A model generated the notes under the pieces. That model had not been told where the DNA came from. It saw nothing but the letters and a program-made list of their open reading frames with translations, and did no database searches. This document shows, in pieces, positions 1 to 64,000 of a stretch of 64,000 bases of DNA. The first letter of the stretch is position 1; the number at the start of each line of letters is the position of its first letter. A program made the translations under genes and the position numbers. Source of the DNA: Octopus vulgaris (Eukaryota). The stretch lies in assembly GCA_951406725.2 (NCBI GenBank), contig OX597823.1, positions 88,350,001-88,414,000 on the forward strand, in the 5' to 3' direction.

Positions 1-443
1 TATAGCATATATATATATATATATATATACATACACACACACACATATATATATATAATATACATGTACATCTACACATGATCAACATATATGTACGTTG
101 ATGTACACACATACACACACACACATATATATATATACACACACACTTTTTTTTTATCCGAGGGGAGGCAATGCGAGCAACAACCACAAAATCCACAGAT
201 ACATCAAACACATACAAATATTCATATACTCATTTATATCTATAAAGCCCGACATTTAAAAATTTAAAACATTTAGTATAAATTTGTTACAATAAGACAA
301 ATAAATATAATAATAATAATAAATAAATATAAAGCATGCAAAGGCATATTAAAAGACGAATTAAAATTCTAGCGAAATGTACATAGAAGATAGTAATTAT
401 AGAAGTTTACAAAAATCTAAGTTTACAAAGATACACAGATGTC

Positions 444-517
444 CATCTACGGGCCGTCTCGGAGACGCGCCAATTAATATTAATATACTTAAATTTGGCA
501 CTCCCCTCATCAGGATG
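444..517 (-). ncRNA. Type I hammerhead ribozyme motif, degenerate (A14G), in a Penelope-like pLTR remnant
   Basis: Minus strand reads CAUC-CUGAUGA-GGGGAGUGCCAA...UUGGCGCGUCUCC-GAGA-CGGCCC-GUA-GAUG: stem I CAUC/GAUG, long stem II, short stem III and a GUA cleavage triplet. GAAA reads GAGA. Confidence 0.7.
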
Positions 518-2794
518 TCCTATACATACAACACATAGTAAACGTGAACAAATACACAATCACATACCGGCCATATTCAGAAGCGAGACATTACGTACTC
601 CCAGAAATTTTTCTCTGATCCTGAATGCTACTTTATACGCATATAATTCGGCCAGCAGCCATAGTAAATGGTATGCACACATCGCCATCTGGAGCATTTC
701 ACTTCTGCGCTTATTTTATTTTATTTTATTTTATTTCAATCTTATAAATTCTCACTTACATGCAAAGCCACATATTCGGGTTCAAGTCATTGACACATTT
801 TATACTAACAGCTATTTTTTTCTTTTAATGGTTACATTACTTTAGCTTTATTTCATTTACTACTTACTATACTTACTAAATTTAATTCAATTGTTATTGC
901 TTAGCTCTAACTTTTATTGCAATTTCTATTTCTAAATTTCTTATGGGACGTCGAGTGGATCTTATGCGTACACGCTGGTATTGCATTGTTGTCACTCAAG
1001 ATATAACTTTATATTATATATATATATGTGTGTGTATGTGTGTGTGTGTTACATATGTATATACACCAAAATATATGCTAATGTGTGCAGATATAAATAT
1101 ATATATATAAATCTATATATATATATACTATATTTTATATATATATATATATATCTGAAGAGAAGAAAGCGTCATTTTAGACCCAGATTTTTCTCGTCTG
1201 AAACATTTAATAGATCATATGAGATGTACTTGCAGAAGAAACAAAGGCAGGAATTTTTGGAAACTGAAACATTATCTAGAAGTTCCTCGTTAAGAAAATA
1301 TCCAATTTTGTTTTCTTGCATCTAATGTGGAAAGATTTAAAGACATCGCGTCCACTGTACTGGAATAACTGTTTTGGGAAATTATAGATGTACTTACGAA
1401 ATTATATATTATCTTTTTGATATTCTGGCAACAACGATATTTCACTGAATCAGGAGGAACTTACCTGAAAATATAATAGAAATAAATGAATTAAAATTAT
1501 TTAGAATCACTTCATTCAAAACAAACAATAGTATTAACTTATCACATAATTATTGAAAGCTTTCCAAAATTCAATGCGATTTTTAATGTAAGTTGGCAAT
1601 TATTTGGAACATTTTCTGTCAGTTCAAAATAGCTCACCATATATTTCATTTTTAAGCTGTGAAGGAGACGTATTATTGCCAGTCTTCTGACGTCATCAGT
1701 TTGTTAACTTTAAAACATCTCATGTCAGATATTACAAATGAATATTTCAATTTAATGTTACCGTGTAAAATAGGAATAAAACCAGTCCCCAAGAGAAAAG
1801 TTGGAGATTGTTCGAATTAAACCTTAGCTCACAAATCAAAATTGAAATTTAGAAATTATTAGAAAAGTTGCAATTTTACTATTCTTACACTTATAGTTTA
1901 TAGTAGACTTATTGTCTAACTTCATCGAAAATTTAAATAACTTGGCCGCAACGTTATTTCTCTTGGGATATCGACTTTGCTTCATTGATTTATTAGTACG
2001 AAACTTTACTTGCCTCTCTAGGAACGTATAATGCAGCAATAAGAAAATTTTCCAAACGATTTCTCGAGAATTATTTCCTTTAAACCATTACTCTTTTCTT
2101 TACGGAAGATTTCATATAAAATTTGAAATATTGAATTGGAAAAGACGTACAAACAAAGCAATAATTTTTCCAAAAGGATTGGACATGCTTTTCGTCTCTT
2201 ATAAGATCGGCTAATATAATTATGTTTAAAAGTATATGTCAAAGGAGCAAATTATACCTTCGTGAATAACATTATAAATAACAGATTCGCCCTACACCTA
2301 TCGTATGCCGCCTTACTGCCAAGTAAACTTTCATAAATTTCTTAAGGTATTGTTAGTTTATTATCTTCCTTTATGCGCTGTTAACTCTCTATTTATATTA
2401 ATAACAGTAGAATACATTGTCCTGCTTGCTATCAATGAAAGACTTGCGTTTATCGGTTTAAATTTTAATAATAGAAAATTATACTGGAATACTAGAAGTG
2501 TCATTGAAATAAATTCCAACTTTAGTGCTCTATATTTTATAAACGTTGCTTAGCCTATCTCATGTGTGTGTGCGCGCGCTTGTATATGCTGTGTGCATGT
2601 AGGTCGGTGTATGTTGAGATACATGTATTATTTCCCTTAGGCATGATCTGTAGATTTTGTATTTTGGAGGTTTTAAATTACCGCGCAATAAATCTATCCG
2701 TTGCTTCATTTACAAAAGAAATATAGTATTGAAACCCTCCTCTTGCAGTCCATATCATCTTCACAGAAATGATACATTTTATAACATTGTAAAA

Positions 2795-2870
2795 ATGGCC
2801 TCAGATAGAGTTGCTGTCGCTATGGTTGTAGTATATTTAATCATAGATCTGCTTATTGAAAGCTCAACTG
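2795..2870 (+). pseudogene. Putative signal-peptide exon (MASDRVAVAMVVVYLIIDLLIESSTG)
   Basis: ATG in an aaaATGg context followed by a hydrophobic stretch and small residues (SSTG). The expected phase-1 donor is degenerate (gg instead of gt). Confidence 0.35.
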
Positions 2871-4275
2871 GGATTAGAAAACAGCAATATTAAAGAGCAA
2901 AGACAACTTAAAAATTTTATTTCTTGAACAGCCTACATTGCTTGGCAAACATCCGCTCTGTTTATGTTTACATACACTTAAGCATCAAAGAAATAAATAG
3001 CTGTAGTTGAATATTTGTTTAAGTAGCTCAAACACATAGAAATACATCCGGAATGGAGAAAAATGTAGTAAACATACATAAAGATTTTTTTTTTTAGGAG
3101 TATGATCACTGCTATTCTTTTTTATAGAATTTACTTGAAATATTTAAATACATAGATATAAAGCGGTGTATTTGAATTTTAAGAAAACTGACAATGTTAC
3201 AAAATGCAATAAGGAATCTGATTTTATGATTTATCAAAGTGTCGACTTCAGCTTTTCTGTTTTCCAATAGAACACTTTTAAAAAAAATATCGATTTCTCC
3301 CGTTAGCAGCATGAGTAGTGGCTTTCGTGCAGAAGGGTTGTTTTTGCTATTAAAGAAAGCTATGTGCGTGCTTACTGCACATTGTATTGATGTCAGAGAC
3401 CAAAGCCTCGGGATTGTACGAAAAGTACAATAGGATTCCGGAATGTTTGTGAAGTTCTCGAAAAGAGAAAAAGAATAATAAGATGAAAATCAGATTTAAA
3501 TTAGTAACATTTGTGCACACAAATGATTGTTCCTTGTATTTGTATCCTGTTTTCCAATGGACGTTAATATTAAGAATAGAAAAATAGAAGCAGACAAATC
3601 TAATTCTTTATTTATGCGTGCAAGTGATCATGGCTAGAGAAATGGTTCACTTGGTAAAGCTTAATACGAAGAGTCGGACACAGTAGCTTTTCATGCATGT
3701 CCGGAAAACCTGTTCAACGTTATTCTCCAATACAATTCGAGGTATAAAACAAATTAACAGGAAATAAGGGCATCTTTTGCTAAAACAATGTAAGAATACA
3801 AATGTGTCATACCTTCCACTCTCCTGGCCTAATATGGCGTAGAGAAAAACAATTGTGTCTATAGATATACTGCAGCCTCGTTGGCAAGATAAAATACTTT
3901 TGATAGATTAGATAAAGTCTAGACTATTATTAACATTATGTAAGGGTGCATATCTTAGTGGATCACGAGCTCGTAGTTTCAATACTTAGACAGGTTGAAT
4001 CATTGTATTCTTCAGCAAAGCATTTCGTCCCACAATGCTTCGCGGTCACCTCGACACATGACGAAAGGTACACCGTGCACCGTTTCAGGCATCCTTGATT
4101 TGATAGAGAGAGTGAGCTAATGCGCATTTGATGAATATTAACAGAACACTTGAGCAGGTTGTTCGGCAAGAAATTGCAAAACCGTCTTTATGAAACCACG
4201 AGACACTACCATCATATCTTTAACATATATTTACTGTCTGGCTGCTACGGTTTGTGTGTCTGTCTTTACCTGTCG

Positions 4276-4307
<32 letters not shown>

Positions 4308-5744
4308 GCCTCCCTCACTCTCTCTTTCACATTCTCTTTCTATCAATATTTCTGTTACTTTCGCTGTTTGTATATATATATATATACACGCCGCACAATG
4401 TGTGTATATGTGTGTGTGCGCGTGCGTATGTGTAAGTGTGTGTACGTGTGTGAGTATGTCTGTATATATAAACGTTGTGATGCAATTAGCAACGGCCTGC
4501 CGATCTATTTAATCTTTATTTTCATCGTCTGAGCCGATGTGTTACCTGTCAGCAACTCTTGTTCACCTGCATTGTATATCTCCCATCCTCTGATAATGGA
4601 ATTTAGCTTTTCAAGCGTATTGTACAACTTTTGACGAAGTCTTTACATTTGTATATATGCATGTGTGTATATATGTATATATAGGAGATTTTAGTTACTT
4701 TATTTTGATCTGTACTTAGCCTCTAGCAAATGTTTAGCAACTTATTATGGGAAACTTTGCCTAACGTGCAACGCATGCGTTCATCAAAAGCTCCCGAGAG
4801 ATATCCAATGTAAAACTGCATTCTTGTCAAGAGCTGAGGTAGTTGAGAATGGTTTATGTTACATATTGATGTACAACCAATTTATACATTACGCTACCGG
4901 TTTTAATTCATTAAAAATATCCAAATTTCAACCTCTGTAGTTACCTCCCTTACAGACCTAAGATCTAATGAGTAGTATTCTATTAACATTACAAGTATTA
5001 TGGCAAGAAATACGTTCAAACACTGAAACATTATCATACAATTCTTTATAGTTTGCTTTTTTCAGTCATTACACTGCGACCATGCATTCATGTAACATGA
5101 ATATAAACAAACTAACATCGGTTGTCAAACGGTAGGGGCGCAAACGCAAACACAAAGACACCCTTATACACACATATATGCATGTATTTATCGATACACA
5201 ACAGGCTTTCACATAGTTTCGGTCTAACAAATTCCCTAACAGCTCAAGGGTCGTGACCGGAGCTATAGTAAAAGACTCATAAACCATGTGCCCCGAAGTA
5301 GGACTGAAACCTCAACCGTAAGGTTGAAAATGAGCTTCGTAACTACACTGCTTAACATTTTCAGATACACCTACCTATTTCGTAAAATAGAATATTTATT
5401 CCTTAGTTTTGAGGAATTTATGTTTTTTATTGATTTAGAAGTAGATAATTAATTAGTACGGAGCGCGGAAATTCGATCCTTTGCATATGTTTTAATGTAA
5501 ATCCTACATTGATTCATAAACTCATGAGACATAAAATTATTTGCTTCATGGTCATACATTTCAAATATGCCTTTGAATTCATTCTTTATTTGAAACTGTT
5601 TCATGAGAAAATATTGGACATGCTTCTTTCTTTAAGCATTTCCACTGTATATCTAATTTAAACGAAGGTGGAAAGAAATCAAGTTGAAATAGCATATACG
5701 GAAAACGAATCGGTAACCTGCTATAAAACAGCGAGTATGACGAT

Positions 5745-6008
5745 AATGATGTGTCCCTCCTGATTCAGGCATACCGCTAGGGATAAGCGGGGATCCTCAC
5801 ATTCCAAGGCTTCCCTCAAACCCTATGAGCAAGTGCACTCTCAAATTCTTTCTCTGCGACACACAAGTCAACACTTAGAGAGCTACCATCTACTCTTGCC
5901 ATTCTCACAACTTTCATCCACATTTCAATACACTCACTCGAAGACAGCATTTTCCTCTCCACTCTCAATTTCCTCTTCAAGTGAAACTTGAAAAAAGTCA
6001 TCGATTCA
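5745..6008 (-). mobile_element. L1/Tx1-type LINE ORF2 C-terminus and 3' UTR fragment
   Basis: FFKFHLKRKLRVERKMLSSSECIEMWMKVVRMARV, typical of a Tx1 ORF2 end. Confidence 0.65.
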
Positions 6009-6030
6009 AATAATAATAATAATAATAATA

Positions 6031-6322
6031 GGAAAGTTATGGGGCATGGCGAAAGTAATGTTGATACCAGTGGTAATTGGAGGATCAGGATCAGTTTCCA
6101 AGATCTTCGAAAATATATATCATGTATATTGGAGCTGCTGTCAGGCTCGAGGTGATACAGAAGACAGTATTGTCGGGTACATCTCGCATTGTAAGGAGAG
6201 TATTGTATCTTTGAGTCAGAGGAGAATGCACTACTTGAAACCTTTGGCGATTTGCTATTGCCTGCTTTCAAGTAAAGAATACCCGGTAATTAAGAACTAT
6301 CTGAGAGTCTTTCATTCAGAAT
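6031..6322 (+). mobile_element. Dong/R4 RLE-LINE 3' fragment in (TAA)n
   Basis: KLWGMAKVMLIPVVIGG.GSVSK...VIQKTVLSGTSRIVRRVL*; preceded by (taa)n and followed by aac/aat repeats. Confidence 0.85.
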
Positions 6323-6544
6323 AACAACAACGACATCAACAATAATGATAATGAAACAATCCTGACAATGATAATCACAATGCCAATAATAAAAATTCTT
6401 TATGAAGCTATCATTTACAAATCATTCTATATGTCGTTAACATTAAATAAACTTCGTTTGAAATTATGAGAATTTAAAATATCCTGAGAAATACATCGAC
6501 CAATTAAATTTAAGATAAAAGGGAAAGATTAACAAGACATTATG

Positions 6545-6584
<40 letters not shown>

Positions 6585-6618
6585 TGCCTCTGTGTGTGCA
6601 ATACTGCATAAATGTATG

Positions 6619-6665
<47 letters not shown>

Positions 6666-6749
6666 GATATAATATATTATATATATAAATACGTATTATG
6701 ATATATGATATAATACATATATATATATATATAATTGCATACGCGAATT

Positions 6750-6822
<73 letters not shown>

Positions 6823-7735
6823 GACTATTTACATGCATGTAATGTATGGTAATCATTTCCTGCGGAATTTCATCAAATCTTAATATAATTCCAATCACTA
6901 ATTTGAAATTGAATTTAATAATATTCCAAAATAGTTTCAAGCATTTACGTCATATAGCTTGTATGATAATTAATCGTTTAATCCAATGACAGTCTAGAAT
7001 GACGTAGCTGTACATCTTTGAAAACATCGCGATTTATTAGAATTTCACCTGCAGATATGCTTACTCTGCTGGATGTTGTTGTAACGCGGCTGTCATTATT
7101 CTTTTGCGGAATTATGGCTGCCAAATTATTAAAATGAAATACAGTAAACTTTTATACAGATCTTTGAATTTTAATTATCTGTAATAATATATATGGGTTC
7201 TTTATTTTCAGTCTCGTAAATCATAATTTGCCTTATTACAACTGAACAATTTGGGAATTATATAATATTTATTGTGGTGGTTAAAGCGTTGTGACTGCAG
7301 TTTACTCTCAAAGAAAATTGGTTGTCGTTATTTCGAATCACAACAGTTCGTTGTTTTGATGATATCACTCTGTGATATTCCAAAGATAAGCAGTAGTTTA
7401 AAGGACAACATCGGTTTTCACAGAAATGATATAAACTGTTCCAGTGATAGGAGAAACATTGTTTTCGGTGTAAGGAGAACTAATTATACACTCTTGGACA
7501 GAAATTCAGAAGCATTTTGGTTGTTATATTTTGACTGAAACGACTGTCGAGATCAAATCTTTGATCCGTCTAAGTGTTTAAATCGAATGCAAATCTAGCT
7601 TCCCGAACAGGCTTGAGCAAACGTATAAGAAAGTAATTATTAATGTTGATTTTGTGCTACGAAAAACTATTCTTCAAAGGTACGATAGGCTTACATTTCA
7701 CAATCATATTTTCTAACTTAAACTAATGTAAACTT

Positions 7736-8102
7736 AACAAAAGTACTCAGAAAGCACAGACCTCCACCAAGACATCATCAATGCCCTATCAACAATTAGC
7801 CAGATATGATTTTTAAAATGAGAATATCTGAAATAAACTCGACTGCTCTCACGAACGAGAATACTCAAAATGAACCCCATCGCTCTCAAAACTTAACAAA
7901 AAGAAAAACGGGAAAAATAATCCAGAATCATTGTCCGGAATTGGATCGATCCCAAAATCGAATCGCTTCGTGACAGTTACAACGCCAAACATTCCTGAAA
8001 GTTTCATCCGAATCCATCCAGCGGTTGTTGAGCTACCTTGTCCATGGTCAAACAAACAAACGACTAGAAACAATACCTCCACCATCGGTAAGGCGGAGCT
8101 AA
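7736..8102 (+). mobile_element. Non-autonomous Helentron-like (HINE/DINE-type) element
   Basis: Subterminal repeat acctccacca near both ends, terminal hairpin ctccacc-atcggtaa-ggcggag, internal (aaac)n and TT flanks. Confidence 0.55.
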
Positions 8103-8345
8103 TTATACTTTGTGATGACGAGTGGTCTAGTCGTGAAGGTGTAGTTCCCAATATCTTAAGCCCGTTGTTTCGACAAGGCGGTGCGGTATGTTCTTTAACA
8201 GAATACTTCGTTCCATGTTGCTCTACTCCACTCAACTGTAAATTAATTCCAGTAAATAGCTTGGAAATTAGTCCTGCGATGTACCGGCATTCCATGGATG
8301 GAATGTGTCACTTGTAAGTCACGGAAATGGGTGAAGAATCGAACA

Positions 8346-8490
8346 AAGGCGGCGGTATTGTTTTCAGTCGTATGTGTTTGTTTGTCTGTGGACAAGGTAG
8401 CTCAAGAACTGCTGGATGGATTCGGACGAAAGTTTCAGGAATGTTTGGCCTTGTAACTGTCACGAAGCGATTCGATTTTGGGATCGATCC
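8346..8490 (-). mobile_element. Partial inverted second copy of the Helentron-like element
   Basis: Reverse complement of about 7943-8085 (ggatcgatcccaaaatcgaatcgcttcgtgacagttacaa...gaaacaatacc). Confidence 0.7.
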
Positions 8491-9579
8491 AAAATGAGTT
8501 GTAGAGCTGAAGGCAGATCTAAGCCTAATTATGTTTTAATATCGCAATGCCAATGGAAACTGCAGCCTTCACCATATGCATCCATTGTGCTTGCTTCTCA
8601 GGTTCAGCCTCGTAATAAATTTTCTGTAAAGCAACCGCTAATATATCTTCGAAGATGGACCATTACAATAGCAGAAAAACTAAGTCCTATTCTATATAAT
8701 TATGATATATTCTGCTAATACTTTTCTTCACAAATTATTCTATTTGTAGCGGTCATAGTTTCATAAGGCAAATAGATACACATAGAGGAATTGAAGTTGC
8801 TTCAATCTTTCTACTTTTATAGCAATTTTCTTATGTAATCTGCTTTTCCTCTTACTGAAACGCGGATGCCTGGCAGACGATTTGTTTTCGTTGTCTGCGT
8901 TGTTTCCTAAGAGAAAAATATAAAATCTGAAACAGGTGATCCCACAGGCAAATATATACAGCATTCATTATGAAATAACCATGCGATTTAATTTAATTTC
9001 CACTATTTTTTTGTCTCGGTAATTGGAACAACGTGGTCAGAATGTAGAAAAAATATCTCATCACACGTTTATCAATTTAGCTACAAGCTATATTATCAGT
9101 CTTTGAGAAACGTATTTTGTTTTGCTTTGCTTCTAAGAAAAAGGAGAAAAAAGAGAAAACGAAATGGTAGTCACAATATTGATAACACTTTATCATTTTT
9201 AAATAATAAAAATGAAATAAAGAAAAAGAAATCGATAATTGTTTTCCATTGTGAATATCTGTACAAGTTCTTCCCGCTATCGTGTTGATAAGAGTCGATC
9301 TGAGAAAAGGTAGGAGGTTGAAAATAATTATGTGACAGGCTATAATATTTTAGATTCACTGTTGAATTAGTAATGGTGATAGTCCGGTGCTGCGTTACAT
9401 ATCGCAATAAATCACACACACGCGCACACATATGTATGTGTGTGTGTGTGTGTGTCAGAGTGAAAGAATGTGTGTGAGTGTATATACCTATAAGTATATT
9501 ATGTAATGTAAATTTTGTATTAAGTGATTAATTATAACTATAATAAACCTTTACATTTTTTTAGTTATTTCATTTTCAG

Positions 9580-9637
9580 AGTTTATGCAAAAATATGACT
9601 TGCAGAAAGGATATGGTGGTGTAGAAAAAGACAATGG
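9580..9637 (+). pseudogene. Exon-like segment (EFMQKYDLQKGYGGVEKDNG)
   Basis: Strong acceptor ttatttcattttcag and donor gttagt; one open frame; domain identity unclear. Confidence 0.35.
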
Positions 9638-10750
9638 GTTAGTTGATATCGAATGGGACCGATTCAGGTGCGATATGGCCGTAGACTCTTTGTATTCTCC
9701 GGTGGTCTAAATGCAAGGTCTGCATATTGTGGCTTTAACGTAGCTTATTTCTTTTTAGTATCGCTTCCAGATAACTGCCACTGTCAGTTACAAACAGCAT
9801 TAATTCTCCTCTGCTGGAGAGCTATATAGATAGCCACACAACAAACACTAGAGTTGTGTCCCCAGCATCCATGTTCATGTCGATTCAACATGCACAGAAT
9901 ACAAAGCTCTTCAATAAGTTCGTCAGGAGTAGAGTCTTAAAAACATCAGGATACTTTACGAAGATTATACTTTAGAACAATTTATCTGAGCATAATTTGA
10001 GAGAGGATATTTCTGTAGATTGCTTTGTCTAACACATTGGACATAAATATGAAATCCACGAGATGTTTCTATAACCATATGCATGATAATAACGTATGTA
10101 TTGCGTATTGGGGTTCCATAATTGTAACTGGAAATGTATATGAGAATATATTTTTTGAAAACCATTATGAGAAGAAAATCTGAAGAGCAGCGAATTAAAT
10201 TCCATAAATGTGCCCATAACTTTAACAATGTAAAAGAAACAATTTTACTGAAATTTAATATAGTTGGTGTTTTAAATAAAAATGGTCGCCGTAATGATTT
10301 TAGCACCAGACTAGATGCATTTCGATGTTCAGTTGCGTCATATCTATTTAACTTCTCGAGTCAAAATCCATCTAAATCGATGTTTCTTTTCATCTTTCCT
10401 ATGTTCATAAAATAAGAACAAATCAACTTCTACTTCTCTGAAAATATGTCGATATTGATTTCTAACTTTTGCATTATGTGGTTGCATGTAGGAATCAATT
10501 GTAACCAGCTAGAATTTCCGAGATTAACTCCCGCAGGAAGTATGCTTTGAGAGACAGCGATTTCAGGAGATTAATTTGTCGAGATTCAACACCCAGACGT
10601 TTCATTCACCCGTACAGTACTTTATCACACAAATCACTGCTAGATAACTTAAGGGAGCCACTCTTTTTGCTTCCAACCGCATAACAATCCGCTGTGCGTA
10701 AACATTCGCACATCATGAAGGCTCTGAAGAAGATAAGTGTTTCACTTTCA

Positions 10751-10840
10751 TTTCTGGCTAAACCATTTGTACAAAAAACTATTCGAGGACGAAAGTTTCT
10801 GGCTAAACAATTTGTACAAAAAAATATACGAGGACGAAAG
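10751..10840. repeat. 45-bp tandem duplication
   Basis: tttctggctaaac(c/a)atttgtacaaaaaa(c/a)tat(t/a)cgaggacgaaag occurs twice with 3 mismatches. Confidence 0.95.
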
Positions 10841-11329
10841 TCGAGGGCAACGAGTTTTAATCTAAAAAGAAAGATAAATTCATGTTACTGAATGCTTGAA
10901 AATGTTTCAATCTTCTCTCTAGCGTTTCTGGCTGTAAATTGTCTTCATGACGAGGAACACTTTTAAGAAGTTTAGATGATATTGACATAACAAAGTGAGT
11001 AAACACAAATAATGACTTTGCATTTGAGCACATTTGAATAGCAGGAATAGAATTGATTACGTCTATTCTTGTTTAACTATTTAACAATACTTATTTAACA
11101 GCTTTTCAATTCACAACGTAAACAATCGTAATTAAGTAATTTATCATATTTAGTCAAGCACTTACTGTCTTTGTTTCAGCATGATTGTTGATAACATGAG
11201 AACTGAAATGTTTAAGTTGACCGAAAATACATCACTTCAAAGAGATTAATAAACTAATGTTGTTGTTGGAATGAAGAATGATACACATGTAGAAGTATAA
11301 GAACTCCTGAGTAGACAATAATTATTCAT

Positions 11330-11590
11330 CCGATGTTCCTATGCATTGCTAGTCACGATGCGTTTCTATTTATCCATTCATTGCATATTTCTCTTCTGTT
11401 TGGCGGATGGATTATGTTTCCTTCTCCTCGTATTGGAGATCTTCTAAATGGTCTTTTCTGATCTCCTGACTAGCCACTTGATATCAGTAAGTGTTCACCT
11501 GTCGTTTTGAACTTTGCTAAATATTCCTCTTGGCGGAACTTGAACTTCCAGTATTCCACGATCATATTATTCACACCACACTATTCCATT
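11330..11590 (-). mobile_element. Highly decayed RTE-type LINE 3' fragment
   Basis: Minus-strand remnants resemble the KFRWAGH..R..DDRWT...W.....KRP.GRP..RW pattern; weak. Confidence 0.4.
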
Positions 11591-11966
11591 GAACTCACAC
11601 TCGAAAGAAGGTAAAATTGTACAGCCAAGGAAATTATTACCTTAGAGCGTTTAATACTGCCATTATATTTAATATCAAACCCTATAAATATCAATTTAGC
11701 TTTATAAACTTAACGTCTCCATATAAAAAGAATATCTTAGACTATATTGGATTGATACTAATAATGAAATCACGAGGAGAGGTTAATAGAGTAGAGGTCT
11801 ACAACTCCAAAGATCGATAGTATTGCTTTTCACTTCCAATTTCCAAGACATTAAACAAACGAGATAAACTTCCGAACAGGATAAATTTTACTATCACACC
11901 GTGGAAAAATTCACAGAAGAACATAAAATTCTTCCCTTTAAATGAATGCTAATTTACTACTACATT

Positions 11967-12150
11967 AAGGCGGTAACTTCCCCGAATCGTTAGCACACCG
12001 GGCAATAGGCTTAGCGGTATTTCGTCCTTCTTTACGTTCAGAGTTCAAATTCCGCCGAAGTCGATTTTGCATTTCATCCTTTCGGGGTTGGTAAAAAGCA
12101 CCAATTTAACACCGGTATTGATGTAATCGACTTATATTTTCCTCTTCGCA
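11967..12150 (+). mobile_element. tRNA-derived SINE family A (Deu/Nin-like core)
   Basis: gagttcaaattcc B-box-like motif and core gactttgcctttcatcctttcggggtcgataaa..agtaccag. Further copies at about 13165-13360, 15835-15955, 16020-16225, 16292-16420, 32880-33185, 43975-44110 and 50315-50355. Confidence 0.8.
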
Positions 12151-14485
12151 GCATTAATAATACTCCATGAATAACTTATGTCGTTGTTTAGGTAGTTGTA
12201 ACGTAAGTGAGATTTCAATGTTTATATATAATACAACCTGACAACCGACAGAAGGGTATCGAGTATGAAGCTTCAGTCTTAATTTATTGATACCGTCAAT
12301 TTTATTATCTGAAAATGTGGTTTTTCCATTGTTGTTCAACTTAAAGTCAGCTCTTACCGAATAGCCCTATGTTTAAATCCATTCCAGGCAGCACTAACTA
12401 AAATGTGAATACTGCATAACGTGGGCGATTTGGCAATTATGTTTATCAGTTTCACTAACACGTGATGTTTTGTTTTAAGAAGCGACGCTTCAAATATGCC
12501 AATTTCGGTTCTTACAAAATTAAGGTCATTTGGGAGATTAGACTAATGAAAGATACATATCACAATTTTTCCCTACTATTTAGAATATCCTCAGACAACA
12601 CACTTATATAATATGACTAAAGAATGTTGTTATAATACTATTTTCTTCTAGTACAACAAAACAAAATGTGTGTTATGAATTACCCTAATCTAGTAATGAG
12701 GCCTTAAAATATCAACGATATCAGGAGAACAATCTTTTTCATGAGCAGTTTTTTCATGTGGACGTTTGTTGTCTTTTTTTTATCATTGTATTTGTAATTA
12801 TTATTTGCGTGGTTTAGGCGACAGCACGTGTATTAGAAACGTATAGATAAAACCAAAATTTAATTATAGTTTTACTATAAAGTGATGTGATTGGAATACT
12901 GCTGCGTTTTATAACTAATAAGAAATGTGGTGCATTTGTTAGCAATATTAGAACAGGTAAAGATGAAAAGATTCAATTTATTTAGTATTTAAATGGAACG
13001 CGTTTATCAACTCAAAAGTGATAGAAAGCAATGCCTGCCCTGGCGGTGTTTGAATTAGAATAGAAATGATACGGCTATTTATTACTTAATACCACTTTAT
13101 TACTTTATACCACTGTGAAGATAATAGTAGCAATATTACACCAATATAACAATGCATAGCATGATGAGCTAACAGAATTGTTAAAACGACAGACAAAGTG
13201 CAAGGCGGTATTTCGTCCATCTCTACGTTCCGAGTTCAACTTCTCAGAGATCGACTTTGCCTTTCATCATTTCAGGGTCAGTAAATACTGGGGACGATGT
13301 AATCTGATTAACCCATCCTCCAAACTTGCTGACTTTCTGACAATATTTGAAACCAATACATCTGAAGAATGCTGGTCAATATCAAGTTTATAAGAGCCAT
13401 TTTTGTCATGTAAATCGAATTCATGAACAATTTAGTTAAATATTCCTTTGGGCTGTAACACTGCGACCTCCTCAACGATATATTTCTAATTCTACTATTT
13501 GAATTCTAGTTAATAGCAAATTATCAGTTCTTTTCCTTAGATTATTTCTTTTTTTTAAAATTTAGTGAGCTAATGTGCTTATTTTTCTACTGTATCAATT
13601 TTAGATGTACAAATCTGTGATAGGAAATTGGCACCGGATGCCGTTAATCGCTTCTAGCAGCATGCCTTTTTCTTCACACATATCATTATCATCAATGTTA
13701 TGCTACTTTCTACCACACGTTCATTATTTCGTTGAAATTTCACGTCCTCTTTTATATAATGTTTAGCACAAAATCCCTGCATTCTCCGTTGCCTACGCAT
13801 AAATTTGGAGGCAGTTGAGATATTTTTTTTATGATACAAGTCTTTACATGCCAAACAAGTGTGCCTCTAAAATTTTGTAGTCACATAAAATGTAAATACA
13901 TTGTCTCTATGAACAGTATTTTCTTAACCCGAGAAAGGGAATATGGTGACTGAGCCATATCTATACAGCTTAAAACATCAAACATGATAAACATAAATAA
14001 AAGTGAGTTTTTGAGAAAATTGTCCGATTTTATTGAAATAAATGGTTAACTCTCGGACACTCCTGTATATCCTGCTAATTCGTCTTCTTTGGCATTGTGA
14101 CAAATAAATTGCAAGTGTGCTAACAAATGTTCACGCCATGTTGCGGTTCACCTACCGCGGGTCACCTATTGTTGTTTATTATTTAAACTTACATCGATTC
14201 CTCCGTGGTGTTGTTTTGCATTTATAATAATATAAATATATACACATTTTATATGCATATACATGTATGTATATATGTATGTATTTGTGTGTCTGTGTTT
14301 GTCCCCCCAATCTCGCTTGACAACCGATGTTGGTGTGTTTACGTAACTTAGCGGTTCGCCAAAAGACACCGATAGAATAAGTACTAGGCTTACAAAGAAT
14401 AAGTCCTGGGGTCGATTTGCTCGACTAAAGGCGGTGCTCAACATGGCCACAGTCAAATGACTGAAGCTAGTAAAAGAGTAAAAAG

Positions 14486-14831
<346 letters not shown>

Positions 14832-14972
14832 TGTTTCTGGTTTGCTGATTTTCCCCGATCGTGGAGTGGTGGGTGGGGAACGATAGTCGAGGGGTTATTA
14901 TAGTGTAATACTTTATGACTATATATTACAGTCTTAGGTAGCACGTGTTATATATATGTGTATGTGTGTGTA

Positions 14973-15023
<51 letters not shown>

Positions 15024-15756
15024 TTATGTACATACATATGAATCCAGAAGTGATGGACGAAAGTAGCATTATCTTTTTTAGGTCTTTCTATGTTTCTATC
15101 CCTAACGAACCTATAATGACTACTGGAAACAGCTATAAGTCTAATTTACTACAATAAGGAAAAATACGTAATCTCTATTATTTATACCTTGTCTTGCATA
15201 TGTGTGTGTGTGTATGTATGTGCGCGCGCGTGTGTGTGTATCTGTGTGTGTGTAGGTGTGTGTGTGTGTGCCAGTTAATCCATCGAAAATGTAATTTTAT
15301 CAGATTTTCGCGTATAACAATAGCATAGAATGATTGATGAAATACAAAGGGAGAATTGAAATTTCTTTGCCTCTTTCGTTTTTTTTCTTGTTCTCGGAGA
15401 TAGTGAAAATATATGCAAGGTATTTGCATCTTTCTACACATAGAGTATTGACAGTAATTGCCTATTCTGTAATTTACTATAACATTGAATAACAGACAAT
15501 ATTATTACTATTATTATTATTACATTTTTTTTCAAGTTTGGTAATGACGGCAAAACCGTTAGAGAGTCGTAAAAGTGAGTTTTTGAAAAAATGCTGGGTG
15601 ATACACCACTTTTTTTTCTCTCAGTTCATTCCACAGAAATTTTCTCCTGATACTTCATTTACAATCTGTGACAAACAAAGTACGTCCAAAGTTTTTATAG
15701 AGTGGACATCTCGAATCCCTCATTATTATTATTACTACTACTACTACTACTACTAT

Positions 15757-15808
<52 letters not shown>

Positions 15809-16235
15809 TCTGCTCTAACCGCAAATTGCACAGAAGTGAACTTCACCCTTTCGGTGGCGATAAAGGAATTACCAACCAAGTAGTGGGGTCGATGTAATCG
15901 TCTTAACTCCTCCACCGTAATTGCTGGCTTTCTGCTATAATTTGAAACCAATATAATTATTATTGCTGCTGCTGCTACTACTACTACTACAATTGCTACT
16001 ACTATATAAGACAGTATGATGGCAATATCGTTAGCAAGCCGGACATATTGCTTAGTACGGTTTCCTCCGTCTTTAACTTCTGACTTCAAATTCCGATGAT
16101 GTCAACTTAGCATTTCATCGTTTTGAGGTCCCTGAAATAAGAACCCCTTCAGTTCTGGGGTCCATGCAATCGACTTGCTCCTCCCTTGAAATTGCTGGCA
16201 TTGTGCCAAAAGTTGAAACCAGTATCAAACCAGTA

Positions 16236-16287
<52 letters not shown>

Positions 16288-16418
16288 CATTATTCCGCCG
16301 AGGTCACCTTTGTCTCTCACTTCTTCGGGGTAGATACATTTATTACCAGTGAGATACTGGGGTTGATGAAATCGACTATTCCCGTTCCCCAAATTTCTGG
16401 CCTTGTGCATATAGTAGA

Positions 16419-16468
<50 letters not shown>

Positions 16469-17001
16469 CTTGTAATAGTAGCACGAGGTGCAGAAGTGGG
16501 AGGTGGAGGATTTTTATAAAATTACATGAAAATATCTACTTTACACAGCACAAGAAAGTGGAACTCACAATATCCATTTAAATAATAACTATAATCTTAA
16601 CAATATTCAAAATTTTCTGACGTACGCTGTTCACTAGTGTCCAGAACAGAATAATTATTTCTTACAACCGCAATGTATTATACGTTTCGAGAGAACAGTA
16701 ATGATAATGTTTTTACGGCCATTTTCTAAAATCTTTCGAATATTTATTGGGTATAATTCAACACTTATAGACCAATCATAACATTACATTCCGTTTATGA
16801 TATTATTTCGATTTTGTTTACTTTCAATAGCCTTCTGCACTTTCTACTTGGCTAAATGTATCCACAGTATTATATAATACTTTTAAATCATCTCTAAAAT
16901 TTCTATTAAATGGATAACGGAATATATAATCGTAGTTTTTGGTATTTGCTGTTATACGTTGCTGATAAAGAGTTTGTGATTGATATTGTTGGTATTTTTA
17001 G

Positions 17002-17105
17002 GCTGATGGAGCATGGGTAAGACCGAAAACGTTCTAGACGTCACCATTCAGGATATTTGAATATGAAGTATTGGAATGCGTTCATAGGCTCATCAGAAAA
17101 TCGTG
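17002..17105 (+). pseudogene. Decayed exon, possibly F-type lectin-like N-terminal half (ADGAWVRPKTF*TSPFRIF...)
   Basis: Acceptor ggtatttttag and donor gtaggt; stops in all three frames. Confidence 0.3.
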
Positions 17106-18809
17106 GTAGGTACTACAATTATTCCATTTATGATTCAACTAGAATGCTTATTTATATATGCTAATAGTGCTGCCGTTCACAGTGTCAATGCAATTGTAGA
17201 TGGCGTTGTATGTGATTTCAGCTAAAGAGGCAAGTCTTCTTTGCATAGGTATATATGTGCGAGAGAGAGAGAGAGAAAGACAGACAGACAGACAGACAGA
17301 CATGTTAGAGTATGTTAGAGTATATACAATAGCGCGACCAATATCTTCCTTCTTCCTTTTAATGTACTTATAAATTTAGTTAATTACAATATATATTCAG
17401 GGTCGAGGCCAATGCGGTAATCCAGTTAGATAATTACCGATATTAGATATGAGTATCTTCATCTCTCTATCCCCGCCTCTCTCTCCTTCTCTCTCTCTGT
17501 CTATCTATCTGTCTATCTATCTATCTATCTATCTATCTATATATATATATTTTTTGGCATATATATATATATATATATATAAAGATTAGACATACATACA
17601 TACATACATATATATATGCGTGTGTGTGTGATTATTAATATTGGGGAAGTTATTTCTAGGTCCACAGGTAGGAGTAATTCAATTTAGTGTCAATAAATGA
17701 ATTTCTTGCTGTATCATATACATATATATATGTGAGTTTAAGAAACAGAACCACCTTCAAGCAACTCAAACAACATTGAACGACATAATCTATGATAGAG
17801 ATATATAAGATTAAATTTCATCAAAATTAATATCTACAATAACTATTCTGCATCATATATTAAATTATATAGAATACGCGCGTTTCTTGACAATATATGT
17901 ATCAGAATATTTCAGATGTTTTAAGTTTTAATCGAATTTTTAGTCGAATTTAAGATTGTATTATCCTAAATTTTTAATATTAAAAAAAAATTGATTTTAA
18001 GAGTAACGTCAATGTTAAGAATAATAGTGTAATCAATAGATATTAAATATTATTACAATTATAAAAATTTAGAAAAGATTAGACTTTTACTTATTCGCAA
18101 ATATTTTTCATTGTATCGGTTTAGTAATTTGGTGTACATTTTTACATATCTGTATGTTTGGATGTTTGCTTATGTTGGCATATAAATTAAATAAATAAAC
18201 CGCATAAAAAATTAGACCATTCCCATCATAAATTTATTTCCGGCTTTTCTTATTTTTTCATTTGTTACTTCTCTTCTACGGTAAATATATAAAATACAAA
18301 ATATATTCTAAGAACTCTTAAATGTTAATAAGAATTATCTTCCCTACACCGACCTCTCAAGCTTAGATTATACGTTGCACACTTGGAAGCCATGATTAAT
18401 TCGTGGCGTGGAAATTACCAAAAAGATAAGTTAAAATTTCTTTTTTGTTATTTTTATTATTGTTTATTCCTCATTTTTGTACATTAATGTAAAATTATTT
18501 CGACGATTTCTAGTTGTATAATTTTAATTGTCATGCCTTTATATTGGATGTAAATAGTAAAATAGTTTTAGGCAATCCAGACCTGAATATTGGCAGTATA
18601 GTCGGATTGATAGGGTATTGAATTTCTAGAGCTATTTCAGGAATACCGATAGACAAATTGCCAAGAAACGCGCGTAGGCTATATAGTTGAATATATGATG
18701 CAGAATAATAATTGTAGATATCAATTTTGATCGAATTTCATCTTATAATATTATAGAACATGTCGTTCAATGTTGATTAAGTTGCTTGAAGGTGGTTCTG
18801 TCTGTCAAA

Positions 18810-18852
<43 letters not shown>

Positions 18853-18894
18853 GTGTGTGTGTGTGTGTGTTTGTATAAGTATATGTATATGGAT

Positions 18895-19232
18895 ATATAT
18901 ATATGTATAAATGTATGTCTATGTATTTTTATACGTATATTTATATATGTATATGCATACATACACACGCACATATATACATACATATATATATACACAT
19001 ATATATACCAACGTATACATATACATATATATATATACATACATATACGTATATATATATATATATATATATATATACGTATATGTATGTATATATATGT
19101 ATATGTATACGTTGGTATATATATGTATATACATATATATATATATGCATGTATGTGCGTGTGTATGTATGCATATACATATATAAATATACATATAAAA
19201 ATACATAGACATGCATTTATACATATATATAT
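18895..19232. repeat. About 335-bp imperfect palindrome built from degenerate microsatellite
   Basis: Arms mirror unique marks (tgtctatgtattttta/taaaaatacatagaca; ccaacgt/acgttgg) around a central acgt(at)n-acgt at 19047-19080. Confidence 0.9.
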
Positions 19233-19549
19233 TATGTAAAACTTGTGTGTGTGTGTGTATGTGTAACTGCCACACCGTTCGGTTACAATGTGTAGTATTG
19301 CAGTTGATCTGTGAAACGTAATGTAAAGTGTAATGCTAACGTAGTTCTCGGTTACGTAGTTTTCAGCAGTGTCAAGACTGGCTCTGCCAAACAGATGCAC
19401 CAATGATTTTTCCTGAGTCGATGTAAGCAACATCAGATAAGTATTACGTTCATGAGTACAAGGCATCGTGGAGTATCGAATTCACGACCTTAAAATCGTG
19501 AGTCGAATATACATAACCACTAAGACAAAAGCCTTCTCATTATATATAT

Positions 19550-19830
<281 letters not shown>

Positions 19831-21124
19831 GTGTGTGTGTATACGTATAATTATATATGCATATATGCATATGAATGTATATATATATATATACATACGT
19901 AAATGCATCTGTATATATGTATATATATATTTATATGTATATATCTATAGATATATGTATATATAATTATATTTATATGTATATATCTATAGATATATGT
20001 ATATATAATTATATATGTAAATATATATATGTATGCATATATATAAATATATATATATAGAGAGAGAGACAGATGAGACGGAAGAGAGAAATAGTGAAAC
20101 GTAGATATTTACACATATGTAAACATGTATTGTAAGTTGGTATATACATATGTCTGTACGTGTGCGTGCGTGCGTGCGCGCACCTATGTGTCTGTATCTG
20201 TACCTATACCTATATGTCTGTATTGAACGAGAATGTATTTAAATTGCGAAATTACTACTTTAGGCGACTCGCGGGATAGCAAGCTCGAAGCAAAGAATAT
20301 TAACTGAAGTCTGAGAGCAGCGTGATGCTTTGAATATTAAGTACATTTTATTGGATTTCTCAACTTGAAATATAGAAGTATTGATACGATAGCCTATATT
20401 AGTACTGACTGCTCTTGTTGCTAGTTGTATAAATTAAATCTACGTTTTGTGAAGATTCATATACATTTATGAATACGTAAATGCTATATTGTAAATATTA
20501 TATGACATTCCATAAGATATATTTAATCATTAAATGTGTATCTGTATACACTTACTGAAATGATAGCCACACTAGAGTAACCTGTTATATTATGGGTAAC
20601 TTAGGAAATACACTGATACATATAAAAATGTTAATTTTTATTATATTACTTGACGCGTATACAACATGGAAACGTATTTCTCAAAAGAAAACCATTCCTT
20701 AAAATCAATTACAATTCTCTTTATCTTAACGTGGATATTGTGATAGAATACAGAACGTTGTGCCATTTGCCTGGAAAGGACCTCTGGTATGGATTAATGG
20801 CGCATAAAAACAATCTCATTTATATCCTTAGCAGAAGAAAGCTGCATACTACGGCTGCTGGAACTGCCAGATCGCGTGAAATCCTTCTGACTTCAGCTGT
20901 GCAGCGACTGATATACATTGGCATCATAACAGCCGATGATTCTTCGCCAATGATATCTTTTTATCTTTTACTGTTTTCATACCAGGGCTGAGGTCATGCT
21001 GGTGCACCACCTGTTATTACTCGGTGCTGTTTCCGGTATTGATCCGGGGGAAGTAGCAAGTAGGACAGAGTTGCTCTTCTTTGCATCTCCTGCACGCAAT
21101 GTGGGTTGTTCTCTTCTAGGAACG

Positions 21125-21340
21125 CGATCAGCCTTTTTTTCTGACAATGCGTTCCATTGCCTTGCTAACATGTGATGCCAGAGCGATAGGCCTGTAGTCT
21201 TTAGCATCTGTCCTGCTCCCTGCTTTATAGACAGAGCATGTTAAAACCTCTTTTAGAATGTTAGGAAGTATGCCACATACAAGGAAACTCTGAAAGAAAA
21301 TCTGCAATGGCTTTGCAAGAGCCTTTTTACATGTCGTCTT
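21125..21340 (-). mobile_element. CR1-group LINE internal fragment
   Basis: ALAKPLQIFFQSFL..GILP..LK....SVYKAGSRTDAKDYRPIALASHVSKAMERIV. Confidence 0.85.
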
Positions 21341-22403
21341 ACATATATAGAACAACAGTGTCTATTAGAATAACACTGATATCGCAAACAGCCAGAGGGC
21401 TTCTTGACAAGTAATTAATGGCGGCAGAAGCAGTACAAGTACTACAGCGTAAACATTATATCCAAATTAACGTGGATGGTGTGTTAGAAAACAGAACACT
21501 ACGTTATTTGTCTCGAAGAAAAGACCTCTCATATAGACAGGTGGTGCAGTTCCAGATTCTCTGAAAGACGGTTCTCGTTCATCAACGATATAAATAACAC
21601 TGTTTCTAAGCATCTTATTTATTTACAAGCGTAATTCTAATAAACGGCGTCTAGTCCCTTGTAGAACCAAAATATTAATCATTAAATCCTTAAAAGGCGA
21701 TTCATAGTCGGATTTATTTGGTTTGTCCATTTGCATGCTATGATCCAGCTGATCTGTAATGACAGAAATCTTCAGCCATTTTATTTTACCTATTACATCT
21801 CTTTTCTAAGACGGGATTATGAAATTAGGGGGAGATTTTACTGCTATTTCTTGCACGTTAAGCAACCTATGGCAGGTTCCTTCGTTGGCTTATATAACCT
21901 CTTGCAATGTAAATTTATCATACCATTTGACCTGCGACACTTGCCAGGTCAGGTGAAAAATTAGTAAAGAAATTACAAAATATTATTTTAAAAAAAACTC
22001 TTAAATAAAGTTCGTGAATTCGCGTTGCGCAGTGTGCTAAATTTGGACCTAAGGGCTGCTTTGATCACATTTGCATTTATTTAGTTTCGAGCTATCCAAG
22101 AATAAAATGAATAAAACTCTATTATATGATTGTTCTTCAAAACTTGTCGATAAATAATATTTATGTTCCAAACAAATGAAATCGAATTACGAACTAATTA
22201 GTTTTTATCAAAATAACATACACAGCGCACTTAGAAATATCCCCTATCTAGCAAGGTGCTTCGGAAATAAATATTGCATTAAATAAGTTAATAATCGACT
22301 GTTATGTTGATCTAATATTATTTTGGTTTCAAATTAAACAGCTCAACGAATACAAAACAAGTAAATTCAGTTGTTTTTCTTTTAATTATTTTACGGTTTA
22401 CAG

Positions 22404-22517
22404 ATTCGCAGGATTTAATCTATCGATTAACCACTAAACAGATTTGAGCTAAAGCAGTACATGGAAATTCGATGGAAGCGTATGATTTTTACACATATTC
22501 CATTAAATCAAGAATGG
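22404..22517 (+). pseudogene. Decayed F-type lectin/galactose-binding-like exon (RFAGFNLSINH*TDLS*...)
   Basis: Acceptor ggtttacag, phase 2. RFAGFxLxI resembles the RFxGFSLYxSN strand of molluscan lectin-EGF receptors. In-frame TAA stops. Confidence 0.45.
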
Positions 22518-25500
22518 GTGTGCTAAGACTGAATCAAAATGATAACCACATATTCATCGTGTTCATATCCAGTGTTCAGGAAAGGAAGGATACGCATTTA
22601 AGAGACAAACGATTCTAGATTTTACTTTCAAGATTGTAGGTGTCTTTTTGGAAATAGTATGAGTTATTTGTCAATTTCGTTTTTGGATTTGGTCTGTAAG
22701 ATTCCTTATGTGAGTTCGTGTGTTGAAGCATACGTTATTGGGTCTGGGGAGAGTCATTCTCTTACAGTGCCTTATAATTTAACACACTCACCAGTAAAAT
22801 TTCCACTTATTTCTTTTTTATTTTGCTAAAATTTTTAATAGTTTTAATAGCTTTGACTCAGTTCGTTCTTTACACTGCCAAATAATGATTTCCGAATTTC
22901 TTGGCGTACAAAAACATACCCTCACCATATAGCTGTTATTGTGCTTTGTAGATTGTTTTTGGTTATAAGTGTTTATTGAACTCGATATTTTAAAGGAGAT
23001 CAGTTACGAGAAATTCACTCCATGCTGTCATTTTTCAATTACATTTCGAGTAATAAATGTTATAACATATAATCCACACAGGGTGAGAGATAAAACCTAA
23101 CATATTTTAAACAGCCATGGGCGTGAGTGTCGCATGGGTAAGCAGATGGTAATGGTGCTTTTATGTAGCTACCTTTTTTCTTTTTTTCTTTGTTAAACAT
23201 CACCATGACTTCTGAACGTTTTCTGTTGAGACGTTTAACAATCATTGTTTATTTGGGTCGGTATTTAGACACAATTGGACACAAAGTTACTCAGATTACA
23301 ACAGCACAAAACTAGCCGGCTTGCCTTACCGCTTAGAGATAAAAGGAAACCATTTCAAGGTGGCTGTGATTGACAGGGACTGAAGATGGAATCCTACTGT
23401 ATGAGGAAAATAATTCAGTCATAACTACTCTACAGATGCGGATCGTGCAGGCTAAGAGGTGAAAGCTTTGTTTCCTTGAGATAACTACTGATGATATGGA
23501 AGAGATTCTGATATCCACAGAGGTTCATAAGAGGATTTTGTAATATTTCTGAGTAGCTCCAGCTGTGTGAGGCAAAAGCATCTGGGATGTTTGTTTTGCT
23601 TCGTGACCATTTCTATATGAGAACAGCTTTCAGTGTTAAAATGGAACAGAATTGAAATAAATTGCTATTGTTTACCTCTGTTATCAGAAACACACACCAT
23701 TATCATATTGTGAATATTACATGGTGATAAATTAACGAGACTAATTTATCTATGCTATGCTACTTTCCTATGATATATTAAATTTTAATTCAACTGATGT
23801 CTAATTGTTACGTCTAATCGGTCTGGTGGTTATCTAACTGCGTTGTTGTCTTATCACGAACAATATAAATTTAACGCTACTCTGAATGTGTAAGCTACTG
23901 AACACAAAGCCACTTGTATTACTTGTGAACGTAATTGAAATCAAATCTACTCCTTATATTCATACATCTTAATTTTCAAAATGCTATTGCTACAATGTCA
24001 CAAATGACTATATTTCATGCAGGCAATCCCGCTTTATTTATTTAGTAGCGCTTGGACTTGTAAAATTGCTGAGCTGAAAATATTAGTGGCTCGTCTAATA
24101 CAGATTCTTTAAAATTTGTTCACACAAATCTTTTAAATATTTATGTAGAATATTCCATTTATCATTATTAATATAATTATATCCTGCTAAGAAAAGTATA
24201 TAAAAGATTGTCAGAATACTCATCAATTGTTTATGGGCTGACGAATAGCGATTTTGGGCTTCAGTAGATAATTGCGTGTCGGAAATTCTCTCTTGAAGCA
24301 TTAGCATCAGTGATAGTATATTTAGAAAGCTTCAGAAGAAGAACATCAAAGATCACACGAGTTGTACTGATATCAAAGACGCATTTGTGCGAGGCTATTC
24401 TTCAAACTAAAGTTATAAAACCATATCTTTTGATATCGTTCATATTCTTACCATGTGCATCTGCCACCTAAATTCGTTAAGTTCATTACTGAAATCTGCA
24501 TTAGATATTGCATACATCACTGGATATAATATTAACATCAATAGGAATTATTATAATTTTCATATCGATTTTCAAATATTAAGTTTTATGATATTATTGA
24601 CTGCACAGAATGTATATCTTCTGTTTTTACGTATAGGTATATATGTGAAACATTTCAGAAAGATCTCATTTTTTAATAACTCTATTTAAACTGTCATACA
24701 GAAGTACGTGTCAACTTAATCATACACTAAGTAGCGGATAAAATGTTAATACTATACACAAGTCTTAAAATTGAAAGCTTACCCATGAATTATTGTTCAT
24801 TTATGTGTTTTTCACGCTAATGTAGACATTTATATACTCCATATGAAAGAATTGTCTAAATTCATTCGAGACGGAATTTCTTCTACTTTTAAATGGTTTT
24901 AATTTGTGGGAAATATCTGTATAAGTACGGCATGAAAATTAACTATCATATATCTATATTGATATGTTCCTGAAGTTATAAATAATTCTATATAACCAAA
25001 GGAGAAATATATTGAAAACGCTTGCTTATTTGGAAGGAAGAACATCTTGTAGCGGACGTGAATAAAATTTATATGATGTCTTAAATACGCAATACTTCGT
25101 GAATTTACTTTCCTATACAAAGACACTTTCTTACTGAAAAATTTCGTATAAGAAATACACTATATCATTATTTACTTAACATGAAATGAACTTCACTGTT
25201 TATGCTAAAAATTGCTAATCATTACACAATATATTTCGTAGAATGACTCTTTTAAATTCATATTTAACTTTCAATGCTTATGAATCACGTTTAATCCAAA
25301 TATTTGAATCCCAAATAATAATTCTTAATATCGAAACTAAATCTCATTTTCAGTAGAGATGCTGAATACGGGAAAGCATTGTTTCTTTGTCAAAACAATT
25401 AATCAGTGAGATAAAAACATAATAATTCAACTTTTGGTTTCAAATATACGTGCACGTGTGTGTGTGCTTGTATTCGTGTGTGTGTTCGTGTGCGTGCATA

Positions 25501-25876
25501 CAGATAGATAGATAGATAGATTGATGGATGGAAACATGATTCTATGCAGAGAAAAGATTGCAAGAAAAAATTTATGAAGGTTTTGTTTCACATTAAAGGC
25601 ACATTAGGATTCATTTTTATAAAATAATTCGTACACTGTTCTCGGCTTTTTATTTCTACCGATTCGTTACCATGACATCCGAATAGAATACAATATATGA
25701 GGTCAATCCCTGAAAGCGACCTCCTTCAACTTATTGTGCTTTATATCTAAGGACCTTTAATGTGAATGATTTGCAGGAATCATTAACTGTCTAAATTGTA
25801 TATATGTATGTGTGCGTGTGTGTATGCATACATATATACACACATATGCATATATATATATATATCTATATATATA

Positions 25877-25912
<36 letters not shown>

Positions 25913-26057
25913 TATATGTATATATATATAGATAGATATAGATATAAGTATATATACATACATATATATATATGTATATATATAGATATAACTATATATA
26001 CATACATATATATAGATATAAGTATATATACATACATACACACACACACATATATAT

Positions 26058-26118
<61 letters not shown>

Positions 26119-27263
26119 TAGGAGACTGTACGATTTTATCACATTACGGTGTCTAGGAGCCTGTGTTTATCTATTTGGAGAAGCATGAAACTGATTCATG
26201 CACTGATAACGACGCTGGAATTTATAAGTGGTTACAAATCTCTAAGAAATGAGATTGTTTGCTCTGCAACATTGGTATCGATAATTAAATAGCAAACTCT
26301 ATTTTGAAGACGTCATTCCTAATCTTATAAATTAATATTGATGATTGCCTGTAGCTATATTTTATGCAGTCTTTGAAGTTGGTTGATTTCTAACATTTGT
26401 CTAGCGATTTTAAAATGAAGCTATGTTGCGGATAAAAGTGGAAAAATGATGCATATTAACGTTCATTCTCTGTAATATGGTGTTGACTTAATTCCTTATA
26501 ATCCTTCATTATACGCCATATCGTCTGTGTTCAAACCACACGGAGATCGACTACATCAGAAAGCGTACAGTAACATGATTATCGTTTCACTCTATTTAAT
26601 TTCATGCATCACAGTTTTTATTTTGTATTTTTCTCCAAAAGACTGAGTTCTTGGTTTATCATTCCGTAACAAATATAACGCCAAACTAAGTGTGCTTGAA
26701 TGAATTTATTCTATCTTAATGTTGTACCAAAGTGCGAAATAAGTATTAATAAGACACACAATTATCGTGGCTACTCTACACGCAGAGTATCTCATAATTC
26801 TATAAAATATTTGTATATTAGTAATAAGGTTTGACAGGAAAAATTCCACAAAAAAGGAAGCCTAATCAAATTATTTATAACAAAACTGCGAAAATTCTGA
26901 AGAAAAAGTGTTGTAATATATGTATTACTTATATTTGAAAACGAATGTTGTTATAGATATCGAAATAAAAGGAACCAGTGACACATTTTCTGTAATTTCT
27001 AATAAATTTATATACTTATTTATTGCCAGCCGAAATAATTCTCAACTTGACATGACGGAACTAATAAAGAGAATATATTTGAATGTTAATAATCGTACAT
27101 ACATACGCCATATCCGCACAATAACTCCCACCGAAACAACTCACGCAGACCCACATGCATACACATGCATGAATACATACATGCATACATACTTACATAT
27201 ATCCATACATACATACATACATATGTGAGTATATGTGTGTATACATGCATGTATGTATGTATG

Positions 27264-27322
<59 letters not shown>

Positions 27323-28025
27323 GTGATGATACTGCGTAAACATGTACAACGTTGAATGAATATGAATATACCTATTCAGGAGCATCAGTTTCTCGAGAAC
27401 AATATATATATATACAATAATAGAAGACAGGAAGCAGTATATGAACATAATGTTTTGTACAGATGTTTCTAATAAATATTTGGAAAATTTTAAGTATTAG
27501 TCTCAAGAATTAATTATTGTATTCAAGTAAAATTGTTGGAATAGAAGCGACATCTACATGCACACAAATAAGCAGGCCATCGCTAACTTGCGTAATATAG
27601 TAGGTTATTAATATAAATAGTAGTTATGTTGTATAAATTCGAAGTAGTAACGTCCTTGTATAATATGAATTAAAATAGAATATTTATTAATTTGACATGC
27701 AATGTTGATCAATGATCTCATGAATGCATATGGAGACACAGTTTAAGAGTTTGGTTTTTAATCTTACTAATACGGGCAATAAAACACGTTTTTAAATATA
27801 TTAAATAGATTCATTATGCATGCGGGATAGCAAATTTATATCATGATATTTCGAAACATTGTTTAAAATACAATAATATTATCGGGTTTGAAGGAAAGTA
27901 ATATATCGCAATGGCCATCGTGTTGAGGCTACAGTCATGAAATGTAATAGAAACTTGGCAGAACCCTACCTTTTTCAATGTATGCGTCAATCAAAATTTG
28001 AACTCATTACTATCTATGTTTGTAG

Positions 28026-28160
28026 AATTGAGGTTCTCAAAACTGTGATAATGGATTGCTTGTCTAGAGCATTGTAGTAAATTTGTTCAAAATGTCCATG
28101 CTAGTTTCCAAACTATTATTTGCCCCGTGTTTCATGCATTATGGGAAATATAAAGCTTTC
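28026..28160 (+). pseudogene. Decayed EGF-like exon (IEV..CDNG..EHCSK / ICSKCPC across frameshifts)
   Basis: Acceptor ctatgtttgtag; Cys spacing of MEGF-type EGF repeats when frames are joined; 3' end approximate. Confidence 0.4.
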
Positions 28161-29266
28161 TCTTCATCAGTCACACGTATCTCTGCTGGCAAAGAAAATC
28201 TAGGAATATGTATGATATATGATGCATGAATGCCATGCAAATATGTATTGCATGTGATATGTAATACACATGACACGTAAAGTGTTTTAAATGTAGTGAA
28301 TGTACGTATTTGGACTGCAGATAACTACTATGATGCTGAAATACTTTTAGCTTCTGATATTCGTTTAGTAGTCACAGATAGAGTGAAATTTTCTATTAAA
28401 GTTGCGAAGATGTTTCTTAAATGGTTTCTGTCTCTAGTGGAATCAAAGTACTAGACCTAGGAACATAACATTACGTTTTACGTCGAGTTTCATCTAAACC
28501 TATAGCTATAAATCTATAATCTTGTACACCTGATAAAAATAATCCGTGTTAGTAGTGAAGATAGCGATTTGCTAAAAATAATGACTTAATTATAATGCTT
28601 AATATGTTTCCTAGGAAGTTTGAAGATATAAATCATGAAAAAATAGTTAAATATAAGCAAATCTTGCACAAATATCTCTGGTTTCATGACTTTATAATTA
28701 CAAAATAATCAGGTCTATGTTTACGAGTTGGCTATTGTAGAAAAAGTTTATACACATCTGAAATTAAAATCGTGACATTAATTTAAACAATGCCGATGTG
28801 GTATAACAATTCCAAACGAAAGAGAAAATGCCATTATAAAGGTGGATTTGAATACATAGTAAGAAAAAATACTGTAAGCCATTTTATACTGTCTCTTAAG
28901 CTTTCGATGTATTCTATTGTGAAAATAAAAAGAGTGAGAAAATAAAACAGGGTCAGAAAGGTGCATAACAACGTTGAAAAAAACGTCCAATTCGATTGCC
29001 TAGTTCCATTTTTTGTGATTAGAAGTATTTAAAGGATAGTATTTTCAAATAAGCCACCGAATCTATCCGGAAGACAATCTAAAACTATTAAGATTCAGAA
29101 TGATAAATATTTATTTATTTACATCCAAATATTTTAACTGTCTAGACGGACTAAACGACGCTATAACGAAATATTTCCGTTGAATACAGCTCATAGGCAG
29201 ATGTCTGGTTGATCTGAAATAACTATACAAATAATACAATTAGAAATATTTCTATCTATCTATCTA

Positions 29267-29312
<46 letters not shown>

Positions 29313-30570
29313 GAGAGACAAAGAGAGTGAGAGGGGGTAAGATAGGGGTATAGATAGATGCGCGTAAATATATGTGAATATATATAAACTTATAGACTTA
29401 TATATAGAGACGCAGCTTTATCTTAGTATACATTAAGACGCAAGCACATTAGGCTTAAACTATAGGAAAGACAGACAGCAAAATACATACAAACATATAG
29501 CGTTGTGGAATTTTATTGCGTTTTATAAAGTAATATTTACATTTTTTTTAGAACGATAGCCACTATTTAGTTTCATTCATGGAATTAGGAATATACTCTT
29601 CGTATGACTAATTTTGTAGCAAATGCGTTTTGGAATATTTATGAAACTCTGTTAACATATAACAGTTCCAAAGTTAATATTGTAATAGCTGATTCCATAC
29701 AATATATTATTTTTATGGTTTATATTTGAGATAAGGGCCTTATGTTGTTTCTCTCTGTACAATAAATATTTTCTTTAATCACTAATTTTTATTCAAGACA
29801 TTATTAACCTTGTTCTTTTTCGTAGCATTGACCGCTTATTGATATTATTTTTTGTGGTTTAGCTCCAGATCCTCTCACAATATTTTCAAAGACATTCCAA
29901 CATGGACCAACACACTACTTTTTAAACATAGTATATATTGTTCAACCCCAATCCAATGTTACTTTCCTTCTTTTATAATTTGTTGTTTGTTATTGTAAAT
30001 AAACTAGATTGTTATTTCCAGAACTCCTAAAAGCTACGCTCACTTTCTCTCTCTGGCTCCTTGCTAATGATGATAATAATCGTGTTGTTGAAATCAGGAT
30101 GTTTTTAATTATTGATTAACAAAACAGGTGCAAATTCAAATAATTCGAAATTAAAAAATAATTTAATTGGTTAAAAACTTCATTATTTTTTCAATACAGT
30201 AAACAATGTACATGTAATGAAAAAGTTCATCGCAGTCATCTAACCCTAGCTGCTCCATTTATACACCAGGTGAAATTATAGCTTTCTTTTAATTAAATAC
30301 AAATGCAAGAAATGTGTAAATAAATTCTGATTAATGAATTTTCATCACTCCATTGACTCTCTCATTAACAAAAGGCAACTAATCATGACTCCACTAATTG
30401 ATTTCTAAAATACAGCCCCTCTAAAATATCCCCCGATTTAATGGAAAGTCAGATACAGGGTACGTCCTAAAAGCCGCTCTTATGTTTTTCACACTCACTC
30501 TGCTCTTATTCAAGTTAACCAGATACTAAGGGTGCCTTCATGGAGCTAATGTTTCACCATTTTTTTTCAG

Positions 30571-30665
30571 GTACCATTGTTGTTATAAGTGGTGTACACC
30601 TTGCCTATCCTATCCAGAGTGGAGTTACCTCAAGTTATATAACCAGATGAGACATGGGCCCATTG
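30571..30665 (+). pseudogene. Exon-like segment (ectodomain, unassigned)
   Basis: Strong acceptor [18 protein letters not shown] and donor gtgagg; one frame open (YHCCYKWCTPCLSYPEWSYLKLYNQMRHGPI). Confidence 0.4.
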
Positions 30666-31639
30666 GTGAGGATTCCTCGATTTTGTGGATCTCACCCCCA
30701 CCTATCTGTTTTCTCCCGATGTTATATTGTGATCCAGAATGATTGGATTGTAACACTGTTTTACTGCAGGTATTTACCGAATGCAATATGATTGAAAATG
30801 AAGTTACCCTCAACATAATCTGGACTCTATGCGTAGAAAGTATTTCCAAACATATTTTCATACAAACTGAATCTTCCAAACAATCTCTACTTGAATCGCT
30901 ATTCTTTCTTTTTTTTTTAATCTTAAGTAATAAATATTTAGTGGTTTTTTTTTTTAGTTTCTTCCGCGTATATTAAGACTTTAAAACATATTAAAATTAT
31001 CAGCAGACATTAACTGCGTATCTGTGGCAGTCCTGCATTGTACTTTTAGAATAACAGAAAATTATAACTTCAAAGGATGTACAGGAAGAAAGGATACAGA
31101 TTTAAGGTTTTACAGCAATCTACAAAATAAGTCAGTCTTTATCGGCTAAAATATTTGCCAAAGTCTTTATCCAGAGCCTTAACTTGGTATTAGATACATT
31201 AAAGAAGAAAAAGTTTCGGTTTACGTCTAGGTAGATAGACATCACTTAAATAATGGCTTGTTACTTGGGACAGTGAAGGCTAATAACTTATTCATTCGGC
31301 TGTTTTGTTGCTCTCGATTTCCATTCATATTATGATATTTTAACATCGACTTATCGAGTCTAGAGAAATCAATGAGTAGTCGATACTAGCTTTTAGATTT
31401 CTACAATCGAATTTGTTAATGCAATTTACATAAATCTAATTGATGGTGAAAACAAAGCACTACATCGAACATTACAAATGTTTGGTCTGGTTAGATAGGC
31501 GATAATAATTTTTACGGAAGAAATCAAACATAATTCAAAATTTTGAGCAAGTCCCTGACAGGCTGTGATACCGACTCGTTTATATAATCATCAGATATTA
31601 TCGATATATTTCATACGTTCCTCGATAACTTTTTTACAG

Positions 31640-31870
31640 TCAGAGAAATTAATGGAGGCGAAAATACATAGTATATTACTTGCAAGACACAGGGATGAGA
31701 ATATTAACGGAGACATTCTAGCAATTAAAATAACAGCCAAATGTCCTTCAAACTACATACAACAGTCTCAGAAAGGTGGTTGACATTTGAGGAATGTACT
31801 CCTCGATATATCCAAAATCTAAAATGCTCGTGGTTGCAACAGGGTCGATCAGAGATCTGCTAACACAAGG
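31640..31870 (+). pseudogene. Decayed fibronectin type III exon
   Basis: Acceptor tttttacag and donor gtaaca. VREINGGENT*YITC then a frameshift into ENINGDILAIKITAKCPS resembles the FN3 W..P...NG.I..Y.I motif. Confidence 0.5.
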
Positions 31871-33635
31871 GTAACATGAGGATTAACAATAGAATCTAAA
31901 AATAGTGATGTAAGTGTAATGTGTTCTATATTCTATAACTAAGAGTGGTGGTCCTAAATCTAATAGGCGAACATGGGATAATTGATACTGTGTAGTGACA
32001 ACTTATTCGGAGATTGGCAGATCCTTCAAAGTCAAAGTTCCGTGCAAAGTCCTTCGATGTTTTTCCACACGTCCAGAATAAATATATAAAAAATATGTAT
32101 ATATATAGAGAGAGAGGGGGAGAGAGAGAAGAAGAAGAAGAGACAAACAGACAAAAAGATAAATGTATGCGTATATATGTATACACACACACACACACAT
32201 ATGTGAGGGAGTTATTGTGTCTCTCCCAGGTCCTTAATTGGTCAGGACTTGTTCACCTGCCTATTTGCAAAATAGAGACCTGAGACAAAGAAAGCAATAA
32301 TATAGATACCAGGCGTCGATTCCATTGAGTGCATTCTTTGAAGCAGTTTACATATGTCTGCGGACAAATCACCCACCCCAATAAATGATTAAAATTTCAA
32401 AAATATAAAAATAAAAAATATACGTATTCCTTAAGTTTCAACGACCTTCCTAGACATCACGCCGTCAAGTGATATGTATTTAATTTATTCCATAAGTTTT
32501 CAATTAGTTATCCCTTAGCCTGTATTACTCTCTTCTGGTTAATGAGTCTAAATTTTACTAAGATGAGTGACCACACGTTTTAAGAAAAGGATTGCCTTTT
32601 GGCCAGTTGCAGCATCCAATCGAATTCCATTCTAGGATATCTTTACAGCGCATATTGTGTTCTATATTTGACTTAAATGGTATATGAGAATATTAGGATT
32701 CGTCGAAAATTGCTATAAATGGAAATCTGTATCGTCTCCGCTTGTGACGTTAAACTTTATAATATTTAATACATATTCATTTAATATTGTCTTATACCTG
32801 ATAATCGTTCATATCTATGCTAAAACGAAAATACCAGCTTCTTCTTATTATATTCAAATGGAATTTTGTACCAGCTTATAAGTCGCATTCTTAACTCATT
32901 CTGTAGCGGTCTGCCGATGTGAGTTTGTCTTTCATCATTTCAGGGTCATAAAATAAGTATCAGTTAAGCACTGGGCTCGATATAATCGTCTTACCTCCTC
33001 CTCCAAACTTGCTTGCACAGTGCCAAAATTTGAAACCGTTAAAAATTCATACTGAGAGTTCAAATACTGCTAAAGTCAATTTTGCTCTTCGTTTCGGAGT
33101 CGATAAGATAAGGTACCAGTGAAATACTGGGATCAATGCCGTCGAATTTCCAGTCCCTCAATGTTGCTGCTCTTTTGCCAGAATTAAAAAAAAATATTAA
33201 TAGGCTCTCCCTTTCCTCCAAGTATTTTTGAAAGAAATACCTCGCAGTCTTTTGTTCCCATAAATATTATAAACTTGCCGGAATCTATACGAACCTAACA
33301 ACTGTACCTTATCTCTGAATTCAGTAATCGAAATACATTGAGAAGCTGTTGCTTGTATTTACAAATGGCAACGTAAGATTCTCTACAGAGTCAAATAATA
33401 TCGTAGAAATATCAGCTAACCTCTCCTCACACATACATGGTTATATGTAAGAGAAGGAGAGAGATATTGGTTAATATACTTCTGGATGCATATTATTCTG
33501 AAAATAACCCGCGGATGTTATCTTTAGATCGCATTCATCATGAGTCTACACGAGCAGAGCTGGCCTGGGGTTGAAAAATGAATAATCTCAAGATCAGTTA
33601 CAGTAATTTCTCGCATATTTACTTTTGTGTACTAA

Positions 33636-33686
33636 CTTCTGAAGAGTTGCATGAAGTCTGAAGAGATCCTACGAAACTGATTAAAG
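33636..33686 (+). ncRNA. Possible decayed hammerhead motif
   Basis: ctt-CTGAAGA-GttgcAT...ATcctAC-GAAAC-tga-TTA-aag; stems II and III are partly mismatched. Confidence 0.3.
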
Positions 33687-34181
33687 ATTTCTTCGATTTA
33701 TGAAATGGATATATGACCGACCGCATAACTGTAAACAAATATAACTTAGATTGCACGCACGTAAAAAAACTATACGGACTTTAACTTGAAGTTTGCTCAA
33801 AGAAAATAACATTAATGTATTTTGCAAGTTAATTTAATTATCTATGTTTATCTCCGGAGAAAATTGACTTAGCGTATACTGAAAGGGAATCAATATTAAA
33901 AATGTGAAAAAAATTCCTGAAATGGTTTAAGGTCATCATTCATGATATGAAATGCAAAGAATATTGAAGCTGAAAATCTTAACGAGCGTTTAATTGCTTT
34001 AAGTTAGTTATGTGTACATTGGCGTTGGTTTTATAATATAATTATCAGAAGATGCATTTACTATAAATATGTGTGTGTGAGTGTGAGTGTAAGTGTATGT
34101 GCGTGTCTGTGAGTGTGTTTGTGTGTGAATGTGTGTATGCATATATGTATACATAGCTAAATATCTATCTATGAATGCATA

Positions 34182-34227
<46 letters not shown>

Positions 34228-34494
34228 TTATCCGTAATAATGAAGGGTGAAATTAATTAATTTGGAATAATTATCAATTACACCAAGTAGTCTTCGGCAT
34301 GTAAAAGCCTCATTCGAGGAAAATTTAAGTAATACTAAGCAATAAAGGGTTTAGGTAAGGCAATGGTAAGGCAATTCGTTGCTAAACCATTTATTGCTAT
34401 ATATATATATATATATATAGATAGATAGATAGATAGATAGATATATAGATATTTATGTGTGCGTGTGTGTGTGTAGACAGACAGACAGACAGAT

Positions 34495-34539
<45 letters not shown>

Positions 34540-34940
34540 AAGATAGATAGATAGATAGATGGATGGATAGGTAAAGAGACAGTTAGACAGACAGACAGAC
34601 AGACAGACAGATAGGTAGGTAGCTTGGTAGATATATAGATATATAGATAGATAGATAAATGAATAGACAGATCGGTAGATGAATGGATAGATGGATGAAT
34701 GGATGTCATACACGTTTCAGATATTTGCTTCTGTAGAGGCCTCCTAGTCATACTGGGAAAAAAAGCACGGATAAAGAGTAGGAGAGAGGGGGAGGAATAG
34801 AGTGAAGGGAGGAAGGGAGAGAGGAGGAGAAGAGAAAGGAAGCGTAGAGAGGGAGAAGGAGAGAGAGTTGAATGAGAGACTAATAAAATGACAAGCAAAA
34901 GAAGGCCTAAAGTCTAGGACATGAGATTTTGTTTTTATAG

Positions 34941-35163
34941 ATCATATAGCACACTTCAGCTTATTAACTACGAATTGCCAGATATTCAACTAGAAAATAA
35001 AACGAGCCGCAACCACAGCAATAGATACTTTTTAATCAATAATTCTATGACATAAGGAGAAGTAATTGTGAAAGTATATAGGCAAGGTTGTCTACTTCAC
35101 ACAAACATTGTGATATATTACAATTTTATTATCTATGTATTATTAGGAATTGAAAAAAAGTCT
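34941..35163 (+). pseudogene. Decayed RPTP membrane-proximal domain exon
   Basis: Acceptor gtttttatag and donor gtatgc. Single frame SYSTLQLINYELPDIQLENKTSRNHSNRYFLINNSMT*GEVIVKVYRQGCLLHTNIVIYYNFIIYVLLGIEKKS with one TAA (35053-35055) where YG is typical (ELP...F.IGD...YG.Y.N..L...Y.IY pattern). Confidence 0.5.
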
Positions 35164-35289
35164 GTATGCAATCAATAAGGCAGATCATAGAGAAACGAAC
35201 GCGAATTAGGTTGCCATGATTTGTTAGTTTACTTTTTGTCATGTCATTTATTTAATTTTTTTTTGTTTCTTTTTAAACCCGCTTTTCAT

Positions 35290-35391
35290 ATAATGGATCA
35301 TCAATGTAATTCCAATACTGCAATATTTTATTTAAGCTCACAAATATATTGATCAATGTGAATCGAAGAAATTTACAAACTGTGGAGACTA
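35290..35391 (+). pseudogene. Possible decayed transmembrane exon
   Basis: WIINVIPIL / AIFLFKLTNILINVNRRN across a frameshift: hydrophobic run followed by basic residues; splice sites degenerate. Confidence 0.25.
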
Positions 35392-35753
35392 AAATTTAAA
35401 AAAAATAGAAAAAAAAAGAAAAAAGCATTAAAAATGATAAACACTTCAAAATACACTTGACTAACGGGTGGTACTAAAAGAGGGGTGGGTTAGAGACTAC
35501 ACCGAGACTTCCATAAGAAAACAATAGCGAAGAGGGAGAAAAAATAGTAATTTTTATTTGTGCGGTTCGCAATCTGTTCAAAACGTTTTATCTCTCTTTC
35601 CTTCCTACTTAAGCTCGATTTTCTTCACCGTCTTTAGTATGTAATGTCGCTAGCACTTCTACACTTCAACAAATTCTAATATTGATCCCATATCGATTTA
35701 TTGGTATAATAAATACGTTGTTACTGGTGTATATGCTGTACAATATATATATA

Positions 35754-35806
<53 letters not shown>

Positions 35807-36060
35807 GAATATTCATATATATGTATATATAAATGCATATATCCATATATATGTCTATATGCGAATTGATATATGTGAATATTTGGCGATAATGTGAATA
35901 TACAAATATATATATATATATAAATATGCATATATATATGTGTGTTTGTGTGTGTGTAAATATGCATATATAAATGCATATATATATGTGTGTTTGTGTG
36001 TGTGTAAATATGCATATATAAATGCATATATATATATATGTAAATATGCATATATATATA

Positions 36061-36098
<38 letters not shown>

Positions 36099-36697
36099 TC
36101 CATATACATATATATATATATAACATATATCCATATACATACATATATTTGCATATATATATATGTATGTATATATATATATAACATATATCCATATACA
36201 TGCATATATATATATACATATATATGTGTGTGTGTGTGTGTATACACACACACATATATATACATACATCGCCAGTATATGAGAGAAGTCATAAAAAATC
36301 ATGGACACAAATTCGATTAATTTTCGCAGTTGCCTCTAACTTATTATAGTTCGATACAATTCAGATAGAGTAAAATCGATATCAATATCTTTTTTACATT
36401 ATGTTTTTCAAAGTGGTCGTCTTCATCGATAGTAGCAGCAAACATTTGCAGTCAGCGTTAGAACATGTGTATATGTGAGTGTGGAACAGTTGCATTGTAT
36501 GCACTAGAGCTCGATGTTATTCTTTAAATTGATTCTGATAAACTACGCTCTTCTTCAGTTTGAAGGTCATACGGCAGCACATAGGTTTTACGTAGCATAT
36601 GCAGTATAGTGTGAATTATATATGCATATATGTTTTATGTATATGTATTGATATACCTCTATGTGAATATATCTAATTATATACATGTATCTAACTG

Positions 36698-36732
<35 letters not shown>

Positions 36733-36874
36733 ACGTATATGACTCCACTAGAATGGACGCAAGCGCTAATATATATGATGTGACATATTAATAAATATCT
36801 GTAAATATAAAACCATCCAGACTTCTGAGTACCTTATTTCTTCTAATATAAAATACATCATCTCCAAACCTTCT

Positions 36875-36931
<57 letters not shown>

Positions 36932-37286
36932 CTCTATGCGTGTATGTATGCATTAAAATAATTGCACACAGTACACATGACTTTTTGCGAAGTTTGTTCA
37001 AACTTTATTTCTTAAAACAAATCTCTCTTTCTCTCCTTCTTTCTCTCTCCCTCTCTCTCTCTCTCTCATTTTCTCCCTCTTTCTATCTCTCTCTTCCTCG
37101 TTAAATTCGTAGGTATATAGTGATATACTTTACACACAGATTAGCCAATAGGTTCGGTTGCTTGTTCAGTGTGATCGGAAGAAAATTATTAGAGATTTTC
37201 GTTAGTTAACAAACACATATAAGCTTAATCAAATCAGATTTAGAGCTGGCAAAGTAAGCTTAAAGATGCACACACGAAAACACATA

Positions 37287-38573
37287 CGAGGGGCGTTCAA
37301 TAAGTAATGCCTCTGACCCACTTGCAGTTGTTTGATCTAGCTGATCATGTGCAATTATTTATATCTCTATAGATTAAGTGGCAAATTACAACTCTGAACA
37401 AATTGTGGTTTCTGATTTACAGGTGTTTGAACTGAGTCAAGTGTGAAATGGAGCCTGTTGAGTGTCGAGCAGTGATCCGGTTTTTTGTATTTGAAAGGAC
37501 GCACACCACGGGAGACTTTTGATGAAATGAAAGTAACTTATGGTGATGATGCCCCATCATATGACCTTGTAAAACGCTGGCATCGTGAATTCAAACATGG
37601 TTGGAACTCTGTGGAAACAGCTCCCATGTCTGGTCGCCCCCCTTCTGCCATTGATGAGGCATCTGTCCGTCAAGTTCAGGCTGCCATTTTGGAAAATCGA
37701 CGCATAATTATTCGCCAAATAGCCCATGAGGTCAAGTTTAGTACCGGGTCTGTGGAAACTATCATTCATGACCATTTGCATGTGCAAAAGGTGTCTGCTA
37801 GATGGATTCCCAGGTTGCTCACACCTTTCCAGAAGCAAGAACGCGTCGAGTGCTCGAGGATGAATTTGGAGATGTGCCAAGAAGATGAGTCAAAATCTTT
37901 CAAAAGACTGATTACACAGGATGAAACCTGGGTCCATCACTATGATCCAGTGACCAAAGCCCAGTCAATGCAGTGGAAGCTCCGTGACTCACCTCCTCCA
38001 AAGAAGGCAAGGGTGCAGCCCTCCGCTGGCAAGGTCCTGCTCACAGTCTTCTGGGACCAGGACGGAGTAGTGATCACAGATTTCCTGGCAAAGGGTGCCA
38101 CAATTACAGGAGCCTATTATGCTTCACTTTTGAGGAAATTAAGAGAAGCTATCAAAATCAAGAGGCGGGGCAAGATCAGCAAAGGCATCCTCCTCCTGCA
38201 GGACAACGCTCCGGACTACAACTCGCGTGTCGCCAGACCAGAAGCACAGGCGTGCGGCTATGAACTCCTCCCCCATCCCCCTACTCTCCTGACCTTGCCC
38301 CCTCTAATTTTCACCTCTTCCTAGCCATGAAGTTGTTTTTGAAAGGAAAGCGTTTCTCAGATGATGCAGCCTTGATTTCTGAAGTCACGTCGTGGTTGGA
38401 GGACCAAGCTGGGGTCTTCTACAAAAACGGTCTCCAGAGTTGCATCAAACGATGGGAGAAATGTGTAACTCTGAGCGGTTCCTATGTAGAAAAAGACTAA
38501 TAACTGTGCCAAGGTTCGTTGCTCTACTGCTATGGGAAGTGGGTCAGGGGCATTACTTATTGAACGCCCCTCG
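37287..38573 (+). mobile_element. Full-length mariner (Tc1/mariner) DNA transposon, 1287 bp
   Basis: TIRs cgaggggcgttcaataagtaatgcc(t/c)ctgacccactt of about 37 bp with 1 mismatch; TA at 37285-86 and 38574-75. Confidence 0.97.
37448..38500 (+). pseudogene. Mariner transposase, frameshifted
   Basis: MEPVECRAVIRF (+1 T in a poly-T near 37481) ... WIPRLL ... ITQDETW ... LQDNAP ... (-1 C near 38280) YSPDLAPSNF ... RWEKCVTLSGSYVEKD*. The third catalytic D reads N. Confidence 0.95.
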
Positions 38574-39569
38574 TACACACACATACATATATATATGTGT
38601 GTGTGTGTAAATAAATATATGTATAATCTATCATATACGTACATATATGAATATAAACATATCTTATCCCTATATATATATATAATAGGTGTTTCCTAAC
38701 CACATAATTGCAGATTCAGTCCAACCGCATGGCACCTTGGGTAAGTGCCTTCACCTATAGCCGCTATAATCCCACTAAACGCTATAATCCCACTAATATC
38801 CGATAAGATTTAGCTTTGAAAACGGTGGAGACCGTTTCATATAAAACTGAAATTACGAGATTCAATTTGGGCCCTCGCGAAAGATCAAGCGCCAAAGCAC
38901 TATAATATAATCTGTGCACTGAGGGAATTCAAATTGTCACATATGTCTTTGAAACGTGTCTTGCTGTTTCTGTTCCGTTCGAGTTCTCTTCTTGAATTAG
39001 AATGTTAGCCATAAACCTGAAAATTCGACATGCCTTTAAAATCGGTTGCGTCTTGAGACTACAAACGCTAGCACTCTTGAACAAAATTTTCCTGCTTGGT
39101 GATCGTCTAACGTGCAATAGTTTACTTGAGTTGTTCCTTCTGTCACTCTGATCAAATATTGTATATTAAGTATATTAAGCTTACTAATTAAATTTCTCGA
39201 AAATGTAAATGTGTTTCATTAATATGCGTTTTATGATGTCATTGATCACAAAAGATGTAATTTATGCATAGCAGCATAATTCCGGATGTAAGTATCGCAT
39301 CCTTTTACTTTACTTAGATTATCACAAATTGCATTAACGTGTTTTAGATTAATTCTTATCAAAATGATGGTCGATGATAGCAAAAAAGAATAAACATATG
39401 ATAACATGTATGTTGCATTAATCTTCCAAGAATCTGAAATTATTATTTGCCTCATGATTAGAATGACACGTGAAAACTTTTTAACTGAGGAAATTCATCT
39501 ATGAGCTTAATGAATTCTAAAATTTGGATAGATGTTAGGAATCTAATCTGTGTTACGCTCGAAAGAATT

Positions 39570-40048
39570 GTTGGCATCCTTGTCTCGGGAGACAATGGAT
39601 TTGCACGTGAAATAATCTATTCCGGCTTTTACATTTCATGTCCTAATACATCTCCTGCTGTGGCTGTGTAGTCCTATCCTGGACAAACACTCCCTATAGC
39701 AGGTGCCGCAAATGTTGCGAAGACTTTGCCTGGCTGGTTGGAATGTCATAGTTTCTTGTTGACGTCTTTTCTTGTATTTCCATTTCTTCTCTCCCTCTAT
39801 GTCATTCCTTTGTGTTCCCTCTTTTACGGTACGTCACCATGTCCACGGTTGCTGGCAACTGCTTCCCAGTTGCTAATATTGATGTCGCAGGCATTCAGGT
39901 CCCTTTTGCAAACATCCTTGTATCGTAAGAACGGTCTTCCCACAGACCTAGTGTCCCTAGCAAGCTCTCCGTACAGTATGTCTTTGGGGATTCTGCCATC
40001 TTCCATAAGGCTAACATGTCCAAGCCATCTCATACGTCTATGGAACAT
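39570..40048 (-). mobile_element. RTE (BovB-like) LINE 3' fragment
   Basis: RRMRWLGHVSLMEDGRIPKDILYGEL....RSVGRPFLRYKDVCKRDL. Confidence 0.9.
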
Positions 40049-41215
40049 ATAATGGATTCAGCCGATTCACAGCTACCTTTCTTGGGTTAAGTTTTAAAAC
40101 AACCTTTGAAAGGATGAAGATATATTCGATCGACAGCATATGAGCCCCACATTGAATCCGAATAACTTCTTTAACAGCAACAAAATATTAACAGCTCAAG
40201 CTATGTACACATACGTTACATACGGAGAATGATTTGTCGGCAGAGGTAATCCCCCAAACAATCATTCATTTAGGAATTCAAAAGAGTTACAATATTATAT
40301 TGCTAGTGACAATACTGAACATATTGTATGATCAGATCGCAGCCTCACCATTCCAAGTAAACTCCAGGGCAATTAGACATACGTTACTAAGTTCTTTCTG
40401 TATTTTTACTATCGATTCACAAAGTACCGCCAGCACTTCAACGTGGGTGAGATTTCCTCTAAAATAACAGCTGCACATGCTAAATTACAGTCTCTACATC
40501 CAAACAGCAAACTATTCGAGTACCTTAGGCTCTGGGCACAGTCATAGACCACAGCTAATCGAATACGCTGAACAGAGTACAGTATTTTGTACAATACTGT
40601 AAATATTTCTCACCATGCACTCATTTAAAGAAAATAAAAGCGAAATCGCAAAAACCTGAAATAAAGAATGCAAAGAATTCATAACATATATTCAAATAAC
40701 CTAAGTATGTATGTGAAAGAGGTAACGATAAATCTCAGAAATGGTGGCAAATAAAATGAAAATAATATATAAAACACAACTAAGTTCCTTAGCTTTGAAA
40801 TATCCAAAATGTCCTTCTACAGAATACACCAGAATATGTATATGCACATGGGAAATGCAAAGACGGGTGTAGAAGAATACCATAGCACTGGTTTGCAAGT
40901 TTACGGGATATGCAGAAAAGCAGAAGCAGAAAATATGAATCACCTCAAAGCTAGAACATAATAAACTGAACAATATTCATGAATATTGAAGAATAAAATG
41001 AACATACTTATTTATATATGTGTGTGCTTGTGTATGCGTGGGCGTGTGTGTGTGTGCGCGTGTATGTGTGTGTAGATCGGTAGGTAGTTACGTATGTATG
41101 TAGGCTGGTAGGCCGCTCGTTATTATTCGCCGATACATTTCCATTTTACATCTGCAATTTAGTTTCGATCGAGGAGATTTTTAATATTATTCTATGAATA
41201 AATACGTATGTCAGA

Positions 41216-41705
<490 letters not shown>

Positions 41706-42262
41706 ACACGTACAATATACGTATGTATGGATATATATTTAGGCTTATGTATGTATACAAGATCATTTGAAATCAGTTTTTTTTAACACATTACTTCCGA
41801 AGAGAGTATTTTTGAAAATTTAAAACAAAACATACATTGTTCTAAAGTACTATATTGATTTTCATTACCGTTTTGTTATTGTGCATTGCTTATGAGACAA
41901 TTTACACGGACAGATCAAAGAATAAAAAGATCAAATTTGTTATATGCAAATTTTATAATAGAAAAAAACGTTATGAGAAAAAATTCTTGTTTATTACTAC
42001 AAATAGGAAAGCGCTTGAATGAAGAACTTGCGTCTCACTATGATGAGTAACTGTTTCTTTTATTTTTTATCTTTTCTATATCAAGATTACATAAATTCTT
42101 ATATATTTATAGAAACAATATACCGCATACTGGTATAATAGCATCGTTATCATACATTACAAATGGAAAATATTTTTTCTTCGTTCAGTATTTTTTGTTG
42201 ATAAATTTAGATATGAAGCACGTTGCTAAAGAAATCAATATTGTTTTATTTCTTCTTTTCAG

Positions 42263-42348
42263 ACGAGATAAAAAAGAATGAAGAATTACAATTACCTTCA
42301 TATAAGATATCATGTTTGGAAGATATCGCTTCGAAGTGTATATTATTT
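42263..42348 (+). pseudogene. Clean exon, putative juxtamembrane region (DEIKKNEELQLPSYKISCLEDIASKCILF)
   Basis: Textbook acceptor tttcttcttttcag and donor gtaagt; 86 nt, open phase 1 to phase 0. Confidence 0.6.
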
Positions 42349-42663
42349 GTAAGTATTATTATAATATGTATTTGCATTTACATATCATCAGCATTCATCT
42401 TGCATCATTCAAATATCTATTCACATAGAAGGAGTACATATACATGCATATATTTATAAGAATATAGGATTATATCCCCAACATTTTAGTATATATACTA
42501 ACATCTTTCATTCTCTTACGAAGTCTGCAGCATAAGAAAGCATTCATATTTTATTCAGAAAATATATCGTGTATTAAATAGGATAAAACTTGATTTAATA
42601 TTAGCCATATTCATTTGATAATATGCAATATATTTCGCTTCTTGTATTTAGACATTTGCACAC

Positions 42664-42664
<1 letters not shown>

Positions 42665-42727
<63 letters not shown>

Positions 42728-42790
42728 TAATAATAATAAAATAATAGAAATTTTAAAAAGAATAATAATAATAATAATAATAAAAATAAA

Positions 42791-42821
<31 letters not shown>

Positions 42822-42863
42822 TAATAATAAAAATAAAAATAATAATAATAATAATAAAAAATA

Positions 42864-42903
<40 letters not shown>

Positions 42904-42950
42904 TTAATAATAATGATGATGATAATAATAATAACAACAACAACAACAAT
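42665..42950. repeat. (TAA)n microsatellite
   Basis: Directly visible. Confidence 0.95.
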
Positions 42951-44263
42951 AGGCCTATCAAACTAACTGTTCGATGAATTGATGATAGGCTGGGGGGAAA
43001 ATTAATATAATATTAATCTCGCAATAATATCTGAATTGCAATTCATCCAGTAACGGATTTGTCTTTCATCTTTCCACTGAAACATAAACACATGATGCAA
43101 TATACTACACATTCTCGACTTCATATGTTACTCATGTGTCTAGTCAAATATGCCATTATTAGAACTTAATCCCTCTTTCATAAGATCATGCGAAACTTAT
43201 GCGCTTGTGTCTCAAAGCAATTTGAAACGTTTGCTTTCATCTTTTTAAGCATTAGTGAATCCTACATATCAGAGTAAATATTCAAATGGGAACGAATAAA
43301 GGCTATTTGTCCTTTAATTCTGTTAGAGCTACGTATGGGAACCACGTAAAGAAATGAAACATTAGTGAGAAATGAGAAGCAATAAAAATGAAATTGGTGT
43401 TTATGTGAAGATACTTAGAAGCACGTCACCGAAGAAGGGAAAATGTGTTAATTCATTGGCCATCCGATGTAGATTCTTCAGAAAATATAACTACGCATTT
43501 CATTTCTCCAATCTATCAATAATTCCCCAGTATATGTAAAAATCATAGACTTATAATGGTCGTAATGTTAAGGAGAGCCACAGTTTCTCTGACAATTTCG
43601 TATCCTGTGCTGGAATATACAGTAGAAAAAAAATCCACATTCGTATGTAATTTTATTCCAGGCATACATATACACATTTCGAAATTTGTCCGCCTGTTCA
43701 CTAAGAGGATTCCGCCATTTCGAGGCACTTGATTTTCTGGTGTCTCTAACTCCCAGCTTATGTCATAATCAATTACTAGACATTCAAAAGAATGTATTCA
43801 CCATATTCACCCGTTCTTGTCAAAAGATAGGAATGTTCCTGCTTTCTATTTTCTCTGGAGATTCCGGGTTCAGATATAAATTGGAATAGCGTCAATAGAT
43901 ATAAATTAGAATAGCATTCCATATTCACCATATTGATTCTGGGCACACAACCATCATTGTTGTTTCAAAAAGTAATTCCACTGATGTCGGCTTTGCCTTT
44001 TGTCGTTTCGGGGACGATAAATAAGTGCCTGTTGAACACGGGAATCGAGGTAATCGACTTGCTTAACCCTCCAAAATTGCTGACCTCCCACCATAATTTA
44101 GAAATCAATATTTCTCTGAAGATTTAAAGCTCTCTCGTAAGTAAATCAGACTCCGTGAACTTTGTTTTGCCTTAACAAATATGTTTTATGAATGTTCCAT
44201 TTGTGCAGTCATAGCTCCGTGGTAAAGAAATTCGTTTTGTAACCACACAGGACTGGATCCAGT

Positions 44264-44673
44264 GGATCTTTTCAGCTTGAACGGCAGTTTTTAACATAAT
44301 TTGTAGGTAACTAAAAAATTTTAAACTTCGTATACTGGTAGAATGTGTTTATAAAACATCTTTTTCTCTTGGCTTTATTGAGTAAAAACTATAGTTTGTA
44401 AGATTTTTGTTGTCTTTTTTCTTCAATTTCTGCAATTTCAACCAATCACTGACGACTATTGAGGTAAAAATCATTCTGTGCCGTATGAATATGTCCCACG
44501 TTTAAGAAACGGATTGGGTTTATTTACATTTGTGAAGAAAAAAATATACCCTTCCCCCACCCTAACCCTAAAACAGATTGAAATGCAATAGATCGATACT
44601 AGGGTCATAATTATGGGTGACAATTTCATATGACACCGCTAAAAAAAAGCTGCCGTTCAAACCGAAAAGATCC
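44264..44673. mobile_element. Non-autonomous DNA transposon (MITE), Merlin-like
   Basis: TIRs ggatcttttc(a/g)g(c/t)ttgaacggcag; exact 8-bp TSD gatccagt at 44256-63 and 44674-81. GG termini with an 8-bp TSD are typical of Merlin/IS1016. Confidence 0.85.
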
Positions 44674-45351
44674 GATCCAGTCTCACTGCACGGCTCATTT
44701 GTTATAGCTACAAGTTGACCAATGTCTTGTGAGCGACTTCGTAGACAGAAATTGTGAGAAAGCCGGTCTATGAATTTGTGTGTCTGCAGTTTTGTTGTCC
44801 CTGTCGTTTGTCAACTACTGTTGATTTGTTTATATAACTCTAACGTAGCGGCTCGCTATAATAATATTAATAATAAAACAACCAAATTATTTTAGGATAA
44901 ATACCAGACTTAAAAAAATATAAGTACGCGGGTCATTTAAGTAAATCACTCATGGTAGTGCTTCTGCATAACATCAGTCCGAAGAAAAAGAAAAATCACC
45001 TTTATGAAACTTATGCAAGATTTCTGTGTATGATTTGCAAAGCAGGTATTTGATTAAAGTGTTGTGGCAAAAATTTCAGGTTGATAATTAACTCGTTCAC
45101 ACAAACCACGATGAAGTCATGCCATAATTTTGAAGAGTTAATATGATATATTTTTTGCAGGTAATTGTAGCAATTCATAAAATAATAAAATCCCTTTATA
45201 AAGACATAAAAAAACCTAGTTGCAGTTTCGTTTGATTTTATATATTGAATCAATTTATTTTCTCTTTAAAAATTATAAATATACTACACACACACACACA
45301 TATATATACATACATATGAGTGTATGTATACACACGCACACAGACACACAG

Positions 45352-45757
<406 letters not shown>

Positions 45758-45837
45758 ATTTACAAAAAGAAAATATAAAATACACGTGGAAATGTAAGGG
45801 TAACTAAGAAAAATCAACGAGAATGCACATTGTAAAC

Positions 45838-45877
<40 letters not shown>

Positions 45878-46127
45878 GGCAGAATACTTAACAGTAAAGT
45901 AATTTGTTTTAATTATAAAACAGCAAAATTTGTATTTTCCGATCGATTTTGATGCAATAAACCATACCACCAAGTTCGCATCCGCCACCTTAAATGGTGA
46001 GAAATGGCATACGCGTGCAAGTGCACGCACACACACACACATATATATACACATACGCGCACGCATTTGCTGTGTAAGTAAATAACCACCGCCTTCTGTC
46101 TTATATCGAGGATGTATGAATAAAAGA

Positions 46128-46129
<2 letters not shown>

Positions 46130-46181
<52 letters not shown>

Positions 46182-46199
46182 CAGCAGCAGCAGTAGTAT

Positions 46200-46235
<36 letters not shown>

Positions 46236-46272
46236 CAGTAGTAGTAGTAGTAGTAGCAGTAGTAGTAGTAGT
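46130..46272. repeat. (TAG)n/(CAG)n microsatellite
   Basis: Directly visible. Confidence 0.95.
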
Positions 46273-46282
46273 GTTATAAAAA

Positions 46283-46480
46283 TTGGCGAGCTAGCAGAAA
46301 CTTACAACGCCTGATACCTTAGCGACATTTTATTCGTCTTAACGTTCTAAGTTCAAACTCCACCGATGTCGACTTTGTCTCTCATCCTTTCGGAGGTCGA
46401 TCAAATAAGTACCAGTTGAACACTGGGGTCGATGAAATCAACTTACAACATTGTTGAACTTGTGCCAAAATTTGAAACAC
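46283..46480 (+). mobile_element. SINE family A, near full length
   Basis: ggcgagctagcagaa...aagttcaaactcc...catcctttcggaggtcgat..aagtaccagttgaacactggggtcgat...gtgccaaaatttgaaac. Confidence 0.85.
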
Positions 46481-46499
46481 ACTATTATCTTGCTGTTAA

Positions 46500-46539
<40 letters not shown>

Positions 46540-46876
46540 GAGTGAGAGGGCCGTGTATGCTATCAAAGTGACACTGGGGTAAAAATATACGAAGCCTGGT
46601 ATACTCATCATGACTACCCGTCTGATAAGAGTACACTAAACACATGCATCAGAACCATATGTGCGCGACATGGTGATCTCATATCAAGATAAACACCACA
46701 TGACCTTGCAGGTGGGGCCCAGTTAGAATTTACTTCTGGTCGAGTAGCCCGTCCCGCTCAAAAGGTCCCTGAATAAGGGTTGTTTAAGGAAGTCAGACGA
46801 AACACCCATGTTTCCAGAGGTGAATTATTCAAACCGTAAAAAACACCTCTCAACACATGGCTATGATGCTCCCACA
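46540..46876 (-). mobile_element. Non-coding about 335-bp (TAA)n-targeted element, copy 1
   Basis: Bounded by (tta)n; diverged duplicate at 46901-47227. Confidence 0.7.
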
Positions 46877-46900
46877 TTTATTATTATTATTATTATTATT

Positions 46901-47225
46901 GAGTGAGAGGGCAGTGCATGCCATCAAAATGACACAGGGGTAAAATATACGAAGCCCAATATACCCATCATGACTACCCGTCTGATAAAGGTACACCAGG
47001 CACATGCATCACAACAATATGTGCGCGACATGGTGATCTCATATCAAGATAAACAGCACATGACCTTGCAGATGGGGCCCAGTTAGAATTTTCTTCAGGT
47101 TGAGTAGCCCATCCCGCTCAAAAGGTCTCTGAATAAGGGTTGTTTAAGGATGTTGAAAGAACCACCCATGTTTCCAGAGGTGAATTATTCAAACCCCAAA
47201 GAATCCCTCTCAACACATGGCTATG

Positions 47226-47227
<2 letters not shown>
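46901..47227 (-). mobile_element. Non-coding (TAA)n-targeted element, copy 2
   Basis: Same start gagtgagaggg as copy 1, slightly shorter at the other end; (tta)n on both sides. Confidence 0.7.
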
Positions 47228-47257
<30 letters not shown>

Positions 47258-47270
47258 CATTATTATTATT

Positions 47271-47450
47271 GAGGTGGCTAGCTGATATGTTGACGGTTAG
47301 CACGCCGGACAAAATGACGAGCATCATTTGGTTCGTCTTTACGTTCTATGTTCAATCTCCGCCGAACTCGACTTTGCCCTTCATCTCTTCGAAGTCGATA
47401 AATTAAGTGACAGTTTAGATCTGGGGGCGATGTAATCCACTAAAGCCCCC
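47271..47450 (+). mobile_element. SINE family A, degraded copy
   Basis: gttagcacgccggacaaaatg...gactttgcccttcatc. Confidence 0.75.
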
Positions 47451-47479
47451 TGTACATACATACTCTCTCCATCAATATT

Positions 47480-49106
<1,627 letters not shown>

Positions 49107-49741
49107 ATATTCAGCCGTTGTGCCTATAGCAGAAAGGGTTATCTTTATTGTTGATGTTCTTTTTCGTTGTTAATAATAGAGAAAACGTGAGAAATGTTTT
49201 ACCGATTAGAGTCACCGTATTAGAGAGCGAGCCAATTTCTCGCTTGGCATAGCTCCATGTTGTAGGCTACCTGGGTATTATAAAAGTGTGGAAATAAGAG
49301 AATCTTTTATCAACATATTATACGCAACTATACGAATTTTACGGGATTTCCCTTGTGTTGGCCTACTTACACAATTCATAAATAGCATTTGCTTCACTAT
49401 TACACCACATTTAATATTATGCGGAGAATCTGTTGGCAAGCAGCCGAGGTAGGAACACACACATATACACACATGTATTTATGTGCATTGAAATATACGC
49501 ACAAACAGAATGACATACACAACACACACACACAAAGCTGCATATCTACATATACACATGAAGAAATGTGTATGTCTGTGTTTGTGTGGCGATGCGTGTG
49601 CACACATACGATTATATATACATATATATATGCATATATATATATTTGTATATATATATTAGTATGTGTATGTATATGTGTGTGTGTATGCATGTACATA
49701 TAAGTGCATGCATAAACGCATATTCACAACTGTTTATATAT

Positions 49742-49785
<44 letters not shown>

Positions 49786-50171
49786 TCACATATGCATGTG
49801 TAAAGATCTGTGAATATACATATGCAAATATATATATGTATATATATATATATACAAATATACATACATATATATATATGTATGTATATATATATATATA
49901 TACACATGCATTTATGTAGACCTACATGAGCCTGTGTGCGCGTATGCTTTTATGCGTATGTAATGTGTGTGTGTTTAATTGAGTGTGTGTCTATTCACCC
50001 TGTATTTATGGCATAACGAATTATTATTTGCCGTGGACATATTTAGTCATTTGTCGATATCTTGGTAGCGGGTGCAACAATCATGATCAGAACACTAATA
50101 CGACTATATCAGTTCAACTTTCTCTCATCACTTTCTTCTCGTTATCCTTCTCTCTCTGACACAACCATACC

Positions 50172-50218
<47 letters not shown>

Positions 50219-50464
50219 CATGTTATGTCTATATACATCTATATATACACAGATATTGTTACGTTGATAGATAGATAGATACGTACATACATACACACAT
50301 GCATATATACATATAAGTACCAGTTGCGTACTGGCGTAGATCTAATCGACTGGCTAGAGTAGAAAAGAATGTCTGAAGGCATTTGTCGTGGTAATGTTGA
50401 TCTCTCTTTAAACAACTCTCATTCAACCCACAGCATTAAGCATACTACATGTGTGTAATATATA

Positions 50465-50812
50465 TTCTCTCATTCTATTACTTGTTTCAGTCATTTAACT
50501 GCGGCAAAGCTGAAGCACTGCCTTTGGTCGACTAAATCGGCTTCAGGACTTATTCTTTGTAAGCCTAGTACTTATGCTATCGGTCTATTTTACCGAATTG
50601 TTAGGTTACGGTGATGTAACACACCAAACACAAACACTGACACACATAAGCATATACATATACGACAGGCTTCTTTCAGTTTCAGGCTCCATTTTCATTT
50701 GGTCGGCCCGAGGCTATAGTAGAAGACACTTGTCCAAGGTGCACCGCAATGGGACTCAAGCTCGGGCCATGTGTTGGGAAGCAAGTTTCTTACAACACAG
50801 CCACTCCTGCGG
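50465..50812 (-). mobile_element. tRNA-derived SINE family B, near full length
   Basis: Minus strand shows a tRNA-like head (gtggctgtgttgtaagaa...gagtcccattgcggtgcaccttgg) and tail actaggcttacaaagaataagtcct...aaatgactgaaacaagtaa. Confidence 0.8.
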
Positions 50813-51211
50813 CTATTATTTCCGTGGGGACACCTGAGCTGAGGACTTAAAACTACGAAAATAGAGCGTGTGTTCTATTGCCAATAGAATGGGAATCTTA
50901 ACATATGTAGCTCTTGCTGTGCTGATGAATTTTGACTGTCGGTCTCTAAACAGCGAGCTTAAATGAATTTTCAGTTTTCTGTCATTCGTAATCAGAATTG
51001 GTCAACAATAAGCGAATGTGACATACTTTACCTCAAAGTTCATCTTTCTACAAATGCCAAGCATCTTGGCTTATAATCGATCATCGCAAATGTTTCTCTC
51101 TATATTTGGTCTTGAAATTCAACCTCACTCGAGAGCGTTAGAAGATGCTAAAGATGGGAGAGACTAACATATATGGTAAAAGGTTTGTCTGGCGTTTAAC
51201 TCATTTGTCTA

Positions 51212-51309
51212 ATCCTAAATGTCAGACAAAAAGTCCTAGGATATTCGCCCAGATAGTTTGGCAGGAAAATTCTTTCTCTCTGTGTGCCACCTCAAATATA
51301 AGACAATCA
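51212..51309 (+). pseudogene. Decayed PTP D1 exon (PKCQTKSPRIFAQIVWQENSFSLCATSNIRQS)
   Basis: Resembles the PTP motif GP...T..DFWRMVWQEN...IVMxTN and ends at a phase-0 gt as in RPTP genes; the acceptor is degenerate. Confidence 0.55.
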
Positions 51310-51838
51310 GTGCTGATTGGTAGAGCCATATTGACGCAGGTGACTCTTTTAATGGAAAGAGCATTAGGTCGCGGTTCTCCAAACGGAAAATCTGAGAACC
51401 ATCATTCAATAGTCAGCAATTATCTCACAACGGTAATTTCGTTTGCCCACAAACAAAATGAAAATATGCATTAAAATAAATTATCAAAATCAATGACACA
51501 CAGAATGTTTTACACACGAGAGAATAGCACCGGTACAATGACGAATTTTAAAATTGTACTAATTTACGATAGCATATACAGATTCGACAACAATATAACA
51601 CACCTCCGTTGTATTATGGAAATTTACAGCAGAGAAGTTCTTCATAGTATTGTCTCGATTATATACGAAGGTGATCAATATCTAAATATCTTGAAATGTA
51701 CATTTTTAACTTTGCTACACAAGACATTTTTTTCTAATCATGAAGTGCAACTCAGCGAAAAGCATACCGCGTAGTTTTATGATTTGCAAGGACATGTTTT
51801 TTTGTGTATGCATGAATCATATATGCAATGTAAATTGG

Positions 51839-51888
<50 letters not shown>

Positions 51889-51967
51889 CACACACACTTA
51901 TAAATATATATATATATTCATATAATACATACAAACATACACATAAATGGTGGTGTGTACGTGTGTG

Positions 51968-51999
<32 letters not shown>

Positions 52000-52499
52000 C
52001 TGAACGATAGTATCTCAGCACCTCTCTCTCTCACTCACCACACTCACCAAATTATCATCATCACCACCTCTGCCACCGACATCTTCTTCAACCTCAAATA
52101 CTAAAAATAAACCCCACATCGCCACCTCAGTCCTACTGTAATATAAATAATCTTAAAACATTTATGAAGCAGAATGTGTCCCCCACGACACTAACAAGAA
52201 ACCCCCAAATATACCAATATTCACTGCGTTACAGGCTCTGTACACGTAGTGACTGCATTTCCAAACATCTACCTGACAGTAGATGCGCATTACAAGCAAA
52301 CACTACCAGCCCAGACCAAAGCACACAATGACATCAACATCAATACCGCCAAATAGTGAACTTAACGTTAAAACACACATAATACGGAATCACTGAATGC
52401 CATCCTATGCTATTACCCCAGTGCACCAACTCCCCACATTGCAGTCACTAACACAAAATCAGAAAAAAAAACCGCAAGAATCAAAACCCGCCACTACGC

Positions 52500-54250
52500 T
52501 AGCCTCTACATTACTACTCAATGCATTACTACTCAATGCAGTCCCTCCATGAATGCACAAAAATGGAAGATCCAATTCATTGAGGATTGGGTCGGTGACC
52601 ATCCACACCACATCCCTTTCTTCATTCTTACCGAGACCCACCTTGACAACTTTCACTTGGAAGCCGGAGTGAATGTGAGGAATTTCACAACCATCCGCAC
52701 AGATCGAGTCGACAGAAGGAAGGATAGAACTGCCATTTTCCTGTATGATTCCTTTTCGGCAGATGGAAATATGACATTCCCCAATAGCTACTGTGAATCG
52801 GTCACCGTGCACAACAAAACCAATGACCTGATAGTAGTTGGGCTGTACAGGCCACTTCAAACACGGCGCTTTAACGAATGCCTCAACAACGTTTAGTGCT
52901 TTATTCAACAGTGCATTTCTAATAACATAATTTTGATGGGAGATTTTAATCTACCCTGTGTTGATTTGTCTAGAAACAGTTTGAAACCAGGCACTTCCAC
53001 CTCAACTGCTGACAAAGAAGTAGAGTCACTTCTTGATTTTATGAATGAGTTTTTCTTGTCTCATTCACCTCTCATATCATCAAGGTATTTGAGAGAGTGG
53101 TGAGATCAAGAATAACCCTCTTTCTTGGAAGCAACAAAATATTGGAACTTAACCAACATGGGTTCTGTAATGAAAGGAATTGCCTAACGTAGATCATGCT
53201 TCAACTTTTGACATTTTGAGAGCTTTGAGAGAGGGCTCGAATACTGATGTCATCTTCCTTGATTTCAGCAAGGCCTTTGACAGGGTTGATCATAAGATTC
53301 TTTTCAGAAACCTATCAAACATTGGTGCCTCTTGGAAGTTACTAGAATGGATCAAATGACAGACAGTCCCCAACACGTTGATGTCGAAGGAGTAAAATCA
53401 AGCCCAGCCAAAGTCAGTAGTGGTGTTCCACAAGGTACTGTGTTGGGCCCACTTCTTTTCATCATCTTCATCAATGACACTACTGACAGCATCAAGTACG
53501 GAAACATGAGAATCTTTGCAGATGATTCCAAGATCCAGAAAGTCATCACTGAAGTGGGTGACTGGACATGCCTTCAGTCAGATCTACTGGCTGTCATCCA
53601 ATGGCCGGCAAAGAATAATATGCTGCTGAACGAGGACAGATCTGAGTTAATCCACTTCGGAAAAGAGAATACCGTGAAACCCCCATACTCCCTTCCTTCA
53701 GGTGAAACTATCATGGCATCCAACAAAATTAGAGACTTAGAAGTAACTGTGGACCACAACATAAGCTGAGCCGCTCATATAAACAGCTAAGTTGACATGG
53801 CCCGCAGAATGTGTTCCTGGATTCTCAGAACATTCCAATCGAGAGATATCCCGAACATTATCCTTCTTTTCTCCTCTTTTCCTTGACCCTACCTTGAACA
53901 CTGTTGTCCACTGTGGTCTCCCCACACGAAGCAAAGTCTTATGAAAGTTGAAACACCTCAAATGTCGATTACGATGGATGCATGAGAGGCTTTGACTATT
54001 GGGGTCGACTAGAAAAGCTCAGTCTTTATTCTCTCCAAAGCTGCCGTGTGCGCTACGTCATCTGCCTGATGTGGAAAATATTCCATAAACATTGCGCAAA
54101 TGTTGTTGGCATCGTCTTTAAGATACACCCAAGACTTGGGCCCCGTGCTATCCGTCCACAAGAAAAATCAATACGGCACAATTATTTCCCCTCAGTATGC
54201 CCCGTTCTATTTAACATTACGCCAAATCACATTAAAGCAGAAAGACACGT
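52500..54250 (+). mobile_element. CR1-group LINE, decayed and internally deleted (APE + RT remnants)
   Basis: FILTETHL and LMGDFNLP (endonuclease); DVIFLDFSKAFDRVDH, SGVPQGTVLGPLLFIIFIND and IFADDSKI (RT); DYWGRLEKLSLYSLQ. Possible ORF1 remnant upstream to about 52.1 kb. Confidence 0.92.
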
Positions 54251-54674
54251 CATAAATTTGATGGTGGTGGTAGTGGTGGTGGTGATGGTTTTGGTGGTGG
54301 TGGTGTTTGGGGTGTTGTGGTGGTGGTGGTGGTGGTAATAACGGTGCTGATAATGGTGATGCGATAACGATGATGCCGGTGCTGTTGCTGATGCTGGGGT
54401 TGATATTGATACTGGTGTTGGTGTTACTGCTGCCTTCGGCTGCTGTTCAGCTCCGCTGCGAGTTCTGATAAAACCAAACGATCAAAGGCGATAGCACTTT
54501 CATTGTCCCTTTTTTTTTCTTTTTATTTATACTCTACAGTATTTATTGGATTTATCCAAAGTAAAATTGCTTTTTTTTTTTCCTTTTATATATTAAAGCG
54601 TAATTTACGAGAAATTAGCTCTTCTTACTAACAGTACAAGTGAACTTCTAGGATTTTTTTTCCATATATTTCAG

Positions 54675-54743
54675 TTTGCCGTAAACTATGACACTTATCC
54701 CATTCTCATTTCAAACATGCGACGTTGCACATTTATTTCCCAT
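54675..54743 (+). pseudogene. Decayed PTP D1 C-terminal exon (FAVNYDTYPILISNMRRCTFISH)
   Basis: Acceptor tatttcag and donor gtaatt; weakly resembles VD.Y..V..MR..R..MVQ. Confidence 0.35.
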
Positions 54744-54856
54744 GTAATTCGGAAATGAACCTGAACACACGCCATGCATTTTGCCTTCCGTGATTGAGTC
54801 CACAATAATGGAAAACCTAACGATATTTGTTCGCCTTTACACTAATATATATACAC

Positions 54857-54936
<80 letters not shown>

Positions 54937-55087
54937 ATGTCTCTATATACATATATATGCATATATGTATTGATGGATAGATATGTCGATATTAAATAAT
55001 TCCATGACACACTTTAGATATAGCAGCGTTGATAAATGCATGTGAGCAAATAAACATGCACACGCACAAAAATCAAACGCTCACAAA

Positions 55088-55121
<34 letters not shown>

Positions 55122-55326
55122 TATATGTACATATATGTATATATAATATATATATATGTACATATATATATATAGTTATACATATATATATATGTGCGTA
55201 TATATGTATGCATGTTTTTATATATGCATATATATATACATCTATATATATATTTATACATATATATACATGTGTGTATATATGTATGCATATATATATA
55301 TGTATATATATACATATATATAAGCA

Positions 55327-55370
<44 letters not shown>

Positions 55371-55497
55371 TGTATGTACGTAAGCTTTTGTGTGTATATA
55401 TATATATATACATATATATGTGTGTGTGTGTGTGAATTTGTGTATACGATTGTGTATGTATGCTTATATGTGTTTATATATGTATTTAATATTTCAG

Positions 55498-55565
55498 ACA
55501 ATGCCAATTTTAAAAGCTGGAGAGAAACTCAATTTTATCTAATCTACACAGTACAAACGTTAAAA
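55498..55565 (+). pseudogene. Exon-like segment ([23 protein letters not shown])
   Basis: Acceptor aatatttcag and donor gtgaac; TQFYLIY is loosely like EQY.FIY. Confidence 0.25.
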
Positions 55566-56068
55566 GTGAACAACAAGAAATGCTTGTATAGGTCTTCACA
55601 CATGGAAGTGCATATTTATGTATATATTCATCTATATGCATGTATGTTTTCATGTGATAATTTAAGGTTGAGAGAGAGTGAGAAAAAATATCATTTACAC
55701 AGCTCACCAACCGTACATCTATGCGTAACCGACATAAATAGCTTTCGTGAGTTTCCTAGGAAGATAATAACGATTTAAAAAATGTGTCACGATTGAAGGA
55801 TTTTTGTAAAAAGGGAAATACAATGGTGCGGATACTGCAATATGCGGCATTCATTCAATACGTTTTCGATATGGAACTGAAATCTAGAATATATTTTGGT
55901 TCCAAATTATATATTTCGCCCGGTGGGGCTTGCAAGACGTTGTGACATTGTTGGCATAAATACATACATACGCACACAGACACTCACACACACTCTTATA
56001 TATATACACGCACACAAATATACAAGCAGACACAAACCAACACGCATACACTCACACAAGCCCACTCG

Positions 56069-56125
<57 letters not shown>

Positions 56126-56133
<8 letters not shown>

Positions 56134-56434
56134 ATATTTCGGAATGGTCACTTTGCTAGTTTAGCCAAAAAAAACACAAGCACTATATATTTGGTGTTAC
56201 TTTGCTTCAGTGTTATTTTTTTTACATTAATCTTAATCTTATTTCGGCCAGAGTTCTTTCGTCACACTCATGTAACCTCATCAGTGGTCCTGATGACGAA
56301 AGACCTCTGGCCGAAATAAGATTAAGATTAATGTAAAAAATAAATAACACTGAAGCAAAGTAACACCACATATATAGTGCGTGTGTTTTTATTGGCTAAA
56401 CTGGCAAAATGACCATTCCGAAATATAACAATAT
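56126..56434. mobile_element. Penelope-like inverted pLTR foldback (about 140-bp arms, 29-nt loop) between (TA)n tracts
   Basis: 56126-56264 is the near reverse complement of 56294-56434; contains the hammerhead; a homologous copy lies at about 19.55-19.72 kb. Confidence 0.75.
56246..56290 (-). ncRNA. Minimal type I hammerhead ribozyme, core intact
   Basis: Minus strand reads GGACCA-CUGAUGA-G-GUUACA-UGAG-UGUGAC-GAAA-G-AA-CUC-UGGCC: stem I CCA/UGG, 6-bp stem II, 2-bp stem III, CUC triplet, and one extra G after A9. Confidence 0.7.
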
Positions 56435-56491
56435 CTGTTTCAACACACGACTTCGCATAAAAAATCTTGCACAACAAATATATAAACGTAT

Positions 56492-56526
<35 letters not shown>

Positions 56527-57411
56527 ATTATAGTGAAAGGGAGGGAAATATAAAAATATATTTAGAGGCGGCAGAAGATATATAAATGGAGGGAAAGATA
56601 TATATATTTGTATATTTTTGATGTAAATTGTCGATGATTGCATCTGAATGTATCTGGTTACTTAAGCTAACAGTGTGATTAGACTACAAAATGTTGCTCT
56701 TTCTGAGGCATATATCGCAGAAACACCTCTCTAACATCACTGTTTATCGCTGTTCTATGCGGAACATTATTATACACGTGTTTGATATGTGTTCGAGTGA
56801 CTCGTATTAGAAACATGCCTGGAATATGCGTTTCTTCTTTTCTATTTATATTTTCTGTTTTGTTGGAAAGCATAATGTTTCACAATACCGTTTTTGTACG
56901 AGAGCACAATGTTCTCTCAGCCCATTAATATTTTTGGACACTGCAAGTCTAGTAGTTTTATCCTTGTTTCAATATATTATCAGTGATTCATTTTTCCCTT
57001 TTGCTTTCTCCTAAAAATCAAACACAACACAAATAAAATCAGAGGATATAATCACCAGTCATCAACGGAAAGTAGACGCGGAAGCTAATGCGATGTTGTA
57101 AACACATCAGACACTATATCTATTAAGAATAAATAAAACATATAAAATGTATTACATACCCCAAATTCATTTTAGTTAGAGTATAGATGAAAGAGTTACA
57201 AAAATCCTGTACTACAGAACAACATAAAATATAATTACACTTTCTCATATGCTAGCACGAATAATTTACTGTAAAATTTTAAGAATAAATAACTAATAAA
57301 TATCAAAACGCCATCATGAAATGCCGCGAATATATTAGACATAAGGTAAAAGATACACAAATTTTGTTATTTCGAACTTGACAATACAAAATATTACTCA
57401 TCCTCGTACAT

Positions 57412-58682
57412 GTACTGGGTTGCGTCCAAAGGTTTATTAGATTTTCACGAATAATTATTGGCAATTTGTATTCCCATATTACATCATTAATTTGATGTAA
57501 TTTGTTGTCCCATTGATGCAGAATTGCTTACCCCTAATTTTTATATATGACATATAAATGTTTATATGTTATAAACATTACTTGTTTACTCTTTATTTTG
57601 AAGCTTTGATAATGCATGGTAAAACAAATTGCAATTAGAGCCAGGTTACACCACGTGGGTGCAATGGGAGTTGCACAACAAATTCATGAGGTGGAAGGCT
57701 CAGGAACTATGAAAGAATGTGTAAAACAAAATGTGAGGACGACGTTTTAAGGAAGGTGACACCAACTTCGAAAACAAAACCAAGGTAAGGGAGACCTATT
57801 GTTGTGGAAGATGAGGCAATTTTTGAAATGGCTGCACAACAGCAAAGAGCATGCGCTTGTGCATTGTCGGACGATCCTCATCACTCATAAATCAGCATCA
57901 CTCAATACCTCTATCAGTGTGGCCTTTTGCACAGACGCTGTTGGGAAATACCTCAATAAATGACAAATGATCAGGTTCAATGACACGTGGATATTTGTAA
58001 GCAGCTGCTGGAAAATACTTGAAATGCCCGTTTTTGACATTGTATTGTAAATGGGGATGAAAAATGGATATGTTTCCGTAATGCTAATGAGAGAAATATG
58101 GCATCGGAACTTATAATATAAGAGTAAATTGAACAGAAGACCATGATGTGTGTTTGGTAGATCTCGGGGCTTGTTGCTGTTTGAGCTTATCCCATATGGT
58201 CATGCTGTGAACATTAATTTTTATGCTCACCAATTTCAGCAAGTATTTTATGCTTTGAGAGCCCGTCACCCGGAAATGTGAACCGAAGACACGTAGTCGT
58301 ACAACATTACAATGACCCAGTTCATGCTGCCAAAGTGACCAAGCGCAAACTTGAGGCACTTGAAGGGCTAGAAGTGCAGCCTATGGTTATCTACAGTATA
58401 GGTATTACTCCCTCTGATTACGATTTTTTCGATCCATGCCTCATTTCCTACACGGACAGGATCTGTGCAATGTGAGTGATGTTGAAAATGTGTGCAGTAA
58501 GATTTTTGGATTTAAAGCAGCCAAATAGAACACACGATGAGTCAAGCTGCTGGTACAGCAATGGCAACAGACAATAGAATATGATGGGATATATCTTGAT
58601 TAATAAACGCTTTTCGTATGTAATCTAATTGAACTAATAATTAAAGCTTGAAATTCGAAAAGACATTTAACTCATCCTGGCA
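57412..58682 (+). mobile_element. Old degenerate mariner element
   Basis: Fragments GRPIVVED, IVNGDEKWICF and YNDPVHAAKVT..YSIGITPSDYDFF; many stops; about 1.27 kb; ends approximate. Confidence 0.8.
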
Positions 58683-59231
58683 ATATATTTATATGACGGC
58701 TTCCTATGAAAAAGTAATAAAATTTGCAATACTATGCATCCTGTAGATTAAAATAGCACAGAAGAACAGAAAATAACGCAACAATGCTACAAATAATGCT
58801 GCTTCGTGACAGAGGTGGAATTGTTATCATAACACAAACCAAATTCACACTATACTCTACTGACATGTGAGAGCCATTCTATTATCATTGAAAAAGAGGT
58901 GTCAAAACGTATAACCTGGTATGACAGGGCTTATTAGTGTTGCGAAACGATTGTTATACACACCAAAAGCAAAAATTTTGCTTATTAAATGCGGTACGAT
59001 TTTGAAACGTTGATAATCGCGTTAATTTATTATTCCTGGAGTAGTAAATTTCCCTACATGAACGTGAAGAAAATGTTGCCAAATAAATACAACGGCTGTA
59101 TTTTCAATAGACGTTTAGAAGAAATCTTCACACCTGCATGTGGACGTACACACATACACATACACACACAGACACACACGCTGACACATACATTGATACA
59201 TGCATATACATAGTCATAGATAAGCAGATGA

Positions 59232-59266
<35 letters not shown>

Positions 59267-59949
59267 CATGTGTGTGTGTGTGTGTAATATATATATATAT
59301 ATATACATATGTATACATGCGTATATATATATATACATGCATATGTATGCATATATTAGATACGCATGTATCTTTATTATTCGTGTTCAATTTTTTAAGA
59401 AATACTTTTAGAATCAGTTACTTGCCACCCAACTCAATTTTATTATCCGTGATGTTCAATAATTAAAAATTTCCCAGTTATTAGCTCTTACACTGTATTC
59501 AGCATGTATTACGCGTAATAATACAGCACTGGTATATATTTAAAATATCTGAAGTACTAATGGATTCCCTAAAAAGTACCTCTTAATAGATGAATTTGAA
59601 TATTTGTGTAATGGAAAGAAATGCATTTGTGTTTATAAATATAAATATTTTTAGATATGAAAAGGAATCCTTTGAACATATTATAGATTAAAATAAACTA
59701 TCTCGTGTATCATTGAGAAAATAAATGCAATATGGGAATCATTCGTTTTTACCCCAATACCCACTTCTATGATTATTGATTTATGCTTTTATTCTATCTA
59801 CAAAAAGCAAGCAGTTTTATATCTCATAAAATGCATCTCCAGGAAAGCGATTTTCCCAAACGGTTATAGTTCTACAGCAATAATGATAATCATTGAAGTA
59901 GTCAATGACCTAGAACTTACGATAGACTACTTGATTGATTATTTGATAG

Positions 59950-60188
59950 GTTCTGCTGGCAAATGGTTCCGAAAATGTCTTGTAATCAATGCCTATCACA
60001 GATAGGGAGAGAAACATTCCTGGAAGAATCGATAAAGGCTACCGATGAAAATTACTGGCAAAGTGTTTGATTATAATTGTAATGAAAGAAAATATAGACC
60101 CAAATATATAAGATGGGGCTGGTGGAGAATTATGTTAGACAATTTCGCAAAAATGGCAAAGGTGCAGTACTTCAACTTCATTTTGCAG
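59950..60188 (+). pseudogene. Decayed PTP D2 exon(s)
   Basis: Acceptor tttgatag. ENYWQ plus a frameshift into VFDYNCN matches the D2 motif DFW.LVYDY.C. Confidence 0.5.
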
Positions 60189-60554
60189 GCATATTATTGA
60201 TATTTAAAAATGCTCCTACTATTTATCTTATGAATATCAACATTCTTGCCTCTTCATATCATATTCTAATGTCCCGTTCGTTATTCATATCAAAAGAGGA
60301 TATACACCTTATATATATATATGTGGAACATATTATATAGTTTTACGTAAGCAGTCAGTTATAAGTATTTTATCACCAGATGTTTCACTTAAATTATTTG
60401 TATGATTTTTCCTTCATATTAAATGCAAACTCCAAGTCGGCTTGACATTTTCACTCTCGTAATAAATTTAAGAACTCTTCAAAAATATTCTGTAATTCCC
60501 TGTAAATTACAGACGGTAAACATGTATTTTTTTACATGTTTACAAAGGAATGTA

Positions 60555-60603
<49 letters not shown>

Positions 60604-61581
60604 TGAAACATCTGAAAGGAATATATTCTTCAAAGACAAACATTCAAAGTATTTATTTTCCACAAGAAATGCAAGCTTCAAATTTTCAAGTAAACATCAT
60701 TTTATAAGTCAATGATAAGTATTTTTGCAGAGAATGAAAAAACTCTTAAGTAAACAACTCACTATTTTTAAGTATCTCATCTTGTTTTTTTAAGTTCCAA
60801 ATTCAGTGATATCGATAAAATAACAACCAATACACTAAGGTGCTTCCAATCGATTATCCATTTCATTTTGTGCATATTCAAATGAATTCTCTATTTGAAT
60901 ATTTGCTCTGCTGTTGTTGCCGTGTCTTTTATTCTGGATGAAAATATTTCTAGATATGAAAATCATGTTTCAATTGAGATTATTTTCTTATAATGTAGCA
61001 AGTTGATAGAAAAGGGTTTTTTGCTTAGATAAATTAAACCCCTGAAGGTTAACATAACGACGTATATTGATTTTCGAATAGAACATTATGATTTCACCCA
61101 ATTCATAACCGCTCTTGCTGAAAGTGTGGATTTAAAAAAAAAAATTCTTCGAAAATGAGACATGTTTTGATAAGTAACAAAACAAGATAAAATTAGTTTC
61201 GTATTTGTGTTGTGCAGAGGAAATTATTTATCCAAGTGAGATAAACAAAAATCTGATTTCGAGTTCCCGATGTAATTAGTAACAGACAGTTACGAAACTG
61301 ACAACTGGAAACGAAAAAATGTATAGAGCCATGTTCTTCCGCTGAAAAAAATCCTCAGCTATCAGATTTATCTTGTCACAAACAGTCGATAAATACGGGG
61401 GATAATCTAAAACATCCTCTTATGTAATGCTGTGTCTTTGACAGTATGTATGAGTTTTAATTATTTAGCCAGTTGCAAGGGAATACAGTGAGGCAGTCAG
61501 ATTAAGAAGTTACAAACACTGGGGTAGACCTCATCAAGACGAATTTACTCTTATGGATTTAAGTGTTGTTTGTGTCTCTAG

Positions 61582-61647
61582 CACACTTTTATACCATCTT
61601 ATGGCAGGCTCCTTATTTAATTAGAGATGACCAGGAAAGTGTATTAT
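61582..61647 (+). pseudogene. Exon-like segment (HTFIPSYGRLLI*LEMTRKVYY)
   Basis: Acceptor tgtgtctctag and donor gtaatt; position fits the D2 WPD-loop/helix region. Confidence 0.3.
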
Positions 61648-61671
61648 GTAATTTCTATTATACAATTGCTT

Positions 61672-62157
61672 GTGGGGGTGTGGTAAGAGGTGTACTTCCC
61701 ACCCATATGTTTCCGTGTTCATTTCCACTGTATGGCGTCTTGGGTAACTGTCAGACCGAAACTTGTGTAATAGTTTCAGGCCGACCAAATCTTTCTGAAT
61801 GGATTTGGTAGACGGATACTGAAAGAAGCCCGGTGTTTATACAAATACACACACACGCACATATATACGTGTGCGTATATATATATATGTGTGTGCATAT
61901 ATGTATGTATATGTGTGTGTGTGTGTGTCTGTCTGTCTGTGTATGTTGCTGCGACTTTGTACCTGTTCATGGCCTTCACCATCACTTGGCAACAAGTGAT
62001 GGTGTGCTTAAGTCCCCCGTGACTTAGCGGTTCGAAAACAGGGTACGATATAATAACTAAGAAGCCGAAAAATATAAATCGTTTGATTAACTTATTCAAG
62101 GTGCTGCTCCAGCATGGCCGCAGTCTAGTGACTGAAACAAGTAAGAGAGAAAGAAAG
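61672..62157 (+). mobile_element. SINE family B with internal (TG/TA) microsatellite
   Basis: Head gtgtggtaaga...gttcatttccactg; tail ggtgctgctccagcatggccgcagtc..tgactgaaacaagtaa. Other copies at 14285-14487 (+), 5060-5350 (-), 44210-44990 (+, MITE-interrupted) and 38690-38765. Confidence 0.8.
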
Positions 62158-63239
62158 TAACTGTCTCCAATTTGAAGACAATGTAACAAAGGGAGACACA
62201 CGTTGATACTATTAATCCCATTTAGAATGTACTCAAACTTAAAATGGGGGAGAATTCTGCAAAATGTTACAACTAAAGTAGTGAAGTTTTCCCCAAGTTA
62301 CAGATCGACGAGTTAGACATATTACACATGCACAAAATGAAAGTGAAAACTCAAAAGTTTGTAGCACTAAGTCATTTTTCTATACATGGAATGCTCTTTA
62401 GGATTTAGGTGCGATGATTGAATAGTATAAAGAGCTAAGGAATAAATTCGTTTGTACATTATACTTGTGTAGCAGATGAAACTACAATCGCCAGTTATAT
62501 TGAGTTTGAATAAGAATTGATGTAAAGTATACTTGCAGATAATGCACTTCCAATACGCAACAAGCCAACACCTCTATTCGTCATTAGGTGCGTATACTTT
62601 GTGAAAACTATGGGGAAATAAATTAATACAAATAGTAAAACGTTCTCAAAACTAAAGAATCGTGAATTTCAGAGTAGCCATACACACCACTGACCTCAAT
62701 CGAGATGTTTTAGATATCAAAGTTGGGATTCTAACATTGACAGACAACCAAGAATTTAGGATTTGACCTAGGTTTTGACTGACAATTAATCATCGTAACT
62801 CTAGAAGTTTGGAAAGCGAAATCGTCTTTGGCGGCATGCAAATTCAGAAGGTATTGTGAAAGTGATTAAGCGACGTAATTTTTTATAAGTACAAACCCCA
62901 CGCGGAGAGCAACTATACTTATATTGTTCGGGAAAATGCTAAAGAGGAAAATAATACCTTCGAATTAATTTGTTACCATGCATTTTTTTTCTATGTCGTT
63001 CTCCTAACTGGTTACAACTGAATGTCTTTAGCATCCATGCGACGACACTCTTTTGAAAAGTTTTCACCATCAATTCATTCATTTGTCCCAAGATAATTTG
63101 AAGGTAACAATCCATTGAAGCACTCGTTAATACTACATTCTTCCTACTGTTATCAGCGACGAAAGCACTGGTCTTATGAATATTTGTGTTAACTACAGCT
63201 TATTAAATAACACAATACAGAAAACGCTGTCTTGTTTAG

Positions 63240-63343
63240 CGCAGGCTTCTCTAATCATTCATTGTGTGTAGATATCTGCAAATTACTTTGGATAAATTTT
63301 TTCTGTATTTTGTCGCAACAGAAACCAAACATAATCATGATGG
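63240..63343 (+). pseudogene. Decayed PTP D2 penultimate exon (AGFSNHSLCVDICKLLWINFFCILSQQKPNIIMM)
   Basis: Acceptor cttgtttag, phase 2 as at the HC|xxG intron; resembles ..G..RSG.FC.....VD.F.....R..RP..+. Confidence 0.45.
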
Positions 63344-63802
63344 GAGTTATTGCTATGCATCATTATGCTTTGCTAAAGAAGATGATATCATACAAGTTAT
63401 TTGACTTCAATTAGGGAGAGAAACAGCCTCGGCAATCGGCTTGGAACGCAATTATAACAATCTTTTATAATGCTTACAATGGTTTCCATAATGGCATAGA
63501 TACTGGTGCAAATGCACTGCGGAATTCTATTCGGCTTATTTCCAAATCTTGTGCCAACAAGAGCCATTTAAATTTTATGGAAAAATGCAGTTAGTGTAAA
63601 TGCAATTAACATAGAAAAACTATTATGAATTTCAAACTATATGCTCCGTCAAAGACAGAGATATAGACGTGATTTTATGAAAATTTAATGGTCATGTATA
63701 TGTATCTATATACAAAGTTATATATCTGATGTTTGCTAGCAATTTCGTTTCCGTTCGATTTTCATTTTCTAAAAAGAACAATAATTACTGTATTTTCATC
63801 AG

Positions 63803-63871
63803 GCCTCAAGTAATTATAGTTGTCACCACCACAGGATAACTGCGAGGAATTTTATCAGATTAAAGCGGTAG
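63803..63871 (+). pseudogene. Possible terminal coding exon (ASSNYSCHHHRITARNFIRLKR*)
   Basis: Acceptor tattttcatcag; short frame ending in TAG. Confidence 0.25.
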
Positions 63872-64000
63872 AATATATATTTTACTAAAAAGGAAAAGGT
63901 TATACACCCACGCACACAAACTTATATGAGATGTTGTCATTTTAACGAACTCTGAAATTACGGGGTCGTAAATACACTAAAACCGACTGTCAGTTGGTAG

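What the first reader, a model, noticed from the sequence alone, without database searches (positions are those of the whole stretch)
56126..56434. 309-bp foldback carrying an apparently intact minimal hammerhead ribozyme
Seen: about 140-bp inverted arms with a 29-nt loop. The minus strand at 56246-56290 has CUGAUGA, a 6-bp stem II, GAAA, a 2-bp stem III, CUC and stem I CCA/UGG. Established: Penelope-like pLTRs carry minimal type I hammerheads that often cleave as dimers, and PLE insertions often have inverted pLTRs. Inference: half of the ribozyme is sequestered in the long hairpin, so ribozyme folding and dsRNA formation are mutually exclusive. The duplex would also be an ADAR or Dicer substrate. 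The + strand junction recreates CTGATGA-C-GAAA flanked by ggtc/gacc.
Basis: partly seen in the sequence, partly recalled or inferred. Interest (0 to 1): 0.7.

Follow-up and report, generated by a model that had tools for sequence, protein, structure and literature searches.

The report
Inverted Penelope-like retroelement ends with hammerhead
This hairpin is two broken-off ends of a very common jumping gene pasted head-to-head into a TA repeat; one end still carries the small self-cutting RNA motif such elements are known to have, so it looks like an ordinary insertion scar, not a switch.

Summary
Observation confirmed: arms 56126-56264 and 56294-56434 (133 of 141 columns match, 29-nt loop) and a minus-strand minimal type I hammerhead at 56290-56246. 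Laying four public runs shows a very abundant repeat family whose copies normally continue past 56291 with other sequence. So the foldback is two differently 5'-truncated copies joined head-to-head, one of at least 16 such junctions listed. The right copy carries a family-derived 40-54 nt tail that the left lacks, and both ends sit in (TA)n. A single-arm copy lies at 19561-19720. Inverted truncated copy, one-sided tail, (TA)n target and a minimal hammerhead with an extra base before stem II are all published hallmarks of Penelope-like elements. No ORF could be linked, so the clade is open. Sequestration is real in the fold (about 31 kcal/mol penalty) but nothing suggests it is a selected switch; cleavage, transcription and editing are untested. 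The plus-strand CTGATGA-C-GAAA is probably the family's own core with stem II skipped, not a ribozyme. The scan's notes held no similar finding. Verdict: new member of a known kind, low interest.

The parts
56074..56129 (.). Left (TA)n microsatellite, the presumed target; its last 4 nt overlap the arm end
   Evidence: sequence
56126..56291 (-). Left copy: 166-nt 5'-truncated 3' end (pLTR-like) of the repeat family, sense on the minus strand, no tail
   Evidence: family contigs leave the reference at 56291 in all 4 runs laid (loose ends in 20, 41, 34 and 3 contigs; table 7)
56246..56290 (-). Minimal type I hammerhead motif: core 56284-56278, extra G 56277, 6-bp stem II, GAAA 56260-56257, 2-bp stem III with 2-nt loop, C17 at 56251, stem I of 3 bp plus bulge plus 2 bp
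   Evidence: 2 of 31 listed variant rows fall here, one being C17 to U17 (table 3)
56278..56301 (+). Head-to-head junction: 7-bp hairpin TCATCAG/CTGATGA around a 5-nt loop, then CGAAA; reads as the family's own core with the 16-nt stem II stretch skipped between two TGA triplets; not a ribozyme
   Evidence: the mechanism is inference
56294..56434 (+). Right copy: 141-nt, more strongly 5'-truncated copy, holding only the 3' half of the hammerhead
   Evidence: contigs laid from 56294 onward (table 8)
56435..56488 (+). Optional 3' tail on the right copy only; family-derived at least to about 56475, exact end not fixed
   Evidence: summed depth 631,261 at 56446-56465 against 53.8 in the flank (X1); pieces end at 56454-56475; other contigs run into TA-rich letters at 56434; 56476-56542 was skipped as repeat
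56489..56526 (.). Right (TA)n microsatellite
   Evidence: sequence
19550..19720 (+). Second, older single-arm copy of the same family between TA runs; 130 of 166 columns match; hammerhead decayed (G8 to A, changed cleavage triplet and stem I)

Best explanation
The locus is one insertion event of an abundant Penelope-like retroelement family (or a non-autonomous derivative that uses its 3' end) into a (TA)n tract of an animal genome. Shown: two copies of the element's 3' end, truncated at different 5' points, are joined head-to-head; one has the optional tail; both ends abut (TA)n; the family carries a minimal hammerhead about 120 nt from its main 3' end. Inferred: the element's endonuclease nicked both strands of the TA tract; reverse transcription started at two internal sites about 40-54 nt apart (giving a tail on one side only); both cDNAs stopped near the structured hammerhead; one jumped across stem II between two TGA triplets; the two 3' ends were joined by a 2-nt match. 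The ribozyme is a passenger here: in the intact element it probably cuts weakly, as a dimer or with protein help, after C17. In this locus it cannot fold once the hairpin forms, and the hairpin is a by-product with no selected role.
For: High-copy family in three coded organisms: summed depth over the hammerhead bins is about 7,000-8,300 (X1), 5,200-10,800 (X6) and 19,000-36,000 (X9) times the unique flank, 170-1,200 after a worst-case division by 31 for contig overlap; 9,408, 5,157 and 2,862 contigs were laid (the tool warns that this is no copy number). Family continues beyond 56291 with other letters (table 7). 10 of the 15 joints shown (55 found) and 6 more among the 12 rows of table 5c (19 found) run from the left arm to the right arm at different places, at depth 21-111 against flank depths of 54 and 88. 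One-sided tail and TA-joined ends. Single-arm copy at 19561-19720. Published hallmarks match: inverted 5'-truncated copy, 30-40 bp tail at one end, (TA)n bias (PMC8557442; PMC3846280); tail equals the stretch between two RT start sites and both strands are cut and extended (PMC11167929); extra base between 9 and 10.1, G10.1-C11.1, long helix II, short helix I, and dual motifs 100-700 bp apart on opposite strands (PMC4209133).
Against: No RT or GIY-YIG ORF is linked to the family: searches with the peptide after the ATG at 56409 gave 14 weak hits, of which the 3 I fetched were unrelated repeat proteins, and none of 8 candidates. Loop III is not palindromic, so the dimer stem is poor (+1.4 kcal/mol against -5.0 and -8.3 for palindromic controls). 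Rfam gives no significant hammerhead match. The joints have short sides (20-37 nt) at 80% likeness, which the tool flags as often coming from repeats. No listed contig bridges this locus's own junction (32 of 17,652 pieces shown). A tail of up to 54 nt is longer than the published 30-40 bp. Foldback self-priming (PMC3846280) explains the 7-bp junction hairpin equally well but not the one-sided tail.
Confidence: 0.8

Rival explanations
1. The family is a short non-autonomous element (SINE-like or retrozyme-like) that carries a hammerhead and borrows a PLE's enzymes, with no ORF of its own; the locus is an inverted insertion of it.
For: No ORF found; very high abundance; animal retrozymes are proposed to derive from pLTRs (bioRxiv 10.64898/2026.07.22.740005, part 1 of 5).
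Against: Retrozymes are head-to-tail tandem repeats with canonical hammerheads (PMC7229834, passages); both window loci are not tandem and the motif has the minimal PLE shape. The family sequence upstream of 56291 was seen only for about 30 nt, so an ORF further up is untested. This reading changes the family label, not the account of the hairpin.
Confidence: 0.1
2. The 309-bp palindrome is itself a mobile unit (MITE-like, TA target) or the founder of a foldback subfamily.
For: Near-perfect terminal inverted repeats with TA on both sides; the depth of this exact junction could not be read.
Against: Summed depth falls about tenfold in the junction bin (37,116 against 376,111 and 693,320 beside it in X1), family contigs leave at 56291, the right end has a family tail that the left lacks, and the other window copy has one arm.
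Confidence: 0.05
3. The foldback is a retained regulatory device in which hairpin formation switches the ribozyme off, or a selected source of dsRNA for editing or silencing.
For: The two folds do exclude each other; the core at this locus equals the family majority; inverted Penelope copies yield siRNAs in flies (PMC3681739).
Against: A 31 kcal/mol gap is not a switchable balance, and the complementary arm is made before the ribozyme in a minus-strand transcript; junction positions vary among loci; arms carry private changes at 56169, 56179, 56217 and 56369, as expected from decay; no host exon was recognised nearby.
Confidence: 0.04
4. Assembly artefact (chimeric or inverted read).
For: No listed contig bridges the junction (table 8).
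Against: The arms differ at 6 sites and one gap, with alleles that are family majority on one arm or the other, and only one arm has the tail.
Confidence: 0.02

Closest known systems
Minimal type I hammerheads of metazoan Penelope-like elements (Cervera and de la Pena 2014, PMC4209133; parts 1-2 of 4 read)
   Same: Core, unpaired base between 9 and 10.1, G10.1-C11.1, long helix II, short helix I, rudimentary helix III, thousands of dispersed truncated copies, some paired on opposite strands.
   Different: Loop III (AA) is not self-complementary; stem I has a bulge; this sequence was not found in the supplements searched; activity untested.
Inverted pLTR insertions with optional tail in EN+ PLEs (Adineta vaga Penelope, PMC3846280, passages; Naiad and others, PMC8557442, passages; Anolis Poseidon, PMC11167929, parts 1-2 of 4)
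   Same: Head-to-head inverted 5'-truncated copy, small palindrome at the junction, tail at one end only, AT-rich target.
   Different: No ORF between the repeats; tail may reach 54 nt; stem II appears skipped at the junction.
Hydra-clade PLEs (PMC8557442 section 11, supplement parts 2 and 53 of 59), including Hydra-1_Obim
   Same: (TA)n target, hammerhead near the 3' end, often an extra base before stem II; a Hydra-like ORF fragment of another family lies in the same window.
   Different: The listed Hydra hammerheads have 4-5 bp in stem III counting A15.1, this one 2; sequence differs from Hydra-1_Obim; no protein to test the clade motifs.
Non-LTR retrozymes (PMC7229834, passages; bioRxiv 2026.07.22.740005, part 1 of 5)
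   Same: Short, AT-rich, high-copy animal repeat with a type I hammerhead.
   Different: Not a head-to-tail tandem; minimal rather than canonical ribozyme; inverted arrangement cannot yield a monomer circle.

Membership tests
Metazoan PLE minimal hammerhead | Core CUGANGA ... GAAA ... UH | tested here: met
   3 descriptor hits in 300 simulated windows
Metazoan PLE minimal hammerhead | Unpaired base between 9 and 10.1; G10.1-C11.1; helix II of 6-8 bp | tested here: met
   extra G 56277, 6-bp stem II; same in copy 2
Metazoan PLE minimal hammerhead | Short helix I (4-5 bp; 2 bp in D. virilis) | tested here: met
   3 bp, bulged A, 2 bp
Metazoan PLE minimal hammerhead | Palindromic 15.2-16.2 and loop 3 for dimer pairing (a trend in the paper, not part of its descriptor) | tested here: inconclusive
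   G15.2-C16.2 pair, but loop AA gives two A.A mismatches in a dimer; published Hydra motifs also list non-palindromic 2-nt loops
Metazoan PLE minimal hammerhead | Family-wide conservation and covariation | tested here: inconclusive
   no core variant at 5% or more except C17 to U17 (contigs only); one one-sided stem II change in 2 copies; no compensatory pair seen
Metazoan PLE minimal hammerhead | Self-cleavage as dimer or with protein help | not testable with these tools
   contigs cannot show RNA ends
Rfam hammerhead families | Score above gathering threshold | tested here: not met
   Hammerhead_3 12.5 bits against 48.5; no Hammerhead_1 row among 31 matches
Penelope-like elements (EN+) | ORF with telomerase-like RT and GIY-YIG endonuclease | tested here: inconclusive
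   absent from both window copies (truncated); no linked protein found; upstream family sequence not available, no genome held
Penelope-like elements (EN+) | 5'-truncated copies sharing 3' ends, with inverted head-to-head partner | tested here: met
Penelope-like elements (EN+) | Optional 30-40 bp tail at one end | tested here: met
   family-derived tail from 56435 to at least 56475 on one arm; other copies end at 56434
Penelope-like elements (EN+) | Insertion in AT-rich or (TA)n target | tested here: met
   2 of 2 window loci; TA-rich loose ends at 56434 in 46 and 29 contigs
Hydra clade | RWK and DKT motifs, no CCHH in the endonuclease | not testable with these tools
   no ORF for this family
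Hydra clade | Canonical hammerhead with extended stem III | tested here: not met
   2-bp stem III here against longer ones in the table
Non-LTR retrozyme | Head-to-tail tandem of 150-450 bp units | tested here: not met
   neither window locus is tandem; other loci of the family not examined
MITE (DNA transposon) | Whole palindrome is the repeated unit with matched ends | tested here: not met
   depth drop and loose ends at the junction, one-sided tail, single-arm copy

The most novel reading that the evidence does not exclude
This family is a natural record of how Penelope-like elements make inverted insertions: hundreds to thousands of short head-to-head junctions, in which a tail on one arm plus a jump over the ribozyme's stem II would show two separately primed cDNAs joined by microhomology, with the hammerhead structure itself setting where reverse transcription stalls. 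Its dimer-incompetent loop III would further mean that the ribozyme is kept for protein-assisted cutting or as a structure, not for dimer cleavage. Two searches for a twin-priming account of PLE inversions or a hammerhead in octopus repeats returned no paper that says this by title or abstract start.
Probability: 0.25. Interest if true: 0.5.

Novelty: new member of a known kind. Interest (0 to 1): 0.22.

Why it matters
As a single locus it matters little: it is an insertion scar of a kind described since 2013-2014. Its use is as a pointer to an abundant hammerhead-bearing repeat family that I did not find in the papers and supplements searched, and whose many inverted junctions could test how PLE inversions form and whether they feed dsRNA pathways. 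It also warns that such foldbacks can be misfiled as MITEs or miRNA hairpins (weak miRNA matches).

Tried and rejected
No whole genome is held, so copy number and consensus come only from contigs of public runs. A stem II motif pattern found 0 matches in metagenome, genome and viral contigs; blastn against phages found none. Run search: 24 runs listed, 20 hold the stretch or part, in 4 coded organisms; no RNA holder listed on record. I laid 4 of the 24. The one run guessed to be RNA (X15) holds family contigs but nothing on the unique flank; this is no evidence on expression. ORF start at ATG 56409: two common variants downstream are synonymous third positions (56420, 56426), but protein searches gave nothing real, so it stays an unsupported lead. 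The antisense frame as a predicted protein: no candidates. Plus-strand junction as a second ribozyme: rejected, no stem I or II. Rfam scan of the whole window: 348 matches, the 150 shown were chance hairpin or microsatellite hits below gathering. My first label of the ORF at 47618-47953 as Naiad was dropped after (RWK motif, homologues with DKT). A resemblance of the 3' hairpin to Hydra-clade ends was only eyeballed and not tested. Lunse et al. on dimer cleavage (PMC5785218) is not held; I saw only its title in a reference list. Exact-string searches of two supplements found no family sequence; line breaks can hide matches, and repeat libraries deposited elsewhere were not visible. Earlier scan notes: one unrelated phage note and two blanks.

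Full report
Setting. The window is AT-rich animal DNA (GC 19-42% in 2-kb bins) crowded with (TA)n tracts and transposon debris: a mariner transposase at 37476-38324 and a reverse transcriptase fragment at 53296-53769 pass Pfam cut-offs (2 of 12 ORFs scanned). It resembles octopus DNA, but that is my recall and no call names the host. No whole genome is held.

Observation. The foldback is real. The arms 56126-56264 and 56294-56434 match at 133 of 141 columns, with 6 mismatches and a 2-nt gap, and enclose 29 nt. The minus strand folds at -209.1 kcal/mol, z -29.4. The minus strand from 56290 to 56246 has every core base of a type I hammerhead, a 6-bp stem II closed by G10.1-C11.1, an extra G between A9 and G10.1, a 2-bp stem III with a 2-nt loop, C17 at 56251 and a weak stem I. 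A descriptor written for this shape hits only this site in the window and 3 times in 300 simulated windows. Rfam does not recognise it: Hammerhead_3 scores 12.5 bits against a gathering score of 48.5, and the 45-mer alone is no more stable than shuffles.

It is a repeat family, and the hairpin is not its unit. A second copy lies at 19561-19720: one arm only, 130 of 166 columns matching, ending in (TA)n at the same point, with a decayed core. I laid 4 of 24 listed runs on 56126-56725 at 80% likeness; all are contigs. In the three DNA-type runs, from three coded organisms, 9,408, 5,157 and 2,862 contigs were laid. Summed depth over the hammerhead bins is 5,000-36,000 times the unique flank, or 170-1,200 times after a worst-case correction for contig overlap. 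The tool says this is no copy number, so I read it only as hundreds to tens of thousands of copies. In all four runs contigs leave the reference at 56291 with a shared different sequence, so the family normally continues upstream of the ribozyme, and depth drops about tenfold in the junction bin. Ten of the 15 joints shown (55 found) and six more in table 5c join the left arm to the right arm at other places, each at roughly single-locus depth (21-111 against 54 and 88). Each is weak alone (sides 20-37 nt), but together they show that head-to-head insertion recurs with variable breakpoints; in one (56288 to about 56370, X6) the whole ribozyme would lie outside the duplex. No listed piece bridges this locus's own junction (32 of 17,652 shown).

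Ends. The left arm runs straight into (TA)n. The right arm goes on for 54 nt before its (TA)n, and that stretch is family sequence: depth 631,261 at 56446-56465 in X1, pieces ending at 56454-56475, while 46 and 29 contigs in X1 and X9 pass from 56434 into TA-rich letters. This is the optional tail of Penelope-like elements, found at one end of an insertion (PMC8557442 passages; PMC3846280 passages) and explained by two internal start sites of reverse transcription with both target strands cut and extended (PMC11167929, parts 1-2 of 4).

Ribozyme in the family. Of 31 variant rows at 5% or more, 2 fall in 56246-56291: C17 to U17 (18%, 10%, 7% of depth), which keeps a cleavable triplet by the established NUH rule, and one stem I change (6% in X1 only). 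So this locus carries the family's majority core. That is mild support for conservation, not covariation; the only stem II change seen is U.G to C-G in copy 2. The extra base, G10.1-C11.1, long helix II and short helix I are the listed traits of PLE minimal hammerheads, which cut poorly even as dimers, and pairs on opposite strands 100-700 bp apart were already noted (PMC4209133, parts 1-2 of 4). Against easy dimer activity, the stem III word is not a palindrome (+1.4 kcal/mol). The Anolis PLE hammerhead needs the element's protein and is dispensable for insertion in vitro.

Junction. After the left copy ends in CT (56290-56291), the next five bases complete a 7-bp hairpin with the antisense core, then the sequence resumes at C11.1. 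The simplest reading is that the right copy begins at the core CTGATGA, shares 2 nt with the left copy, and lost the 16-nt stem II stretch by a jump between two TGA triplets. The alternative is truncation at 56294 plus two filler bases that match by chance (1 in 16). Either way the plus-strand motif has no stem I or II and is not a ribozyme. Two separately primed cDNAs explain the one-sided tail; foldback self-priming, proposed in PMC3846280, explains the small hairpin but not the tail. This part is inference.

Switch or scar. Forcing the hammerhead fold costs about 31 kcal/mol in the foldback and about 3 in a single arm, and in a minus-strand transcript the blocking arm is made first. The arms carry private changes (56169, 56179, 56217 left; 56369 right), as expected of decay. 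Nothing here shows transcription; siRNAs from inverted Penelope copies are known in flies (PMC3681739 passages), so dsRNA processing would be plausible and not new.

Clade. Unresolved. The peptide after ATG 56409 found no true relative. Hydra-clade elements share the (TA)n target and a 3' hammerhead (PMC8557442 section 11 and supplement parts 2 and 53), and a Hydra-like ORF fragment of another family sits at 47618-47953 (15 homologues of 136 candidates, 48% identity to one), but their stem III is longer.

Literature. Eight searches and exact-string searches of two supplements did not show this family. Penelope-like elements are reported as 6.83% of the Octopus vulgaris genome in 190 families (PMC13282606 supplement row; passages), so it may well sit in a deposited library I could not see. 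Also seen: PMC6765202, PMC7229834 and PMC8967140 as passages, bioRxiv 2026.07.22.740005 part 1 of 5.

Verdict. Observation confirmed, interpretation partly supported. An inverted PLE-type insertion with the family's minimal hammerhead: a new member of a known kind, interest 0.22.

Noticed in passing
window 47618-48202 (-): N-terminal 112 aa of a Hydra-like PLE ORF (RWK motif; full-length homologues of about 710 aa with DKT), preceded by its own near-perfect foldback (73-bp arms 48055-48127 and 48130-48202, 97%, 2-nt loop), the whole set between (TA)n tracts. A second PLE family with a similar inverted layout.
   Followed up: partly
window 56340-56382: Family contigs skip 38 nt here (depth 114 in X1, 277 in X6; table 5), close to a predicted small hairpin in the 3' arm; may be another jump over structure.
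   Followed up: no
window 56386-56445: Highest family depth (2.4-2.5 million in X1) and many loose ends before 56406-56409, suggesting many very short copies of the last 30-50 nt.
   Followed up: no
window 37285-38609: Mariner element: transposase ORF 37476-38324 (PF01359, E 2.4e-23) with 39-bp inverted ends at 37285-37323 and 38537-38575, and a small palindrome at 38574-38609.
   Followed up: partly
window 52372-54338: Fragments of a LINE-like element; RVT_1 hit at 53296-53769 (E 1.8e-7).
   Followed up: no
window 7952-8055 and 8378-8481: 104-bp inverted repeats at 92% identity, 320 bp apart, MITE-like.
   Followed up: no
window 46539-46835 and 46900-47195: Direct repeat of about 297 bp at 90% identity next to (AAT)n runs.
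   Followed up: no
window 11986-12134, 13205-13358, 15842-16377, 32914-33037, 43974-44060, 46318-46478, 47296-47402: A dispersed SINE-like repeat in several diverged copies.
   Followed up: no
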